Assembly: GCA_965224245.1 (NCBI GenBank) | Contig: OZ245046.1 | Coordinates: forward strand, 448,001-512,000 | Reading direction: 5' to 3' | Length of the DNA stretch: 64,000 bases | Source of the DNA: Candidatus Eiseniibacteriota bacterium | GTDB taxonomy: Bacteria > Eisenbacteria > RBG-16-71-46 > CAZAMP01 | In this document: piece after piece, positions 1 through 64,000 of the stretch | How positions within the stretch are numbered: position 1 is the stretch's first letter | How the letters are laid out: the number at the start of each line of letters is the position of its first letter | Translations under genes and position numbers: made by a program | Notes under the pieces: model-generated | The model's database searches: none | Told to the model about the DNA's origin: nothing | Seen by the model: the letters and a program-made list of their open reading frames with translations, nothing else

Positions 1-67
1 TCCACAGGCGTTCTCGCACATCGGGGTCGTCGAGGCCGCGTTGCGGCTGGGCTGAGCGGGCGGTCGG

Positions 68-1339
68 TCACTTCTGATGGCACTGGATGCACAGGTCCAT
101 CGCGGGATCCTTCGGCAGGTACTTCTCGAAGTCGGCGCCGTGGAGCTGGTGGCAGCTCAGGCAGGTGACCGGCGATCCGTTGCGCGGGTCGATCACGTCG
201 GGGCCCACGGGATGAGACGTTCGATGCGCACCTTCGTGGCATCGCGCACACAGGTCCACGTCGAGCGTGCGCAGATACCTCGGATTCGCGGCTCCGTGCG
301 GCGAGTGACACTCGCTGCACGCGACACCCGGATGCGTCATCATGTCGCTCGCCTTCCCGGAGGTGGTGGCGGTCGTCGCGGCATCACCGGCGCGAGGGGC
401 GTCGAAGTGACACTTCGTGCAGAGGGTGCTCTGGCTCGCGGCCAGGAGATCGCTCACGGCTGACGTGTGCGGGTTGTGACAGTTCTGGCACGATCGCTCG
501 AGGTCGAGATGACCGTGGAACGGCTCGTCGAGCGACGCCCGGATGCCCGTATGACACGTTGTGCAGAGCTCGGTGATGTCGGAGGTGACGGCGAAGGTGT
601 CGTCGTCACGAGCCGGGCCATGGCATCCCGCGCAGTTGCCTGCCGCGAAGGGCTCGTGCTGATTCGGCCGGAGAAGACCGGATTCCGACGAGGCGTGGGG
701 ATCGTGGCAGGCGGCGCAGTTCGCGCTCGCGAGGTTGCGCCCGTCGTGAGCCACCACGAAGCCGTCGTCGGCGTCGTGACAGTCGAGGCAGACCGCGGAC
801 ACCCGATCCCGAAGCAGGCTCGGCTCGCCGCTCCCGTGGGGTGCGTGGCATCCGGTGCAATCCCCGTCGTCGACCGGCGGGTGCACGACCGCCGATGCGA
901 GCCAGGCCCCGACCTGCGTGTGACAGTCGGCGCAGAGCGTGGGAGGGGCCTCGCGCAAGAGCGCCGCCCGGTCGGCCGCGTGGGGCTCGTGGCACGCCGT
1001 GCACTGACCGTGGGACGCCGGGGCGTGCACCGATTTCCGAGACAGCGACTCCGCCACGTCGTCGTGACAGCCCGTGCACAGCTCCGCCTGGTTCCTCGCG
1101 AGAAGCGCCGCGTGCCGCGAGGCGTGTGGGTTGTGACAGCCCGAGCACGTGCCGTCTCCGAACGGCGCGTGGACGTGAACTCCGTTCCGCGCCTGGTCGA
1201 TCGAGGAGTGACACTCGAGGCAGACCGTGGGCTCGTTCACGGGGGCCAGGCCCGACTGGGCCGCGGCGCTCGGCTCTGCGCCGGCGACCACGAGCACGCC
1301 GATCCCGACCAGTCGGATCCATCCGCGACGAAACCTCAT
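68..1339 (-). CDS. 16-heme c-type cytochrome (paired-CXXCH repeat family), Sec signal; probable GSU2494-like member of the omcS-companion cluster
   Basis: 16 CXXCH motifs counted. ATG at 1339 overlaps the upstream TGA (ATGA) and follows GGAGG. Hydrophobic signal ends AAA-Q. Confidence 0.92.
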   Translation of the reverse strand: MRFRRGWIRLVGIGVLVVAGAEPSAAAQSGLAPVNEPTVCLECHSSIDQARNGVHVHAPFGDGTCSGCHNPHASRHAALLARNQAELCTGCHDDVAESLSRKSVHAPASHGQCTACHEPHAADRAALLREAPPTLCADCHTQVGAWLASAVVHPPVDDGDCTGCHAPHGSGEPSLLRDRVSAVCLDCHDADDGFVVAHDGRNLASANCAACHDPHASSESGLLRPNQHEPFAAGNCAGCHGPARDDDTFAVTSDITELCTTCHTGIRASLDEPFHGHLDLERSCQNCHNPHTSAVSDLLAASQSTLCTKCHFDAPRAGDAATTATTSGKASDMMTHPGVACSECHSPHGAANPRYLRTLDVDLCARCHEGAHRTSHPVGPDVIDPRNGSPVTCLSCHQLHGADFEKYLPKDPAMDLCIQCHQK

Positions 1340-3354
1340 CGGGAGCCTCCCTCTGCCCCCGTCGGGCGATGGCACGACTCGCAGGATCCGCTCTCGAACG
1401 GCTCGTGCGTGAGGGTCTGGAACAGGCTCTCCGACGCGGACGCGTGCGGATCGTGGCACGCGCGGCAATCCAGTACCGATCCCGGCTGACCCATGTGAGC
1501 GGCCCGGAACCCGTCGTCGTCGCCGTCGTGACAGTCCAGGCATTGATCGGGAATGGCCTCGACCAGAAGCGAGGGCTCGGGGCTCCGGTGCGGCTGGTGG
1601 CAGGCGAGGCAGTCGCCGTCCTCCGCCGGGGCGTGTCGATGGGCCGCGTCCATGTGAGCCTCGAGATCCCCGTGACAGTTGAAGCACAGGCGCCGGGGCT
1701 CGTCCAGGAGGAGCGATGCGATGCGGCTCGTGTGCGGCTGATGGCAATCGGTGCAGGCGCCGTCGCCGAACGGGGCATGGGTCGTGCCGCCCGTGCCGGA
1801 GTCGGCGGCGTCGAGATCGTCGTGGCAGCCTCCGCACAGCTCGCGCTGGGTGCTGGCCAGAAGCCCGTCGTGTCGGGAGGCGTGAGGTTCGTGACACGAG
1901 TCACATTCGGAGTCTCCGAATGGAACGTGCACCTCGGTGACGGTCTCGTCCTCGACCAGCGACGCATGACACGTCATGCAGATCTCGTTGCGGTCCTCTC
2001 GCAGGAGCGAGGCGCGCTCGCCGGCATGGGGCGAGTGGCACGCCGTGCACCGGCCGATCTTGACCGGGACGTGCGTGACCTTGTCGGCGAGCCAGTCGTC
2101 GGCATCGTCGTGACACACCGCGCAGAGCTCGTAGCCGTTCGTGCGCGTCAGCTTCGGGTGGTCCGATCCGTGCGGCGTATGGCAGTCGAGACAGTCTCCG
2201 GCCTCGAACGGCGGATGCACCAGGGAGGCCTCGGTCTCGTGGCGCTGGTCGTCGTGACAGCCGAGGCACAACTCGCCCACGTCGCCGGCGATCAGCTTTC
2301 GTGACGCCTGGCCGTGCGCGTCGTGGCAGGCCAGGCAGTCCTCGCGGGCCGGGGGATGTCGGGAGGACCTGTCCAGCTCGGCGGGGAGATCGTCGTGACA
2401 GTCCACGCAGAGATCGCGCGCGGGTGCCCGTAGTAGCGCGAGCCGGCTCGAGCCGTGGGGTGAGTGGCAATCGAGGCACATCCCGTCGGCCACCGGATCG
2501 TGGGTGCCCGGGGGCGCAACGTCGGTCTCGTCGTGGCACTCGAGGCAGATGGCATTGGGTTCGCCCTCCGCCAGTGCGAACGGCTCGGCCCCGTCGGGAG
2601 CGCCATGGCACATCTCGCAGTCTCCGCTCGACACCGGATCGTGAATCGATCGCGTGAAGAGCTCGGGAGTCGGCGACGAGTGGGGCGCGTGGCAGATCGC
2701 GCAGTCCCGATCCGCAACGGGATAGCCGGCGTGAGCGTCCACGAACGACGAGGAGGACAGCTCGTGGCAGCTCGCGCAGAGTGCGTCCTGCTCGCTGACG
2801 AGAAGACCCGGGTGCTGGCCGCTGTGAACCTCGTGACACGAGAAGCAGCCGTTCTCCAGCGGGGCATGGCGATGCGCCGCCGAGAACGGCTCGCGCTCGT
2901 GACACCCGAAGCACAGCTGCTCGACGTCGGCGACGAGGAGCCCCTCCTGATCGCTCGCGTGTGGATCGTGGCAGGCGCCACAGTCGCCGTCGGCCACCGG
3001 TGCGTGGACGACCGGTGCGTCGAGGTCGACCGATTCCGCGTGGCAACGCGCGCACAGGGCGGCGCCGTCGTCGAGAAGACGGAGCGCCCCCACGAGCCCG
3101 TGCGGCTTGTGACAGGCCTTGCACTCGTTGTCCGCGACGGGTCGGTGGCGATGCCGGCCCTCGAACTCCTTCGGGTCGTGGCACTTCTGGCAGGAGCCGG
3201 AGGACGAGAAGCGGCGTCCCTTCTCGATCTGGGCCGACGCGCCGAGCGGCGTCGCGAGCAGCACGGCGAGCGCGAGCAGCCCGCCGGTCGTCGCACGTGC
3301 GAGCCACTCGACCGATCGCGTCCGGTGCGTCTGTCGCTTCTCGAGTTCGATCAT
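1336..3354 (-). CDS. 26-heme c-type cytochrome (paired-CXXCH repeat family), Sec signal; probable GSU2495-like
   Basis: 26 CXXCH motifs counted, arranged as repeated HxP..CxxCHxPH..LL..LCxxCH modules. Signal peptide ends ASA-Q. Confidence 0.93.
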   Translation of the reverse strand: MIELEKRQTHRTRSVEWLARATTGGLLALAVLLATPLGASAQIEKGRRFSSSGSCQKCHDPKEFEGRHRHRPVADNECKACHKPHGLVGALRLLDDGAALCARCHAESVDLDAPVVHAPVADGDCGACHDPHASDQEGLLVADVEQLCFGCHEREPFSAAHRHAPLENGCFSCHEVHSGQHPGLLVSEQDALCASCHELSSSSFVDAHAGYPVADRDCAICHAPHSSPTPELFTRSIHDPVSSGDCEMCHGAPDGAEPFALAEGEPNAICLECHDETDVAPPGTHDPVADGMCLDCHSPHGSSRLALLRAPARDLCVDCHDDLPAELDRSSRHPPAREDCLACHDAHGQASRKLIAGDVGELCLGCHDDQRHETEASLVHPPFEAGDCLDCHTPHGSDHPKLTRTNGYELCAVCHDDADDWLADKVTHVPVKIGRCTACHSPHAGERASLLREDRNEICMTCHASLVEDETVTEVHVPFGDSECDSCHEPHASRHDGLLASTQRELCGGCHDDLDAADSGTGGTTHAPFGDGACTDCHQPHTSRIASLLLDEPRRLCFNCHGDLEAHMDAAHRHAPAEDGDCLACHQPHRSPEPSLLVEAIPDQCLDCHDGDDDGFRAAHMGQPGSVLDCRACHDPHASASESLFQTLTHEPFESGSCESCHRPTGAEGGSR

Positions 3355-3370
3355 CTCGTTGCCCGGTCGA

Positions 3371-5068
3371 TCACGATTTGTCGCCGAGATAGGCCGTGAT
3401 CGCCGCCTCGTCGATCACGATCTCCGAGCGCTCACGCAGGAGGTCGAGGTGCCGGTCGAGCGCTTCGTTGAACTTCCGCCGGAACATGACCTGCCGGATC
3501 GGCATCTCGACGTCGTCCAGAGCCTTCACCCGCCCCGGTCGCTTGCCGAGCACCTTGAACACGAGCCATCCGTGATCCACGTCCAGCGCATCGCTGGTCC
3601 CACCGACGGGGAGTCGCGCGATCTCGTCCCGGATCGCGTCGGAGAAGAGGGACTCGGACACCCACCTGGGCTCGGACTGCAGCCCCTCGGTCTCCGAGCT
3701 CACGTACTGGCGCTCGACGTACGAGAAGTCGGCGCCGTCTCGCAGACGCGCCGCGATCTCGCGGGCCTCCTCCTCGAAGTCGGTCGTGATCGTAGCCAGT
3801 TGGACCTCGTCGCCCTCGCGAAAGTCGTCCTGGTGAGACTCGTAATACTCCTGGAACTCCTGCCGGTTGAACACGATCTTCGAGGCCACGGTCTCCTGGA
3901 GGTAGCTCTCGATCAGCGCCTGCTCGAGGTCGCGCTCGTAGAGCTCCACGATCTCGGGCACGTCCATGAAACCCGCCTCCTCGGCGGCCCGCGCGAGGAC
4001 GAGGTCCTCGGTCAGGTCGTCGATCGTGGCCCGGAGGTGTGTCGCGAACGGGATCCGGGAGTCGGCGAGCGCCTGGTGTGCCACCGCCGCCCGGAGCTCG
4101 GTCTCGGTCACGCCCTCACCGTTCTCGAAGCCCAGCGCGACGTCGTCCGATCCGCGTCGGAACTCCCCCAGGAGCACCCGGCCGGAGTCGGCGGCCACGC
4201 GCTCGAGCACGGGGGTCGAGCGCGTCACCGGAAAGCGGGTTCGATGCTCGTCCACGTACGCCGTCCAGCGGGCCTTGCCGCTCTCGGACTCCAGGTACTT
4301 CCGGATGCCCGGTGAGATGCTCTCGTACTCGTCCTCGTCGATGGGGTGCCGTTCGTCCACCCGCACGATGGAGTGGAGCGTGTTGTACGGGAACGGCTCG
4401 GAGATGTCGCCGGTGTCGAGGCCGGCGACCGCGTCCTTGACCACGGTCTCGACGTCGGCCCAGGGCTTCAGCTGGTGCCGGCCGCCGCGATAGCGGAAGC
4501 TGTCCCGCGAGCGCTCGACGGCCAGGCTGTCCCACGAGGCGCCGCGCACGAGCATGTCTCGGAGCTCGCGCGCCTCGGCCTCGGTGTCCACCGAGAGCTG
4601 GCTCAGCTGGATCTTCCAGAAGTACCGCTCGAAGCGCTCGCGGACCGCCGCCTCCGCGACCGGATCGGGAGGCGTCCACGTCGCGCGGACGTAGGCCCGG
4701 ACCGCGTTCCGCTGGCGTCGGTCCTGAACCGGCCCGACCACGCGCTCGTCGAGGTCGAGCTCGGTGGCCAGGGCCTGCTGCACGAGCAGCCGGTCGTTGA
4801 TGGCCTTGGTCAGCAGGCGGCTGAAGTCGAAGTCCCCCTGCCGAGTCATGTCCTCGGTGGCGTGCATCGCCATGATGGCCGAGTCGAGCATGGCGGTCGT
4901 GATCGAATCGCCGTTGACGATGGCGAGCGTGACGGGTTCGGAGGGTGTCACCCCGGGCGCGGCGGCCGGTGCGCCGGACGAGGGCGGGTCGTCGGCCCGA
5001 ACGTTCGAGGCCAGCACGACCAGGATGCCGGCCGCCGCCAGCGCCCCGCGGAGATCAAGGTGTGTCAT
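3371..5068 (-). CDS. Exported SurA/PrsA-like chaperone with two parvulin (PpiC) domains; OscH-like
   Basis: Signal peptide, LAIVNGDSIT N-domain, and two parvulin-like segments (EAEARELRDMLVRGASWDSLAVERS...GDISEP; EAREIAARLRDGADF...GGTSDAL). Confidence 0.85.
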   Translation of the reverse strand: MTHLDLRGALAAAGILVVLASNVRADDPPSSGAPAAAPGVTPSEPVTLAIVNGDSITTAMLDSAIMAMHATEDMTRQGDFDFSRLLTKAINDRLLVQQALATELDLDERVVGPVQDRRQRNAVRAYVRATWTPPDPVAEAAVRERFERYFWKIQLSQLSVDTEAEARELRDMLVRGASWDSLAVERSRDSFRYRGGRHQLKPWADVETVVKDAVAGLDTGDISEPFPYNTLHSIVRVDERHPIDEDEYESISPGIRKYLESESGKARWTAYVDEHRTRFPVTRSTPVLERVAADSGRVLLGEFRRGSDDVALGFENGEGVTETELRAAVAHQALADSRIPFATHLRATIDDLTEDLVLARAAEEAGFMDVPEIVELYERDLEQALIESYLQETVASKIVFNRQEFQEYYESHQDDFREGDEVQLATITTDFEEEAREIAARLRDGADFSYVERQYVSSETEGLQSEPRWVSESLFSDAIRDEIARLPVGGTSDALDVDHGWLVFKVLGKRPGRVKALDDVEMPIRQVMFRRKFNEALDRHLDLLRERSEIVIDEAAITAYLGDKS

Positions 5069-6143
5069 GTCGTGCCCTTTCCACGTGCATCACGATGCCG
5101 CGCACGATCTCGGCGGCCGAGGCCGCGGCCAGTCCACCCAGCGAGTGGCACCGCCCGAGCTGAAGGATTTTGTCGGAGTCACCCCCGTCACGTGAATCGT
5201 GGAAGGCCGAAACGACCTTGCCGGTCTCCGCATCGATCAGCCGGGCGCCGACCTCGAGCTCCGGCACCGACAGGGTCGGCTCACCGCGCGCCGGCTCGCA
5301 GCGCTCGACGGTGCCGGTCACGACGTACGCCAGGGCGAGATCGCCGTGGACGCTGGCCAAACCCGGGTAGTCGACGGCGCCACGGGCGGAATGGCGCCCG
5401 CTCAGGAGGATCTCGGACAGATAGCCGGGCTCGAGGACGGTGAGCCCGGCGCTCACGAGCGCCGAGGTGAGGGGCCCGGCGAACAGGCCGGCCCCGGCCG
5501 GATGCTCGGAGGCGTCGTCGAAGGCGATAACGCCCACGAGGGCGTTCGTCTTCGGGCCGTTCCGCAACTGGGTCCGCAGCGCGTCGCGGAGGCCGTCGAC
5601 CGCGCGTGACACGACGCGTTCGGCCACCGCCTCCACGTCGTCGATGCGTCCCGCGCCGAAGGCTCCGGCGAAGTCCTCGCCGGTGGCCGCCGTGCTGGCC
5701 GCCCAGGCCAGGAGACCCGTCTCCGGATCCAGCACCCGCAGCGAGATGGCCACGTCGGGGTTGGCACCGCCTTCGAAGACGTCGACCGACCCCAGGAGCA
5801 GCCGGGAGACGCCGGTCTCGTCCGCCAGCAGGCGGGCGCCGGTCGGTCCGATCCGGCCGAGGCTCCGGATCCGATGGCGCCTGAGGATCGGCCTGAGCGC
5901 CTCGTCCGACAGGAACGCGATGCCGGTGCGGGTCAGCTCGCGCCGGAGGTCGGCCATCACGACCGTGAGCGCGTCGCTCGTACCCGCATGGTTGGCGAAG
6001 GGGACGATGGCGATCTCCGCCGGCACGGAGACGTCCGGGGGCACGCCGCCGTCGGCAGCGGTCGCCCGTCCGAGCGCCGGGGCAAGGATGGCCAGGAGCG
6101 CGGCCAGCGCGCCCGTTCGCATGTAGGCTCGGAGGTGATCCAT
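5055..6143 (-). CDS. Exported protein with two tandem CsgG/LpoB-like domains (channel-like Osc component); start could be 6122
   Basis: Repeated pattern IAIVPFAN...LLGSVDVF...VAISLRVLDPETG and VGVIAFDD...VTGTVE...VGARLIDAETGKVV. Signal peptide present. Confidence 0.7.
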   Translation of the reverse strand: MDHLRAYMRTGALAALLAILAPALGRATAADGGVPPDVSVPAEIAIVPFANHAGTSDALTVVMADLRRELTRTGIAFLSDEALRPILRRHRIRSLGRIGPTGARLLADETGVSRLLLGSVDVFEGGANPDVAISLRVLDPETGLLAWAASTAATGEDFAGAFGAGRIDDVEAVAERVVSRAVDGLRDALRTQLRNGPKTNALVGVIAFDDASEHPAGAGLFAGPLTSALVSAGLTVLEPGYLSEILLSGRHSARGAVDYPGLASVHGDLALAYVVTGTVERCEPARGEPTLSVPELEVGARLIDAETGKVVSAFHDSRDGGDSDKILQLGRCHSLGGLAAASAAEIVRGIVMHVERARHDTP

Positions 6144-6150
6144 TTCACGC

Positions 6151-6741
6151 TCAGTTCACGAGTGTTCCGACGCACTTCTCGACGCAGCGGCGCGTGACCT
6201 CGCCGATCGACGGAGTTCCGGTGCCGAACAGTGATGACCAGAAGCCCCGCCCGCCTTCGGTGTGGGTCGTGGACCACACGGTCTGGCCGGTATCGGTCTC
6301 GATCATGCGCAGCGAGATCGTCACATAGTTGGACGAGGCGGATCCGGAGCGAACGGTCGCCGACTCGCCGATCGAGCCGACGAACAGGCCCTGGGCGCGC
6401 AGCTCCTTGCCGACCGCCTTGGCCTGCTCCTCGGTGATCTGCGCCCCGTCGAGGACGCCGTTGGCCGACAGGGCACGGGTCACCTCGCCGGGCTCGACCA
6501 CGTCGAACGCCTCGGTGGCCAGGAGCTCGGACACGAGATAGCGTGTCGCCCGGGCACCTGCCCCCTGATCACCCGTGAGGTTCTCGATCGAGACCACCGC
6601 CACCCGCTCCACGTAGTCGAAGTTGAAGCTCGGGTGCACGAACGTCGTCGCTCCCATGCCCGCACATCCAGCCAGGACTCCGGCCAGGACTCCGGCCAGG
6701 ATCGGCCGCGCGAGTCGAGTGTCCGAGGTCTTCCGTCTCAC
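6151..6741 (-). CDS. CsgG/LpoB-like lipoprotein
   Basis: Lipobox LAG-C; RVAVVSIENLT...LFVGSI...ISLRMIETDTGQTVWS. GTG start. Confidence 0.8.
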   Translation of the reverse strand: MRRKTSDTRLARPILAGVLAGVLAGCAGMGATTFVHPSFNFDYVERVAVVSIENLTGDQGAGARATRYLVSELLATEAFDVVEPGEVTRALSANGVLDGAQITEEQAKAVGKELRAQGLFVGSIGESATVRSGSASSNYVTISLRMIETDTGQTVWSTTHTEGGRGFWSSLFGTGTPSIGEVTRRCVEKCVGTLVN

Positions 6742-6756
6742 GGCGTTCTCCCGACG

Positions 6757-8859
6757 CTAGAAGACAATCCGGAACCCCTGCTGGAACGACACGGTCGACG
6801 TGCCGCCGACGGCGGTCTGGTCCAGGTCGACGATGCCGGCATAGAGGCTCCCGCGTGATCCCATTCCGTACGTCGTCTGGAGGCTGTAGCGCTCCGATCG
6901 CGTGCGGCCGTCCGATGTGTTGATCTGAGCCTGTGCGTTCATGCTCACCCGGGGGCTCAGGCTCCAGGCCACGAGGACGTCCCGGACGACGTCACGGCGC
7001 GTGTCGTCGGTGACGTTCAGTGACGCCCGGGAGAGTATCGTCCGCGTGAGGCGTAGGTCGAGCCCCACGCGCATCGTCGTCCGCGTGCGGACGAGGTCGT
7101 CGGACGCCCGGGTCGTCCGCTGGCGCAGCACGGAGGCATCGAGATTCAGGTCTCGCCGGAGCGCGGCGCTTCCGCCCACGCGAAACGTCCACGAATCGAG
7201 TCGCCGCGAGCCGGCGTAGTCGTGATCACGCGATCGCGCGACGTCAGCCACCATGTCCAGCCCCGTGACCGGTGTCCCCGACAGCTGGAGGCTCGCGGTG
7301 TTGTTCTCCTCCACCTTCGTGTGGTCGATGAGGCCGTGCCGGCTGCGCAGCGACATCTTCGCCCGCGCGGTCGGCAGCGGATCGACCTCGGCGGTGTAGG
7401 TCGCGGCGTGCGTCGACTGAGCCACGCGGTCGGTCCCCAGCCCGCGAAAGTCCTGCTCCCAGCGCAGCGTGTGCCGGACGATCTCGGACGGCTCGTAGAC
7501 TCCCCAGGTCGTGTAGGCGTAGTCGTCCCGGGACGCGCGTCCCACCGATGGCACGTGCCGGTACGCCGTGTCGAGCGAGAGCGTGACCGCATCGGACGCC
7601 GTGTACCGGAGACGCGCATCGGCCTGGTGGGCGTTCAGCACGTGCTCGACCGGGTCGCCGCTCCCCAGCTCCTCGAACGCCGTCACCTCGGTCACGTAGA
7701 CGGTCTCGACGACGTTGAAGCCGCCGCTGACGACCTTCACATACCGCGTCTCGACCGCGGGGAACACGATCTCGTAGCGGTTCTGGGTCGCGTTGAACAG
7801 GGTGCCGGGGAGCCCGTCCACCAGCCGCCACGAGAGGTTGTCGGCCGAGACGAAGACGCGCCAGCTGACGCCGTCACCCGATGCACGATCGGTGTAGACG
7901 TACACCGCGGCGACCCGCTGCGCGAGCCCGAGATCGACGCCGAGGTTCCGGTCGAGAGCGTCACCGCCGACGTCGATCGGGGGAGAGGTCGGCGCGTCGG
8001 TCATGCCGTCGACGAGCCCGGAGACCGTGTCGAGCGATCCGAGCTCCGGGGACGCGTCCAGGGCGTACACCCCGCGGCCGGCCGACAGCGGCACGAGGAT
8101 GACGTCGCCCGAGATCGTCTCGTCGCGGCGCCGCGTGTGCTGGTGCGTGTAGCTCCAGCTGACCCGCATGCGGTCTCTCGCGACCGGGGCCGGACGTGCG
8201 TCCCAGCGCAGGATGGACTCGAGCCGGCTGGTCCGGGCATCGGTCACCACGTTGTCCGAGCGCCGGTGCTCGAGCTGAGCGGTGATCGACTGTCGGCGGG
8301 ACACGTGATCGATGGCGCCGAGCAGCCGTCGTTCGCGCGTGTCTCGCTCGGAGGCCGCGCGATCGAAGGCCCGGCTGGCGTCGTAGCGGAGCGTCAGGAT
8401 GGGGCGCGTCTCGGCTCGGGTGCGCAGGAAGATCGACCAGTCGTCGTTGGTCACGTTCTGTGCCGCGTCGAGGGCGGTGGCCTGGCGTCGTCGCGCGTTG
8501 GCGTTCAACGTGAATCGGGGATGCGTCCAGATGATCTCGCCGCTCGGCTGGGCGTCCTCCCGCCAGAAGGTCGAGGACTCGACGTCGCGCAGGCCGAAGC
8601 GAAAGTAGGTGATGCCGAGTCGGACCTTCAGACGCGGATCGACCTGGCGGTGCCAGGCGAGCCGATGCTGCTGGCGAACGCTGGAGCGGGACTGGCCGTC
8701 GATGTCGGTCTGGACCGCCGAGACGTCGACGCTGCCGCTGAGGTTGCCCGCCGCGACGACGGGTCCCGCCGCGATCGCGAGAACGAATCCGCCGGCGAGG
8801 GCCACTGATCGCGCCGGCCGTGCCGCGCGCGACCGGGCTCGAGACCGTGGGGTACGCAT
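6757..8859 (-). CDS. Outer-membrane beta-barrel with an inserted discoidin/F5-8-like domain
   Basis: Signal peptide after ATG 8859, alternating amphipathic strands, C-terminal GFRIVF. Central insert LGVDLG...WRVFVSADNLSW...ETRYVKVV...VTEVTAF. Confidence 0.75.
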   Translation of the reverse strand: MRTPRSRARSRAARPARSVALAGGFVLAIAAGPVVAAGNLSGSVDVSAVQTDIDGQSRSSVRQQHRLAWHRQVDPRLKVRLGITYFRFGLRDVESSTFWREDAQPSGEIIWTHPRFTLNANARRRQATALDAAQNVTNDDWSIFLRTRAETRPILTLRYDASRAFDRAASERDTRERRLLGAIDHVSRRQSITAQLEHRRSDNVVTDARTSRLESILRWDARPAPVARDRMRVSWSYTHQHTRRRDETISGDVILVPLSAGRGVYALDASPELGSLDTVSGLVDGMTDAPTSPPIDVGGDALDRNLGVDLGLAQRVAAVYVYTDRASGDGVSWRVFVSADNLSWRLVDGLPGTLFNATQNRYEIVFPAVETRYVKVVSGGFNVVETVYVTEVTAFEELGSGDPVEHVLNAHQADARLRYTASDAVTLSLDTAYRHVPSVGRASRDDYAYTTWGVYEPSEIVRHTLRWEQDFRGLGTDRVAQSTHAATYTAEVDPLPTARAKMSLRSRHGLIDHTKVEENNTASLQLSGTPVTGLDMVADVARSRDHDYAGSRRLDSWTFRVGGSAALRRDLNLDASVLRQRTTRASDDLVRTRTTMRVGLDLRLTRTILSRASLNVTDDTRRDVVRDVLVAWSLSPRVSMNAQAQINTSDGRTRSERYSLQTTYGMGSRGSLYAGIVDLDQTAVGGTSTVSFQQGFRIVF

Positions 8860-8988
8860 GGCGTCACGGGACCGCGATCTCGATGGATGCGGCCGCGACC
8901 GGAACGGAGCGGCGTGTCCGGCTCCGCTCCGCGAACCGGTCCGATGGACCTCGGCTGACGATGCCAGACATGGGCTGCCCCCAGGTGT

Positions 8989-9015
8989 CGCCCGGGTCGA
9001 GAGCCGACCCGGGCG
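8989..9015 (-). other. Perfect 11-bp GC hairpin between the omcS homologue and the barrel gene (no U-tract)
   Basis: CGCCCGGGTCG-agagc-CGACCCGGGCG. Confidence 0.75.
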
Positions 9016-9061
9016 CAACGTGCGTGAAGAAGCCTCAACAAGTCGAGATTGACCCGTCGGA

Positions 9062-10138
9062 TCAGCCCGCGAGGCCGGCGATGCGCGGCGGCGGCGGGGT
9101 GAAGTCGATCAGGGCGTCGCCCTCATCCTTGTTGTGACACTTGTTGCACAGCGAGCGCTGATAGACCGAGTACGGGTTCGGGATCTTGTAGGAGCCCGAC
9201 TCGTGCCCGTCTTCTTCGAGACCGGTCACGTTGAAATCCCAGCGACCCGCGTTGGGCGCCGAGGTTGCATGTGCCCGGTGGCACGTGATGCACGAGACCT
9301 GACTGCCGGCGGACGGCCCTGCGGTCGATCCGACGGCGGCGGTGGCGTCTTCGAACGGGACCGCGGCGAGATACGCCGTGGCCTGAACGCCCCCGAGCTG
9401 GTCGTCGGTGCCGTTGTACAGGTTGTACGTGCTGGCGATGGTCCCACCAACCGGTTCACCCGCGGGGTGAATGAGCTCGGCGCTCTGGTGGTAGTCGCCG
9501 TGGCAGTTCGCGCACCAGCCGCTCATACCGCCCCTGTAGGCCGTATGATTGCTGTTCGACTCGCCGGCCCCGAAGAGGCTGAGCCCATCGGCGTCGGGAG
9601 CCGCCATCGTGAACGTGTACAGCCCGTCCTGGACGGACCCCGGACCGTAGAGCAGCCGGAAGTTCGCGTTGCCGTGAGGATCATGGCAGCTCGAGCATCC
9701 GAGCTCGCTCGACGGGAAGGTCCCGCCGGGCGCCATGCCCAGGACCGGATCGGCCCCGACGCCCTTGGACGGCGCGACCACGCTGTGTCCGGCCGCATGG
9801 CCGAGGATCGGCTCGCTGGCGCCGCCGTGACCGTCGTTGATGTTGTCTTCGAGGAGGAACGTGAAGTTGCCGGCGCCCCGCTCTGTCGCGGGAGCCAGCG
9901 GGTCGTCCACGAAGACCGCACCGAGGCCGTTTGCGTGACAGCCCAGACAGACGTCACTGGGAGTGGCGGCCTTGAGAAGCCAAGCGTGTGGCCCCGCAGG
10001 GTCTACCGGAGCTCCGTCTTCGCTGTTGTGCATCGTGTGGCAGCCGTTGCAGTGAGCCACACCTTCATCGTGGAAGGCGAGCACAGGCGACGCGCACACG
10101 ACGCTCACGCCGAGTGCGACGAGAACAGCCCTGCGCAT
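9062..10138 (-). CDS. omcS: OmcS-family hexaheme cytochrome c (nanowire subunit homologue), 358 aa precursor
   Basis: Six CXXCH. Mature N-terminus FHDEGVAHCNGCHTMHNS matches recalled OmcS FHSGGVAECEGCHTMHNS. Also APGGTFP..LGCSSCHDPHG, GMSGWCANCH, HPAG, AYLAAVPFE, CITCHRAHA, YQRSLCNKCH.KD. RBS GGAGG. Confidence 0.9.
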   Translation of the reverse strand: MRRAVLVALGVSVVCASPVLAFHDEGVAHCNGCHTMHNSEDGAPVDPAGPHAWLLKAATPSDVCLGCHANGLGAVFVDDPLAPATERGAGNFTFLLEDNINDGHGGASEPILGHAAGHSVVAPSKGVGADPVLGMAPGGTFPSSELGCSSCHDPHGNANFRLLYGPGSVQDGLYTFTMAAPDADGLSLFGAGESNSNHTAYRGGMSGWCANCHGDYHQSAELIHPAGEPVGGTIASTYNLYNGTDDQLGGVQATAYLAAVPFEDATAAVGSTAGPSAGSQVSCITCHRAHATSAPNAGRWDFNVTGLEEDGHESGSYKIPNPYSVYQRSLCNKCHNKDEGDALIDFTPPPPRIAGLAG

Positions 10139-10232
10139 CTTTCCACCTCCGCATTGAGATACTGAAGAACGAACGGGCGATCGCGTTCGCGACCGTCCTG
10201 GGATCACCGAGTCTCGATCATTCGCTACCCTC

Positions 10233-11324
10233 CTACCCGTGCGGCTCGGCTGGACCGAGCGGGGTGATGGTCGTCGTGTGGCTTTCCGGGCCACTGTTCT
10301 CCGGGTGAAGATCGGTCCTGACGAAATCGGGGAGACGGCAGATCTCGACCTTGCTTCGGAACACCTGGCCGACGTAGACGCGGCCCCGACCGTCGGCACC
10401 CAGGAGGCTCGGGTAGTAATACCAGCCGGGGCTGATCCCCCGTCCGCCGAACTCACCGCGAAACCGGCCACCGCGGTCGAAGCAGACGACGGTGAACCGG
10501 TTGCGGTCGAGGACGAGCACGAGATCGCCCCCGGTGACGGTCACATCGACCGGGAAGTTGAGCGAGCCGATCTCGGTACCCTTGGAGCCGACGCTGCGCC
10601 GGAACGTGCCGTCGCGCTCGTAGACGAACACGGTGCCGAGGGACGCCGCCGGCAGCCAGACGAGGTCGTCGTGCACCGAGAGCGAGCCGAGGACGGCCTT
10701 GCGGTCGACGACGTCGCCGGTCGCGTCCCGAACCGGGAAGTCGTCCACGAGACGACCGGATGGCTCGTGCTGCGAGATGCGCGGACCGCTCCGGTCGAGG
10801 ACGAAGAGATGCACACCGTCGTGCGCGATGCTCGCGGGCACGATCGGCTCGGCGCCGGGCTCGAGGACGACCTCGTCGATGAACGTCCCATCGAAGTCGA
10901 ACCGGAACACGCGCGGACCCGACTCCGTGGATCCGAGGACAAAAATGTAGCCCTCCACGTCGACGGCCACGTCGAGCGGAGCGGCGAAGCGGTCGCGACC
11001 GTCGAACTCGTACTTGTAGGTGCCGTCCACGTCGAAGATCGTGATCCGGTTGCGACCCGCATCGGCTACGAACACCTCGTCGTGGGTGCGGTCCACGAAG
11101 AGCGCCGACGGACGGACGAAGAGATTCTCGACGCCCGGCGGGTCCAGGCGGTCGATCAGCTCCGCGGGCCGGGACCGGGTATCTGCAAGGGTCGACCCCG
11201 CCGCCGAGCAGACGAGTCCGCCGGCGAGAAGGACGAGGACGGCACTCCGTTCCGGTCGCCGGTGGGAGGCGATCGGAAGCCGGGCCTCGGCGTTGTGAGT
11301 CGATCCGGTGTTAGGCACGGGCAA
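10233..11324 (-). CDS. NHL-repeat beta-propeller protein (OscD/GSU2505-like); start uncertain
   Basis: NHL repeats (FVRPSALFVD..EVFVADAGRNRITIFD; FAAPLDVAVD; LNFPVDVTV; YYPSLL) and an N-terminal hydrophobic segment. Confidence 0.85.
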   Translation of the reverse strand: MPVPNTGSTHNAEARLPIASHRRPERSAVLVLLAGGLVCSAAGSTLADTRSRPAELIDRLDPPGVENLFVRPSALFVDRTHDEVFVADAGRNRITIFDVDGTYKYEFDGRDRFAAPLDVAVDVEGYIFVLGSTESGPRVFRFDFDGTFIDEVVLEPGAEPIVPASIAHDGVHLFVLDRSGPRISQHEPSGRLVDDFPVRDATGDVVDRKAVLGSLSVHDDLVWLPAASLGTVFVYERDGTFRRSVGSKGTEIGSLNFPVDVTVTGGDLVLVLDRNRFTVVCFDRGGRFRGEFGGRGISPGWYYYPSLLGADGRGRVYVGQVFRSKVEICRLPDFVRTDLHPENSGPESHTTTITPLGPAEPHG

Positions 11325-11705
11325 AACCTCGCGAAGACAGCCAGACAGGTTAACGACTGCCGTTCGCTACCGACCATCGTGGTTTCCCCGTATGCGCGTT
11401 CGAAACGGCGCGCTCGGCCCACGGAAGTGAATGGTGTTCGAGGTCCGGTCCAGCGGGCGGAGGGCAGCTGGAGCCGGGGTTGCAGGACAGGCGAACGGTC
11501 CCGCCGGGTCGCCCGAACTTCCGACGGCGTGACGTATCGCGGAACGACACTAAAGTCGCTCGGCCGCGGCGTGCGGGTCGCCGGAGGGGCGAGGATCGAG
11601 GCCGGCGCGGTGGTCTGCCGCCGTCGCCCGGCGCCGGCGTTCCAGGCCGCCTGGATCGCCTGCCCGAGCCGCGGGCCCGATGTCGGACACGAGCGAAATC
11701 GGAGA

Positions 11706-11740
11706 CAAAAAGAGAGGACGCCGGGTCACGGCGTCCTCTC
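11706..11740 (-). terminator. Intrinsic terminator after the 11765-12691 gene
   Basis: 12-bp stem GAGAGGACGCCG/CGGCGTCCTCTC followed by TTTTT on the minus strand. Confidence 0.85.
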
Positions 11741-11764
11741 GTCGTTTCGGTCGGCTGGCCGGCG

Positions 11765-12691
11765 TCAGCGATACAGCGACTTGATCCGGCTCCAGCTTCG
11801 GTCGAGCGTCGGCGTCGACGAGTCGCAGTCGTACGGTCCGCTGAGACCGTTGTTGAACTCGTCGAAGATCTCGGTCAGCGCACTCGTCACGGCTGGCTCG
11901 AGGAACCCCGTGCCGATCGGGGGCACGACGAGGTCGCCGATCAGCGCGTCCGCTTCCGCGAGCGCGTCGAGGACCGAGGCCGCGTTCGCGCCGTTCTCGA
12001 TGTTCAGCCGCGTCGCGATGAGCTGGTGCGCGAGCGACACGAGACCGTTGCCCTCCACCGGCTGGTGCAAGATGTCGTTGAGCTCGGCCAGGTTGTAGAG
12101 GACGTTGCCGAGCATGATGACGTTGGTCGGCCAGTTCTCGAGGTGGTTCTTCCAGTAGCCCTGCGTGAACACGCACTCGTCGTCCGTGCCCACGGCGAGC
12201 GTCGCCTTGTACAAGGTGGGGCCCTTGGCGCTCGGATCCCACGCGCCGCCGCCGTTGGCGAAGATCGTGAAGACGTAGTCCGTGCCGTAGCCGAGCTCTC
12301 GCCAGTCGTTCGCGATCACGCCGGTCTCGTCGGCGATGTCACCCAGCTGAATGGTGATGGACTCACCGGGGGCCAGCAGGAACGTCTCCGGCTCGCCCGG
12401 AAACGCGTTCAGCGTCGGGCTTCCGTAGTAGTGCACGAGGTGCTGACTGATCGACTCCGGAGTCCACAGCTCGCCGTCGGAGAGGAAATCCGCTTCGGTG
12501 GCCCACAAGACGGTGAACCCATTCGGTGCACCGGTGGCTCCGGCGGTCACGAGAAACTCCGCGCGACCCTTGCCCGGCTCCACGAACCGCAACGTCGGGG
12601 TGTCCACCTCGATGGCGGAAGCCGTGCCGGCGAACAACGTGGCAGTCGAGGCAAGTCCGATGCAGAACGCGGCAGTGCGTCGGCGATGCAT
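11765..12691 (-). CDS. Secreted protein of unknown function with a CxxTQGYWKNH domain and C-terminal SWSRIKSLYR motif
   Basis: RBS GGAGG, signal ASA-I, motifs CVFTQGYWKNH and LAHQLIATRLN, terminal PTLDRSWSRIKSLYR. Confidence 0.85.
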   Translation of the reverse strand: MHRRRTAAFCIGLASTATLFAGTASAIEVDTPTLRFVEPGKGRAEFLVTAGATGAPNGFTVLWATEADFLSDGELWTPESISQHLVHYYGSPTLNAFPGEPETFLLAPGESITIQLGDIADETGVIANDWRELGYGTDYVFTIFANGGGAWDPSAKGPTLYKATLAVGTDDECVFTQGYWKNHLENWPTNVIMLGNVLYNLAELNDILHQPVEGNGLVSLAHQLIATRLNIENGANAASVLDALAEADALIGDLVVPPIGTGFLEPAVTSALTEIFDEFNNGLSGPYDCDSSTPTLDRSWSRIKSLYR

Positions 12692-12716
12692 TACTTTCCT
12701 CCGTTGCTATTTCAAC

Positions 12717-12752
12717 TGATCCAGGAACGCAATCATGATCCAGGAACGCAAT
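12717..12752. repeat. Tandem 17-bp direct repeat (period 19) upstream of the secreted-protein gene
   Basis: TGATCCAGGAACGCAAT at 12717-12733 and 12736-12752. TATACT on the minus strand at 12755-12760. Confidence 0.85.
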
Positions 12753-13070
12753 TCAGTATAGACCAGATGAGCCGCGCATGTGTGGATTTTCGTGCAAAGG
12801 CGCGACCGGCTCCGGGGCCCCGGCTGGAACGCATTCGTCAATCGAGATGCTTCCCGGCACGCCCGGGCTTGGTCGCGCTCCGGACACGAACTGCCGAGAC
12901 ATTGCGCCCGGCCTCGCGCGTGTAGGTGACGCTGTCGGACGCCGCGGAGACCAGGACGAGGCCGCGTCCGCCAGTTTGCGCGGTTTCTAGGGATTCAGTG
13001 GCTCGAGATACCCCGGCGATGGCGGCGGCCACGTCGAAGGGGGGCCAATCCGAGGCGGCGGTCCCTTGCG

Positions 13071-13200
13071 GCGAGGCACGAGCTCGTCTGGGACAGACGA
13101 GCGGCCATTGGCCGTGCCGTCCCTCGCGGCGTGTACGTCCTCGCGGTCACGTCCGGGACTGACGGGGTCGGCCGGATGCGAAGGTATCGCGCTCGACTGA
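13071..13200 (+). pseudogene. Isolated remnant of a FlgD-Ig/T9SS-like C-terminal domain
   Basis: Reads ARHELVWDRRAAIGRAVPRGVYVLAVT, resembling the WDGR...GR...GVY motif. No intact upstream gene. Confidence 0.5.
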
Positions 13201-13284
13201 CGTCACGTTGCCTGTTCGGTGCCGGGAGTTCGCTTCTCCGGGTGACGACGATCACCCGGAGACCCTCCCCCGAAAGGAGTTCCG

Positions 13285-13890
13285 ATGCTGACCCGAGCCC
13301 GTACCCTGACGGCCGCGATCCTGCTCGCGGCGGTCGCCTCCACCGCTTTCGCCCAGAACCGGGCCGGCGACGTGCACGTGTCCACGTTCGCCGGTCGCTT
13401 CGCTCCACGGAGAGCTCGACGGCTCACTGACGGCCGAGATCGATCCCGCCGTCGGCTACGGCGGCCAGCTCACCGTGTGGCTCACCCCGAACGTCGGGCT
13501 CGCCGGGTCGGCCTACTACGTCGAGACGACGTTGACCGCCGACCTCTTCGGCGAGACCGGCTCGATCGACACCTCGGTCTGGACCTCCGGCGGCCGGATC
13601 GTGCTCGGGCTCGGCAGTGCGGGGCCCCGGAGCCTCGTGAACCTGACCGCGGGGCTCGTGGCGAACTACACCGACTACGGGGACGTGATCGAGTCGTCGA
13701 CCCGCGCCGCCGGCGTCGTCGGGGCCGATCTGAACGTGCCGCTCGGTGCCAACCTCGGGCTGTGGCTCGGCGTGGACGACTACGTGCACGACGTCTGGTT
13801 CGAGCTCGACGGGGTCCGCACCGAGACGCAGCGGCAGCACGACGTGGTGTTCTTCGGGGGGGCACCTTCTACAGCGGACGGTGGCGCATC
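13285..13890 (+). pseudogene. Frameshifted small outer-membrane beta-barrel protein
   Basis: RBS AAAGGAG and signal AFA-Q in one frame. Barrel strands (GYGGQLTVWLTPNVGL...GVVGADLNVPL...QHDVVFFGG) continue in the +1 frame from ~13408. Second probable shift at the G7 run 13856-13862. Confidence 0.7.
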
Positions 13891-14223
13891 GACCGGAGCC
13901 GAGGGTGCGTTGCGGTCGTCGGAAGCGCGAAGCCGCACTGATGCGTGGACGTAGTCGGTGGATCGTGTTGAGCGCCGGGACGACGTTCATCTCACCGCTC
14001 CCGTTCCCACCGATCGACGAGGAGTTCGCCTACCGTCCGGAGATCGCCGGCGTCTCCGTGGGGTCTCCAGTCGATCCGCCCGGACCCTCTCCCGCACCAT
14101 GAGCAAGCGCGCCCGGGAACGGTAGTGGGTCAGACTCACTCCCCCGGGATTTGCCGTGCGGGCGCCGCCCGGCGATACACGCTGGAGACGGTGCCGACAA
14201 TGGGGCAGACTGGTTCCCACGCA

Positions 14224-14309
14224 GGAGGGATGGCCGAGCGGCTTAAGGCGGCGGTCTTGAAAACCGCTGTGCGAAAGCACCGTGGGTTCGAATCCCACTC
14301 CCTCCGCCA
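14224..14309 (+). tRNA. tRNA-Ser(TGA)
   Basis: Acceptor GGAGGGA/TCCCTCC, anticodon arm GCGGT-CT-TGA-AA-ACCGC, long variable arm, GTTCGAATC, CCA. Confidence 0.97.
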
Positions 14310-14391
14310 TTGCCTCCCGTCGGGTGTGGCCCCGTCGCAACCTTCTTGCCCTGCCCCCTCGATTGACGTAGGCTTCTCGCCCGGCAATCGG

Positions 14392-14481
14392 GGAGCGGTG
14401 ACCGAGCGGCTGAAGGTGGCACCCTGCTAAGGTGTTGTGCGGGAAACCGTACCGAGGGTTCGAATCCCTCCCGCTCCGCCA
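14392..14481 (+). tRNA. tRNA-Ser(GCT)
   Basis: Acceptor GGAGCGG/CCGCTCC, anticodon loop CT-GCT-AA, long variable arm, CCA. Confidence 0.97.
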
Positions 14482-14506
14482 TCACCCGGGCCGAGGGCAT
14501 TGGGAC

Positions 14507-14583
14507 GCGCCCATAGCTCAATTGGATAGAGCGTCTGGCTACGGACCAGAAGGTTGGGGGTTCAAGTCCTCCTGGGCGTACCA
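14507..14583 (+). tRNA. tRNA-Arg(ACG)
   Basis: GCGCCCA acceptor, TCTGG-CT-ACG-GA-CCAGA, GTTCAAGTC, CCA. Confidence 0.97.
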
Positions 14584-14631
14584 TCTCGAACATCATCGTC
14601 CGCGGCGCCGCGCGGTGCCGCCGGAGTCCGC

Positions 14632-14660
14632 GGCCCCGCCTCCAGGTCGGGGCCTTTTTT
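14632..14660 (+). terminator. Intrinsic terminator after tRNA-Arg
   Basis: GGCCCCG...CGGGGCC followed by T6. Confidence 0.8.
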
Positions 14661-14770
14661 GTGGTCACGTGCATGCCCGGCCGATCCAACGACGGCTGTC
14701 GATCGGTCGGACGTGGCCGAACCCGCGTGCGTCCCGGGACGCCGAGGACGCGCCGACCAATCGAGGCATC

Positions 14771-15439
<669 letters not shown>

Positions 15440-15450
15440 TCGCTCGGTGC

Positions 15451-15538
15451 GGAGAGGTGACCGAGCGGCTTAAGGTGCACGACTGGAAATCGTGTTGGCA
15501 GAAATGCCACGGGGGTTCGAATCCCCCTCTCTCCGCCA
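15451..15538 (+). tRNA. tRNA-Ser(GGA)
   Basis: GGAGAGG acceptor, CACGA-CT-GGA-AA-TCGTG, long variable arm, CCA. Confidence 0.96.
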
Positions 15539-15638
15539 TTTTCGCTCCGGCTCGTGATCCCGGCTCGTCACCCGACGATCCGTCCCCGCTCCATGGCGCG
15601 CGCCCCCGAGCCGGCGGTGCGATCGGCACGCCCGGTAC

Positions 15639-17162
15639 ATGACCGCCGCGTCTCCAGAGTCGACCGCCGGCCCGATCGAGCACCGGGCGTTTCTCGCCGG
15701 CATCGGCGTGTGGCTGATCCTGACGATCCTGCTCGCCGTGGGACAGCACCGGGTGCCGGGTCTCCTCGACGGCGACAGCTACTTTCACGTGGGCTACGTC
15801 GAGGTCTGGGGCCAACAGGGGCTGTCGCGTTCGTTCCCGTGGACGACCGTGAGCACGTGGTCCGATGCGTTCGCGGACAAGGACCTCCTGTTCCACGCGT
15901 TCCTGTGGCCGTTCGTGGCTCTCGTCGGGGAGACCGGGGCGAAGATCGCGACGACGCTCCTCGGAAGCGCGGTCCTGGGTCTTCTGGCCACGTTCGCGGC
16001 ACGACATCGACTCGCCGGTGCCACCGTGTGGTCGCTCCTCGTCCTCGGGGTGGGATGGCACGTGCTCCATCGGCTGATGCCGGTGCGCTCGCACGTGATG
16101 GCCATGCTGCTCCTGGTGATCTGGGTCGAGTGCTTGATCTCGAGCCGCTGGCGGTGGCTCGCGGTCGTGTCGTTCCTCCAGGCGTGGAACCACCAGTCCG
16201 CGCCCATCTACCCCGCGCTGGCGATCGCGTTCGCGCTCGGAGCGTGGGGGGGACGCGGGCGTCCCGATGCGCGCCCCGTCCTGGCCACGGCCGGGGGCGT
16301 CGTGCTCGGCTTCCTCGTCAACCCGTACGTGCCGAACGACATCCGGGCGTGGTGGCTCGGTGCGGCGGAGCTGATGCGCACGGTGCTCGGGGTGGGGACG
16401 GCGATGCCGCCGGGCATCTTCGGTCCCGAGCTGGGCGAGGTGGGCTCGCGCATGCTGCTCACGAACCACGTGACCCCGTTCGCCTGGATCGCACTCGTGG
16501 CGGTGGCGCTCGGGTTTCGAGGGGTGGCGCTCTCGGCCAGGGGGCGCGCGGCGACGCTCCTCGGGCTGAGCGCGCTCGTCCTGGGGCTCGTGACGTCGCG
16601 CTTTCTCCACGAGATCGCGATTCCGATCGCGTTCGTGTGGGGTGCCGTGGTCACCGACGAGCTGCTGCGCGCCCGGGGCGGGCTCGGCGCGATCGGGCGA
16701 CGTGCGTCGGGCGCCGCGGTGGTCGTGTCATGGCTCGTCGCGCTGCCGCCGGCGATCGCGGAGCTGCGGGACCTGCCGGACTACCGGTCGCAGGAGCGGT
16801 ACCGGTCCGGTGTCCGGGCGCTGGCGGATGCGCTCCCGGACGGCGCCGTCGTGTTCCACACCGACGCCGGTGCCTTCAATCCGCTGTTCCGGTTCGCGCC
16901 CGAGCAGCGCTACCTGTTCGCGCTGGATCCGATCTTCTTCTACGGAGCCGATCGCGCGCGCTTCGCACAGTGGCTGCGCTTCCGGGCCGGGCAGTCGCCC
17001 GATCCCGTCCGGATGATCGCCGACACGTTCGGCGCCGACGGGATCTTCCTGCGGCGCTCCCGGCCGGTCGACGAGCAGTTCATCGGATACCTGGAGCGAC
17101 ACCCGGCGGTCGAACGCGTGTACGACGACTCCGAGTGCGCCGCGTTTCGCGTCCGCCGCTGA
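15639..17162 (+). CDS. Polytopic membrane protein, probable GT-C-fold glycosyltransferase
   Basis: Acidic DGDSYFH motif after TM1, many TM segments, soluble C-terminal domain. Confidence 0.6.
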   Translation: MTAASPESTAGPIEHRAFLAGIGVWLILTILLAVGQHRVPGLLDGDSYFHVGYVEVWGQQGLSRSFPWTTVSTWSDAFADKDLLFHAFLWPFVALVGETGAKIATTLLGSAVLGLLATFAARHRLAGATVWSLLVLGVGWHVLHRLMPVRSHVMAMLLLVIWVECLISSRWRWLAVVSFLQAWNHQSAPIYPALAIAFALGAWGGRGRPDARPVLATAGGVVLGFLVNPYVPNDIRAWWLGAAELMRTVLGVGTAMPPGIFGPELGEVGSRMLLTNHVTPFAWIALVAVALGFRGVALSARGRAATLLGLSALVLGLVTSRFLHEIAIPIAFVWGAVVTDELLRARGGLGAIGRRASGAAVVVSWLVALPPAIAELRDLPDYRSQERYRSGVRALADALPDGAVVFHTDAGAFNPLFRFAPEQRYLFALDPIFFYGADRARFAQWLRFRAGQSPDPVRMIADTFGADGIFLRRSRPVDEQFIGYLERHPAVERVYDDSECAAFRVRR

Positions 17163-17290
17163 CGTCGGGCCGCCGGAACCCGCGTCGATGGCCGATTGCG
17201 CCGCCCCCCGCCGACGTGATAGAAATACCGGGCGCCGGTTCCGGGGCGGGGTTTTCCTCCATGCACCGGCGCCGTAAAACATTTGTGTGT

Positions 17291-17366
17291 GGGGATGTAG
17301 CTCAGTTGGGAGAGCGCCTCGTTCGCAACGAGGAGGTCGGCGGTTCGACCCCGCTCATCTCCACCA
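17291..17366 (+). tRNA. tRNA-Ala(CGC)
   Basis: GGGGATG/CATCTCC with G3:U70, CCTCG-TT-CGC-AA-CGAGG, CCA. Confidence 0.97.
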
Positions 17367-17375
17367 GTTCGCATT

Positions 17376-17471
17376 GGCCAGGTCCTGCGCAATCGCGGCC
17401 CACGAACCCCGTCAGGACCGGAAGGTAGCAGCGGTAAGTGGTTACCCGGTGTGCCGCAGGGTTGCCTGGCC
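17376..17471 (+). ncRNA. ffs: SRP RNA (small 4.5S type)
   Basis: Helix-8 motif TCAGGACCGGAAGGTAGCAGC, terminal GGCCAGG/CCTGGCC stem, usual position before dnaX. Confidence 0.93.
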
Positions 17472-17530
17472 TCTTTCTCTCGAGCCTCGACGTCGACTAG
17501 GCGCTCGCGCCGCCACCGGGGGGAGTCGCC

Positions 17531-19294
17531 GTGTCCGGGATCTACACCGTCCTGGCCCGCAAGTGGCGGCCGCTGACGTTCGACGACGTCGTCGGGCAGG
17601 ACGTCGTCGTCCGGACGCTGCGCAACGCCATCGACCGGGATCGCGTCGCCCACGCGTACCTGTTCGCGGGATCGCGCGGCACGGGCAAGACGACGGTGGC
17701 CCGCATCCTCGCGCGTGCGCTGAACTGTGCCGACGGGCCCACCGCGACGCCGTGCGGCGAGTGTGACACGTGCCGCGACATTCTCTCCGGCACGTCGCTC
17801 GACGTGCTGGAGATCGACGGCGCGTCCACGCGCGGCATCGACGACGTGAGGCGCCTTCGCGAGGACGTGAAGCTCGCGCCGTCGAAGGGTCGCAAGAAGG
17901 TCTACATCGTGGACGAGGTCCACATGCTGACCCATCAGGCCTTCAACGCGCTGTTGAAGACGCTCGAAGAGCCGCCGGCGCACGTCGTGTTCGTGCTCGC
18001 GACCACCGATCCCCAGAAGCTGCCCGATACGATCCTCTCGCGATGCCAGCGCTACAACTTCACGCGCATCTCGGTGCCCGACACCGTGGCCCGCCTCAAG
18101 CACGTCGTCGAGTCCGAGGGGGTCGCGCTCGACGACGCGGCGCTCCTCGTGCTCGCTCGCCGCTCGGGCGGCGCGCTCCGCGACGCGCTCGGGTTCCTGG
18201 ATCAGGTCATGGCCACCGGCGAGGTGGAGAGCGCGGGCAAGACACCCATCGGCGAGTCGGCCGTCGTCGACGCGCTGGGGCTCGTCGGTTCGGACGTCTA
18301 CACCGGGCTGTTACGCGCGTTCGTCGAGCACGATGCGGCGGCCGCCCTGGCCATCGTGTCCGAAGCGCACCGGAGCGGCCACGACGTGGAGTTCTTCGTC
18401 CAGGGCCTCGTCGACGTGCTACGCGACGTGCTCGTCATCAAGTCGACGCCGGCGACCGGAGGTGACTCGGCGCCGTCGCTGGGCGACATCCTCGATCGCT
18501 CGCCCGACGACTGCCGCGAGCTCACCGAGCTGACCGGGCCTCTCGGGCTCGGCGACGTCCTGCGGCTCATCCGCATCGCGCTGGAGACGTCCGATCAGCT
18601 GCGCAGCTCGGACTACCCGTGGGTCCACCTCGAGGTGAGCATCGTCGAGATGGCGAGCCTCGATCGCGTCGCCGACCTCTCCGAGCTGATCGGGGCGATC
18701 GGCTCGGACCCACCCGGCGGCGGCGGCGGCGCGCAGGCACGACCGCCGCGCGAGCGCACGACGACGCGGGACGCACGCGCGCGCGGCGGCACACGGTCGC
18801 CAGGCAAAGGCACCTCGTCCGGCGCATCGGCCGGGATGAGCGCGAGTGCGGACGCCGTCGGTCTGGTGGAGGTTCTGTCCGCGGCCTCCGAGGCCCCTCC
18901 GCCCGCGACCAGCGCGGCACCCACGTCGTTCGAGGACGGGACGCCGCTTCCGCCCGAGCTGTGGCGATCGGTGCTCGACCGCGTGAAGTCCGAGAAGCCG
19001 CTCCTGTGGAGCGTGCTCACACAGGGTGAGCCGGGCCCGGTCCGGGGCGGTGCGCTCACGTTCCAGGTGGATCCCGACAACGGCTTTCACGTCGAGCAGC
19101 TGCGCGAGCCGGCACACCTCGACCTCATTCGGGGCTGCCTCAGCGCCGCGTGCGAGACGGATCTCGGGTTCCGGATCGCGCTGGCCGACGGTGCGGGCAA
19201 GCACGCTCACCTGCCCGAGGAGCGCCGAAAGGTGCTGGCCGATCCGTTCGTACAGAAGGTGCTGGAGTTTCTCGACGGCGAGGTCGTCGACTAG
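17531..19294 (+). CDS. dnaX: DNA polymerase III subunit gamma/tau
   Basis: LARKWRP, GSRGTGKTT, Zn cysteines, DEVHML, SRC. Confidence 0.97.
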   Translation: MSGIYTVLARKWRPLTFDDVVGQDVVVRTLRNAIDRDRVAHAYLFAGSRGTGKTTVARILARALNCADGPTATPCGECDTCRDILSGTSLDVLEIDGASTRGIDDVRRLREDVKLAPSKGRKKVYIVDEVHMLTHQAFNALLKTLEEPPAHVVFVLATTDPQKLPDTILSRCQRYNFTRISVPDTVARLKHVVESEGVALDDAALLVLARRSGGALRDALGFLDQVMATGEVESAGKTPIGESAVVDALGLVGSDVYTGLLRAFVEHDAAAALAIVSEAHRSGHDVEFFVQGLVDVLRDVLVIKSTPATGGDSAPSLGDILDRSPDDCRELTELTGPLGLGDVLRLIRIALETSDQLRSSDYPWVHLEVSIVEMASLDRVADLSELIGAIGSDPPGGGGGAQARPPRERTTTRDARARGGTRSPGKGTSSGASAGMSASADAVGLVEVLSAASEAPPPATSAAPTSFEDGTPLPPELWRSVLDRVKSEKPLLWSVLTQGEPGPVRGGALTFQVDPDNGFHVEQLREPAHLDLIRGCLSAACETDLGFRIALADGAGKHAHLPEERRKVLADPFVQKVLEFLDGEVVD

Positions 19295-19311
19295 ATGGGA
19301 GCGGGATCTCG

Positions 19312-19626
19312 ATGGACATCAATCAGCTGATGAAGCAGGCGCAGAAGATGCAGGCCAAGATGGCCAAGGCCCAGGAGCGCCTGGAGGAGATCGAAGTCTC
19401 CGCGACCGCCGGCGGCGGTGTCGTCGAGGTGCGTGCCAACGCGAAGCAGGAGATCCTCGGCATCTCCATCAAGCCCGAGGCGGTCGATCCCGACGACGTC
19501 GAGATGCTCGAGGACCTGATTCTCGGCGCCCTGAAAGAGGTGCAGAAGCTCGCCCGCGATGAGCAGGAAGCGGAGATGGGCAAGGTGACCGGGGGCATGG
19601 GCATGCCGCCGGGCCTCATGGGCTGA
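19312..19626 (+). CDS. ybaB: YbaB/EbfC nucleoid-associated protein
   Basis: MKQAQKMQ...AGGGVV...DVEMLEDLI; lies between dnaX and recR. Confidence 0.96.
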   Translation: MDINQLMKQAQKMQAKMAKAQERLEEIEVSATAGGGVVEVRANAKQEILGISIKPEAVDPDDVEMLEDLILGALKEVQKLARDEQEAEMGKVTGGMGMPPGLMG

Positions 19627-20234
19627 TGCAGTACAGCTCGAAGATCCTCGAGACCCTCGTCGAGGAGTTCGGTCGGCTCCCCGGCATCGGCCGCAAGTCC
19701 GCGCAGCGAATGGCATTCTACCTCCTGCGCCAGCCGCGGGAGGACGTGCTCGTGCTCGCCGACGCCATCCGGGACGTCAAGGAACGCGTCGTCGAGTGCG
19801 CCGAGTGCGGCAACATCGCCGAGTCCGACGTGTGCCTGATCTGCTCGGATCCTCGCCGCACGCGCGGTCTCATCTGCGTGGTCGAGAACCCGGTGGACGT
19901 GGTCGCGATCGAGCGCACGAGCGTGTTCAACGGGGTCTATCACGTGCTCGGCGGCGGGATCTCACCGCTGGACGGCGTGGGCCCCGACGACATCCGCACC
20001 CGCGAGCTGCTGGCCCGCGTGGACGCCAACGCGGCCACCGAGGTCATCCTGGCCACCAGCGCATCCAGCGTCGGGGAGGCCACCGCGCATTATCTCGAGC
20101 AGCTGCTGCGGGGCAAGTCGGTCCGCGTGACGCGCATTGCCCGCGGTCTGCCCATGGGGGCCGACCTCGAGTTCGCCGATCAGGTGACGGTGCAGAAGGC
20201 GCTCGAAGGAAGACGCGACGTCACTGGAACGTGA
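19626..20234 (+). CDS. recR: Recombination mediator RecR
   Basis: LPGIGRKSAQR, C4 zinc finger, Toprim YHVLGG.ISPLDGVGP. Confidence 0.97.
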   Translation: MQYSSKILETLVEEFGRLPGIGRKSAQRMAFYLLRQPREDVLVLADAIRDVKERVVECAECGNIAESDVCLICSDPRRTRGLICVVENPVDVVAIERTSVFNGVYHVLGGGISPLDGVGPDDIRTRELLARVDANAATEVILATSASSVGEATAHYLEQLLRGKSVRVTRIARGLPMGADLEFADQVTVQKALEGRRDVTGT

Positions 20235-20306
20235 GTGAGATCGGCCGGAGCGGGATCTCGGGTGAAGCCCGGGCCCGTCGGGTCACGGCTCGATCGGTCC
20301 ATCGCG

Positions 20307-21812
20307 TCATCGCGCGAGCTGCAACCTCCTCGCGGCCACGTCCTCTCCGAGCCGCACCTGGAGGAAATAGACCCCCGGCGCCAGGTCGCGCCCACGCGCA
20401 TCGCGCCCCTGCCACTGCACGAAGGTCGGTGCCGAGGGATGCACCGGCACCTCGTCGACCCACACGCGACGTCCGGTCGCGTCGTGGACCGCGACCTGTG
20501 CGGTGCCTTCCCGACGCGTGGCGACGGCGAAGCGCGTCCGCTCTGCGAACGGATTCGGCTGCGGCGTCGTGAGCACGAGTGCCGGGGTCACCCCCGGCAC
20601 CGCATCACCGGGGACGCCCGTCACGTCGGAGACGATCTTGAAGATCTGCCCCAGGTTCGTTCCGGTCCAGTGCCAGTCGATCGCGTAGAGCTCGCCTGAG
20701 GCATCCTCACCGAATCCGACGAGAAACGTGAAGTCGTCGCCCGGCGGCGGTCCGAGCTCGACCGAGCGATTGGTGAGCTCGGTGAGCGTCGATCCGTCGT
20801 ACTTGAACGTCCAGATCTCGCTCGTGCACCAGTCGGAGAAGAAGTAGCACCCGTAGAGCTCGGGGACTTCACTGCCGCGATACACGAAGCCACCGTTGAC
20901 CGAGCACCCCGGGCCGTGGGCGTAGCTGTAGACGGGAGGGGTGAAGGTCGGGTCGTCGCAGTCGGTGGGAGGGATGTAGCAGGCGTCGGCTTCCTTCATG
21001 CTCCACCCGTAGTTCAGTCCGCCGGGACTCGCGGCGGGCTGGAAGTTCACCTCCTCGTAGCGGTCGAGACCGACGTCGGCCAGCCAGAGGTCGTGGGTCT
21101 CGCGATCGAAGCTCATGCCCCAGGGCGATCGGATGCCGATGGTCCAGATCTCCTCCCGATACCCGGGGACCCCGACGAACGGGTTGTCGGGCGGGATGGC
21201 GTATCCGGTCGGCACGTCGACGTCGATGCGCAGGATCTTGCCCAGGAGCCGGCTCGGGTCCTGTCCGGATTCGTGGAAGTCGCTGCCGTACCCGCCGTCG
21301 CCCAGCGAGACGTACAGGTAGCCGTCGTTCGGTCCGAACGCGAGATACCCGCCGTTGTGGTCGTAGCCCGGCTGGTCCACCGTCAGGAGCACGGACTCCG
21401 TGCCGGGGTCGGCGATGTCGGGGTCCGCTGAGACCTCGAATCGCGAGATCCGGGTGCGTAGACCCGGGATCGTGTAGTTCACGAAGAAGTAGCCGTTCGT
21501 GGCGTAGTCCGGGTGAAAGGTCAGGCCCAGGAGACCCTGAAAGAGGCCGTCGGTCTCCAGCTGGGACGACAGGTCCAGGAACGGCGTGGGCAAGAGCTCG
21601 CCATCGCCGACGATCCGGATCCGTCCTTCCATCTCGATGATGAAGAGGCGCGGGTCGCCCGGTGGAGAGGTGAGGACGATCGGCTTCTGGAGGCCATCGA
21701 CGACCTTCTCCAGGTGGGCGGCCCGCGCGTCGTTCCCGGTCACGAGGACCGTGCAGACGGCCAGCATGATGGACCGATTGGAGACCGCGACGAAAGAGCG
21801 GGGCGCGCGCAT
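20307..21812 (-). CDS. PQQ-dependent sugar (glucose/sorbosone) dehydrogenase with FlgD-Ig/T9SS-like C-terminal domain
   Basis: GLLGLTFHPDY, HNGG, GDGG, GKILRID, IPPDNPF, GxNYGW. CTD PNPF...WQGRD..G..LAPGVY. Confidence 0.9.
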   Translation of the reverse strand: MRAPRSFVAVSNRSIMLAVCTVLVTGNDARAAHLEKVVDGLQKPIVLTSPPGDPRLFIIEMEGRIRIVGDGELLPTPFLDLSSQLETDGLFQGLLGLTFHPDYATNGYFFVNYTIPGLRTRISRFEVSADPDIADPGTESVLLTVDQPGYDHNGGYLAFGPNDGYLYVSLGDGGYGSDFHESGQDPSRLLGKILRIDVDVPTGYAIPPDNPFVGVPGYREEIWTIGIRSPWGMSFDRETHDLWLADVGLDRYEEVNFQPAASPGGLNYGWSMKEADACYIPPTDCDDPTFTPPVYSYAHGPGCSVNGGFVYRGSEVPELYGCYFFSDWCTSEIWTFKYDGSTLTELTNRSVELGPPPGDDFTFLVGFGEDASGELYAIDWHWTGTNLGQIFKIVSDVTGVPGDAVPGVTPALVLTTPQPNPFAERTRFAVATRREGTAQVAVHDATGRRVWVDEVPVHPSAPTFVQWQGRDARGRDLAPGVYFLQVRLGEDVAARRLQLAR

Positions 21813-21866
21813 GGAATCCCTCCACGGGCCGACGTCATGAGAGCGGGAACACGACGATATCCACCG

Positions 21867-21875
21867 ATTCTAACA
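21867..21875 (-). promoter_or_regulatory. Extended -10 promoter element for the PQQ dehydrogenase gene
   Basis: TGTTAGAAT on the minus strand about 55 nt upstream of the ATG. Confidence 0.5.
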
Positions 21876-21942
21876 GCTCGGGGCCGATGCCGCACAGCGG
21901 CGACCCGACGCGCGCGTGAACGACCCGTCCGCGCCGCCCGCA

Positions 21943-23274
21943 TCACCGACAGGCGAGCGCCTCCGCCACCGTGGCCGCCAGCTCGCGCGCGATGACCGCG
22001 TTTCCCATCGCGGTCGGATGCACGGCGTCGGCGAAGACCCGCGTGGGATCGCCGTGCGTGGCGAGATCGGTCAGCGCGCGCTCGGCGTCCACGAGGGCGA
22101 CGCCGAGTCGCTCGGCGCTTCGGCGGATCGTGTCGTTGTAGAGTCCGAGCAGCTGCCGCTCGGTGTCGAGGCGCGCCGCGGCCTCGAACTCGATCGCGGC
22201 CGCCGCCGAGTCCCCGGCACTCTCGTGGGCCAGGCCGAGCAGGTAGTGCGGCAACGGCCAGTGCGGCACCTCCTCCTGGATGGCCTGCACGCTCGGCGCG
22301 ATCGTCCGGGCGAGCGACGCGGGCAGCGGCTCGTTGCCGAAGATGTGACGGACCACCGGGCGTGCCGCGTCGCGGGGAAGACGCGCGAGCATCCAGTTCA
22401 GCGAGAACACGCGGCGACCGGTTCCGTCCCGGGCCAGCGGGATCGGCGTCTCCACGAGGGGCACCCGCGGTCGGATGGGGACGGTGACGAGCACCGGCGT
22501 GGCGCCGTCGGCGCGCACGTCCGCAACCAGCGCGGCCAGGTTCGCCTCGAAGCGTGAGAGGGACACGCGCGGGCGCCAGCCGGACCGGTCGTCGCGTTCG
22601 CCATCGCCGTTCGCTCCCGACGACGTCGCGGCGCCGACCAGCGACTCCAGCGCACGGAACGCGTGCGAGTGCCGAAGCCACGCCAGGGCCGTCGTGCTCG
22701 ACCGTGAGCGCTTCTCGGCGTCGGACTCGGCGGACAGGTGGTGATCGTTGTATCCGTACAGGAGCGTCACCACGCGCGGAGAGAGAGGACGTACGTCGCG
22801 TTCGTAGTAGCGCCGACCCTGCTCGGACGAGTAGCCGACGACGCCCGCATTCAGCACCTCGACACCGGCACAGCCCCCATCGACGAGGGCGCGCTCGAGC
22901 AGGGCGGGGTACGTGTCGGCGTAGATCGGCGTGGTGTAGCCGAACGTCACCGAGTTGCCCAGAGAGGCCACGTCGTACCGGGAGGGAGCGTCACCGCTCT
23001 CGCTCTCGCGGAAGCCGGCATCGCTGATCCGGATCGACTCGGCCCGATAGCCGGGCCGGATTCGCCACAGGAGCTCGTCGTCGGGCTCGTGATAGAGATT
23101 GCGCAGATGATCGAACGCCTCGGAGAACTGCGTCTCGCCCGAGCCGGTTCCGAGATCGGGGCGCACGAGCCGGGTCAGGATCTCCGCCGCGCCCGCGACG
23201 AGGAGCACCACCAGCACCCCGAAGCCGACGGCGACGAGCCGACCTCGCACCGCCGAGCGCGCGGGGTCCTTCAT
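21943..23274 (-). CDS. Membrane-anchored SGNH/GDSL hydrolase
   Basis: LGNSVTFG, NAGVVGYSS, YGYND, DAVHP. ATG overlaps the upstream TGA. Confidence 0.88.
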   Translation of the reverse strand: MKDPARSAVRGRLVAVGFGVLVVLLVAGAAEILTRLVRPDLGTGSGETQFSEAFDHLRNLYHEPDDELLWRIRPGYRAESIRISDAGFRESESGDAPSRYDVASLGNSVTFGYTTPIYADTYPALLERALVDGGCAGVEVLNAGVVGYSSEQGRRYYERDVRPLSPRVVTLLYGYNDHHLSAESDAEKRSRSSTTALAWLRHSHAFRALESLVGAATSSGANGDGERDDRSGWRPRVSLSRFEANLAALVADVRADGATPVLVTVPIRPRVPLVETPIPLARDGTGRRVFSLNWMLARLPRDAARPVVRHIFGNEPLPASLARTIAPSVQAIQEEVPHWPLPHYLLGLAHESAGDSAAAAIEFEAAARLDTERQLLGLYNDTIRRSAERLGVALVDAERALTDLATHGDPTRVFADAVHPTAMGNAVIARELAATVAEALACR

Positions 23275-24848
23275 CACGGCCCTCCCTCCGATGCCGGCGC
23301 CGGCATCGGGACCTCGCACCGATAGACGTCGACCGGCGTGCCCAGTACCGCGAGCCGGCCCGACGCGACCGGCGTGGGCGAGCGCGTGACACCCACGGCA
23401 TCGAGCGTTCGTCCCAGGAGCGTCCCGAACGGATCGTCGGTCACGAACACGATCGCCCGCGCGGGGCGGCCGATGTCCTGCACCGCGCCACCCAGCTCGG
23501 CGACGAAGGCGGCCACCAGCGCGTCGGGGTCGCGCAGCCGGGATCGCGGCAGGCTTCCCGGATGATCGCGCATCTCGACCGGAAACGGAACGAAGCGAAG
23601 CCCGGCGCCGCGCTCGCGTGCGTAGTGCTCGAGCGGTGCGAGGGTGAGCCCCGAGGTGATGACCAGGTCCGCGTCGTGGGCGTTTCGCACGAGGCCCTCC
23701 GCCAGCGTACGGTCGCTCGACTTGACGTCGCTCCCGGCGTACCGCGCGAGCTGGATCGCGGACAGCGCGACGACGATCGCGAGGAGCGCGATCGCGAGCG
23801 CTCGGCGGGTCCGGACGACGGCCAGCGAGAGCGCGAGCACGAGCAGGGGCAGCACGATCAGGTCGGCGCGCGCGGCGGCGTAGATGGGTCGGCCGGCCAG
23901 CGACACACCGGCGGCGATCGCCAGCGGGGTGACCGCGAACGCGGCCAGCGCGACGATCGATCGATCGCCCGGTCGCCGTCGAATACCGACGACCGCGGTC
24001 CCCACGATGACCGCCAGCAACGCGATCGCGACGCCCCCGGGCACGATGCCCGGCGGCATCGGCACGTACGCGGGCAGAGGGGATCCGGGCACGAGCGCGT
24101 TCGCGGTGGCCAGCAGAAGGGACGGCTCCCAGCGCGCGGACAGCCACGACGTCGCGCCGAAGCGCAGCTGATCGACGAGCACCGGAACCCACGGGGCGTA
24201 CGCGGTCACCGCGATCGCCTGTACGACCGCGAGCGCGCCGAGCGTGCGCGCGGGACGTCGTTCGACGAGCGCAAAGGCCATCGCCGCCGGCAGCAGGAGC
24301 AGTCCGTAGTTGTGGAGATACAGTCCGATCACCGTGACCAGCGCGTGGGCCGCGCCGGTTGCGAGCGCCGGCCGGACGAGGAACGCGCTCAGCGTCCACG
24401 CCGAGCCGATGCCGACCAGCGGCAGGAGCGCATAGTATCGCGCGTCCTGCGCGTGCAGCACCAGCAGCGGCAGCACCGCGGTCACGATCGCGGCACCGCG
24501 CCGTGCCGCCAGCGCGGCCGGCCAGCGCGACCTCGCGAATGCATACAGGACGAGCGGTGTGGCGATCCCGGCCAGCGCGGATGGAAGGCGCAGGCTCCAC
24601 TCGGACGTACCCCCGAGCGTGATCTGACGACCGAGGAGCCAGTAGTAGAGCGGCGGGCCGGAGTCCAGCCGCAGCCAGGCGACCAGGTCCGCCAGACGAC
24701 GTCGCGCGACGAGTGCGCTGAACGACTCGTCCAGCCATAGACCACGATCACCCAGACCCACGAGGCGGATGCACGCGAGCCCCACCAGGAGAGTGACGAA
24801 CGCGATGCTCCCGACCCGCGACCGGCGGGTCGCCTCGCGGACGGTCAT
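23274..24848 (-). CDS. GT-C glycosyltransferase (family 39/PMT/ArnT-like)
   Basis: GLWLDE, PPLYY, LRLPSAL, AQDARYY, multiple TMs. Confidence 0.85.
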   Translation of the reverse strand: MTVREATRRSRVGSIAFVTLLVGLACIRLVGLGDRGLWLDESFSALVARRRLADLVAWLRLDSGPPLYYWLLGRQITLGGTSEWSLRLPSALAGIATPLVLYAFARSRWPAALAARRGAAIVTAVLPLLVLHAQDARYYALLPLVGIGSAWTLSAFLVRPALATGAAHALVTVIGLYLHNYGLLLLPAAMAFALVERRPARTLGALAVVQAIAVTAYAPWVPVLVDQLRFGATSWLSARWEPSLLLATANALVPGSPLPAYVPMPPGIVPGGVAIALLAVIVGTAVVGIRRRPGDRSIVALAAFAVTPLAIAAGVSLAGRPIYAAARADLIVLPLLVLALSLAVVRTRRALAIALLAIVVALSAIQLARYAGSDVKSSDRTLAEGLVRNAHDADLVITSGLTLAPLEHYARERGAGLRFVPFPVEMRDHPGSLPRSRLRDPDALVAAFVAELGGAVQDIGRPARAIVFVTDDPFGTLLGRTLDAVGVTRSPTPVASGRLAVLGTPVDVYRCEVPMPAPASEGGP

Positions 24849-24887
24849 GTCCAGACCGCCGGGGACGGAGACCGCGGCAAATAGTCG

Positions 24888-24916
24888 TTGACACCTCCGG
24901 GCCGTTTCGGTATCGA
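24888..24916 (+). promoter_or_regulatory. Possible sigma70 promoter for mglB-mglA
   Basis: TTGACA-17 bp-TATCGA. Confidence 0.45.
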
Positions 24917-25158
24917 GGTTTCCGTGCGCCCTTGAGTCCGTTCAACCTCATGCGCGAACGGACCTTGCGGCGCCGATGCGGCGTCTGGTGTCGGGTTGCG
25001 ACGCCGGGAGACCGGGGCCGGTGTCCGTGTGAGCGTTTCTCGTGACGGGCGGGTCCGGTCGGCCGTGCGGGGCAAGGACGTCCCGAGGCCGGAGCGGGCA
25101 TGCCCGTGTTCCCGCGACCTCGCGATCATGTCGACGTCAGCCGAAGGAGGCATGGACA

Positions 25159-25665
25159 ATGACGCCGGAATCGCAGTGGGCGCTGATCGAGGAGGATCTC
25201 GCGCCGTTTCGCGTGCTTCTCCATCGGCTCCTGCGCAAGTCCTCCGCGGCCACCGCCATCCTCACCGATGGCACCGGTCAGTTGATGACGTCGGTGGGGC
25301 AGCGCCCCGAGGTCGATGTCGACACGTTCCTCGTTCTGTGTGCGAGCGAGTACGCCGCCACTCGTGAGATGGCTCTGCTCCTGGGCGAGGAGCGCTTCCA
25401 CTCACTGTATCACGAGAGCGACACGCGCCAGCTCTACATCACCGAGCTGCGTCCCGACGCGCTCCTGGTGCTGATGTTCAATCGCGGGAGCACGCTCGGG
25501 CTCGTGCGCTGGGCGCTGAAGAAGTATCAGCGTGAGCTCCTGCGCGCGCTCGACCTCGCGGTCGCCGCGGCCTCCGAACGCCGCGACATCGCGGCCGAGA
25601 CCGGAGCCGTCGCGCCCAGCGCGTCGGAGGTCGAGGACGCGCTGGACGCGTTCTTCGACGCCTGA
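25159..25665 (+). CDS. mglB: Roadblock/LC7 protein, MglB-like GAP
   Basis: AILTDGTGQL, ATREMALLLGE..F, LGLVR; RBS AGGAGG; precedes mglA. Confidence 0.88.
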   Translation: MTPESQWALIEEDLAPFRVLLHRLLRKSSAATAILTDGTGQLMTSVGQRPEVDVDTFLVLCASEYAATREMALLLGEERFHSLYHESDTRQLYITELRPDALLVLMFNRGSTLGLVRWALKKYQRELLRALDLAVAAASERRDIAAETGAVAPSASEVEDALDAFFDA

Positions 25666-25673
25666 GGTCCACG

Positions 25674-26324
25674 GTGACATCGGGCACGGGCCCGCGTCGC
25701 CGGACCGACGTCGACGAGCTCCGCATCAAGATCGTCTTCGCCGGACCCGGCCTCAGCGGCAAGACGACCAACCTCATGCAGCTCCACGATCGCGCCCCCG
25801 AGGATCGTCGCGGACGTCTCGTGTCGCTCTCGTCGGGTGACGAGCGCACGCTCTTCTTCGACTTCTTGCCCCTGGATCTCGGCGCCGTCGGCCGCCGTCG
25901 CGTGCGGCTGGCGCTGTACTCGGTGCCCGGACAGAACCGCTTCCGGGTGAATCAGGCGTTGATCCTCCGGGACGCCGGTGGCATCGTCTTCGTCGCCGAT
26001 TCGCACCCGTTCCGGCGCGACGCCAACGTCCGGAGCCTCGAGCTCCTGAAGGCCCACCTCGCCGAGACCGGACGCGTGCTCTCGGCGCGTGCCGAGCTGC
26101 CCGACGAGGTGCCCGTGGTGATGCAGTACAACAAGCGTGATCTTCCCACGCGGATGCCGCTCGACGAGCTCGAGTCCGCGCTGAACCCGGGCCGGGCGCC
26201 GTTCGTGCCGGCGATCGCCGTGCGGGGACGAGGCGTTGCGGACACCCTGAAGGAGATCACGCGGCGTGCGCTCGCCCGATGCCTGCGCGAGGCGGCCGGC
26301 GCGGGACGATCCGTGGATGGATAG
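25674..26324 (+). CDS. mglA: MglA-family small GTPase
   Basis: GPGLSGKTTN, ERTLFFDFLP, SVPGQ, NKRDLP. Confidence 0.92.
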   Translation: MTSGTGPRRRTDVDELRIKIVFAGPGLSGKTTNLMQLHDRAPEDRRGRLVSLSSGDERTLFFDFLPLDLGAVGRRRVRLALYSVPGQNRFRVNQALILRDAGGIVFVADSHPFRRDANVRSLELLKAHLAETGRVLSARAELPDEVPVVMQYNKRDLPTRMPLDELESALNPGRAPFVPAIAVRGRGVADTLKEITRRALARCLREAAGAGRSVDG

Positions 26325-26766
26325 CCTCGTTCGCGTCCTGGCGACGTTCTTCGGCACCGGTCACTTTCCGTTCGCCCCCGCGACGTTCGCATCGCTCGTC
26401 TTCGGTGTCGTGGCGTTCGCGCTTCCCACGCCGTCGGACGGCGCGTGGATCGCGGCCACGCTCCTGGTCACGCTGGTCGGCATCCAGCTCAGCTCTCGCG
26501 CCGAGCGGTTCTACGGCCACGACGGCAGCCCCATCGTCATCGACGAGGTGGCCGGGATGATGGTCACGCTGGCCATGATCCCGAAGGATCCGCTCTGGCT
26601 GTGGCCGGTGGGCTTCCTGGCGTTCCGGGCGTTCGACATCGTCAAGCCGTTCCCGGCCGGGCGCGCCCAGGAGCTGCCGAGGGGCTTCGGCGTGATGCTC
26701 GACGACGTCGTGGCCGGCGTGTACGCGCATCTCGTGGTCCGCATCGCGATGAGGCTCTGGACGTGA
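26317..26766 (+). CDS. pgpA: Phosphatidylglycerophosphatase A
   Basis: IVIDEVAG, FRAFDIVKPFP, GVMLDDVVAG. Confidence 0.93.
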   Translation: MDSLVRVLATFFGTGHFPFAPATFASLVFGVVAFALPTPSDGAWIAATLLVTLVGIQLSSRAERFYGHDGSPIVIDEVAGMMVTLAMIPKDPLWLWPVGFLAFRAFDIVKPFPAGRAQELPRGFGVMLDDVVAGVYAHLVVRIAMRLWT

Positions 26767-27995
26767 GCGTCGCGATCATCTCGATCGGCGACGAGCTCCT
26801 CGACGGTCACACGCTCGACACGAACTTCCAGCACCTGGCCGCCGCGCTCTCGGGGGCCGGACATCGTGTGACCGAGCACGTCACGGTCGGGGATTCGTCC
26901 GCCGCGATCAACCGCGCGATGGACGCGGTTGCGACGCCGGGCCGCATCGTGATCCTGACCGGGGGGCTCGGCGGCACGCCGGACGACGTCACGCTCGACG
27001 CCGTGGGTGCCCGGCTGGGACGCCCACCGGAGGTGGATGCCGAGCTCCACGCGCGCTTCGAGTCGATCTTCGCCGAGCGGGGACGGCGGATGAGCGACGC
27101 GGCCGCCCACATCGCCCGGCGGATCCCGGGCACCGAGCGGCTGGAGAACCCGGTCGGACTGGCACCGGGCGTCCTGGCCGACGAGGGCGGCGTCCGGTAC
27201 GTGCTCCTCCCGGGCGTGCCACGAGAGCTCCGCGCGATCGTCGAGACGTCGCTGCTCCCGAGGCTCGGCGCCGGACCCGACGGGCGCGTGCAGACGTTTC
27301 GGGCGGTGAACGTCGGCGAGGGCGAGGTGGCCAGGAGCCTGGCCGACGCGGGCGTGAGCGGGGTCTCGTTCCTCCCGGCGATCCGGCGCGTGGACGTCGC
27401 GGTGAGGCTCCCGGGCGGCCCGCTGTCGCCCGGCGACGAGGAGCGCCTCGCCCGGATCGTGGCCGCGCTCGGCGACCACCTCATCGGCGACGAGCACGCG
27501 ACGCTGGAAGACGTCTGCACTGCACGACTGATCGAGCGCGGGGAGACGCTCGGACTGGCCGAGAGCCTCACCGGGGGACGCATCGCGGCCGCGTTCACCC
27601 GGGTGCCCGGCGTCTCCCGGACGTTCCTCGGCGGACAGGTGGTCTACTCGAACGACGCCAAGGTGCGCTGGCTCGGCGTGTCGCCCGAGACGCTCGCCGT
27701 GCACGGTGCGGTCAGCGCCGAGACCGCCGGGGAGATGGCCGCCGGTGCCGCCCGGTCGGCCGGCGCGAAGTGGGGCCTCTCCACCACCGGGATCGCGGGA
27801 CCCGGCGGCGCCACCGAGGAGAAGCCGGTGGGCCTCGTCTATCTCGGGCTCGCCCGTCCGGACGGATCGGTGCACGTCGTGCGGCGCCGGTACCTCGGTG
27901 ATCGACTCATGATCGTCGACCACACGGTGGCCGACGCCATGGATCTCCTGCGCCGAGCGCTCTTCGACCTCCCGCTCCCGGCAGGCGCGTCGTGA
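26763..27995 (+). CDS. cinA: CinA family (MoCF domain + NMN deamidase)
   Basis: [36 protein letters not shown]. Confidence 0.95.
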
Positions 27996-28570
27996 CGCGC
28001 GCGTTCACGGCGATCTTCCCGCCGGCGCCGGTGCGCGAGAAGCTGGCGCGGTTCGTGGCCTCGCTGGAGCGCGAGGGTGGCGACGTCAAATGGGTCAGGC
28101 CGGAGAACCTCCACCTCACGCTCCGCTTCTTCGGAGACCTGGAGGACGATGCGCTCGAGCGTGCCCAGCAGGTGACGCGCGAGATCGTGAGCTCGTTCGC
28201 CCCGTTCCGGGTCCGGCTGGCCGGTACCGGGACGTTCCCGGCGCGGGGACGTCCGAGGGTGTACTGGGTCGGCATCGATCGAGGGGTCGACGACCTGGAT
28301 CTTCTGGCGGGAGCCCTCGATCGCGGCTACCGGAGCGCCGGCCTGGGCAAGGCCGACAAGGCGTTTGCGCCACACCTGACCGTCGGACGCGCACGACCGC
28401 CGAGGGGACGCCGCCAGCCCGTCCCCCAGAAGCTCTGGACGTTCGGTCGTTTGACTTTCGAATCGCTCGAGTTTACAGTGCCGAGCGTGTGCGTGGTAGC
28501 CAGCGAGCTCTCGCCACGCGGCCCCACCTACGAGCCCCTAGCGGAGTTCCCGATGTCCGGGCACGGCTGA
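27992..28570 (+). CDS. thpR: RNA 2',3'-cyclic phosphodiesterase (2H family)
   Basis: HLTL and HLTV 2H motifs. Confidence 0.93.
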
Positions 28571-28629
28571 TTGTTCCCCGGCTAGGCCGACCGGCAGTGG
28601 TCCACTACCTGGAAGGAGAACCGGAGAAC

Positions 28630-29763
<1,134 letters not shown>

Positions 29764-29799
29764 CTCCGCTCGCGCGCCGAGCTACTCGATCGCACGAAC

Positions 29800-29841
29800 G
29801 GGGGATCGACCGTCCGCGGGGCGTTCGATCCCTCTTTCTCT
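29800..29841 (+). terminator. Terminator-like hairpin between recA and recX
   Basis: GGGATCGA...TCGATCCC stem followed by TCTTTCTCT. Confidence 0.6.
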
Positions 29842-30031
29842 GAACCTCGATTAGCGGCTCGAAGGCGATGGTCTTCCCGAGCCGGGACGGCCACAAGGAG
29901 TCGGCCGCCTCGCCGCGTTGCGGCCGGCGCTCCGGGACGCGCCCGCGAGGAGTCCACTACGCGCGGCGACCCCGATCGGGTAGGCTCGGCGCGATGATCC
30001 GGCCCGAGCCCGCGTCCACAGAGGATCCGAG

Positions 30032-30540
30032 ATGACCGACACTTCCCCCCGAGACGACCCGGGGCCGATCACGCCGGATCCCGATCCCCGCGCCGCCGCC
30101 CGCGACCGGGCGCTCTCGTATCTCGACCGCCGCATGCGAAGCCGCCGGGAGCTTCGCAGGTACCTCGAACGAGCGGGTTACGCCGCCGACGTGGTCGAGG
30201 ATACACTCGCCGCCATGACCGAGCTGGGGGTGCTCGACGACGCCGCGTTCGCCAGGGCCTTCGCCCGCGATCGCGTCCGCCTGGCCCCCCGCGGCTACCG
30301 GCTGATCGCCCGGGAGCTGGCCGAGCGCGGGGTGGCGCGCGAGGTCGTGGATGCGGTATTGACGGAGGTCGAGGCCGAGTTTCCCGAGGTCGAGATCGCC
30401 GAGGCGCTTCTCGTGAGGAAGCGCCGCCACCGGGGCGACGGCGAGCTGACCGAGGCCGAGACGCGCAAGCTCGAACGCTACCTCGCCGGACGGGGTTTTC
30501 GACACGACACGATCAGACGCGTCGTGGGGGGAAGTGATCC

Positions 30541-30553
<13 letters not shown>
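30032..30553 (+). CDS. recX: Regulatory protein RecX
   Basis: ALSYL..R.RS..EL, LDDAAFA, ELAERGV, LAGRGF; downstream of recA. Confidence 0.92.
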
Positions 30554-33161
<2,608 letters not shown>

Positions 33162-33165
<4 letters not shown>

Positions 33166-34016
33166 GAATCCTGATCACCGGCGGACGCGGCATCGTCGGA
33201 ACCGCGCTTCAGAGCGTGCTCGGCCGCGAGGCCATCCCACTCGAGCGCGACGAGTGCGACGTGACCGACGCGGGGTCGGTCGGGGCCGCGTTCGAGAGCC
33301 ACCGACCCGAGGTCGTCATCCACTGCGCGGCCATGACGAACGTCGACGGCTGTGAGCACGACCAGGCGGGCGCCAGGCGCGTCAACGTGGACGGGACGGC
33401 CAACGTGGCCCAGGCCGCGCGCGGCCGGAACGCGCGCCTCATCCTTCTCGGAACCGACTACGTGTTCCGGGGCGACGTGGACCGGCCCCTCACCGAGGAC
33501 GACCCTCCGGGACCGCGGTCGACCTACGGGAAGACGAAGCTGGGTGCCGAGGGCGCCGCGATCCTGAACCATCCCGCGCCGCTGATCGTGCGCACGTGCG
33601 GAGTGTACGGCGAGGGCTCCACCGCGCACTTTCCGGCCAAGATCGCCGCGAAGATCGACGCCGGTGAGCCACTTTGCGTCGTCGACGACCAGGTCGTCTC
33701 GCCGACGTACGCGCTGGATCTGGCCGGCGCGCTGGCGAGGCTCGCCCGCATGTCCGACGTTCACGGCCTCTATCACGCGGCCAACTCCGGCCACGTGTCG
33801 TGGTTCGCCTTCGCCCGCGAGATCGCGCGCCTTCAGGGCAAGCCCGAGCATCCGATCGAGGCGATCTCCACGACGGCTCTCGGTCGACCGGCACCCCGAC
33901 CGGCCTACTCCGCCCTCGACTCGCGCAAGCTCGCGCGCGACCTCGGCATTCTGATGCGACCGTGGGACGAGGCGCTCGGCGCCTACCTCCGGTCCACGTC
34001 TCGGGTGATCCCATGA
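33162..34016 (+). CDS. rfbD: dTDP-4-dehydrorhamnose reductase
   Basis: ITGGRG.VG, AAMTNVD, TDYVF, YGKTK, PAPRP.YS. Confidence 0.93.
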
Positions 34017-34612
34017 GCGACGACGTCAGGCGCGCGCTGGAGGCGGGCGGACGGCTGATCCTGACCCTGGCCGAGACCGAGTCCGATCGGGTCGCCCGCG
34101 TGGCCGACGAGGTCGCGCGACGCTTCTCGGCCAAGGGGCGTCTCCTTGCCGCCGGCAACGGGGGAAGCGCCGCCGACGCCCAGCACGTGGCCACCGAGCT
34201 GTCGGGCCGTTTCTTTCTGGATCGACCCCCGCTGGATGCGATCGCGCTCAACACGAACTCCTCGGCGGTGACGGCGATCGGTAACGACTTCGGGTTCGAC
34301 GAGGTCTTCGCACGCCAGGTTCGCGCACACGGGCGGGCCGGGGACGTGCTACTCCTGTTCACGACCAGCGGTGCCTCGCCCAACATCCTGTCCGCGGCCG
34401 AGGCGGCGCGCGACCTCGGGCTGTACGTGGTCGGCTTCACCGGCTCGCGGGGCGCCGCTTTCGCCGAGGCCTGCGACGAGGCGTTCATCGTACCCAGCGC
34501 GATCACGCCGCGCATCCAGGAGGGACACATCGCGCTCGCGCACGCCCTCTGCGAGCGAGTCGAGGTGTTGCTCTTCGGCTCGGCCGGCGACCCGGACCGC
34601 GCCACCACATGA
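34013..34612 (+). CDS. gmhA: Phosphoheptose isomerase
   Basis: GNGGSAADAQH, TAIGND, TTSGASPN, RIQEGH. Confidence 0.94.
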   Translation: MSDDVRRALEAGGRLILTLAETESDRVARVADEVARRFSAKGRLLAAGNGGSAADAQHVATELSGRFFLDRPPLDAIALNTNSSAVTAIGNDFGFDEVFARQVRAHGRAGDVLLLFTTSGASPNILSAAEAARDLGLYVVGFTGSRGAAFAEACDEAFIVPSAITPRIQEGHIALAHALCERVEVLLFGSAGDPDRATT

Positions 34613-35496
34613 TCGGCGACTACGGGCGGCAGCTCCGTCCACGTCAGTGGACGAAGAACCTGATCCTGTTCGCGGGCGTCATCTTCTCCGAGAGCCTGCT
34701 CGACGTGAACCTCCTCTTGCGGAGCGCGCTCGGGTTCGTCACGTTCTGTCTGATCTCGTCGTCCATCTATTGCATCAACGATCTCGCCGATCTCGAGAGC
34801 GACCGGCGTCACCCGAAGAAGCGCCTGCGTCCACTCCCGTCCGGTCGCATCAGCCCCGCCGGCGTGCGGGGGCTCGCGCTGACGCTCCTGGTGCTGGCGC
34901 TCGCCGGAGCCTGGCTTCTGGCGCCGGTCTTCGCTGCGGTCGTCGGGATCTACTTCGCGATCAACGTGGCCTACTCGCTTCGCCTCAAGCGCGTCCCGAT
35001 CCTGGACGTGATCATCCTGGCGCTCGGCTTCGTGCTGAGAGCGGTGGGCAGCGTGGACGTGCTGGCCCGCCCCGACGTGATCATCTCGCCGTGGCTCCTC
35101 CTGTGTACGTTCTTCCTGGCCATGTTCATCGGCGCGGGCAAGCGCCGGGCCGAGCTGGCACTCCTCGAGGGGGCGGCGGCCGAGCATCGTGTGGCCCTCT
35201 CGGGCTACAGCGTCCAGTTCCTGGACCGGATCATGACCGCGACGATGACCTCGTCGATCCTGGCCTATGCGATCTACACGCTGTATCCGGGCACGATCGA
35301 GAAGTTCGGCACCGACGAGCTGGTCTACACGGTGCCGCACGTGGTCTTCGGGCTGCTGCGTTACATGTACATCGTGTACGAGCGGGACGAGGGGGGGAGC
35401 CCCACCGAGGCCATCCTCCACGATCGGGCGCTGCTGGTGACCGTCGGTCTGTGGGTGCTGACCGTGATCTACATCCTGTACGGTCCCGGACGATGA
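34609..35496 (+). CDS. UbiA-family polyprenyl-phosphate phosphoribosyltransferase (DPPR synthase-like)
   Basis: RPRQWTKN, YCINDLAD.ESDRRHPKKRLRP.PSG, KRRAEL, GGSPTE. Confidence 0.9.
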   Translation: MIGDYGRQLRPRQWTKNLILFAGVIFSESLLDVNLLLRSALGFVTFCLISSSIYCINDLADLESDRRHPKKRLRPLPSGRISPAGVRGLALTLLVLALAGAWLLAPVFAAVVGIYFAINVAYSLRLKRVPILDVIILALGFVLRAVGSVDVLARPDVIISPWLLLCTFFLAMFIGAGKRRAELALLEGAAAEHRVALSGYSVQFLDRIMTATMTSSILAYAIYTLYPGTIEKFGTDELVYTVPHVVFGLLRYMYIVYERDEGGSPTEAILHDRALLVTVGLWVLTVIYILYGPGR

Positions 35497-36239
35497 GCGA
35501 GTCCGGCCCCGGAGGCGGCGAGACCGCGAGAGAGCCCCGCGAGATGTGCTATCGCTGCCTGAAGGCCCGCGTGGTCTGCGTGTGCGCGAGCGTGCGCGTC
35601 GTGGAGAACCGGATCGGGGTCACGATCCTCCAGCACCCGCGCGAGTACCGCCATCCGATCGGCACCGCACGCTTCCTGCGGCTGGGGCTCCGCTGCTGTA
35701 GGGTCATCGTGCCCTGGGCGAACGAGGACGGGGAGCTCCGGCGCGACGTCTCCGTTCCGCCGGGGGCGGCGCTCCTGTACCCGGGCGCACGTGCGCGCGA
35801 GCTGTCGGACCTGGAAGAGGCCGCGCGGCCGTCGCACCTGGTCGTGCTCGACGGCACCTGGCGGCACGTTCGGCGGCTGTATCGCGACAACGCGTGGCTC
35901 CACGCGTTGCCGATGGTGGCTCTGGAGCCCCCGGCGCCCAGCCGCTATCGCATCCGTCCCGAGCCGGCCGCCCACTGCCTGTCGACGGTCGAGTCGGTCG
36001 CGGCCGCGCTGGGGATGCTCGAGCCGGCCACGATCGGTCTCGACGCCCTGGTGGCCGCGTTCGAGGCGATGATCGACGAGCAGATCCGGTGCGCGAATGG
36101 CGGGCGCGTCAAGCGCGAGAAGACGGTCGAGCGAGTGACACGGGATCGGCGTCGGCGGGGCGTGCTCCTGGATCCCGTGACCGAGGGCCGCGCGCCCGCG
36201 GCGAGCGGTCTGCGGGATCGAGCCGGATGCCCGGTCTGA
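35493..36239 (+). CDS. DTW-domain tRNA-uridine aminocarboxypropyltransferase (TapT-like)
   Basis: CYRC..VCVC, QHPRE, LLYP, VLDGTW, CLSTVE. Confidence 0.9.
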   Translation: MSESGPGGGETAREPREMCYRCLKARVVCVCASVRVVENRIGVTILQHPREYRHPIGTARFLRLGLRCCRVIVPWANEDGELRRDVSVPPGAALLYPGARARELSDLEEAARPSHLVVLDGTWRHVRRLYRDNAWLHALPMVALEPPAPSRYRIRPEPAAHCLSTVESVAAALGMLEPATIGLDALVAAFEAMIDEQIRCANGGRVKREKTVERVTRDRRRRGVLLDPVTEGRAPAASGLRDRAGCPV

Positions 36240-37129
36240 TGGAGACCGCGGTCTGGGAGGCGCCGGCGAAGCTGAACCTCGTGCTCGAGGTCGTCGGCCG
36301 CCGGCCGGACGGCTTCCATGAGCTCCGCACCGTCCTTCAGGCGATCGACCTCGTGGATCGCCTCACGATCGAGCCGGCCGACCGCTACGCGCTCACCTGC
36401 GACGGGCTCGACACACCGGTGGAGGACAACCTCGTCACCCGCGCGTACCGGGCGCTCGCCGAGCGCGGTGGCGTCGGGCCGGTCCGGATCCACCTGGAGA
36501 AGCGGATCCCGCTCGCCGGCGGGCTGGGTGGCGGCAGCTCGGACGCCGCGGCGGTGCTGGTGGCGCTGAACGCGCTCTACTCGCTGGGGCTCGATCCCGA
36601 CGAGCTTCAGACGATCGGGGCATCGATCGGCAGCGACGTTGCGTTCTTCGTTCGCGGCGGTACGCAGCTCGGACTCGGGCGGGGAGAGCGCCTGGAACGA
36701 TGGCCCGACATCCGGGGTGTGATCACGCTGGTCGTGCCGCGCCTCGGCGTGCCGACCGCCCACGTGTTCGCGGCGGGAGGCTTCGGTCGCGCGCCCGCGG
36801 ATCCGATCGGCGCGCTCCGGAGAGCGCTCGACGAGGACGGGGCTCGCGGTGCCGGGGACCGGATCTCGGCGGTGCTCTTCAACGCGCTCGAGGCCCCGGC
36901 GATTGGCGTGGCGCCTGCCGTCGGGCGTCTCCGGGACCGGCTGGCGGCCCTCGCCGGGGTGGCTCGGGTGTCCGGAGCCGGCTCGACGCTCTTCGCCCTG
37001 GCGCCGGACGAGGCCACGGCCCGGCAGTGGGCAGACGCGCTGGCGGACGATCCGGACGTGGCCCGGACGCTGGTCACCCGGACGCGAAGCGACGGCGTTC
37101 GCCGCGTGGCGGGGCCGCGCACGCCGTAG
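36239..37129 (+). CDS. ispE: 4-diphosphocytidyl-2-C-methyl-D-erythritol kinase (alternative start 36227)
   Basis: APAKLNL, KRIPLAGGLGGGSSDAA, GSDV, SGAGST. Confidence 0.95.
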   Translation: METAVWEAPAKLNLVLEVVGRRPDGFHELRTVLQAIDLVDRLTIEPADRYALTCDGLDTPVEDNLVTRAYRALAERGGVGPVRIHLEKRIPLAGGLGGGSSDAAAVLVALNALYSLGLDPDELQTIGASIGSDVAFFVRGGTQLGLGRGERLERWPDIRGVITLVVPRLGVPTAHVFAAGGFGRAPADPIGALRRALDEDGARGAGDRISAVLFNALEAPAIGVAPAVGRLRDRLAALAGVARVSGAGSTLFALAPDEATARQWADALADDPDVARTLVTRTRSDGVRRVAGPRTP

Positions 37130-37163
37130 CCACGGCCCGGGCCGGACCCGGCCGGAGCGGGGC

Positions 37164-37193
37164 TTGACCCCGTGCCGGTCCTCCGAGTACGAT
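37164..37193 (+). promoter_or_regulatory. sigma70-type promoter upstream of the structured element/tRNA-Gln-prs
   Basis: TTGACC-18 bp-TACGAT. Confidence 0.65.
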
Positions 37194-37211
37194 CCCGTCC
37201 GCTCGAAAACG

Positions 37212-37307
37212 ACTCGGGAGGATCCACAGGGGGCGTCGTCGTACGTTCTCTCCCCGATGTGACGCCGGGCCGGCCACCGGCCGCGTCGAAGGGGACCAAT
37301 CCTGGGT
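37212..37307 (+). ncRNA. Candidate three-way-junction structured RNA (family not recognised)
   Basis: P1 ACTCGGGA/TCCTGGGT; P2 GGGGGCGT/ACGTTCTC; P3 TCCCC..GACGC..GGCCGG/CCGGCC..GCGTC..GGGGA. Begins just after a promoter. Confidence 0.4.
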
Positions 37308-37497
37308 GATCGACGGGCGCACGCGCCGCAAGGCACGCGCCGTCACGTCGACCCGCACCGCCGCGCCCACCCGCGCGCCGTCGCGACCCACCGGATCCGC
37401 CCGGGACGACCGTCCGCGACGTCGCAATCCCCTGAGCTTGCATCGTCTTCGCCGGCCGGTCGCGCGCCCCGGCGCGTCGTCGAGCGCGTGACGACGA

Positions 37498-37573
37498 TGG
37501 GGCGTCGCCAAGTGGTTAAGGCACCGGGTTTTGGTTCCGGCATTCGGAGGTTCGAATCCTCCCGCCCCAGCCA
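37498..37573 (+). tRNA. tRNA-Gln(TTG)
   Basis: TGGGGCG/CGCCCCA, CCGGG-TT-TTG-GT-TCCGG, CCA; usual ispE-tRNA-Gln-prs position. Confidence 0.97.
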
Positions 37574-37598
37574 GTTCCAACGACCGACGGGAGGTCAC

Positions 37599-38540
37599 GT
37601 GGCCGATCCACGGCACATCCGCATCTTCGCCGGGTCCTCGAATCCGGCACTGGCGGCCGGGCTCTGCGAGTATCTCGGCACCGAGCCCGGCGAGCTGGAG
37701 CTGACGCGCTTCGCCGACGGCGAGATCCTCGTGCGGTTTCTCGAGAACATCCGCGGCCACGACGTCTTTCTCTTGCAGACGACCGCCGGTCCCTCGGACA
37801 ACCTCGTCGAGCTGCTGATCATGATCGACGCGGCGGTCAGGGCCTCGGCCAAGCGCGTGACGGTCGTCACGCCGTACTTCGCGTACGCCCGTCAGGATCG
37901 CAAGGACCAGCCGCGCGTGGCGTTGACCGCGAAGCTGGTGGCCAACCTGATCACCACCGCCGGCGCCAATCGCATGCTCACGATGGATCTGCATTCGCCC
38001 CAGATCCAGGGGTTCTTCGACATCCCGTTCGATCACCTGTACGCGGCCCCGGTTCTGCTCGACTACTTCAAGAAGCTTGCGCGTGCCCGCACCGTCATCG
38101 TGGCCCCGGATCTGGGCAGCGTGAAGATGAACCGCGCCTACGCCAACCGCCTCGGCCTGCCGCTGGCGCTGATCGACAAGCGCCGCCACGGGGCCGACGC
38201 CACCGAGGTCATGCACGTCGTCGGCGACGTCGAGGGGGCAGACGTGATCCTCCTCGACGACGAGATCTCGACCGCCGGCACGATGTGCCAGGCGGCGGTG
38301 GCCCTCAAGGAGCGCGGTGCGGCGCGGGTGTTCGCAGGGGCCACGCACGGCAAGTTCGTGGGCTCGGCGCTCGAGCGAATCGCGGAGAGCCCGATCGAGG
38401 AGGTCGTGGTGACCGACTCCATTCCGAACGCCGGGCGCGAGCTCGGACCCAAGATCCACACACTCTCGGTGGCCTCGCTGCTCGGCGAGGCGATCAAGCG
38501 CATACACGAGGAGCGGTCGCTCAGCTCGCTCTTCGTCTGA
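37599..38540 (+). CDS. prs: Ribose-phosphate pyrophosphokinase
   Basis: RFADGE, YARQDRK, DLHSPQIQGFF, DDEISTAGT; GTG after GGAGG. Confidence 0.98.
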   Translation: MADPRHIRIFAGSSNPALAAGLCEYLGTEPGELELTRFADGEILVRFLENIRGHDVFLLQTTAGPSDNLVELLIMIDAAVRASAKRVTVVTPYFAYARQDRKDQPRVALTAKLVANLITTAGANRMLTMDLHSPQIQGFFDIPFDHLYAAPVLLDYFKKLARARTVIVAPDLGSVKMNRAYANRLGLPLALIDKRRHGADATEVMHVVGDVEGADVILLDDEISTAGTMCQAAVALKERGAARVFAGATHGKFVGSALERIAESPIEEVVVTDSIPNAGRELGPKIHTLSVASLLGEAIKRIHEERSLSSLFV

Positions 38541-38593
38541 GGTTTTGCACGACGTGACGACGACGATGAAGACGAAGGCCCAAGGAGGTACGC

Positions 38594-39238
38594 ATGGCGG
38601 TCGTCGAGTTGATCGGTGAGAACCGAGCCCGGAGCGGCAAGGGCGGCGCTCGCCAGGTGCGGCGCGACGGCTTCGTGCCGGCCGTGCTGTACGGCGGCAC
38701 CGTGGATCCGGTGAGTCTGAAGATCGAGAGAAGCAAGTTCGAGGTGCTGCTCCGGACGCCGGGAGGTCGCCACTCGGTGATCGACTTCCAGCTCCCAAGC
38801 GGCAACCAGCTGGCGCTGATTCGCGAGGTGCAGCGTCATCCGGTCTCGCGCGCGGTGATCCACGTCGACTTCCAGCGCATCGAGGAAGACAAGCCCGTGC
38901 AGGTCGAGATCCCCATCGTCCTCACCGGCGTCTCGGCTGGACAGAAGATCGGCGGGGTTCTGGAGCACGTGACCCGTGAGGTCGAGGCCCGGTGCATGCC
39001 GCGGGACATCCCGGGGCGCTGGCTGATCGACATCAGCCACATGGAGCTCGGGCAGACGATGCATGCGAGCGATCTCGACATCCCGAACGTCGAGATCCTG
39101 GTGGAGCCCGAGCGCGTCATCTGCGTGATCGCCGAGCCGACGAAGGCGGTCGAGCCCACCACCGACGAAGAGGCCGAGGGCGAGGAAGCCGCGGAGGCCG
39201 AGGAAGGCGCCGACGGCGAAGGTTCGGAAGGCGAGTGA
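38594..39238 (+). CDS. rplY: 50S ribosomal protein L25 (CTC type)
   Basis: GKGGARQVRRDG.VPAVLYG, VQRHPV...HVDF. Confidence 0.96.
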   Translation: MAVVELIGENRARSGKGGARQVRRDGFVPAVLYGGTVDPVSLKIERSKFEVLLRTPGGRHSVIDFQLPSGNQLALIREVQRHPVSRAVIHVDFQRIEEDKPVQVEIPIVLTGVSAGQKIGGVLEHVTREVEARCMPRDIPGRWLIDISHMELGQTMHASDLDIPNVEILVEPERVICVIAEPTKAVEPTTDEEAEGEEAAEAEEGADGEGSEGE

Positions 39239-39242
39239 GCAC

Positions 39243-39800
39243 GTGTGGATCGTCGGGCTCGGTAACCCCGGACCGCGCTACGCGGGGACCCGACACAACG
39301 TGGGGTTCGAGCTCGTGGACGTTCTCGTCGAACGATTCGACGCGAGTCCGGTTCGTGCGGACGCCACCATGCTCGTGTGGCGCGGAGCGTCCGGGTGGGA
39401 GGAGTGCCTGCTCGTGAAGCCGATGACCTACATGAACCGATCGGGCCTCGCCGTCCGGGCGCTGGTGGATCGGTACGAGCTGGACATCGCCGACGGGCTC
39501 TGCGTCGTGGACGACATGGCGCTCGACCTGGGGCGGATCCGCTTTCGCGAGCGGGGCAGCTCCGGCAACCACAACGGTTTGGAATCCATCGAGGAACACC
39601 TCGGGACACGGGACTATCCGCGGCTTCGGATCGGCATCGGGCCGGCACCCGACGCCGAGAGCTGGGTGGACTTCGTGCTCGAGCGGTTCTCGGACGACGA
39701 GCGTGGAACGCTCGACGCGGCGCTGGAGCGCGCCGCCGACGGCGTCGAATCGCTGATGTCGGCGAGCTTTGAGGACACGATGAGCCGGTTCAACGGCTAG
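39243..39800 (+). CDS. pth: Peptidyl-tRNA hydrolase
   Basis: VGLGNPG..Y..TRHNVGF, KPMTYMNRSG, HNGL, RLRIGIG. Confidence 0.97.
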   Translation: MWIVGLGNPGPRYAGTRHNVGFELVDVLVERFDASPVRADATMLVWRGASGWEECLLVKPMTYMNRSGLAVRALVDRYELDIADGLCVVDDMALDLGRIRFRERGSSGNHNGLESIEEHLGTRDYPRLRIGIGPAPDAESWVDFVLERFSDDERGTLDAALERAADGVESLMSASFEDTMSRFNG

Positions 39801-39815
39801 CTGGAGGAGATCGCT

Positions 39816-40283
39816 TTGCGACAATACGAAACGATTTTCGTCATGGACCCCGCCCTCGATGGCGACGCGGTCGAAGGCGAGCTCGATCGTGTGGTCAAGA
39901 TGATCGAGGGGAACGACGGACAGGTCGTCGAGGTACAACGGTGGGGAAAGCGGCGGCTCGCGTATCCGATCCGCAAGCGGAGCGACGGCGTCTACACGTA
40001 CGTGCGCTTCGACGGCAACAACGCGGTCCTGTCCGAGCTCAACCGTCGATTCTCACTGAACGAGGACCTCTTGCGCCACATGACGGTTCTCCTGGATCAC
40101 CCCTACGCCAAGGACGTCCGACCGTCGGGCGTCGTGACCGAGAGCGAAGGCGACGACAAGGCCGAGGAGACGACGAAGGCCGAGGAGACGACGAAGGCCG
40201 AGGGCGGCGAGTCCCCGCGTGCGCGCGAGAACGGTGCCGCCGCCCCGCGCACGAACGATGGCGACACCGAGGACGAGGACTAG
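39816..40283 (+). CDS. rpsF: 30S ribosomal protein S6 with long acidic tail
   Basis: [20 protein letters not shown] start after GGAGG. Confidence 0.96.
40158..40202 (+). repeat. 2.5 copies of an 18-bp coding repeat (KAEETT) in the rpsF tail
   Basis: AAGGCCGAGGAGACGACG x2 + AAGGCCGAG. Confidence 0.85.
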
Positions 40284-40293
40284 GGGGGGGCAG

Positions 40294-40521
40294 ATGCGAG
40301 ATCGCGATCGCCGCAAGGGCTGCAAGCTCTGCGCAGACAAGATCCCGTTCGTGGACTGGAAGGACGAGCGGCTCCTGCGCCGGTTCATGACCGACCGTGG
40401 CAAGGTCGTTCCACGTCGAGTGTCCGGAAACTGCTCGCGTCATCAGCTGCAGTTGGGGCGCGCCATCAAGCGAGCCCGCTACGCGGCGCTCTTGCCGTAC
40501 GTCGACGAGCACGCGAAGTAG
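40294..40521 (+). CDS. rpsR: 30S ribosomal protein S18 (zinc-binding C+ form)
   Basis: CKLC...[24 protein letters not shown]. Confidence 0.96.
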
Positions 40522-40534
40522 GGAGAGACTCGAG

Positions 40535-41104
40535 ATGGACATCATTCTGATCAAGGACGTCGACGGCGTCGGCTTCCGGGGGCAGACCGTCAAGGTCGCC
40601 GACGGCTTCGCGCGCAACTTCCTGATCCCACGCGGTCAGGCGCTCCGTGCCACCCCGGCGGCCCGCAAGGTCGCCGACGAGCTGAATCGCGCGGCCGAGC
40701 GCAAGGAGGTCCACGTTCGTGCCGAGGCCGAGACGCGCTCGGCGCGGCTGAAGGACGTCAGCCTCACGTTCGAGATGAACGCCGGCGAGGGCGGCAAGCT
40801 GTTCGGGTCGGTCACGAGTCAGGACATCGCCGAGGCGCTCGCAAAGGAGAACACGGGCGTCGAGATCGACAAGAAAGACGTCATGCTGCGCACGCCGATC
40901 AAGTCGGTGGGCCGATTCGACGTGAAGCTCAAGATCTTCCGAGACATCCAGCCCGAGATCGAGGTCTGGGTCGTGGCCAAGAACGAGGCGAAGGCGCCGG
41001 CTCCGGTGCTCGAGACGTCTCCTCCCGCCGAAGCGGTCGACGGGGCCGAGCCCGCGACCGACGGCAGTCAGGACACCGGTGATGGCGACGCCGAAACCAG
41101 CTGA
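40535..41104 (+). CDS. rplI: 50S ribosomal protein L9
   Basis: VKVADGFARNFLIP, GKLFGSVT, PIKSVG. Confidence 0.97.
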   Translation: MDIILIKDVDGVGFRGQTVKVADGFARNFLIPRGQALRATPAARKVADELNRAAERKEVHVRAEAETRSARLKDVSLTFEMNAGEGGKLFGSVTSQDIAEALAKENTGVEIDKKDVMLRTPIKSVGRFDVKLKIFRDIQPEIEVWVVAKNEAKAPAPVLETSPPAEAVDGAEPATDGSQDTGDGDAETS

Positions 41105-42344
41105 TTGCGCACCCCGACCGGCGACGACCGCCCCGAGGCGACCCGCGCGGTTTCCGCTGGGCGTTCTCGTGGGTCTGGTCGTGGGCGTTCTCGTGACGGG
41201 GGCGACGGGGCCGTGCTCACGGACCACCACCACCGACGTCGGCGCGATGGCGAAGGACGAGTTCCTGGATGAGACGATCGTGGCCAAGGTCGGCAACTAC
41301 ACGATCACCGCTCGTGACCTCGACGACCGCATCCGGTTCCAGTTTCCGGACCTCGCGGACGCGTTCAGCGCAGCGAACGAGCGATCCATCCGGGAAGTCC
41401 TGGGGCTGGACATCGAGCACCTCGTTCTGGTCTCCGAGGCCGAGCGCTCGGGATACGCGGACTCGAGCTACCGGTACTACCAGGCAGCCGAGCTCTCCCG
41501 GCGGTTTCAGCTTCAGACGCTGTACACGCAAGAGGTGATCCACAAGCTGGCCGAGCCCGACGAGGAGCGCGTCCGCGCCGAGTACGACAACATGAGGCAG
41601 TCGTTCACGACTCCGCGCCGGTCCGCCGTGCGACACATCGAGGTGGCCACGCGCGCGGAGGCCGAGGCCGCCCGCGCCCGCATCGAGGCCGGAGAGGCCT
41701 TCGCGGACGTGGCCATGGAGCTGACGCTGCACGAGGGTTCGCGCGTGTCCGGAGGGGCGATCGGCTGGGTCGAGCGAGGCAAGCCGATCAAGGGGCTCGG
41801 TCGCAACGACGCCTTCCTCGACGCCGCCCTCGCGCTTCAGGTCGGCGAGATGGACATCGTCCAGTCTCCGCGCGGCTGGCACCTGATCACCGTGATCCGC
41901 CTCGAGGAGGCCGGCTACCTGCCGTATGAGGAGGTGCGCGACCAGATCTTCGAACGCCTGCACAACCAGTCGGCCTCCGCCGTGTTCGACAGCACCCTCC
42001 GCGCACTGCGCGTCCGGTTCGACGCCACGCTCTACGACGAGAGCCTGGCGGCGTATCTGGCCTGGCGCCGGCGCGAGCCGGAGGAAGAGCTCTTCACCCG
42101 CGCTCAGGACGAGGCCGATCCGCTCCGGAAGATCGAGATCTACCAGGAGCACATCGAGCGGTTCCCCCACAGCGATCACGCGTGCGAGTCGAAGTTCATG
42201 ATCGCGTTCACGTACGCCGAGGAATTGCATGACCGGCACAAGGCGCGGCTGGCGCTGAACGAGTTCATGGGCGGATGTGAGGACCACGAGCTGGCCGAGA
42301 GCGCGCGCTTCCTGCTCGACGAGCTCTCGCGGGCCGGCAAGTGA
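41079..42344 (+). CDS. Membrane-anchored PrsA/PpiC-type peptidylprolyl isomerase with C-terminal TPR-like hairpin; start uncertain
   Basis: TM segment, VAKVGNYTIT, VRHIEV, GGAIGWV, SPRGWHLI. Tail ERFPHSDHA..SKFMIAFTY. Confidence 0.85.
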   Translation: MMATPKPADCAPRPATTAPRRPARFPLGVLVGLVVGVLVTGATGPCSRTTTTDVGAMAKDEFLDETIVAKVGNYTITARDLDDRIRFQFPDLADAFSAANERSIREVLGLDIEHLVLVSEAERSGYADSSYRYYQAAELSRRFQLQTLYTQEVIHKLAEPDEERVRAEYDNMRQSFTTPRRSAVRHIEVATRAEAEAARARIEAGEAFADVAMELTLHEGSRVSGGAIGWVERGKPIKGLGRNDAFLDAALALQVGEMDIVQSPRGWHLITVIRLEEAGYLPYEEVRDQIFERLHNQSASAVFDSTLRALRVRFDATLYDESLAAYLAWRRREPEEELFTRAQDEADPLRKIEIYQEHIERFPHSDHACESKFMIAFTYAEELHDRHKARLALNEFMGGCEDHELAESARFLLDELSRAGK

Positions 42345-42399
42345 CGACCCGGGGGATGGCGCCGGGCCGGCCATCCCCCATCACCGGGACGGAGAGGCC

Positions 42400-42921
42400 A
42401 TGGTCGAAGTGACGCTGTGGCAGATGGCCATGGACGAGAAGGCGCGGATCCCGGTGGTGATCCTCCGCGAGAAGAACGGCAACGGAAAGCTCCCCATCTG
42501 GATCGGCGCCGCGGAAGCCCAGGCGATCGCGTTCGAGATGCAGGGCAAGGAGTTCCAGCGCCCCATGACGCACGACTTGACCATGACGATGCTCTGCGCC
42601 TGCGGCGCCCAGCTTCGCAAGATCGAGATCGCCGCGCTCCGGGACTCGACGTACTTCGCGAAGATCATCCTCCAGCGCGACCACGAGCTCATCTCGGTGG
42701 ACGCCCGTCCGTCGGATTCGATCGCGCTCGCGGTGCGGGCGAAGGCGCCGATCTTCGCAGCCAAGGAGCTCCTGGCCTACGACCTCGACGACGTGCTGCC
42801 CGACGGGCCGGATTCCCCGGCGCTCGGCGAGTCCACGCTTTCGCCCGAGGAGCGGGCCGAGCGACTGCGCCAGCGGATCCGCGACATGAACCCCGAGGAC
42901 TTCGGCCGCTTCTCGTTCTGA
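42400..42921 (+). CDS. Bifunctional nuclease family (DUF151) protein
   Basis: LPIWIG..EAQAI, RPMTHDL, DARPSDSIALA. Confidence 0.93.
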   Translation: MVEVTLWQMAMDEKARIPVVILREKNGNGKLPIWIGAAEAQAIAFEMQGKEFQRPMTHDLTMTMLCACGAQLRKIEIAALRDSTYFAKIILQRDHELISVDARPSDSIALAVRAKAPIFAAKELLAYDLDDVLPDGPDSPALGESTLSPEERAERLRQRIRDMNPEDFGRFSF

Positions 42922-43058
42922 GAACCGGGGATCGGGCGCTCCGAATCGATGGAGCGCCTCGATCGCTCCCCAGGAGCGCGTGATCGAGGGTGCCTCGTTC
43001 GTGCATTCGGCGGAACCGCCGACGGCCCGACTGGGCGTGCCCGTCCGCCGAGCCGGCG

Positions 43059-43769
43059 TCACGTGCCGAAGCTGACGCCCCCGAGCGCGAACCGGAACGG
43101 GATCTCGAGCCAGAACGAGACCGGCCGGCCGTTCTCGGTCACGGGCAAGAACTCCCACTGGCGCGTGGCCCACTCGGCGGCCTCGGCGCACGATCGCAAG
43201 CTCACGTCGTGGTCCCCGGTGCGGACGTCCTTGACGAGGCCGTCGGGACCCACGAACGCCTGCACCATGATGCGTCCCTCGATCCCCATCAGCTTCGCAT
43301 CCGGAGGGTAGGGGGGCTTCACGAACTTCAGGATCGCGAAGCGCTCGCTCTGGAGGGTGAGCCGGGCGGCGGTGCGTGACGACGGGCCCTCGCCGGTGGC
43401 GGGACCCTCGCGGGGGGTCTCGATGTCGGGGATCTCGCGCTCGGACTCGCCCTCGCGGGTGCGATCGGGCAGGTCGGGGGCGCGCAGGGTCTCCTCGAGG
43501 TCGTAGTCGACGGCCTCGAACGCCTCGGGCAGGGGGTGTCCCCCGGCGAGCAGCTCGTGGGGCGCCACGTCGTCGGTGGGCGCCTCGATGATGTCGGCGA
43601 CCTGGAGGGGACCGAACAGCCCGACGGTCTGCGGGGGCTCGCGGCTGACGTCGATCGGGATGACGAAGAGCGCGATCAGGGTGAGACCGGTGGACACCAG
43701 GAGCGCCACCCGGAAGCGGCGGTCGTAGATCCGCTGGCGCTCCCGAACGGGGATGTTCGGTCCGAACAT
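43059..43769 (-). CDS. TonB-family energy transducer
   Basis: N-terminal TM, linker, KPPYP..AK..GIEG...WEFLP...G.PV; RBS GGGAGG. Confidence 0.88.
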   Translation of the reverse strand: MFGPNIPVRERQRIYDRRFRVALLVSTGLTLIALFVIPIDVSREPPQTVGLFGPLQVADIIEAPTDDVAPHELLAGGHPLPEAFEAVDYDLEETLRAPDLPDRTREGESEREIPDIETPREGPATGEGPSSRTAARLTLQSERFAILKFVKPPYPPDAKLMGIEGRIMVQAFVGPDGLVKDVRTGDHDVSLRSCAEAAEWATRQWEFLPVTENGRPVSFWLEIPFRFALGGVSFGT

Positions 43770-43848
43770 GCCGCACCTCCCGCGCTTCCCCCCACGGCCG
43801 GAGACTAGCACGCGGAGCCGAGACGCGTCCCCGATCCGGCGGAACGGC

Positions 43849-43877
43849 TTGTAGTCCCGGGCGTTACGTCCTATCTT
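43849..43877 (+). promoter_or_regulatory. Possible sigma70 promoter for the EF-G paralogue
   Basis: TTGTAG-17 bp-TATCTT. Confidence 0.4.
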
Positions 43878-43950
43878 AATCGACCTGTCGTCTCGGATGC
43901 GTCGGTCGTCCCCGCCGCCCGCGACCCGTCCGCGCCACCTCGAGGAGCCC

Positions 43951-45990
43951 ATGGCACCGCCGAAGAACCTGGCACACGTGCGCAACATCGGGATCATCGC
44001 CCACATCGACGCCGGGAAGACCACCACGACCGAGCGCATGCTGTTCTACACCGGCGTCTCGCATGCGATGGGCACCGTGGACGACGGGAACACCGTCACC
44101 GACTGGATGGACCAGGAGAAGGAGCGCGGGATCACGATCACGTCCGCCACGATCTCCTGCACGTGGCGCGAGCACACGATCAACCTGATCGACACCCCCG
44201 GCCACGTCGACTTCACCGCCGAGGTCGAGCGGTCGCTCCGCGTGCTGGATGGGGCCGTCGTGGTGCTGGACTCGGTGGCCGGCGTGGAGCCGCAGAGTGA
44301 GACCGTCTGGAATCAGGCCCGCCGGTATCTCATTCCCCGTGTCGTGGTCGTGAACAAGATGGACCGGCTCGGGGCGGACTTCGACGCGTGCGTGTCCGAC
44401 GTGGCCGAGAAGTTCCACACCCGCGCGCTGCCCATTCAGCTTCCGATCGGCGCGGAGGATCGCTTCTGTGGGATCGTCGACCTGATCGGGAACCGGGCGC
44501 TCGTGTGGAACACCGACGCCACCGGGCGCGAGTACGACGAGACCGAGATCCCCGACACGATGGCCGAGGCCGCCGCGCGGGCCCGGGAGGCCCTGATCGA
44601 TGCGATCGCGACCGAGGACGACACGCTCGTGGAACGCTTCCTGGCCGGAGAGACGCTGGACGGGGCCGACCTGATGCCGGTGCTCCGGCGGATGGTCCTC
44701 TCGGGCGACGTGACCCCGGTGCTGTGCGCGGCGGCGCTCCGAAACCGGGGGGTTCAGCCCCTCCTCGACGCCGTCGTGGACTATCTGCCGGCCCCGAACG
44801 AGGTGCCGCCGGCGGTCGCACACGACCCAGACGGGAGCGCGGTCCCGCTGCCCTCCGACCCGGAGGGCCCCGTGGCCGCGCTCGTGTTCAAGACGTACAC
44901 GGACCAGGACCGGCGACGGCTCAACTACGTGCGCGTGTACTCGGGCACGATCGGTGCCGGCGACAAGGTCTTCAACGCGACCCAGCGCAAGGACGAGCGC
45001 GCCGCCCGGCTGTATCACATGCAGGCCGACCGCCAGAAGCGGCTGGAGGCGCTCTCGGCCGGCGAGATCGGCGTGGTGATCGGGCTCAAGTTCGCCCGGA
45101 CCGGCGACACGCTGGTGGCCCAGGGGCAGGATCTGCTCCTGGAGGGGATGTCGTTCCCCGAACCGGTCGTCTCGAGCGCGCTCGAGGCCCAGACGGCCGC
45201 CGACGAGGACAAGATCCAGTCGGCGCTCGAGATGCTCGCGAACGACGACCCGACGTTCGCGGTGAAGCAGGACGAATCCACCGGGCAGCGGATCATCTCG
45301 GGCATGGGGGAGCTGCATCTGGAGGTGCTCTCCGACCGGCTCGCGCGGGAGTTCGGGCTCAGGGTGCGACTGGGGCGTCCACAGGTGGAGCTGCGCGAGA
45401 CGATCACCGCGAGCGGCAGGGCCGAGTGCACGTTCGATCGGGTGATGGGCGGCAAGCAGCACGTCGCGGCGGTCACCGTCACGCTGGAGCCGCTCGCGGC
45501 CGGATCCGGGAATCGCTTCGACGTCGGCCTTCCCGAGGGGCAGACGCCGCCGCCGGTGTATCTCGACGTCGTGTGCCGGTCGGCGATGAGCGCGCTGGAC
45601 GCCGGCGTCGTGGGCGGGTACCGCGTCATCGACATCGCCGTCACGCTCGACGCCATGCGGGTCAGCGACGAGCATGCGTCCGAGCTGGCCTTCGGCGCGG
45701 CCGCCCGCGGTGCGGTCAAGGACGCCCTCGTGGCCGGCTCACCGGTCTTGCTCGAGCCCATCATGCGCCTCGAGATCGTGGCACCCAAGGAGTTCACCGG
45801 CAACATCCTCGCCGGGCTCCAGAGCCGGGACGGCAAGGTGGACGGCACCGCGATCCGGGGTGCGCTCCAGACCGTCTCCGCGCGCGTGCCGCTCCAGCGG
45901 ATGTTCGGCTACACCACCGAGCTCCGCTCGCTCACGCAGGGCCGGGGATCGTACTCGATGCAGTTCGACCGGTTCGATCGGACGCGGTGA
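43951..45990 (+). CDS. fusA: Elongation factor G paralogue with divergent domain IV
   Basis: AHIDAGKTTTTE, ERGITI, DTPGHVDF, NKMD, GMGELHL, LRSLTQGRG; not linked to rpsL-rpsG. Confidence 0.93.
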   Translation: MAPPKNLAHVRNIGIIAHIDAGKTTTTERMLFYTGVSHAMGTVDDGNTVTDWMDQEKERGITITSATISCTWREHTINLIDTPGHVDFTAEVERSLRVLDGAVVVLDSVAGVEPQSETVWNQARRYLIPRVVVVNKMDRLGADFDACVSDVAEKFHTRALPIQLPIGAEDRFCGIVDLIGNRALVWNTDATGREYDETEIPDTMAEAAARAREALIDAIATEDDTLVERFLAGETLDGADLMPVLRRMVLSGDVTPVLCAAALRNRGVQPLLDAVVDYLPAPNEVPPAVAHDPDGSAVPLPSDPEGPVAALVFKTYTDQDRRRLNYVRVYSGTIGAGDKVFNATQRKDERAARLYHMQADRQKRLEALSAGEIGVVIGLKFARTGDTLVAQGQDLLLEGMSFPEPVVSSALEAQTAADEDKIQSALEMLANDDPTFAVKQDESTGQRIISGMGELHLEVLSDRLAREFGLRVRLGRPQVELRETITASGRAECTFDRVMGGKQHVAAVTVTLEPLAAGSGNRFDVGLPEGQTPPPVYLDVVCRSAMSALDAGVVGGYRVIDIAVTLDAMRVSDEHASELAFGAAARGAVKDALVAGSPVLLEPIMRLEIVAPKEFTGNILAGLQSRDGKVDGTAIRGALQTVSARVPLQRMFGYTTELRSLTQGRGSYSMQFDRFDRTR

Positions 45991-46063
45991 CCGCCCGCAC
46001 GCGGAATCGGCGCATGGGCTGGATTCTCGCGCGTTTGCGGACGCGCGGGCCGCGAGTTATCGC

Positions 46064-46093
46064 TTGACCGTCACGAGATCCACCCGCTAGCTT
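46064..46093 (+). promoter_or_regulatory. sigma70-type promoter directly before selA
   Basis: TTGACC-18 bp-TAGCTT, 8 nt before the ATG. Confidence 0.6.
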
Positions 46094-46101
46094 GCGATCA
46101 T

Positions 46102-47520
46102 ATGTCCAATCCAACGCACCAGGCGTTTCGCTCGATCCCGTCGGTCGAGTCGATCGCGCAGGATCCGGCCATCGCCGACGTTGCGGGCGCCCTCCCGCAC
46201 CCCCTCGTCACGGAGATCGTCCGAGACGTGCTGACCCGGGTGCGCTCGGAGGTGCGATCCACCGGACGCCCGGTGGACCGGCGCCGTGTGATCGCCGATG
46301 TGGACGCGCGTCTGCGGCTACACCTGGCGGGCCGGCCGGCCCGGGTCATCAACGCGACCGGCATCATCGTGCACACCAATCTGGGACGCTCGGTGCTGGG
46401 GCCGAGGGTAGCGGCCGCGCTGTCCGACGTGGCGATGGGCTACTCCGATCTCGAGCTGGACGTGCTGTCCGGCGCGCGCGGCAAGCGCGAGGCCCAGATC
46501 GATGCGCTGATGCGGGCGGCCACCGGCGCCGAGGCGGCGCTCGTCGTGAACAACTGCGCGGCGGCGGTGCTGCTGGCGCTGGATACGTTCGCGAAGGGGC
46601 GCGAGGTGATCGTCAGCCGGGGCGAGCAGGTCGAGATCGGCGGGGCGTTCCGGATGCCCGAGGTCGTCGCCCGGAGCGGCGCCCGCATGGTCGAGGTGGG
46701 CACGACGAACAAGACGCGCCTCGGCGACTACGCGGCGGCGCTCACGCCCGGGACGGCGGTGCTCCTGAAGGTGCACGCGTCCAACTTCCGCGTGGTCGGC
46801 TTCACCGAGTCCGCCGAGCTGGCCGAGCTGGTCGGGCTCGCGGACGAGCACGGGATCCTCGTGGTCCACGATCTCGGAAGCGGGGCCCCCGGCGTCGACG
46901 CCACCGCGCACCCGGGCGGAGAGCCGACTCTCAGGGAGATGGTCCGCGCCGGCGTCCACGTGGTGTGCGCGTCCGGCGACAAGCTCCTGGGAGGACCCCA
47001 GGCCGGCCTCGTCGTGGGGCGGCGCGAGCACGTCTCGCGCATGGGGACGAACCCGCTCTACCGGGCGCTCCGGCCGGACAAGCTCACGCTGGCCGCGCTG
47101 TCCGAGGCGCTGCGCATCCACCTGGAGGGAGCCGCGCGCGCCGACCTCCCCACCGTGCGGATGCTCACGATCTCTCCGGCCGAGCTCGAGGAGCGGGCGG
47201 CCGCGCTCGCCTCGGAGCTGGCCTCCGCGCTCGGGGACGCGGCGGCCGTGAGCACGCGCGCGGGCGAGTCCGAGACCGGCGGGGGCTCGCTTCCGGCGGT
47301 GCCGCTCCCGACCACGCTGGTCGTCGTGTCACCCCGTCACGCGCCCGTGCCCGCCGTGGAGCGCGCGCTTCGGGCCGCGCACCCGCCCGTCGTCGCCCGC
47401 GTGCAGGCCGATACGTTGCTGCTGGATCCGAGGACGCTCATGGATGGGGATCATGCGCCGCTGGTCGCGCGCATGGTCGAGGCCGTGTCCGGCGCCGCCC
47501 GACCGGCGTCGGGAGGGTGA
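46102..47520 (+). CDS. selA: L-seryl-tRNA(Sec) selenium transferase
   Basis: INATGIIVHTNLGRS, VVNNCAAA, SRGEQVEIGG.FR, EVGTTNKT, SGDKLLGGPQAG. Confidence 0.96.
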   Translation: MSNPTHQAFRSIPSVESIAQDPAIADVAGALPHPLVTEIVRDVLTRVRSEVRSTGRPVDRRRVIADVDARLRLHLAGRPARVINATGIIVHTNLGRSVLGPRVAAALSDVAMGYSDLELDVLSGARGKREAQIDALMRAATGAEAALVVNNCAAAVLLALDTFAKGREVIVSRGEQVEIGGAFRMPEVVARSGARMVEVGTTNKTRLGDYAAALTPGTAVLLKVHASNFRVVGFTESAELAELVGLADEHGILVVHDLGSGAPGVDATAHPGGEPTLREMVRAGVHVVCASGDKLLGGPQAGLVVGRREHVSRMGTNPLYRALRPDKLTLAALSEALRIHLEGAARADLPTVRMLTISPAELEERAAALASELASALGDAAAVSTRAGESETGGGSLPAVPLPTTLVVVSPRHAPVPAVERALRAAHPPVVARVQADTLLLDPRTLMDGDHAPLVARMVEAVSGAARPASGG

Positions 47521-47541
47521 CAGCGTGAAGGTGGTGAGGGC

Positions 47542-49734
47542 GTGACACCGCGAACCGAGACGTTCTACAAGTACTCCGGCGAGATCGCCCAGGATCTCGA
47601 CACGCCGATTCTGGCCTCGCTCGTCGAGCCCGCGCCCGTCTGCGGACGGGACCAGTCCTCCGAGCTGGAGACGTACGCGTCGACCGACGCGCTGGCCTCG
47701 GTCACGAAGATGTTCCGGAGCGGGCTCAAGTCCGTGCACGTGGCGGGCATCTCCGGGGACGTCGCGCGGGACGCCGTGCTCCTATCGCTGGCGCGAGTCC
47801 TGGCCGAGACCGGACGCCGCGTGCTCGTGGTGGACGCCGATGCCGACGGCCCCCCGCTGGCGCAGGCCGGACATCACGGTCTCAGCGACGTCCTGGTCAG
47901 CGGGGAGCCCGTGACGAAGGTCATCGTGCCCTCGCCGGGCTATGACGGCATGATGGCCTTCCTGCCCATCGGAACCGAGCCGGCCGTGCTCGAGACGCCC
48001 GGCACCGTCGAACCGCTCGTCCGGATCTTCGAGGACCTGCGGCCGGCGTACGACGCGACGCTCGTGAGCGCGCCGTGCCTGGACCGGCGCGGCAAGGTCC
48101 ACGTGGCGGCGACCGCGACCGAGACCGTGCTCCTGGTCCTGTCGCCCACGGTCATTCCGCGCGACCGCATCCGGCGGAACTTCCTCCAGCTCTGGGGCGT
48201 CGAGTCCCCGATCCGGGGGATCGTCACGCTGGGGCTGCCGGACGTCGTGCCGCACGTGCTGTCGCGCGAAGGCGGCGCGGTGCCGGCATCCCCCGGCGCG
48301 ACCGGGCGGCCGCCGGCGGGCCCGGATGCGGCGACACCGGACCCCACGACGTCCAACGGCGATGCCGGGGGGCCGCGCGCCGACCTTCCGGACGCCGATC
48401 TCGCCGACGAGACACGGACCCATCACCCCGGTCGGCCCCGGCACGACGATCCGCCGGAAGCGGCGTCTCCGCGCCACGACGCCCCGCCGGCGGTCGCCGA
48501 CCCCGATGAGACGACCGAGCTGGTCGACGACGCGATCGACCGTCTCATCGGTGCCGACGAGACGCCCGACGACGACGAGACCACGGACGCGACCCAGCTG
48601 ACCTTCGCCGCCGCCGACGCATCCGATGCGCGACACGACGAACGCGCCGCCGACGAGACCGCCCGCGGCGGCGGACCCCGGTCCGCGGACGCGGATGCCG
48701 AGCGTGCGACCTCCGCCGACGAGCCGTCTGAGCCCGCGCCGCGACCCGACTCTCCGCGGTCCGAGCCCGCGTTCGCGTCGGCGCGGAGCGAGCCGCGTTC
48801 CGATGCGGGGGACGCGCCCGAGCCCCCGCCGTTCGGCGACGCGCCTGCCGGAGAGTCGACCGGTCAGCCGGCCGACTCCCGGGATCTCGCCTCGGTGGAG
48901 CAGCTGGCCCGCACGACGCGATACGGGACGCTCACGAGCACCCGGCGCGAGGCTCGGTCCCGGCGCCCCCTCCTGCTCTCGACGATCGGCGTGATCGTCA
49001 TCGTCGTCGTGTTTCTCGCCCTGCGTGCCGCGATCGGCGGTGACGGAGGCGGCGCGGGCACCGGCGAGACGGACGAGGCGGTGCTGACGGCCGACAGCTT
49101 CACGCCGGCATCGGCGCCGCCGGGGGAGGGTCCGTCCGGTGGTGGGTCGGCGACCGGCGTGACCGATGCCGAGGCGTCACCGCCGGCGGACGTCGGCGCG
49201 GCCGAGGGCTCCACCGGTGGGGCGTCCGCCGGACAGCGTCAGCGAGAGACGCCGTCGGGATCCGACGCGTCCCCCGCGCCGGCCACCTCCGATGCGACGC
49301 CGCAGGGACGGGCATCGACGTCGGGCACGAGCGGCGACCGCGCGACGACCTCGGCGCCGCCGGCGCGAGCCGAGACGCCGCGCGAGGCCCCGGCCCGAAA
49401 AAACCCACCGAGCACCACGCGCACGCTGGACCCGAGCATCCCGAAGATGGTAAGTCGACGGTTCGCGGGGGTGACGCCGTTCTACTCGATCCACATCACG
49501 TCGTTCCAGAGCGTGGACCGCGCGGTCGACGACGCGAAGCGGTTCGAGGCGGCGACCGGGCATCCGTCCGACTACATCGATTACACGATCGCGTCGGGCC
49601 CGTCGGCCGGCGCGTGGTATCGCGTGATCGTGGGTCGCTTCGACGATCTCGAAGAGGCGCGAGCGGCCGCCCGGAAGATCATCGCGAGCGGCATCACGCA
49701 CTACGCCCGGGTCTATGCGATCTCCGGGTCCTGA
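47542..49734 (+). CDS. Bitopic membrane protein: degenerate BY-kinase/ParA-like N-domain, long disordered linkers, TM helix, C-terminal SPOR domain
   Basis: LARVLAETGRRVLVVDAD...GLSDVL...FEDLRPAYD; TM LLLSTIGVIVIVVVFLAL; FYSIHITSF...WYRVIVGRF..LEEA. Confidence 0.75.
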   Translation: MTPRTETFYKYSGEIAQDLDTPILASLVEPAPVCGRDQSSELETYASTDALASVTKMFRSGLKSVHVAGISGDVARDAVLLSLARVLAETGRRVLVVDADADGPPLAQAGHHGLSDVLVSGEPVTKVIVPSPGYDGMMAFLPIGTEPAVLETPGTVEPLVRIFEDLRPAYDATLVSAPCLDRRGKVHVAATATETVLLVLSPTVIPRDRIRRNFLQLWGVESPIRGIVTLGLPDVVPHVLSREGGAVPASPGATGRPPAGPDAATPDPTTSNGDAGGPRADLPDADLADETRTHHPGRPRHDDPPEAASPRHDAPPAVADPDETTELVDDAIDRLIGADETPDDDETTDATQLTFAAADASDARHDERAADETARGGGPRSADADAERATSADEPSEPAPRPDSPRSEPAFASARSEPRSDAGDAPEPPPFGDAPAGESTGQPADSRDLASVEQLARTTRYGTLTSTRREARSRRPLLLSTIGVIVIVVVFLALRAAIGGDGGGAGTGETDEAVLTADSFTPASAPPGEGPSGGGSATGVTDAEASPPADVGAAEGSTGGASAGQRQRETPSGSDASPAPATSDATPQGRASTSGTSGDRATTSAPPARAETPREAPARKNPPSTTRTLDPSIPKMVSRRFAGVTPFYSIHITSFQSVDRAVDDAKRFEAATGHPSDYIDYTIASGPSAGAWYRVIVGRFDDLEEARAAARKIIASGITHYARVYAISGS

Positions 49735-49764
49735 TCTCGATTTCCCTGACGAGAAGGAAAACCG

Positions 49765-52700
49765 TTGCGTCTCGACTCGATAAAGCTGTTCGGGTTCAAG
49801 TCGTTCGCCGGCAAGGTGTCGGTGAAGCTCGGTGACGGGATCACCGGCGTCCTCGGACCGAACGGATGCGGAAAGTCGAACATCGCCGATGCGATCCGGT
49901 GGGTTCTCGGCGAGCAGTCGGCCAAGCACCTGCGCGGCAGCTCCATGGAGGACGTCATCTTCAAGGGGACGCGCGATCGCGCGCCGCTCGGCGTGGCCGA
50001 GGTCTTCCTGCACATCAAGAACGACAAGGGCCTGATGCCGATCGACTACACCGACGTGTCGGTCGGGCGACGCCTCTACCGCTCCGGACAGAGCGAGTAT
50101 CTGCTGAACAAGACGCCGTGTCGGCTGAAGGACATCCGCGGCCTGTTCCTGGATTCGGGCCTCGGCGTGCAGGCGTACTCGATCTTCGAACGCGAGATGA
50201 TCGACGAGATCCTCAACGACAACTCGACCAGGCGGCGCGAGATGTTCGAAGAGGCGTCGGGCATCATGAAGTACAAGATGCGCCGCAAGGAGGCCCTGCG
50301 GAAGCTCGATTCATCCAATCGCGACCTCGAGCGCGTCAACGACACGATCAGCGTGATCGATCGCGAGGTGCGCTCGCTGTCGCGCCAGGTCGGGCGCGCG
50401 CGGCGCTATCGCCGCCTCAAGCAGACGTACCGGGATCTCGACGTGGCCGCGAGCGCGCGCCGGGTCGCCCGGATCGGCGAACGCCGCCGCGAGCTCGAGC
50501 GGGGCCTCTCGGATGCGTCCGGTCACGAGACCGGGTTCAGCGCCGAGCTGCGCACCGGTGAGGCCGCGGTCGAAGCGCTGCGGCTCCAACTGCTGGAGCT
50601 GGGTGACGAGCTGTCCGGGGCGCGCGCCGGGCACGCCGAGCTCAAGGAGCAGGTGGCGGGGCGCCGGCAGCGTGTCGAGGTGCTCGTCGAGCGCCGCGAG
50701 GGGCTGGCTCGCTCGATCACCGAGCTGACCGGGCGAGCCGAGGAGGAAGGCATTCGATCGGTTCAGCTCCAGCGCGAGATCGAGATCTGCGAGCGCGAGC
50801 GGACCGAGGCCGAGACGGTGGCCTCCGAGCGCGAGCGGTCGCTCGAGCGAGAAGAGAGCGCGCTGGCCGCGCTCGAGTCCTCGCTCGGCGAGGAGCGCCG
50901 CCGGCTGGGTGATCTCCAGCAGCTCACGCTCGACCTGCGCGAACGCGCCACGCGCAACCAGCACGAGCTGGCGCGTGAGCGCACGCGCCTGGAGGAGATG
51001 GGTCTCCGGCGCGAGCGACTGGAATCGGACCGGCTCGAGAACCTCAACCGCGGAGCGTCGCTTCGCGAGCGCCTGGAGTCCCGGACCCGCGAGCGCCGGG
51101 AGATCGACGAGCGCGTGCAGGCGTCGACCGCCGCCATCGACGCGCTGGAGACCGATCGCAAGTCGTGCGCGGAGGAGATCGATCATGCGCGCGAGCATCT
51201 CCGCGAGGTGGGACGCGAACGCGCGACCATCGCCAGCCGCCTGGACACGCTCGAGGAGCTGCGCAAGAGCTACGAGGGCTACGACCAGGGTGTGCGTACG
51301 CTCCTCCTGTCTCCGCCCGACGGCGTCATCGGAGCCCTCACCGAGCTGATCGAGACCGATGCGTCGCTCTCCGGTGCGCTCGAGGCCGGCCTCGGCGATG
51401 CGATGCAGGCGGTGGTGGTCCGCGACGGCGGCGTGGCCGAACGCTGCCTCTCGCAGCTCTCGGCGAGTGAGCAGGGGCGGGCGACGTTCTGTCCAGTGCA
51501 TGAGATGTCCGAGATGCCACCACCGCGGCCGACGATCTCCGGCGACTGTCTGGCCGACCGGGTCTCGCCGCGCGACGCGGCGATGGCGCCGGTGATCGAG
51601 GCGATCCTCGGCCGCACGTTTCTCGCCGCCGATGCGGCCGAGGCGCGGGCACGCTCGCGCGAGCACGCGGGCACGACGTGGGTCACGAGAGCAGGTGAAG
51701 CGTTCCACGAGGACCGCCGCGTCTCGGGGGGATCGGCCGCCATCGGACGGCGCCTGATCATGCGGGAGACCGAGATCTCACGGCTCGAAGCCGAGGACGC
51801 GCGGCTGGCCCGAGAGCTGGCCGCGCAGGAGGAGGCCGTGGAGGCGCTCCGGGCGAGGCTGACCGACCTCGACGAGCGCCTCGGCGGCGCGCGCGAGGAC
51901 GTGACCGAGGTCCGCGCCGAGCAGGCCGACGCCCACGAGGCGGTGCGCCGCCTCGAGATCGAGCTCGGCCTCACCGAGGAGGAGGCGCGCGGCATCTCCA
52001 GCGAGCTCGAGTCGCTGGCCGCCACCGTGGACGCGATCAGTCAGCGCATTCGCGAGTGGGAGAACGTGGCCGATCGCGCCGAGGCGGAGGGGGCCGAGCA
52101 CGCGAGCGAGTGGGACTCCGTCGCGGCGCGCGTCGAGGTGCTGGACGCCGATCGCGAGGCCAAGCTGAAGGTCGTGGGGGACCTGCGGGTCAGCTTCGTG
52201 CAGGCCAGCGCCGAGCTGCAGTCTTGCCGCGCGCGGCACGAGCGGCTCGTGGCCGACCGGGATGCGTCCGAGGCGTCGGGCGGGGACTTCCGCCGGCGCA
52301 TCGACGAGGCCCGCATCCAGACCGACGAGATCGCGTCCGAGCTGGCCGAGCTGGAGTCGTCGCTCGAGGGCGCCGGCGAGGCCATCGAGACCGCGGGCAC
52401 GAAGGTGGACACGCTGTCCGCGCGCGAGGCCGATCTCCGCAATCAGTGGGGCGAGCGCGACCAGGTTCTGCAGCGGCTCCGGCGCCAGGTCACCGAGGCC
52501 CGCGACGAGATGCACAAGCTCGAGCTGGAGCTCTCGTCGCTGAGCGGTGAGGGGCAGCGCGTCCGGGATCACCTCTTCGACGAGCATCGTGTCGTCTTGC
52601 TGGACGAGACCGACGATGCGGGGATCCCGCTGATCGTGCGGCACGAGCGCCGCCGGGTCGTCGTCGAGCGACCCGACGGCAGCCGCGAGACGGGTGCCCC

Positions 52701-53634
52701 GGTCCTGAACGGCTCTCCGGCCGGGGCGGCGGCCGAGAACGGTCACGCGCCGTCGATCACGGACGTCGTGGGGCGCGGTACCGGTGAGGCGGACGGTGCG
52801 AGCCCGCCGGCGCCGGATGGGACCGACACGGCGGGCGACGTCGACGACCCGACGGGCGAGGGGCCGCGGACGCACGAAGAGGTCGTCGTGACCGACCCCA
52901 TGCCGGCCGATCCGCCGCCGGCGTTCCGCGACCGCCCGGAGGACGAGTGGGTGTCCGAGCTGGAGACCGTGCGCGACCAGGTCAAGAACTTCGGTCCGGT
53001 CAACGAGATGGCCGTCGAGGACTACGAGCTCAAGAAGGAGCGGCTCGACTTCCTGCGCGGTCAGCACGACGATCTGATCGCCGCACGGGACGCGCTCCTG
53101 GAGACGATTCGCAAGGTCAATCGCGAAGCCCGCGAGCGGTTCATGGCCACGTTCTCCCTGGCCAAGGAGAACTTCTCACGCCTGCACGGGATCCTGTTCC
53201 CCGGCGGCTTCGCCGAGCTGAAGCTCGAGGGCGACGACCCGCTCGAGGGTGACATCCTGATGGTGGCGCGTCCGAAGGGCAAGCGGGTCGAGTCGATCAA
53301 GCTGCTCTCGAGCGGCGAGCGCGCGCTGACGGCGCTGGCGCTGATCTTCGCGGTGTATCTGATCAAGCCGTCCCCATTCTGCATTCTCGACGAGGTCGAC
53401 GCACCGCTCGACGATGCAAACATCGATCGCTTCGTGGATCTGATCCGCGAGTTCAGCGGCAAGACGCAGTTCATCATGATCACGCACAACAAGCGGACCA
53501 TGGAGGCGTGCGACGCCCTGTACGGCGTGACGATGCAGGACCCGGGTGTTTCGAAGCTGGTCTCGGTGCAGCTGCACGACGGCAGTCTCCACGTCGACGG
53601 ACAGCACGCCCCCGAGTTCATCACGACCGGCTAG
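49765..53634 (+). CDS. smc: Chromosome segregation protein SMC
   Basis: GFKSF, GPNGCGKSN, coiled coils and hinge, GPVN, LDEVDAPLD, ITHN; TTG start. Confidence 0.97.
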   Translation: MRLDSIKLFGFKSFAGKVSVKLGDGITGVLGPNGCGKSNIADAIRWVLGEQSAKHLRGSSMEDVIFKGTRDRAPLGVAEVFLHIKNDKGLMPIDYTDVSVGRRLYRSGQSEYLLNKTPCRLKDIRGLFLDSGLGVQAYSIFEREMIDEILNDNSTRRREMFEEASGIMKYKMRRKEALRKLDSSNRDLERVNDTISVIDREVRSLSRQVGRARRYRRLKQTYRDLDVAASARRVARIGERRRELERGLSDASGHETGFSAELRTGEAAVEALRLQLLELGDELSGARAGHAELKEQVAGRRQRVEVLVERREGLARSITELTGRAEEEGIRSVQLQREIEICERERTEAETVASERERSLEREESALAALESSLGEERRRLGDLQQLTLDLRERATRNQHELARERTRLEEMGLRRERLESDRLENLNRGASLRERLESRTRERREIDERVQASTAAIDALETDRKSCAEEIDHAREHLREVGRERATIASRLDTLEELRKSYEGYDQGVRTLLLSPPDGVIGALTELIETDASLSGALEAGLGDAMQAVVVRDGGVAERCLSQLSASEQGRATFCPVHEMSEMPPPRPTISGDCLADRVSPRDAAMAPVIEAILGRTFLAADAAEARARSREHAGTTWVTRAGEAFHEDRRVSGGSAAIGRRLIMRETEISRLEAEDARLARELAAQEEAVEALRARLTDLDERLGGAREDVTEVRAEQADAHEAVRRLEIELGLTEEEARGISSELESLAATVDAISQRIREWENVADRAEAEGAEHASEWDSVAARVEVLDADREAKLKVVGDLRVSFVQASAELQSCRARHERLVADRDASEASGGDFRRRIDEARIQTDEIASELAELESSLEGAGEAIETAGTKVDTLSAREADLRNQWGERDQVLQRLRRQVTEARDEMHKLELELSSLSGEGQRVRDHLFDEHRVVLLDETDDAGIPLIVRHERRRVVVERPDGSRETGAPVLNGSPAGAAAENGHAPSITDVVGRGTGEADGASPPAPDGTDTAGDVDDPTGEGPRTHEEVVVTDPMPADPPPAFRDRPEDEWVSELETVRDQVKNFGPVNEMAVEDYELKKERLDFLRGQHDDLIAARDALLETIRKVNREARERFMATFSLAKENFSRLHGILFPGGFAELKLEGDDPLEGDILMVARPKGKRVESIKLLSSGERALTALALIFAVYLIKPSPFCILDEVDAPLDDANIDRFVDLIREFSGKTQFIMITHNKRTMEACDALYGVTMQDPGVSKLVSVQLHDGSLHVDGQHAPEFITTG

Positions 53635-53674
53635 AGGGGCGGGCACCGCCCGCCCGCGGGTGTGAGGCGCTGAG

Positions 53675-54778
53675 ATGAGCAAGGGCTACGAGGACGACCC
53701 CAGACGCATGTCGTTCCTCGAGCACCTCGGCGAGCTCCGGATGGTGCTCATCCACGTGGCCATCATCGTGCTGGTCGGGCTGGCCGGTGCGTGGCTGTTC
53801 TCCGGCCGCCTCCTCGATTTCCTGATCGTTCGGCTGGGTCTGGAGAACGTGCAGTTCATCAGCCCGATGGAGCCGTTCAACGCGCGCTTCAAGGTCGCCC
53901 TCATCGTGGGGCTGATGGCCGGCATGCCGGTGATCGCGTTCCGCGTCTGGGCGTTCGTGGTGCCCGCGTTGCACCGTTCCGAGCGACGGATCGTCGTACC
54001 GAGCGCGCTGGCCACGTCGTTCCTGTTCGCGGCGGGCACCGCGTTCGCGATCCTCGTGCTCACGCCGCTCATGCTGAAGCTCCTGGTCGGGTTCGGAACC
54101 GAACACGCCGAGGCCCACCTCGCGCTCGGTCCGGTGCTGGCGTTCGTGCTCCGGATGTCGCTGGCCTGCGCGCTGCTCTTCCAGCTCCCGCTCGTGCTCG
54201 CGATCACGTCGATGATCGGGCTCACGAGCCCCCGGATGCTGATGGGCAAGTGGCGTCACGCGATCGTGCTGATGTTCGTGCTGGCTGCGATCGTGACCCC
54301 GGGAGACGGGCCGTCTCAGGTGGTGCTGGCGGCGCCGCTCGTGCTCCTGTACTTCGTCAGCGTTCTCGTGTCGTGGTTGATCTGGCGCGCGCGCGGGCGC
54401 CACGCGGCCGAGCGGCGACGGTCGGCGTCGGACGCCGGCGCGCCGCCGGGTGATCCGGGTGCGCCCGACGGATCCCGTGCGCCGTCCGGCTCACCGTCGG
54501 GCCCGTCCGGCTCGTCTCGTGTACCGGCCGACGATTCCGCACCGGGTACCCGGCCCCCGGATCGCGATCCGCGCCGCCCGCGGGCGCTCACGCCGCTCGG
54601 CGCCGAACGACCGCCGGTCTCACCCGAGGACGCCGACAACGGCGAACGGCGGACGACGCCCCCCAAGGGAACGCTGGGCCGCGGCCGGCTCGAGCCGGAC
54701 GCGCGCGGCGCCTCCACACCCGAGGGCGCACCGGGCGACGTCGACCCACACGAGGGAGATCCCGATGACCGACCCTGA
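53675..54778 (+). CDS. tatC: Twin-arginine translocase TatC with long disordered C-tail
   Basis: MSFLEHLGELR, FVVPAL..SE, FQLP, AAIVTPGD. Confidence 0.94.
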   Translation: MSKGYEDDPRRMSFLEHLGELRMVLIHVAIIVLVGLAGAWLFSGRLLDFLIVRLGLENVQFISPMEPFNARFKVALIVGLMAGMPVIAFRVWAFVVPALHRSERRIVVPSALATSFLFAAGTAFAILVLTPLMLKLLVGFGTEHAEAHLALGPVLAFVLRMSLACALLFQLPLVLAITSMIGLTSPRMLMGKWRHAIVLMFVLAAIVTPGDGPSQVVLAAPLVLLYFVSVLVSWLIWRARGRHAAERRRSASDAGAPPGDPGAPDGSRAPSGSPSGPSGSSRVPADDSAPGTRPPDRDPRRPRALTPLGAERPPVSPEDADNGERRTTPPKGTLGRGRLEPDARGASTPEGAPGDVDPHEGDPDDRP

Positions 54779-55556
54779 CACACGCGCCTTCCTGGCGATC
54801 GATGCGGGAAACACGACCGTCGTGGTCGGCCTGTTCCGGGGTGAGACTCTGGAGGACAGCTGGCGTCTCTCCAGTCAGACCAGTCGCACGGGCGACGAGA
54901 TCGCTCTGACGCTGCGGGGTCTTCTTGGCGACCACGTCGACGACGTGCGCGCCGGCGGGCACGTCGGCATCGCGTCGGTCGTGCCTCAGCTCACGGTGCA
55001 TCTGGAGCGGGCGACCGAGCGGCTCTTCGGCCGGCGTGCGTTCCGGGTGACGGCCGACTCCGACCTCGGGATCCCGGTGCGGTACCAGGACCCGTCGCAG
55101 ATCGGGCCCGATCGGCTCTGCAACGCCGTCGCCGTCGGCGCCGAGCACGGACGCCCCGCGATCGTGGTCGACCTGGGCACGACGACCAACTTCGACGTCG
55201 TCGCCGAGGATGGAGCGTTCGAGGGCGGCACCATCGCCCCCGGGTACTTCTCGTCGGCCGAGGAACTGTTCCGGCGTGCGGCACGCCTGCCCCGCGTGGA
55301 GCTCGGCGCGCCGCGTTCGGCGATTGGCCGGACGACCGAGGAGGCCATCCGCTCGGGGATCGTCTACGGCACGGTGGGGCAGATCGACGGGATCGTGCGG
55401 CGGATCGCGTCGGAGATGAGCGCACAGCCGATCGTGGTGGCCACCGGCGGGCTGGCCGAGGCCGTCTTCCAGGCCTCCGAGACGATCGATCGGGTGGATC
55501 TGGCTCTCACGCTGAAGGGCATTCGCCGTGTCGCCGAGGCCGCTCCGCCCGCGTGA
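54765..55556 (+). CDS. coaX: Type III pantothenate kinase
   Basis: AIDAGNT, IGPDR, VVDLGTTT, GGTIAPG, ATGG. Confidence 0.95.
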   Translation: MTDPDTRAFLAIDAGNTTVVVGLFRGETLEDSWRLSSQTSRTGDEIALTLRGLLGDHVDDVRAGGHVGIASVVPQLTVHLERATERLFGRRAFRVTADSDLGIPVRYQDPSQIGPDRLCNAVAVGAEHGRPAIVVDLGTTTNFDVVAEDGAFEGGTIAPGYFSSAEELFRRAARLPRVELGAPRSAIGRTTEEAIRSGIVYGTVGQIDGIVRRIASEMSAQPIVVATGGLAEAVFQASETIDRVDLALTLKGIRRVAEAAPPA

Positions 55557-55772
55557 CCCGCAAAGGCGCGCCCGGCCGACGGCTGCGTCCAGCCTGCGGC
55601 GATTCATCCCGGCCGCTCTCCGCGCGGGGAGCGTCTCGCATCAGCCGAAGCCTCCGGGGCACGCGGTTCCCGTGCCTCACCCGCTCGGACCCGCCGATAC
55701 ATCCGGCGATCACCATCGATTCGCATCCCCGACGCCGGCCCGCGGCTTCGCGCGTGCGGTCAGGAGGCCAGA

Positions 55773-57821
55773 GTGGGTGGCACCAAGCGCTTCGCGGCGG
55801 GACGACTCGGCCCGATACCGGTCGCGCTGTCCGCGATCCTCGTCATCGCGAGCTGCGACCTCGAGTCCCCACAGGCGCCGACGTTCGAGACCCAGGTGAC
55901 GATCCCCATGTCCGAGCACCGGATCAGCATCGCCGAGATCATCGCCGACATCGAGGGCATCGAGGTCGACGACGACGACATCCGGCTGACCGTGTCGGGG
56001 ACGGGAGATCCGGTATCGATCGACGACGAGCTGTCGGTCTCGGTGCAAGGGACCCACGTCGACTCCGAGCTCGGCCCGTTCGAGCTGAACGAGGGTCTCG
56101 AGACCGAGGCGGTGTTCACGTTCGACGAGATCGCTCCGCCCGGAACCGTCGAGGGTACGTACCCGGTTCCGCCGTTCGCGTTCGCGCTGCCCGAGCGCAC
56201 CACTCCGGGGCTCGACGGTGTCTCGCAGGTGACGTTCGCGAGCGGATCGCTCGTGCTGACCGTCGTCAACAACCTCGCGGTCGATCTCGGCGGATGCGTC
56301 CCCGACGTCGAGGTGGAGATCCGCGACGGGGTCTCGGGGCAGACGCTCGCCACCTGGACCCCGCCGTCGGGCATCCCGGCCGGCGGCAGCGTCCAGAGCG
56401 TGGTCGACCTGGCCGGCATCACGATGTCGGACGATCTCCGGGTGACGATCAGCGGCTGCTCGCCGGGTAGCGGGACGCCGGTGGACGTGCGCTACAGCGA
56501 CACGGTCATCGTGCGAGCCTCGCTCGACGGCGTGACGGCCGAGAGCGCGCTGGCCGAGATCCCTCCCCAGGCCTTCGGCACCTCCGGGACCACGCCCTGG
56601 GACGACGACCTCGCGCTCACCGACGCCCTCGTCAGTGCGGGGAGCGCGTCGGTCGTCGTGGGGAACACGTCGCCGCTCGACGTCGACATGGAGCTGCGCT
56701 TCCCGGAGTTCACGCGCGACGGCGGCCCGCTCGGCTTCGTCCTCCGCGTGCCCGCCGCCTCCAGCCTCGAGGCCACGGTCGATTTCGCCGGGGCGAGCTT
56801 CGCGTCGCCGACCGACGTGACCGAGGCGGCGTACATGGTCTCCGCGACGACGTCGGGGTCGGGCGGGGCCGAGGTCTTCGTGACGTCCGAGGACGGCCTC
56901 GCGATCGACGTGAGCGACATCGCGCTGGAGTTCGAGTGGGTGGAGGGCACTCCCGACCCGATGGAGAAGACGTTCGGTCCGGTGACCGAGACCGTCGAGT
57001 GGCCGGAGGAGACGAACGGCTTCGCGCCCGCGGCGGCCACGGTCGTGTTCAGCGTCGCGTCCAGTGTCGGAGCGGAGGTCGCCGGCGAGATCGTCATCAC
57101 CGGGACCGACGCCGACGGGGTGGAGACGACGATCACCGAGCCGGCGACGATCGCGGCGGGATCGCTCGCGGCGCCGGTCACGACCGACGTCGTGCTCGAC
57201 GAGACGAACAGCGACATCCTCGACGTGCTGGCCGTTTTCCCGACGCGCATCGACGTGTCGGGCACGTTCGAGCTGGGCGACGGGGCGACCCCGGTTCGGC
57301 TCGAGCGTGGCGGGTCGCTGAACGCGAGCTATCAGGTGATCGTGCCGTTCGCCTTCGCGATCGGTGCCGCGTCCATCGAGCTGGATCCGTACGACGTGCA
57401 GCTCGACGCCGACATCCAGGATCTCCTGTCCGACGACGCCTCGGGCGCGACGCTGACCGCACGGCTCACCAACGGGCTTCCGTTCGGTGCGGCGGCGGTG
57501 CTCGTGTTCTCGCCCGAGCTGGAGACGCTGTTCACGAGCCCCGAACTGGAGCTGGAGCCGCTCGCGGCCGAGCCGGCCGAGGTCGACGCCGTCTCGGGCA
57601 AGACGGTCGTGGCCACCGACAGCCGGAACGTCGTCACGCTCGGGGAGGCCGATCTCCAGACGATCTCACGGCCGAGCATCTATCTCGGTGTGCGGATCGA
57701 TCTGTCCGAGAGCCCCGGCGTCGTCGTGGTCTCGCCGACCGACGAGCTGGTCGTCGAGGCGTACTTGACACTGGACGTCACCGTGAGCGACGGCGTTCTG
57801 AGCGGGAGCGATGAGGAATGA
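55773..57821 (+). CDS. Large acidic beta-rich lipoprotein of unknown function
   Basis: Lipobox IAS-C; D/E/V/T-rich, beta-strand-like sequence; RBS AGGAGG; stop overlaps the next start. Confidence 0.75.
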   Translation: MGGTKRFAAGRLGPIPVALSAILVIASCDLESPQAPTFETQVTIPMSEHRISIAEIIADIEGIEVDDDDIRLTVSGTGDPVSIDDELSVSVQGTHVDSELGPFELNEGLETEAVFTFDEIAPPGTVEGTYPVPPFAFALPERTTPGLDGVSQVTFASGSLVLTVVNNLAVDLGGCVPDVEVEIRDGVSGQTLATWTPPSGIPAGGSVQSVVDLAGITMSDDLRVTISGCSPGSGTPVDVRYSDTVIVRASLDGVTAESALAEIPPQAFGTSGTTPWDDDLALTDALVSAGSASVVVGNTSPLDVDMELRFPEFTRDGGPLGFVLRVPAASSLEATVDFAGASFASPTDVTEAAYMVSATTSGSGGAEVFVTSEDGLAIDVSDIALEFEWVEGTPDPMEKTFGPVTETVEWPEETNGFAPAAATVVFSVASSVGAEVAGEIVITGTDADGVETTITEPATIAAGSLAAPVTTDVVLDETNSDILDVLAVFPTRIDVSGTFELGDGATPVRLERGGSLNASYQVIVPFAFAIGAASIELDPYDVQLDADIQDLLSDDASGATLTARLTNGLPFGAAAVLVFSPELETLFTSPELELEPLAAEPAEVDAVSGKTVVATDSRNVVTLGEADLQTISRPSIYLGVRIDLSESPGVVVVSPTDELVVEAYLTLDVTVSDGVLSGSDEE

Positions 57822-59125
57822 GCCACCCGGACCACACATCCGCGTCACCGGCCGGCCGGACGCGCGCCGCTCTCGTGATGCTGGGTGCGATCGGGGCGAC
57901 GCTGGCCACGGGAGCCGCGGACCCCGCGCACGCGGCCGGCACGCACGCGCAGGGCATGGGCGGGGCCGCGATCGCGGTGCCCGATCCCGTTCTCAGCGGC
58001 AGGGACAACCCCGCATTCCTCGGTGTGGCGGGATCACGTGGGTTCCGCATGACGATGTTCGACGTCGGGCTCGCGCTCGGCAACAGCGCGTTCTCGCTCG
58101 ACGACTACACGACCTACAACGGCGCGACGCTCACCGAGGAGGACGAGGACGTCATCCTGGACAGCGTGGGCGACGAGGGCTGGACCCTCGGCGCGCTGGC
58201 CGAGGGGTCGGGTCCCACGGTTGCATTCGGATCGATCGCATTCGGGGCCCGCGCCATCGGCTACGGCGGCGGACGCATTCCGCGCGAGGTGCTCGAACTC
58301 GTGTTCGACGGCAACGTGCTGGGCGAGAGCGTGGACTTCAGCTCGGCGACCGGTGGTGGCTGGGCCGCCGCCGAGGTGCACGTCGCCACCGGCTTCGATC
58401 TCGGGCACCGGTACGGCGGGTCGACCGGCGTCGGCGTCCGGGCACGGTATCTCCGGGGGCTCTGGTTCGCGGGCGTCATCCACTCCGAGGGTCGGATCAC
58501 CACCGCCGTGGACTCGCTCTACGGCTCGGCGGCGCTGGACCTGCGCACCGCCACCGGCGGATCGGGCTATGCGCTGGATCTGGGCGTCGTGCACAATCGG
58601 GACCGCTGGAACCTCGGGCTCCGCATCGAGGGGCTCCTGGCCTCCATGCGGTGGAGCTCCGGGACCGAGATCCGCCGGTTCGTGGCCGAGACCGATGCGT
58701 CCGACCTGATCGACCTGGGCGGCGACGGGACGACCGACGAGAACGGCGTCGACACGCGCGAGGAACGGCTCGCCGCCGCCGCGTTCTCGTCGCGGCCACC
58801 GCTGCGGATGGGCGTCGGCGCCGCGTATCAGCTCGACGGCTGGATCTTCGCCGGAGACGTCGATCACACCGCGCTCGGCCTCTCCGTCGGGGAAGACCCG
58901 TGGCGGATCTCGGCGGGCGTCGAGCGGCTGCTGTTCGGCCGCGCGCTGAGTCTCAGGGCCGGGAGCGTCGTCGGGGGACGCGCCGGGCCGGCGGTGACCG
59001 GCGGCTTCACGACACAGGTCGGTCCGTGGCGCTTCGATCTCGACGCGGGCACGTACGCGACCCTCTCGCCGAGCGCGCCGAAGGGACTGCGCATCGCCAT
59101 CGGGAGCGCGCTCGTGTTCGGGTAG
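57818..59125 (+). CDS. FadL/TraF/DUF5723-like outer-membrane beta-barrel
   Basis: Signal AHA-A, QGMGGA...NPAFL N-terminal motif, GYALDLG, amphipathic strands, ends LVFG. Confidence 0.75.
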   Translation: MSHPDHTSASPAGRTRAALVMLGAIGATLATGAADPAHAAGTHAQGMGGAAIAVPDPVLSGRDNPAFLGVAGSRGFRMTMFDVGLALGNSAFSLDDYTTYNGATLTEEDEDVILDSVGDEGWTLGALAEGSGPTVAFGSIAFGARAIGYGGGRIPREVLELVFDGNVLGESVDFSSATGGGWAAAEVHVATGFDLGHRYGGSTGVGVRARYLRGLWFAGVIHSEGRITTAVDSLYGSAALDLRTATGGSGYALDLGVVHNRDRWNLGLRIEGLLASMRWSSGTEIRRFVAETDASDLIDLGGDGTTDENGVDTREERLAAAAFSSRPPLRMGVGAAYQLDGWIFAGDVDHTALGLSVGEDPWRISAGVERLLFGRALSLRAGSVVGGRAGPAVTGGFTTQVGPWRFDLDAGTYATLSPSAPKGLRIAIGSALVFG

Positions 59126-59146
59126 CTCCCGCGAAAGGGGCATCGG

Positions 59147-59776
59147 GTGCACGTGCCGGACGCCGTCGATCACCTCGTGTGGGGAGGGGCGGATCTGGAC
59201 GCCGAGGTCGAGCGACTCGAACGCCTCCTCGGCGTCCGTGCGGCGGTCGGCGGACGGCACCCCGGTAGGGGCACGCACAACGCGGTCATCGGGCTCGGAC
59301 CGGAGACCTATCTCGAGATCATCACCCCCGATGCCTCGCAGCCGGAGCCCGAGGGTCCCCGACCGTTCGGACTGGATTCGCTCGACACGCCGCGGCTCGT
59401 CGCGTGGTCCGTCCGCGCTTCCGATCTCGCGGCCCGGGCGCGGCGCGCGCGGGCCGCCGGCCTGCCGCTCGGACCCGTGAGCGAGATGAGTCGGCGCCGC
59501 GCCGATGGCACGCTCCTCGAGTGGACGCTGACCGCGCTCCCGACCGACGCCGTCCGGCCGGCGATCCCCTTCCTGATCGACTGGGGGCGTACGCCGCATC
59601 CCGCGGCGACGGCGCCGCCGGGCTGCCGGCTCGTCGCGCTCTCCGGGACCGATCCCGACGCGGGCCGCTGGCGCCCCTTGCTCGCGTCGATCGGCGTCCG
59701 GCTCACACTCGAGGAGGGCCCGGGGGGGCTCGCGGCCCTGGTCCGGGGCCCGGCGGGGCCGGTCGCGCTCCGCTGA
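59147..59776 (+). CDS. VOC/glyoxalase-like protein
   Basis: DHLV, GGRHPGRGTHN, YLEII, PFLIDW. Confidence 0.88.
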   Translation: MHVPDAVDHLVWGGADLDAEVERLERLLGVRAAVGGRHPGRGTHNAVIGLGPETYLEIITPDASQPEPEGPRPFGLDSLDTPRLVAWSVRASDLAARARRARAAGLPLGPVSEMSRRRADGTLLEWTLTALPTDAVRPAIPFLIDWGRTPHPAATAPPGCRLVALSGTDPDAGRWRPLLASIGVRLTLEEGPGGLAALVRGPAGPVALR

Positions 59777-59794
59777 CGGCGTCCCAACCCCTCC

Positions 59795-59824
59795 TTGACA
59801 CTCCGATCGGTCGAGACGTACGCT
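59795..59824 (+). promoter_or_regulatory. Possible sigma70 promoter for the fol/pan operon
   Basis: TTGACA-18 bp-TACGCT in an AT-richer intergenic gap. Confidence 0.5.
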
Positions 59825-59879
59825 CCTACCGGTTTGACGTGCCTCAATTCATTCTTTTTCATAGGGTTACGAGGGCACC

Positions 59880-60230
59880 GTGGGCCAGATCCGCATCGCC
59901 GACCTGAGCGTGGAGGTGCGTCTGGGCGCGCTCCCCGAGGAGCAGATCTCGCCTCAGACCGTTCAGCTCGACCTGAACATCACCACCGACGTCCGGGCCT
60001 CCGCAGGCGGGGACCGGCTCGAGGACGCGGTAAACTACATCGAGGTCGCAGAGGTCGCGCGCCGGGAGGCGAGTCGCGACTGTCACCTCCTCGAGACGCT
60101 CGTCGCGCGCGTGTGCGACGCGGTGAAGGTGCTCCCGGGGGTCGACGCCGTCGAGGTGCGCGCGCGGAAGCGCTACCTGCCGCGCATGGGTCCGGTGGGG
60201 CACGTGGAAGTCGTCATGGAGTCGTCGTGA
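59880..60230 (+). CDS. folB: Dihydroneopterin aldolase
   Basis: G.LPEEQ...Q...DL, D.LEDAVNY, LLETL. Confidence 0.88.
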   Translation: MGQIRIADLSVEVRLGALPEEQISPQTVQLDLNITTDVRASAGGDRLEDAVNYIEVAEVARREASRDCHLLETLVARVCDAVKVLPGVDAVEVRARKRYLPRMGPVGHVEVVMESS

Positions 60231-60736
60231 ACGGGATCTTCGTCGGACTGGGATCCAACCTGGGCGATCGCGAGCAGGCCATCCGCCGCGCGCTGGCTCA
60301 GCTGGGGAAGCTCCCCGGGACCCGGCTGCGGCGCGTGTCGTCGCTCTACGACACCGACCCGGTCGGCGTGATGGACCAGCCTGCGTTTCTGAACGCGGTG
60401 GCCGAGCTCGAGAGCGAGCTGGAGCCGGCCGAGATCCTGTGGCACCTGATGCTGATCGAGTCCCGTCTGGGACGGCGCCGCGAGCAACGGTGGGGGCCAC
60501 GCACGATCGACCTCGATCTTCTCCTGCACGGGGACCGGATCATCGTCTCGGACGAGCTGGTGATCCCGCACCCCGAGATGCACCACCGTGGGTTCGTGCT
60601 CTTGCCCATGGCCGAGCTGGCGCCACGCCTCGTTCATCCGACCGAGCAGCGCACGATGCGCGATCTCCTGCACGCGTGGGGTGAGTTCGATCAGGTGCGG
60701 TTCCTCGGGCGATTCTGGTACCAGGACGTCCGATGA
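60227..60736 (+). CDS. folK: 2-amino-4-hydroxy-6-hydroxymethyldihydropteridine diphosphokinase
   Basis: GLGSNLGDR, FLNAV, WGPRTIDLDLL, PHP. Confidence 0.96.
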   Translation: MNGIFVGLGSNLGDREQAIRRALAQLGKLPGTRLRRVSSLYDTDPVGVMDQPAFLNAVAELESELEPAEILWHLMLIESRLGRRREQRWGPRTIDLDLLLHGDRIIVSDELVIPHPEMHHRGFVLLPMAELAPRLVHPTEQRTMRDLLHAWGEFDQVRFLGRFWYQDVR

Positions 60737-61377
60737 ACGCGCCGGATTGCCTCGCCGTCGAGGGCGTCATCGGCGTCGGGAAGACCACCCTCGCGCGCCT
60801 CCTGGCCGATCGGATCGGGGCCCGGCTCCTTCTCGAGGAGGTCGAGGAGAACCCGTTTCTCGAGTCCTTTTACAAGGACATGCGCCGCTACGCGTTTCAG
60901 ACCCAGATGTTCTTCCTGACCAGCCGTTACCGACAGCAGCAGGACTTCGTGCAGGGGGACGTGTTCTTCCAGAAGACGGTCAGCGACTACATCTTCCAGA
61001 AGGACCGGATCTTCGCCAACATCACGCTCGACGACCGGGAGCTCGATCTGTACAACCGGATCGTGCCGGTCATGGAGCGGGACATCCCGAAGCCGGATCT
61101 GGTCATCTACCTCCAGGCGAGCCTGGAGGTGCTGATGGCCCGAATCCGAAAGCGCGGACGGAGCTACGAGCACGCGATGGATCCCGAGTACATCGCGACG
61201 CTCGTCGACGCGTACAACTACTTCTTCTTTCACTACACCGACACGCCGCTGCTGGTGATCAACACGAACACGATCGACTTCGTGGCCAGCGAGTCGGATT
61301 TCGAGGCCGTCATGGCGGCGATCGAGGCCCATCCCGGCGGAACGGTGTACCACACACCCGGGCAGGAGGGATCCTGA
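60733..61377 (+). CDS. Deoxynucleoside kinase
   Basis: EGVIGVGKTT, ENPFL, PDLVIYL, RGR..E. Confidence 0.93.
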   Translation: MNAPDCLAVEGVIGVGKTTLARLLADRIGARLLLEEVEENPFLESFYKDMRRYAFQTQMFFLTSRYRQQQDFVQGDVFFQKTVSDYIFQKDRIFANITLDDRELDLYNRIVPVMERDIPKPDLVIYLQASLEVLMARIRKRGRSYEHAMDPEYIATLVDAYNYFFFHYTDTPLLVINTNTIDFVASESDFEAVMAAIEAHPGGTVYHTPGQEGS

Positions 61378-62181
61378 GTGGGTTCGGATCGAAAATCGGT
61401 CATGACGATCGGCCGCCAGAAGGGGCGCGAGAAGATCGTCGCCGTCTCCGTCTACGACTACCCGACCGCCAAGCTCGTGGATGCCGCCGGCGTCGACCTG
61501 ATTCTCGTGGGCGACTCGCTCGGCAACGTCGTGCTGGGATACGAGAGCACGCTTCCGGTCACCATGGACGACATGATGCACCACTGCCGAGCGGTCATGC
61601 GGGCGCGTCCGAAGGCCGTCGTGGTCGCGGACATGCCGTATCTGTCGTTCCAGCTCGGGGTCGGCGAGGCGGTTCGGAACGCCGGCCGCTTCATCAAGGA
61701 GGCGGGGGTCGACGCGGTCAAGATCGAGCGCGGGCTCTTCGCCGACGCCGCGCACGCGATGGTGCAGGCGTCGATCCCGGTGGTCGGTCACGTCGGGCTG
61801 ACGCCGCAGTCGGTGCTCCACTACGGGGGCTTCCGGGTGCAGGGCCGCTCCGAGTCGGGCGCGCGACTGATCGTCGACGAGGCCCGGGCGCTCGAGGCCG
61901 CCGGATGCTTCGCGATCGTGCTGGAAGGAATCCCGCGGGCGCTGGCCGCCGACATCACCTCGCAGCTCTCGATCCCGACGATCGGCATCGGTGCCGGCCC
62001 GGGCTGCGACGGACAGATCCAGGTCTTTCACGATCTCTTCGGGCTCGATCCGAGCTTTCATCCCAAGCATGCACGCCGCTACGCGGAGCTCTCGACGGTG
62101 GTCGTCGAGGGCATGGAGCGATTCCGGGACGACGTGCGCGAGGGCCGGTTCCCGAGCGAGGACGAGTCGTTCGGTGACTGA
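61378..62181 (+). CDS. panB: 3-methyl-2-oxobutanoate hydroxymethyltransferase
   Basis: ILVGDSL, DMPYLS, VKIE, GHVGLTPQS, TIGIGAG. Confidence 0.97.
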   Translation: MGSDRKSVMTIGRQKGREKIVAVSVYDYPTAKLVDAAGVDLILVGDSLGNVVLGYESTLPVTMDDMMHHCRAVMRARPKAVVVADMPYLSFQLGVGEAVRNAGRFIKEAGVDAVKIERGLFADAAHAMVQASIPVVGHVGLTPQSVLHYGGFRVQGRSESGARLIVDEARALEAAGCFAIVLEGIPRALAADITSQLSIPTIGIGAGPGCDGQIQVFHDLFGLDPSFHPKHARRYAELSTVVVEGMERFRDDVREGRFPSEDESFGD

Positions 62182-63118
62182 TCGAGCGCCGGTGCCCGGG
62201 CGTCTGCGCGTCGTGCGGACGGTTCGCGCGATGCGGGAGCTGGGGCATGCCACGCGATGCGAGGGTCACCGGATCGGCTTCGTGCCGACGATGGGAGCGC
62301 TCCACGAGGGGCATCTCTCCCTGGTGCGCACGGCCCGGGCCGAGTGTGATCGTGTCGTGGTGAGCATCTTCGTGAACCCTGCTCAGTTCGGTCCCGGTGA
62401 GGACTTCGCCTCGTATCCCCGGACGTTCGCGCGGGACAGGCGGCTGGCCGCCGAGGCCGGCGCGGACGTGATCTTCGCCCCCAGCGCGCCTCGCATGTAT
62501 CCGCGGCCGAGGATGACCGCGATCGCGGTGCCGTCGCTCCAGGAGGCGCTCTGCGGGCGCACGCGGCCGGGCCACTTCGACGGCGTGTGTCTGGTGGTGG
62601 CCAAGCTCCTCAACCTCGTCGAACCCGATCGGCTGTATCTCGGTCAGAAGGACGCGCAGCAGGCCACGATCCTGACCCGGATGATCACCGACCTGAACTT
62701 CCCGGTGCGCGTGCGTGTGTGTCGGACGGTCCGCGAGGCCGACGGGCTGGCGCTCAGCTCCCGCAACCAGTACCTGACGGTGGACGAGCGCGCGTACGCG
62801 CCGTCGCTCTACCGGTCGCTCCGCGCCGCCCGCGCGCGCGTCGCGGACGGGGAGCGACGCGCGGCGGCGGTTCGCCGCGTCCTGCGGGCGGGTCTCCGGG
62901 CCCCGCGCGCGCTGGCCGATCGCGTTCGCGTCGACTACGCCGAGGTCGTCGACCGCCAGGACCTGGCGCCCGTGACGTCGATCGATCGCGACGTGCTGAT
63001 CGCCGTGGCGGTCCACGTGGGACGGGCGCGCCTGATCGACAACGTCGTCGCCAAACCACCGCGGAAGTCGATCGCCCGGACGCGACCGGCCGGCCGCGCG
63101 AGGAGACACACCCCATGA
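62174..63118 (+). CDS. panC: Pantoate--beta-alanine ligase
   Basis: VPTMGALHEGH, FVNPAQF, RPGHFDGV, GQKD, GLALSSRN, RLIDN. Confidence 0.97.
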   Translation: MTDRAPVPGRLRVVRTVRAMRELGHATRCEGHRIGFVPTMGALHEGHLSLVRTARAECDRVVVSIFVNPAQFGPGEDFASYPRTFARDRRLAAEAGADVIFAPSAPRMYPRPRMTAIAVPSLQEALCGRTRPGHFDGVCLVVAKLLNLVEPDRLYLGQKDAQQATILTRMITDLNFPVRVRVCRTVREADGLALSSRNQYLTVDERAYAPSLYRSLRAARARVADGERRAAAVRRVLRAGLRAPRALADRVRVDYAEVVDRQDLAPVTSIDRDVLIAVAVHVGRARLIDNVVAKPPRKSIARTRPAGRARRHTP

Positions 63119-63906
63119 ACTCGACACCCGACCCTCATCCATCGAGATCGCGCACGCGTGCGGCGGCCCGCGTGGCCGTCGTCCTCGCCGCGGGCGAGGG
63201 CAAGCGGATGAAGAGCCCCCTGCCGAAGGTGCTCCATCCGATCGGTGGCCGGCCGATGATCTGTCACGTCCTCGATCGCGCCCGTGAGGCCGGTTTCGAG
63301 CGGCGGATCGTCGTGGTCGGGCACGGTCGCGACCAGGTTCAGGCCGCGCTCGCGGACTACGGCGTCGAGTTCGCCGTGCAGGCCGAGCAGCTCGGCACCG
63401 GACACGCGGTGGACATGGCTGCGCCGCTCCTCGACGGCTTCACCGGCGAGGTGGCGGTCCTGTGTGGTGACGTCCCGCTTCTGTCGCGCGCCACCATCGA
63501 TGCGCTGGCCAGGACGCACGAGGCCGGCGGCTACGCGGCCACCGTCCTGACGTTCCGCCCACGGGATCCCACCGGATACGGCCGCATCTACCGGGACGCG
63601 ACCGGCGATCTGGCGAAGATCGTCGAGCAGCGCGATCTCCCCGAGGGCGAGGAGGCGCCCGGCGAGGTCAACTCGGGCACCTACTGCTTCCGCTGGTCCA
63701 CGGTGAGGCCCTTGTTGAAAGAGCTGGAGACCGAGAACCAGCAGGGGGAGTACTATCTGACCGACACGGTTGCGATGCTGCGCGCCGCGGGGCATCGTGT
63801 GGGAGCCCACCTGACGGACGATCCGATCGAGGTGAGCGGGGTCAACAGCCCCGCCCAGCTCGCCGAGCTCGAGGTGCACTTCCAGGCCCGCCTCCGCGGG
63901 GCGTGA
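63115..63906 (+). CDS. GlmU-like uridyltransferase, N-terminal domain only
   Basis: LAAGEGKRMKS..PKVLH, EQLGTGHAV, GDVPL, GYGRI, EYYLTD, GVNS; stops before the hexapeptide domain. Confidence 0.88.
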   Translation: MNSTPDPHPSRSRTRAAARVAVVLAAGEGKRMKSPLPKVLHPIGGRPMICHVLDRAREAGFERRIVVVGHGRDQVQAALADYGVEFAVQAEQLGTGHAVDMAAPLLDGFTGEVAVLCGDVPLLSRATIDALARTHEAGGYAATVLTFRPRDPTGYGRIYRDATGDLAKIVEQRDLPEGEEAPGEVNSGTYCFRWSTVRPLLKELETENQQGEYYLTDTVAMLRAAGHRVGAHLTDDPIEVSGVNSPAQLAELEVHFQARLRGA

Positions 63907-64000
63907 ACGAAGGTCGCGTGGCGAAGCGAAGGAAAAGGGCGGGGAGCTCGAAGGCGCGACGCATCAACGGTGCGCGCCTGGGGGCCTGGGTCGCGCTGGC

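Follow-up and report, generated by a model that had tools for sequence, protein, structure and literature searches.

Does a bacterium outside Geobacter encode what is needed to build an OmcS-type cytochrome nanowire and to feed it with electrons? The question is raised by positions 68-11324 of a 64,000-nt stretch of Candidatus Eiseniibacteriota DNA, called here the window, which the first-pass annotation described as a complete nanowire locus with its assembly cluster in a non-Geobacter host. The known system nearest to it is the osc (omcS-companion) cluster of Geobacter sulfurreducens, GSU2505-GSU2493, reportedly described by Shen et al. 2025 (Cell Chem Biol 32:239). Judged by the title of that work and by the papers citing it, the spread of the osc-type system beyond Geobacter is already in print, and the system seems to be common in nature. 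In the full-text literature on OmcS, the omcS-companion or osc naming of the cluster was not found. The window locus consists of eight genes, all on the minus strand and in the order claimed earlier (NHL, hexaheme, barrel, lipoprotein, double-lipoprotein, PPIase, 26-haem, 16-haem), and its features in that order are:

11325-11711, no strand assigned: intergenic stretch upstream, probably the cluster's promoter region, delimited by the terminator of the gene before it
10233-11324, minus strand: NHL-repeat beta-propeller with an N-terminal signal-like segment (Pfam NHL, E 1.9e-7; DUF5128 6-bladed propeller, E 2.4e-7)
9062-10138, minus strand: compact OmcS-family hexaheme cytochrome, 358 aa, signal peptide, putative filament subunit (6 CXXCH, match to 6EF8)
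8990-9014, minus strand: 10-bp GC-rich hairpin, terminator- or attenuator-like, 48 nt past the hexaheme stop codon
6757-8859, minus strand: predicted outer-membrane beta-barrel, OscE-like, 700 aa (AlphaFold2 model; reciprocal best hit in Geomonas L060)
6151-6741, minus strand: LpoB/CsgG-fold lipoprotein, OscF-like, lipobox LAGC (Pfam LpoB, CsgG)
5055-6143, minus strand: secreted tandem double LpoB/CsgG-fold protein, OscG-like, 362 aa (hhalign of its halves)
3371-5068, minus strand: periplasmic two-parvulin PPIase chaperone, OscH-like (Pfam Rotamase_2)
1336-3354, minus strand: 26-haem cytochrome with signal peptide, OscI/GSU2495-like (26 CXXCH)
68-1339, minus strand: 16-haem cytochrome with signal peptide, OscJ/GSU2494-like (16 CXXCH)

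The CXXCH motifs of the three cytochromes add up to the 48 counted before (6 + 26 + 16). The intergenic gaps from the NHL gene to the 16-haem gene are 94, 202, 15, 7, -14, 16 and -4 nt, in agreement with the earlier statement that the last six genes overlap or lie at most 16 nt apart, and the junction between the two large cytochrome genes is an ATGA overlap in which the 16-haem start lies over the 26-haem stop. The starts of the hexaheme, barrel and 16-haem genes are internal ATGs within longer open frames, and a ribosome-binding site is present at the assigned start of the 16-haem gene. Upstream of the cluster, the preceding gene (11765-12691) ends at a 12-bp hairpin with a T-run (11712-11740, minus strand); a sigma-70 consensus scan of positions 1-14300 returned 0 sites where 0.4 were expected. 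At the other end, the 16-haem gene is followed by a convergent trehalose gene and by no further cluster gene. Six tRNA genes are clustered 3 kb upstream of the locus.

The hexaheme had been called OmcS-type, and comparisons of both sequence and structure bear this out. Its CXXCH motifs are at residues 30, 64, 148, 209, 283 and 331 of 358. Searched against the PDB by phmmer, it matched only 6EF8/6NEF (E 5.8e-40), the OmcS nanowire subunit GSU2504, in three stretches spanning query residues 22-338; the identity to OmcS is about 31%. Residue 22 aligns with residue 1 of the 6EF8 chain, and the mature N-terminus, FHDEGVAHCNGCHTMHNS, starts with FH like that of OmcS. An AlphaFold2 model made without templates (pLDDT 88.8) gave a single Foldseek match in the PDB at E <= 0.001, namely 6ef8_A (E 2.5e-19, TM 0.76/0.67). 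The alignment columns of the distal histidines H23, H37, H118, H155, H224 and H290 are either invariant or conserved to 90% or more; six CXXCH and six other histidines are invariant across 19 diverse family members, and among 139 sequences the histidines of FH and TMH reach a conservation of at least 90%. The TMHNS motif is shared unchanged with OmcS, and its histidine is the equivalent of OmcS His16, which Wang et al. 2019 reportedly showed to ligate haem 5 of the next subunit. Judged by alignment and model, the hexaheme is an OmcS-family protein with a predicted OmcS fold, and it shares with OmcS the six CXXCH, the FH mature start and all 12 haem-ligand histidines, the putative ligand of the neighbour's haem included.

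It differs from OmcS in other respects. In a quick tree the window hexaheme is placed with compact forms in a clade apart, which has 15 rows (SH-aLRT 92), whereas the OmcS-like representatives P0159 and P0235, picked by their PDB matches (6EF8, E 2e-111 and 3e-104), sit in the other clade; a second tree gave the compact/OmcS-like split a support of 99 (SH-aLRT). Phylogenetically, the protein is a member of the compact (~350 aa) clade and appears distinct from OmcS itself, not an ortholog of GSU2504. Past its last haem motif it has a short C-terminal tail, and two internal segments of roughly 50 and 30 residues that are found in the long forms are absent; their absence might have a bearing on the contacts between subunits. 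The whole family conserves the ligand histidines, and hence they do not separate wire-formers from non-formers. A homodimer prediction with two copies of the mature hexaheme (residues 22-358), run without controls, scored 0.00 against a mark of 0.42, a result that counts neither for nor against association of the subunits. For this compact protein, we infer filament formation from its kinship with OmcS and from the genes around it.

The neighbouring genes were compared with those of Geomonas azotofigens (L060) and Geomonas oryzae (L067), the named comparators standing in for G. sulfurreducens, which lies outside the 77 loci returned and the 14 control genomes. Seven window genes match the Geomonas osc-type cluster in the same order and with identical haem counts (6/26/16), and for seven of nine Geomonas queries the genome-wide best match is the syntenic gene of the window. 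This eight-gene order is far beyond chance; it is found again in Geobacteraceae, Nitrospirota, Acidobacteriota and Rokubacteria and on numerous metagenome contigs. Thus, with homology drawn through the Geomonas versions, the gene classes and their order from the NHL gene beside the hexaheme to the 16-haem gene are those of the G. sulfurreducens osc cluster. The window locus differs from that cluster in its Eisenbacteria-like host, in having one hexaheme gene rather than omcS, omcT and oscC, in a hexaheme that is about 70-100 residues shorter, in ending at the 16-haem gene before the convergent trehalose gene, and in having no OscD-type propeller lipoprotein. Also among its closest relations are the compact clusters L079-L158 of uncultured Eisenbacteria, Gemmatimonadota, Zixibacteria, Acidobacteriota and Delongbacteria, with hexahemes 50-77% identical and the same eight-gene order. 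Several of these (L080, L086 and L094 among them) carry an extra 6- or 7-haem paralogue past the 16-haem gene, whereas the paralogue of the window genome, with 7 haems, stands alone at 3.74 Mb. A second full cluster in the genome was considered and rejected, this lone paralogue being all that was found.

Reciprocal best hits with Geomonas L060 upheld the description of an OscE-F-G-like set, made up of a barrel (E 2e-10) and two lipoprotein-fold proteins (34% identity, E 1e-29, and 26% identity, E 2e-17). In Pfam, the lipoprotein scores over the cut-off for LpoB (E 4.6e-7) as well as for CsgG (E 5.9e-5), and its lipobox cysteine is invariant among 41 homologues. The 362-aa protein has no Pfam match of its own; by hhalign its N-half matched the lipoprotein family at 99.4%, its C-half matched it at 99.7%, and the two halves matched each other at 99.8%, while 8 of its 39 homologues match CsgG, 8 LpoB and 10 a GNA1162-like family. 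These profile comparisons indicate that the 362-aa protein is a tandem duplication of the LpoB/CsgG-fold domain of the lipoprotein. The prolyl-isomerase chaperone, also anticipated as OscH-like, has Rotamase_2 in two stretches (E 6.1e-23), with the second domain at about 147-262 and Rotamase_3 at 163-240; its NCBIfam PrsA/SurA/PpiD-type matches are below the cut-offs. It has the position and architecture of the Geomonas protein, to which it is only weakly similar in sequence (20% identity; E 3e-9, small database), and a genome-wide tblastn search with the Geomonas PPIase returned no match. According to PMC13194489, which summarises Shen et al., the homologous Geobacter genes, OscE-G and OscH included, are reported to act in the folding and secretion of OmcS nanowires.

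The barrel brings in a different reading of the same genes, namely a porin-cytochrome conduit, in which the 26- or 16-haem protein would sit inside the barrel like MtrA in MtrB, the hexaheme would be a monomeric or small-oligomer surface reductase, and the lipoproteins and the PPIase would serve only for its assembly. Like MtrCAB and the Geobacter Pcc conduits, the locus encodes a large outer-membrane barrel together with periplasmic and surface multihaem cytochromes, and MtrB (6r2q_B, 0.41/0.44) has the top TM-score among the PDB matches of the barrel model (pLDDT 89.7). These scores are low, however, and the Foldseek matches are generic large barrels only, with TonB-dependent receptors and ushers at similar E-values. 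No sequence relation to MtrCAB or Pcc was detected, and the window barrel differs from theirs in about 28 strands, 11 + 17 long ones around a beta-sandwich insert, this being a conserved jelly-roll at residues ~254-398 (strand count and insert topology from DSSP only), as the locus does in its added lipoproteins and PPIase. W344 and K375, the only invariant barrel residues among 44 homologues, are both in the insert; the Pfam match of the barrel to F5_F8_type_C_2 (25.3 bits) is under the cut-off. The missing segments of the compact hexaheme would suit a conduit, as would the statement, in bioRxiv 2025.11.06.686851, that among the G. sulfurreducens paralogues OmcS alone is known to make a wire, that homology predicts this poorly, and that the cluster-linked GSU2501 has no reported function. 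Against it stand the conserved histidine that in OmcS ligates the haem of the next subunit and the role in OmcS nanowires reported for the homologous Geobacter genes, and we consider a conduit unlikely.

Two further observations on the subunit gene argue in the same direction. The 221-nt hexaheme-barrel intergenic RNA folds with a z-score of -3.64, and none of 200 shuffles was as good. The hairpin was not listed by a consensus terminator scan because it is without a U-tract. Comparable hairpins are found no more than 120 nt past the hexaheme stop in each of the 20 loci folded, 18 of which give z <= -2.2. No RNA run was found to contain window positions 5000-11400. A strong hairpin conserved in position thus separates the subunit gene from the machinery genes, which is new here, and its presence in 20/20 loci fits a subunit made in excess, more so than it fits a conduit. 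Chaperone-usher pili (Pap, Fim) offer an analogy, with a subunit gene and a hairpin followed by a periplasmic chaperone and an outer-membrane barrel, and usher barrels are among the Foldseek matches; but there is no usher or PapD-type homology, and the haem subunits would be joined by metal ligation and not by strand exchange. For OmcS and OmcE, an analogy with porins or ushers is discussed in PMC13712944. The hexaheme is moreover the best conserved protein in all 11 distinct complete short-form loci, at 52-70% against 22-58% for the others (identities from the unfiltered table; a stricter per-protein identity filter retains 1 short-form and 4 long-form loci), as would be expected if the greater part of its surface were constrained, and this also speaks against a conduit. 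Geobacter surface cytochromes are reported to evolve fast. Within the compact clade, unlike there, the subunit is the most conserved protein of its cluster, a difference worth testing.

The NHL propeller had been equated with OscD, and here the earlier account has to be revised. The window NHL protein is 27% identical to the NHL protein upstream of the Geomonas L060 hexaheme and its reciprocal best hit, and an NHL gene lies directly 5' of the hexaheme in 22 short-form and 20 long-form cases. In G. sulfurreducens, GSU2505 is an NHL repeat protein adjoining omcS (PMC9070056). By these matches, the window NHL gene is most plausibly the counterpart of the GSU2505-type gene and not of OscD, whose counterpart is a different protein, a 466-aa lipoprotein with a Lactonase/YncE-type propeller, encoded between hexaheme and barrel in 25 of 25 long-form loci. 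At the window locus the hexaheme-barrel spacing is only 202 nt and holds no OscD-like gene, and no OscD ortholog was found genome-wide, the Geomonas OscD-like query giving weak repeat matches in frames of 929 and 941 aa (E 1e-6). Among the related short-form metagenome loci, the gene is kept in 9/25 and missing in 16/25. To call the locus 'complete' is therefore too strong. According to PMC13194489, OscD affects morphology and not secretion; we accordingly treat it as accessory rather than defining, and it is worth testing whether OscD is dispensable and was lost several times. Of the full build-and-feed system that had been proposed, what stands is the gene-by-gene homology to osc in the same order; OscD is missing, and the nanowire itself is a matter of prediction.

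Is the cluster native to its host? Both RecA and the hexaheme have their best named matches mostly in Candidatus Eisenbacteria, which confirms the Eisenbacteria-like, non-Geobacter host that had been supposed and rejects a host in Desulfuromonadia. A cluster acquired by recent transfer from Desulfuromonadia, or placed here by a chimeric assembly join, would fit the tRNA genes nearby and the presence of the hexaheme in just 9 of 205 other genomes of the phylum. Yet GC is 0.67-0.72 throughout the cluster and its flanks, and the locus is embedded in a 6.45-Mb contig between trehalose genes on one side and tadA/SRP RNA/dnaX on the other. The first-pass annotation had asked whether a join lies near 11.5-14 kb; none was seen, since a single Logan contig of run X1 covers window positions 1-14307 with zero differences, and a contig of run X2 covers 4639-14307. 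The nearest named hexahemes are Eisenbacteria-labelled (72% identity), whereas the Geobacteraceae proteins are just 20-38% identical to those of the window, and the same OscD-less cluster is present in G018, a genome of the same class. A foreign origin is thus very improbable. In a tree of 12 labelled short-form hexahemes (11 source-named and that of the window) with 4 representatives, 9 of the 13 inner branches are open, so that this tree speaks neither for nor against transfer between phyla.

The two large cytochromes had been expected from the osc cluster, and their haem counts equal those of Geomonas. The 26-haem protein contains Paired_CXXCH_1 14 times (E 4.6e-147) and forms a reciprocal best pair with the 26-CXXCH protein of Geomonas L060 (38% identity, E 1.5e-139), as does the 16-haem protein with the 16-CXXCH protein of Geomonas oryzae L067 (35% identity, E 9e-80). 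In bioRxiv 2025.11.06.686851, GSU2495 is given as a 26-haem protein. The search for haem-attachment genes that had been suggested found Ccm system I ~73-80 kb from the locus, with CcmE, CcmF and CcmC present and ResB absent. No c7 domains were found in the genome outside large multihaem frames. Many other multihaem loci are present, and nothing in the cluster sets the direction of electron flow, so the same hardware could run in reverse or serve as a store, with electrons taken from minerals, Fe(II) or partner cells, or with charge buffered. MAG surveys put Eisenbacteria and Zixibacteria among the taxa with iron-cycling genes, Zixibacteria with both oxidation- and reduction-type genes; this source, PMC8478452, was the only one found to join Eisenbacteria with OmcS, and it lists Eisenbacteria only among those taxa. 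The sole characterised homologous system, however, is described as exporting electrons, no Cyc2-type or other oxidation marker was noticed beside the cluster, and we regard reversed or storage flow as improbable.

Our main reading, to which we give a probability of roughly 0.6, is that an Eisenbacteria-like bacterium carries, as a native locus, a compact and OscD-less variant of the osc system, which forms hexaheme filaments fed by 26- and 16-haem wires. All eight proteins would be exported by Sec, the three cytochromes would receive their haem from Ccm system I, and the two-parvulin chaperone would hold the loop-rich hexaheme in an assembly-competent state. The ~28-strand barrel with its jelly-roll insert may then provide the outer-membrane exit and anchor, and the two lipoprotein-type proteins would have their LpoB/CsgG-fold domains, three in all, placed beneath it. 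The hexahemes would polymerise head to tail, the TMHNS histidine ligating haem 5 of the neighbour as in OmcS, and the 26- and 16-haem proteins would act as long periplasmic wires to the filament base, no PpcA-type trihaem protein being encoded. The hairpin past the subunit gene would allow an excess of subunit over machinery.

These findings refine, and do not overturn, the osc system already published by Shen et al. 2025. They show that a stripped-down gene set of the OmcS-wire type is present in a nearly closed genome from a phylum about which little is known, and they name the minimal parts for a reconstitution: a single subunit, a single NHL protein, the barrel, two proteins of the lipoprotein fold, one chaperone and the two large cytochromes. 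A wider reading, rather doubtful at present, is that the compact and often OscD-less cluster is the main environmental form of the cytochrome nanowire, with a subunit 52-77% identical over at least five mostly uncultured phyla that is overproduced by means of a conserved attenuator hairpin and fed by 26- and 16-haem wires rather than by PpcA-type shuttles. If this were true, OscD, with its repeated losses, would serve for tuning by setting whether filaments are single or bundled, and long-range extracellular electron transfer would be routine in lineages of soil and sediment, for example Eisenbacteria, Zixibacteria and Gemmatimonadota.

The locus at 68-11324 is a real, intact and native osc-type cluster, named for the omcS-companion genes of Geobacter sulfurreducens, and is of the compact kind without OscD. 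It lies in a 6.94-Mb genome (97% complete, 1% contamination) with a main contig of 6.45 Mb. The eight minus-strand proteins listed in the first-pass annotation, their gene spacing and the total of 48 CXXCH motifs over the cluster were borne out in every detail by translation, Pfam/NCBIfam searches and the intergenic gaps, which from the NHL gene to the 16-haem gene are 94, 202, 15, 7, -14, 16 and -4 nt.

Features of the cluster and its borders (window coordinates unless the host main contig, G000:C1, is named; cluster proteins from translation)
11765-12691, minus strand: gene of a secreted 308-aa protein, no Pfam match, GC3 0.89, C-terminal sequence SWSRIKSLYR
11712-11740: terminator of the 308-aa protein gene, 12-bp hairpin plus T-run
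10233-11324, minus strand: NHL propeller, NHL supported by Pfam/NCBIfam
9062-10138, minus strand: hexaheme cytochrome
8990-9014: 10-bp GC hairpin, from folding of the spacer after the hexaheme gene
6757-8859, minus strand: barrel, 700 aa
6151-6741, minus strand: lipoprotein, 196 aa, LAGC lipobox, LpoB/CsgG supported by Pfam/NCBIfam
5055-6143, minus strand: secreted protein, 362 aa
3371-5068, minus strand: PPIase, 565 aa, parvulin supported by Pfam/NCBIfam
1336-3354, minus strand: 26-CXXCH cytochrome, doubled-CXXCH assignments supported by Pfam/NCBIfam
68-1339, minus strand: 16-CXXCH cytochrome, doubled-CXXCH assignments supported by Pfam/NCBIfam
G000:C1:445533-448055 (L001:9533-12055), plus strand: 840-aa fusion of trehalose-phosphatase, trehalase-like N-terminal and GH15 domains

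The hexaheme is a true OmcS-family protein. Its sole match among all PDB sequences was OmcS (6EF8/6NEF, E 5.8e-40); residue 22, the first past the predicted signal peptide, aligns with the first residue of mature OmcS, and both proteins have the same CHTMHNS motif. An AlphaFold2 model built from 139 relatives with no templates (pLDDT 88.8, pTM 0.85) retrieved only 6ef8_A from the PDB by Foldseek at E <= 0.001 (E 2.5e-19, TM 0.76/0.67, 31% identity). Twelve histidines, six in CXXCH motifs and six others including those of FH and TMH, are invariant in an alignment of 19 diverse hexahemes; across the 139 sequences ten of the twelve are invariant, and conservation is at least 90% for those of FH and TMH. 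The TMH histidine is His16 of OmcS, reported by Wang et al. in 2019 to ligate haem 5 in the adjoining subunit. Because the twelve histidines are conserved family-wide, they show family membership and cannot separate wire-formers from others. Cross-subunit ligation in OmcS is described in general terms in a passage of PMC12307469.

The family is large: 4284 of 8000 scored candidates from a 90%-clustered database reached E <= 0.001, and with clustering at 50% identity 821 clusters did so. A quick maximum-likelihood tree built from 87 full-length sequences puts the window's hexaheme in a 15-member clade of compact forms (~350-385 aa, SH-aLRT 92), and two representatives matching 6EF8 (E 2e-111 and 3e-104) sit in another clade of ~390-470-aa forms. 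In a second tree the split between compact and long forms had 99% support, and the compact forms are without two segments of the long ones, about 50 and about 30 residues in length. Thus, the hexaheme is a member of the OmcS family and not an ortholog of OmcS proper. In a tree of source-named short-form hexahemes, one Acidobacteriota-labelled protein clusters with two Zixibacteria-labelled ones (the three being P0042, P0067 and P0095; SH-aLRT 98), which reflects either inter-phylum transfer or a mislabelled bin. A 7-CXXCH paralogue, 52% identical, stands alone at G000:C1:3740077-3741102 (L159:9996-11252, minus strand), where the surrounding 10 kb contain no assembly genes; G018, a same-class relative, and several metagenome loci instead have a 6- or 7-haem paralogue directly behind the 16-haem gene.

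A family-alignment scan of species-representative genomes confirmed 524 of 640 candidate stretches, and the best 80 of these 524 gave 77 loci, among Geobacteraceae, Desulfuromonadaceae, Anaeromyxobacter, Nitrospirota, Acidobacteriota, Rokubacteria, Schekmanbacteria, Desulfobulbaceae and others. The order in Geomonas azotofigens (L060) is NHL protein (346 aa), hexaheme (452 aa), lipoprotein (466 aa), barrel (744 aa), lipoprotein (189 aa), double-domain protein (365 aa), PPIase (634 aa), 26-CXXCH protein and, truncated by the locus end, a protein of the 16-haem type; in G. oryzae (L067) the 16-CXXCH protein is complete. Window and Geomonas proteins share 20-38% identity, with E from 3e-9 (PPIase) to 1.5e-139 (26-haem protein). 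In the reverse search, seven of nine Geomonas queries found the syntenic window gene as their best genome-wide match; the PPIase had no tblastn match in the genome, and the 466-aa lipoprotein gave only weak repeat matches elsewhere and has no ortholog genome-wide.

Passages of PMC13194489 name GSU2501 as oscC, GSU2495 as oscI and GSU2494 as oscJ, and summarise Shen et al. 2025 as assigning OscH to folding, OscE, OscF and OscG to secretion and OscD to morphology. Consecutive lettering fits the Geomonas order, with OscD as the 466-aa lipoprotein, OscE as the barrel, OscF and OscG as the two lipoprotein-fold proteins, OscH as the PPIase, OscI as the 26-haem and OscJ as the 16-haem protein. The equation of the NHL propeller with OscD in the first-pass annotation was wrong, because the OscD-like protein is a Lactonase/YncE-type seven-bladed propeller, a family that differs from NHL. 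The window's NHL gene is instead the counterpart of the NHL gene found directly before the hexaheme gene in 22 short-form (compact) and 20 long-form cases; according to a passage of PMC9070056, GSU2505, next to omcS, encodes an NHL repeat protein on which the assembly or expression of OmcS may depend. Since the NHL gene is of this type, only 202 nt lie at the OscD position and the genome has no ortholog, the cluster is one without OscD. By position the hexaheme gene resembles two Geobacter genes at once: omcS, in that it comes after an NHL gene (there GSU2505), and GSU2501, in that the assembly block comes next.

The host lies outside Desulfuromonadia, as had been proposed: among 120 RecA matches listed, the eight that are organism-named comprise six Candidatus Eisenbacteria, one Usitatibacter and one Hyphomicrobiales, and none is from Desulfuromonadia. 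The nearest named hexaheme relatives are likewise Eisenbacteria-labelled. Of 205 further species genomes from the phylum of the host, 9 had a hexaheme match at E <= 1e-20, and these nine belong to three families of the host's class; the only other genome of the host's own family had none at this threshold. G018, one of the nine, carries the same OscD-less cluster, and in three others that were examined the stretch fetched contained nothing more than NHL-hexaheme pairs or a solitary 7-haem paralogue. We counted 25 CXXCH in the G018 homologue of the 26-haem protein (L160:2881-5004), which may have lost one motif or carry it in variant form.

GC is even across the locus and both flanks are ordinary chromosome. 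Downstream are convergent trehalose genes, the 840-aa fusion being convergent with the 16-haem gene and preceded by a GT20 trehalose-phosphate synthase. Upstream, the 308-aa protein, whose C-terminus may be a lineage-specific sorting motif, has its own terminator; six tRNA genes then interleave with a tadA-type deaminase (ORF 14432-15439), followed by a seventh tRNA, SRP RNA (17376-17474) and dnaX, the whole group taking up 14224-15535, 17291-17474 and 17531-19294. A chimeric join near 11.5-14 kb was ruled out by Logan contigs of sequencing runs X1, which spans 1-14307 with zero differences, and X2, which spans 4639-14307. Both runs are probably from the source sample, and therefore test the assembler and not the sample. 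Logan contigs break at the tRNA/tadA/SRP RNA/dnaX stretch, where depth rises 10-50 fold, presumably due to other organisms' tRNAs. The 26 small contigs C2-C27 (2.8-74 kb), mostly of GC 0.57-0.66 (C20, 0.69) against 0.69 in the 6.45-Mb contig, may be plasmids, islands or binning carry-over.

To judge from the title of Shen et al. 2025, both the osc-type system and its broad occurrence are already in print, and that work may already include the compact clade. When metagenomes were scanned with the hexaheme of the window, 192 relatives were confirmed and 80 loci retained, and the longer of these show the same eight-gene order. Among 25 readable short-form loci, which still include some near-duplicate contigs, the gene after the hexaheme is the barrel in 16 and OscD-like in 9; an OscD-like gene is present in 25 of 25 long-form loci. 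The two states are interspersed on the hexaheme tree and well-supported branches force at least four changes, thus OscD was repeatedly lost or gained. Each of the 11 complete and distinct short-form loci has the hexaheme as its most conserved protein among the eight (52-70% versus 22-58%); in the four long-form loci that passed a stricter per-protein identity script, the small lipoprotein was best conserved relative to L060 (57-60% versus 47-56% for the hexaheme). Eleven of 120 hexaheme matches listed are source-named, all 65-72% identical to the window's: four Eisenbacteria, two Zixibacteria, two Acidobacteriota, and one each from Gemmatimonadota, Delongbacteria and an unclassified "bacterium".

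The 202-nt spacer after the hexaheme gene folds with a z of -3.64 (0 of 200 shuffles as good). We folded the regions after the hexaheme stop in 20 loci picked for long flanks (the window, 15 short-form and 4 long-form); a strong hairpin of 10-19 bp occurs within 120 nt of the stop in 20/20, followed by U-runs in several, and z is <= -2.2 in 18 (exceptions L155, +0.28, and L070, -1.66). By analogy with pilus subunit genes, this predicted terminator or attenuator would yield the subunit in excess of the machinery. Many of the stems, in the window and in loci of different lineages (L080, L086, L092, L094, L097, L128, L147, L153), have the core GCCCGGG/CCCGGGC in common; this could mark a conserved binding site or, the palindromes being GC-rich, have arisen by chance.

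In the 362-aa protein the domain of the 196-aa lipoprotein occurs twice in tandem (hhalign 99.4-99.8%). The AlphaFold2 model of the barrel (44 sequences, pLDDT 89.7) has 11 long strands, a beta-sandwich at ~254-398 and 17 long strands, a topology read off the DSSP string; with a periplasmic N-terminus and all 28 strands in a single barrel, the insert would lie in an extracellular loop. The sole residues invariant in the 44 homologues, W344 and K375, and most nearly invariant ones are in this insert, which is also the part still alignable with Geobacteraceae proteins. Foldseek returned generic large barrels only (TonB-dependent receptors, PapC/FimD ushers, MtrB; TM 0.24-0.44).

Haem-maturation genes are present elsewhere in the genome as CcmE, CcmF and CcmC at C1:531-537 kb; a genome search for ResB did not find it. 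The accessory genes of the cluster are single-copy. The genome has ~35 frames with four or more CXXCH; a trihaem protein of the c7 type standing alone is absent, since each of the 15 Cytochrome_C7 matches falls within an open frame of 235-991 aa. Further multihaem frame clusters (up to 19 CXXCH), at G000:C1:739-748, 1128-1132, 1422-1432 and 1793-1806 kb, could supply inner-membrane and periplasmic electron-transfer parts. By analogy with the Geobacter system, the hexaheme would polymerise, the barrel and lipoproteins would have the roles assigned to them there, and electrons would flow in the direction known from that system.

Follow-up and report, generated by a model that had tools for sequence, protein, structure and literature searches.

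The window analyzed here, a 64,000-nucleotide stretch of contig OZ245046.1 from a Candidatus Eiseniibacteriota bacterium, carried on its minus strand an operon of eight intact genes, among them a gene for an OmcS-family hexaheme c-type cytochrome (Table 1). The hexaheme ORF began with an ATG at position 10138 and encoded a 358-aa precursor, whose N-terminus read MRRAVLVALGVSVVCASPVLA before the predicted cleavage point and FHDEGVAHCNGCHTMH after it. Judging from these residues, cleavage probably follows VLA and leaves a mature protein of 337 aa, whose six CXXCH motifs have their first cysteine at mature positions 9, 43, 127, 188, 262 and 310.

Table 1. Features of the hexaheme operon and its flanks, with positions counted from the first letter of the window
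Feature	Position	Strand	Basis or remark
Intrinsic-terminator-like hairpin, 12-bp stem and T run	11712..11740	minus	Ends the upstream 308-aa gene
NHL-repeat beta-propeller protein, first operon gene, start codon uncertain	10233..11324	minus	Pfam NHL E 1.9e-07
OmcS-family hexaheme c-type cytochrome gene	9062..10138	minus	ORF and translation; stop codon included
Predicted Sec signal peptide, residues 1-21 ending VLA	10076..10138	minus	Sequence and start of PDB alignment
Mature N-terminus F1-H2...C9-x-x-C12-H13-T-M-H16 (heme 1 motif and His16)	10028..10075	minus	Sequence and PDB alignment
GC-rich 11-bp hairpin, no T tail	8989..9015	minus	In the ~200-nt spacer after the hexaheme gene; spacer fold z-score -2.85
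700-aa outer-membrane beta-barrel with inserted jelly-roll domain (OscE position)	6757..8859	minus	AF2, Foldseek
196-aa CsgG/LpoB-like lipoprotein (OscF position)	6151..6741	minus	Pfam LpoB E 4.6e-07, CsgG E 5.9e-05
362-aa secreted protein, lipoprotein / CsgG-FlgO-like kind (OscG position)	5055..6143	minus	ESM Atlas lead, synteny
565-aa PpiC-type peptidyl-prolyl isomerase (OscH position)	3371..5068	minus	Pfam Rotamase_2 E 6.1e-23; NCBIfam peptidylprolyl isomerase models
672-aa cytochrome, 26 CXXCH motifs (OscI position)	1336..3354	minus	Motif count, homology
423-aa cytochrome, 16 CXXCH motifs (OscJ position)	68..1339	minus	Pfam Paired_CXXCH_1, motif count

The terminator-like hairpin follows the 308-aa gene, and the start of the operon was therefore placed at the NHL gene; a scan of positions 8700..13200 for sigma-70-type promoters found none. 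The hairpin in the spacer behind the hexaheme gene would fit a role as stabiliser or attenuator. The AF2 model of the barrel (pLDDT 88.8) was all-beta with ~28 long strands and an insert at roughly residues 254-400, and the Pfam domain F5_F8_type_C_2 fell just under the cut-off. The 196-aa lipoprotein has a lipobox-like LAGC in its sequence. The 362-aa protein had no match in Pfam or NCBIfam, and its ESM Atlas lead was to lipoprotein-family and CsgG/FlgO/GNA1162-like clusters (scores 0.93-0.98). The ATG of the last gene, for the 16-heme cytochrome, overlaps the stop of the 26-heme gene before it.

Similarity of the hexaheme to OmcS

A phmmer search against all PDB chain sequences returned OmcS as the sole match (6ef8_A, also 6nef; E 5.8e-40), with hexaheme residue 22 aligned to residue 1 of 6ef8_A, so that the F1...H16 numbering is identical in the two. 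In BLASTP, P0315, a protein named OmcS and near-identical to 6EF8 (E 3.8e-266), aligned colinearly over its full length, with 145/441 residues identical (33%, E 6e-54), a similarity far above what chance would give, and the six CXXCH motifs of the window hexaheme paired one to one with those of OmcS at 9, 47, 140, 239, 328 and 402. An AF2 model of the hexaheme (pLDDT 90.3, pTM 0.85) matched 6ef8_A in Foldseek at E 3.2e-20 (TMq 0.73), the next match reaching only E 6.6. VIA-align placed 311 of the 337 mature residues on 6ef8_A (Z 30.4, rmsd 2.4 Å), with model residues 22..338 on chain residues 1..407, that is, from the first to the last OmcS residue. By sequence and predicted fold, the window hexaheme is thus a true member of the OmcS family.

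These comparisons bear out several claims of the first-pass annotation, namely a 21-aa signal followed by a mature start in the OmcS register, six heme motifs colinear with those of OmcS, and a mature chain about 70 aa shorter (337 aa against 407 aa in the 6EF8 chain). It had also proposed an alignment to OmcS as a check for missing distal histidines; none was missing, and all 12 histidines that are invariant in the family were present.

The window hexaheme lacks some 89 residues of OmcS (OmcS 27-33, 54-59, 69-76, 151-184, 195-198, 298-301, 356-375 and 379-384). A 20-aa tail extends past the OmcS C-terminus beside heme 6, the heme that lies at the subunit junction in OmcS. Both the absent residues and the tail were counted against assembly into a filament. 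Residues 22-358 were also modelled as a homodimer, with four hemes and an alignment supplied; the prediction, made with no controls, scored 0.00 in both runs and is uninformative on binding either way.

A widespread compact clade and its histidines

A FastTree analysis of 113 sequences (midpoint root only, unrooted otherwise, no bootstrap) separated a compact clade of 57 rows, including the window hexaheme, from another clade of 56 rows, the split having a local support of 100. The named OmcS (P0315) and the OscC-like proteins fell in the 56-row long clade. The window hexaheme lay outside both of these subclades and did not group in the 113-row tree with the named OmcS, OmcS proper meaning an orthologue of G. 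sulfurreducens GSU2504. This placement apart from the two subclades was counted against a filament as well. Mature lengths in the compact clade ranged from 327 to 368 aa, so that the 337 aa of the window protein are not the shortest; a 'reduced' and an 'ancestrally short' protein are indistinguishable here because the tree is unrooted.

Compact-clade members were 49-77% identical to the window hexaheme across at least ten phylum labels, and the branch was found in uncultured Acidobacteriota, Ignavibacteriota, Zixibacteria, Krumholzibacteriota, Gemmatimonadota and others. The homology search gave 4259 proteins at E<=1e-5 among 8000 scored candidates, and the best 120 of these 4259 relatives were 63-77% identical and 325-398 aa long. 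The window hexaheme is an ordinary, typical member of a large and widespread clade and no one-off minimal form. Searches of the PDB by sequence and by fold returned G. sulfurreducens OmcS only and no compact-clade structure, and the literature searched yielded no filament or expression record for any compact-clade member. The sequencing runs listed were four DNA entries from one study and sample, with no RNA entry among them.

Exactly 12 histidine columns were invariant in both the 113-sequence and a 307-sequence alignment, and the window hexaheme has all 12; in the 307 rows the invariance of H2 and H13 is built in, since the pattern that selected these rows requires both. The 12 comprise the six CXXCH histidines together with mature H2, H16, H97, H134, H203 and H269, which align to OmcS H2, H16, H110, H147, H257 and H335. 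We take His16 to be the residue that ligates a heme of the neighbouring subunit in OmcS. The His16 column held histidine in 99% of the 307 sequences, in compact and long forms alike; its presence is therefore the family default and no special mark of the window protein. According to the available part of PMC6584659, OmcS has 12 axial histidine ligands, 11 from its own subunit and one from the neighbour on heme 505, and inter-subunit histidine ligation is described as a hallmark of OmcS and OmcE filaments (PMC9473688, in the part available). From their number and the OmcS description, the 12 invariant histidines would be the axial heme ligands. A thirteenth near-invariant histidine, H177, was present in 99% of compact forms vs 10% of long forms; it could alter heme ligation in the compact clade and was counted against a filament.

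The first-pass annotation had inferred a minimal, polymerisation-competent nanowire subunit present in one copy. Taken further, this reading makes the protein a unique, secondarily reduced, single-copy 'minimal' OmcS in which retention of His16 is a telling exception. Its brevity (70 aa below OmcS) and its being the sole hexaheme gene in the window agree with that view, which nonetheless appears highly improbable given thousands of relatives, a clade making up 57/113 rows of the tree, shorter members down to 327 aa mature and the ubiquity of His16. The single-copy claim holds for the window and the operon and fails for the genome, where a second paralogue, 53% identical, 380 aa long and with seven CXXCH motifs, was located at G000:C1:3740080-3741093.

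Distribution among related genomes was patchy, with a homologue in 2/40 genomes of the same class (both 51-52% identical) and none in the one genome of the same family. Such a pattern could reflect a horizontally acquired copy that is decaying or silent and has no present function. The intact reading frame, the 12 Cys and 12 His ligand positions, all retained, and the integrity of all eight operon genes make this scarcely credible. A base-composition test for a foreign island likewise found no anomaly, G+C being 0.67-0.72 across the window and the same at the operon as in the rest.

Conservation of the operon and its likeness to osc clusters

In 43 of the 51 compact-clade loci that extend 8.5 kb or more downstream, the same five genes followed the hexaheme gene in the same order, and of the 66 that extend 1.2 kb or more upstream, 41 had an NHL homologue immediately before it on the same strand. 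The hexaheme was the most conserved gene of the operon, with 49-70% identity in 80 genome loci vs 18-37% for the barrel, whose homologue alignment held 26 rows after L006, L018, L035 and L046 were left out on a check (stops or masked bases in their alignment rows). The 196-aa lipoprotein was 32-63% identical in other compact loci.

Counterparts were also found beside long-clade hexahemes. In the 23 long-clade loci that were 9 kb or longer, matches were obtained for the NHL protein in 19, the CsgG-like protein in 15, the 362-aa protein in 13, the barrel in 11 and the 26-heme cytochrome in 9 (35-38% identical, E as low as 1e-143); homology of the isomerase was weak, with matches in 3/23 loci (E 1e-4 to 5e-11). 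In metagenome contigs, hexahemes related to P0291 of Geotalea daltonii were flanked by these genes in unchanged order. By sequence, the operon is homologous to and colinear with the clusters beside Geobacter-type OscC-like hexahemes, as represented by these metagenome relatives of P0291.

The available text of PMC13194489 assigns the G. sulfurreducens osc operon a proposed part in making OmcS wires: OscH would fold them, OscE/F/G secrete them and OscD shape them, and the gene equivalences are oscC = GSU2501, oscI = GSU2495 and oscJ = GSU2494. The window operon has a prolyl-isomerase gene at the OscH position, the OscH function itself being taken from that text, and its barrel, CsgG/LpoB-like lipoprotein and 362-aa protein stand in the order of OscE, OscF and OscG, an equation based on gene order, sizes and the description in PMC13194489. 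The two large multiheme cytochromes at the operon end occupy the OscI and OscJ places. As far as the accessible parts of PMC12977616 and PMC13194489 go, an OscC-type hexaheme is invariably found with the eight-gene osc block of Geobacter relatives, and OscC, the cluster-linked paralogue, is listed as periplasmic, a listing that was counted against a filament here.

An OscD-like propeller of ~465 aa (YncE/lactonase-like), which sits between hexaheme and barrel in the long-clade loci read, had no match in the window and only generic matches in the whole genome (best E 2.3e-6 over 88 residues), and was present in 15/80 compact loci. The window operon instead has its NHL propeller upstream of the hexaheme. 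The absence of an OscD-like propeller was counted against a filament too. Polymerisation of the window hexaheme is nevertheless plausible, because it is an OmcS-family hexaheme with all 12 histidines and a predicted OmcS fold, in an operon homologous to OscC-like clusters.

A candidate filament subunit and its relation to known systems

We regard it as moderately probable that the window hexaheme is the building block of a cytochrome filament of the osc type. The comparisons above directly give its family, its ligand histidines and its fold, as well as the homology and conservation of the operon; for its export, its polymerisation with ligation in trans and the way the electrons run, the following course is proposed. 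The hexaheme would be exported by Sec, receive its hemes and then fold with the help of the isomerase, after which it would be handed to or through a channel of barrel and lipoproteins. Outside the cell it would polymerise head to tail, His16 of one subunit serving as sixth ligand to heme 5 of its neighbour and so giving a continuous heme chain, to which the 26-heme and 16-heme cytochromes may supply electrons.

In Foldseek, the top match of the barrel model was MtrB of the Mtr complex, which is the best solved match (6r2q_B, E 1.8e-09, TM 0.39-0.41), followed at about equal score by TonB-dependent receptors and ushers. The MtrB match suits a porin-cytochrome conduit equally well, an observation counted against the filament. 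In such a conduit, the 26-heme cytochrome would span the periplasm into the ~28-strand barrel and the hexaheme, a non-polymerising monomer or small oligomer, would be an outer or barrel-docked cytochrome that caps the surface as MtrC does on MtrAB, with His16 used in a dimer or ligating the heme of another partner. Besides the barrel, this arrangement draws on two very large multiheme cytochromes co-transcribed with it and on the Geobacter hexaheme paralogues, among which the available part of PMC12977616 gives OmcS alone as a known wire former, OscC being periplasmic as listed above. We hold it to be rather unlikely: the TM-score to MtrB is low, with TonB-dependent receptors and pilus ushers about equal, the OmcS ligand histidines are kept, including the His16 of nearly all members, in a fold where OmcS needs one axial ligand from its neighbour (PMC6584659, in part), and the operon has homologues in clusters tied by published work to OmcS wire assembly (PMC13194489, in the text available).

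Cytochrome filaments are the accepted route of micrometre-range electron transfer. To our knowledge, OmcS-type structures and experiments all come from Geobacter sulfurreducens. The compact branch is a much larger, shorter and more conserved part of the OmcS family, with its own putative assembly genes. Taking the filament reading one step further, the compact clade could represent a second, distinct OmcS-fold nanowire type (a subunit of 327-340 aa with H177 and a short tail at the C-terminus, 49-77% identical to the window hexaheme over ten or more phylum labels) that moves between phyla as a self-contained cassette of seven to eight genes and builds wires without the OscD propeller, a serious possibility that we stop short of calling probable. 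If so, the OmcS-type wire common in sediments and soils would be the compact one and not Geobacter OmcS, and its subunit would give wire engineering its smallest natural scaffold. Should the compact branch make wires, nanowire-based respiration would extend well beyond Desulfuromonadia, and a smaller subunit with a compact assembly cassette would be at hand for heterologous production; should it make none, it would reveal which features beyond His16 let OmcS polymerise.

With OmcS of G. sulfurreducens (PDB 6EF8 / 6NEF), the window hexaheme shares the six CXXCH motifs in order, the N-terminus FH..GVA.C.GCHTMH with His16, the 12 histidine positions and the fold, the window side of the superposition being a predicted model. 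It differs in its overall identity of 33%, in being 70 aa shorter, with the largest gaps at OmcS 151-184 and 356-375, in its tail and the clade-wide His177, and in belonging to the other major clade of the tree. The filament is demonstrated for OmcS, and the window hexaheme is a candidate for one. The OscC (GSU2501) type has the same place in the operon, with NHL on its upstream side and the genes for barrel, lipoprotein, isomerase and large cytochromes directly downstream, and the window operon holds a single hexaheme, as in Geobacter 'clade 3A' genomes. However, the tree puts the clade-3A proteins P0291, P0296 and P0274 (mature 402-407 aa) into the long clade together with OmcS, and the propeller between hexaheme and barrel in long-clade loci is absent from the window operon.

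OmcS-like cytochromes of the compact clade are already in print. The OmcS-like six-heme cytochromes of Ca. Polarisedimenticola svalbardensis MAG AM4 (PMC8528874) belong to the compact clade and have the operon, locus L010 on a contig of that MAG encoding a hexaheme 66% identical to ours with the full colinear gene set, in a phylum other than that of the window. In the available part of their report, Flieder et al. 2021 (PMC8528874) proposed metal-oxide reduction in general terms, without a filament claim. Porin-cytochrome complexes of the MtrCAB type (PDB 6R2Q) likewise have a large outer-membrane barrel encoded beside multiheme cytochromes, and MtrB is the best structural match of the window barrel. 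The similarity is nonetheless limited in TM-score, and the window system differs in the jelly-roll domain inserted in its barrel, in a hexaheme with the OmcS fold rather than the MtrC fold, and in its additional lipoproteins and isomerase.

OmcS kinship of the hexaheme cytochrome

The hexaheme gene comprised 358 codons and a stop on the minus strand of the window. The longest possible ORF extended back to 10471, but the ATG at 10138 was preferred because it yields a classic predicted signal peptide, MRRAVLVALGVSVVCASPVLA, and because F22 of the precursor coincides in the alignment with the first residue of the OmcS chain (PDB 6EF8). The mature protein began with FHDEGVAHCNGCHTMH, containing F1, H2, C9, C12, H13 and H16, and had six CXXCH motifs starting at mature positions 9, 43, 127, 188, 262 and 310. 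Its mature length was 337 residues, versus 407 in the 6EF8 chain. The first-pass annotation had described this N-terminus, six heme motifs and a chain shorter than OmcS; translation and alignment to 6EF8 confirmed the N-terminus exactly, and the other two observations were also correct.

Membership in the OmcS family is very nearly certain and was accepted on four lines of evidence. A phmmer search against all PDB chain sequences returned OmcS as the sole match (6ef8_A, also 6nef; E 5.8e-40, three colinear stretches). The database protein P0315, named "c-type cytochrome OmcS [Geobacter]" in its source, differs little from the 6EF8 chain (E 3.8e-266), and its alignment with the hexaheme spanned the full length of both (145/441 identical, E 6e-54). 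An AlphaFold2 model, with 113 family members in the alignment, had a mean pLDDT of 90.3 and a pTM of 0.85. Foldseek matched this model to 6ef8_A (E 3.2e-20, TMq 0.73), with the next match only at E 6.6, and VIA-align placed model residues 22..338 on 6ef8_A chain residues 1..407 (Z 30.4, rmsd 2.4 Å, 311 residues). Given this end-to-end match in sequence and predicted fold, the whole OmcS core is kept in the short protein, and the missing parts are loops. About 89 OmcS residues, counted in runs of at least 4, had no counterpart in the hexaheme, the largest runs being OmcS 151-184 and 356-375. The extra length of the hexaheme was a 20-aa C-terminal tail; the stretch between its last CXXCH and the C-terminus was 28 residues, against a median of 16 in the compact clade, the short-form half of the family tree.

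The compact clade, its heme ligands and distribution

A FastTree of 113 rows, midpoint-rooted and without bootstrap, split the family into two clades with local support of 100. The compact clade (57 rows, mature length 327–368 aa) included the hexaheme and a paralogue from the same genome, and the long clade (56 rows, 337–443 aa) included the named OmcS and proteins of G. daltonii, G. uraniireducens and G. luticola, reported as the GSU2501-like ‘clade 3A’ of Bond and colleagues (PMC12977616). On this tree the short form is a clade and not an oddity. The exceptional minimal form proposed in the first-pass annotation was not borne out, as the whole compact clade falls within this length range and the hexaheme was not its shortest member.

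Exactly 12 histidines were invariant in the 113-sequence alignment, namely the six CXXCH histidines and mature H2, H16, H97, H134, H203 and H269, the latter aligning to OmcS H2, H16, H110, H147, H257 and H335. The same columns were invariant in 307 full-length sequences, except H16 at 99%; these rows were picked by a pattern requiring H2 and the first CXXCH, making H2 and H13 invariant by construction, but not H16 and the others. All 12 were present in the hexaheme, and a lack of distal ligands, which the earlier annotation had held would count against its reading, does not occur. We take the trans ligand of OmcS to be residue 16. OmcS is described as having 12 axial His ligands, of which 11 belong to the subunit itself and one, at heme 505, is supplied by a neighbor (Filman et al., PMC6584659), and inter-subunit His ligation is reported as common to OmcS and OmcE filaments (Wang et al., PMC9473688).

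His16 occurred in 99% of the 138 compact and 99% of the 159 long sequences, and the motif [FYLM]H.GGV..C.GCH.MH in nearly all full-length representatives. Judged from these sequences, His16 is family-wide and not diagnostic of the hexaheme, and the significance first attached to its retention was not upheld. The few outliers without the motif include the library proteins P0177, P0203, P0204 and P0227, full-length six-heme members lacking His16, of which all but P0227 still begin FH in register; they are natural comparison cases on the need for His16 in polymerization. A further histidine, His177 (codon at window 9545..9547, context S-N-H-T-A-Y), was present in 99% of the 138 compact versus 10% of the 159 long sequences. 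The corresponding OmcS residue is Arg. His177 may serve as an additional or substitute heme ligand.

From 5.8 billion clustered proteins, 8000 candidates were scored and 4259 of them matched at E<=1e-5; the best 120 were 63–77% identical to the hexaheme and 325–398 aa long, with named sources among MAGs of Eisenbacteria, Gemmatimonadota, Acidobacteriota, Zixibacteria and Delongbacteria. A library of 50%-identity representatives held 821 relatives at E<=0.001, of which 91 reached E<=1e-30. Scanning one genome per species confirmed 148 relatives, and the best 80 of the 148, all from MAGs, were labeled by phylum as Acidobacteriota (19), Ignavibacteriota (11), Zixibacteria (9), Krumholzibacteriota (8), Fibrobacterota (4), Pseudomonadota (4), Eisenbacteria (3), Calditrichota (3), Gemmatimonadota (2) and Delongbacteria (1), with 16 unlabeled. 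Only 2 of 40 same-class genomes had a homologue at E<=1e-10, both 51–52% identical, and none was found with the hexaheme as query in the single same-family genome (97% complete), yet proteins 68–77% identical were present in other phyla. Such a distribution is consistent with the cassette having spread horizontally. No difference in G+C stood out between the operon and the rest of the window, so any transfer was either not recent or from a donor of like composition. A same-class relative, G006, had three family matches, including those at C22:61114-62211 and C112:63622-64359. One contained two in-frame TGA codons and one lay in three frame-shifted pieces, which may reflect gene decay or faulty assembly.

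The hexaheme had been described as single-copy, which does not hold genome-wide. The 6.94 Mb genome (27 contigs) encoded a second OmcS-family member at G000:C1:3740080-3741093, 53% identical to the hexaheme and likewise in the compact clade, 380 aa long; its C-terminal extension adds a seventh CXXCH (CMWCH). No companion operon genes were found in its fetched locus. A row of heme-biosynthesis genes resembling hemA-hemCD-hemB-hemL-hemE (glutamyl-tRNA reductase, fused HemC-HemD, ALAD, class-III aminotransferase and URO-D) lay about 1.8 kb away.

Operon organization and conservation

Genes of the window operon and the second OmcS-family gene (window positions unless a fetched locus, L002 or L083, is named)
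Feature	Position	Strand	Basis
NHL propeller	10233..11324	-	Pfam family match
Hexaheme	9062..10138	-	ORF and OmcS alignment
700-aa barrel protein	6757..8859	-	AlphaFold2 model and Foldseek
196-aa CsgG/LpoB-like lipoprotein	6151..6741	-	family match
362-aa protein, no family match	5055..6143	-	Atlas neighbors: lipoprotein, CsgG/FlgO-like clusters (lead only)
565-aa PpiC-type prolyl isomerase	3371..5068	-	family match
26-CXXCH cytochrome	1336..3354	-	motif count
16-CXXCH cytochrome	68..1339	-	motif count
Second paralogue	L002:1417-2559, also L083:9997-11139	- (L002)	ORF reading

The genes of the hexaheme, the barrel, the lipoproteins, the isomerase and the pair of very large cytochromes were packed as if co-transcribed. 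An ATGA arrangement at 1336..1339, in which the 16-heme ATG overlaps the 26-heme stop, suggests translational coupling. The next gene downstream was convergent. Upstream, a strong terminator-like hairpin (11740..11712, minus strand) closed the gene of a 308-aa protein (11765..12691, minus strand). This secreted-looking protein had no Pfam or NCBIfam family match and no homologue in any of 82 other loci searched, and its gene is therefore not part of the conserved cassette. The spacer of about 200 nt between hexaheme and barrel genes (fold z-score -2.85) held an 11-bp hairpin, rich in GC and lacking a T run (8989..9015, minus strand), possibly an mRNA stabilizer or attenuator favoring the subunit transcript.

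Downstream sequence reached 8.5 kb or more in 51 compact-clade loci. In 43 of these, the genes for the barrel, the lipoprotein, the 362-aa protein, the isomerase and the 26-heme cytochrome were all present, with order and strand conserved. The set was absent downstream in the other eight, being inverted nearby in two and partly upstream in two, with four lone second copies. The NHL gene was directly upstream in 41 of the 66 loci with upstream flank. The hexaheme was by far the most conserved operon gene (49–70% identity across loci), followed by the lipoprotein (32–63%), 26-heme (32–53%), NHL (26–48%), 362-aa (23–48%), isomerase (22–42%) and barrel (18–37%) proteins.

Probable filament formation and the Geobacter osc cluster

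The hexaheme is of secreted type, with the predicted OmcS fold and the full ligand set, and it probably forms filaments. It would be exported and loaded with heme in the periplasm, and the isomerase may help to fold a chain that is mostly loops. It would then pass through, or mount on, a channel of barrel and lipoproteins and polymerize head to tail, His16 completing heme 5 of the neighboring subunit, with electrons supplied by the 26- and 16-heme proteins. Hemes in OmcS are reported to stack in motif order, with heme 506 at the subunit junction (PMC6584659). One argument from homology favors ligation in trans: among 12 invariant histidines for six hemes, H16 follows the heme-1 ligand H13 by three residues and, given this nearness and the stacking order, would be poorly placed for heme 5 of its own chain.

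The hexaheme might instead be a non-polymerizing surface partner in a porin-cytochrome conduit. We consider this less likely than a filament, but keep it as the main rival because several features argue against polymerization. The hexaheme fell in neither the OmcS nor the OscC-like subclade of the 113-row FastTree. It lacks 20 + 6 residues near OmcS 356-384 and has the added tail, both within the chain portion bearing hemes 5 and 6; heme 506 of OmcS lies at the subunit junction (PMC6584659). The compact clade has the extra, near-invariant His177, OscD is absent from the window operon, and the barrel resembles a conduit porin as much as anything else. The model of this 700-aa protein (26 homologues, pLDDT 88.8) was all-beta, comprising some 28 long strands with a jelly-roll domain inserted at residues ~254-400; the closest solved structure was MtrB of the Mtr complex, with a TM of only 0.39-0.41, and TonB-dependent receptors and pilus ushers were close behind.

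The osc machinery is reportedly ‘widespread and ancient’, in the words of one title. OmcS homologues outside Geobacter are described as widespread (PMC10954620), and metagenome surveys are reported to call ‘OmcS’ routinely in Ignavibacteriales and Zixibacteria communities (PMC8478452). In the full texts searched, the compact clade, its length, His177 and OscD-less cassettes were nowhere singled out. The observation in the first-pass annotation stands, and its interpretation only in part: a filament subunit is probable, but the hexaheme is not the exceptional minimal form first supposed.

The Geobacter osc operon is reported to include omcS, omcT, oscC (GSU2501), oscI (GSU2495) and oscJ (GSU2494), with proposed roles in folding (OscH), secretion (OscE, F, G) and morphology (OscD, 473 residues) (PMC13194489). 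An eight-gene block, GSU2500-2493, is described downstream in every Geobacter genome with a GSU2501-like gene (PMC12977616), and large beta-barrels in most OmcS and OmcE regions, with porin-like mounting proposed (PMC13712944). To assess homology, the G. daltonii hexaheme was used to collect 78 metagenome loci with a related gene, one of which matched this query at 100% identity, and these loci were searched with the window operon proteins. A ~465-aa YncE/lactonase-like propeller lipoprotein between hexaheme and barrel in long-clade loci agrees with OscD in place and size; it was matched in 38/78 long versus 15/80 compact loci, in the latter also between hexaheme and barrel (e.g., L006:11256-12521, L011:5975-7420 and 13 more). 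It had no match within the window, and the whole genome gave only generic propeller matches (best E 2.3e-6 over 88 residues); the gene is thus optional within the compact clade. Locus L006 also had a 274-aa multiheme cytochrome gene upstream. In the 23 long loci of at least 9 kb, matches were found to the NHL (19), CsgG-like (15), 362-aa (13), barrel (11), 26-heme (9) and isomerase (3, weak) proteins, the 26-heme cytochrome being 35–38% identical to its counterparts (E down to 1e-143), and gene order was the same wherever several homologues shared one locus. Judged by these matches and their shared order beside G. daltonii hexaheme relatives, the window operon and the Geobacter-type cluster, which published work connects with the assembly of OmcS wires, are homologous, and the hexaheme is a sound, potentially useful example of a major OmcS-family branch with a full putative assembly cassette.
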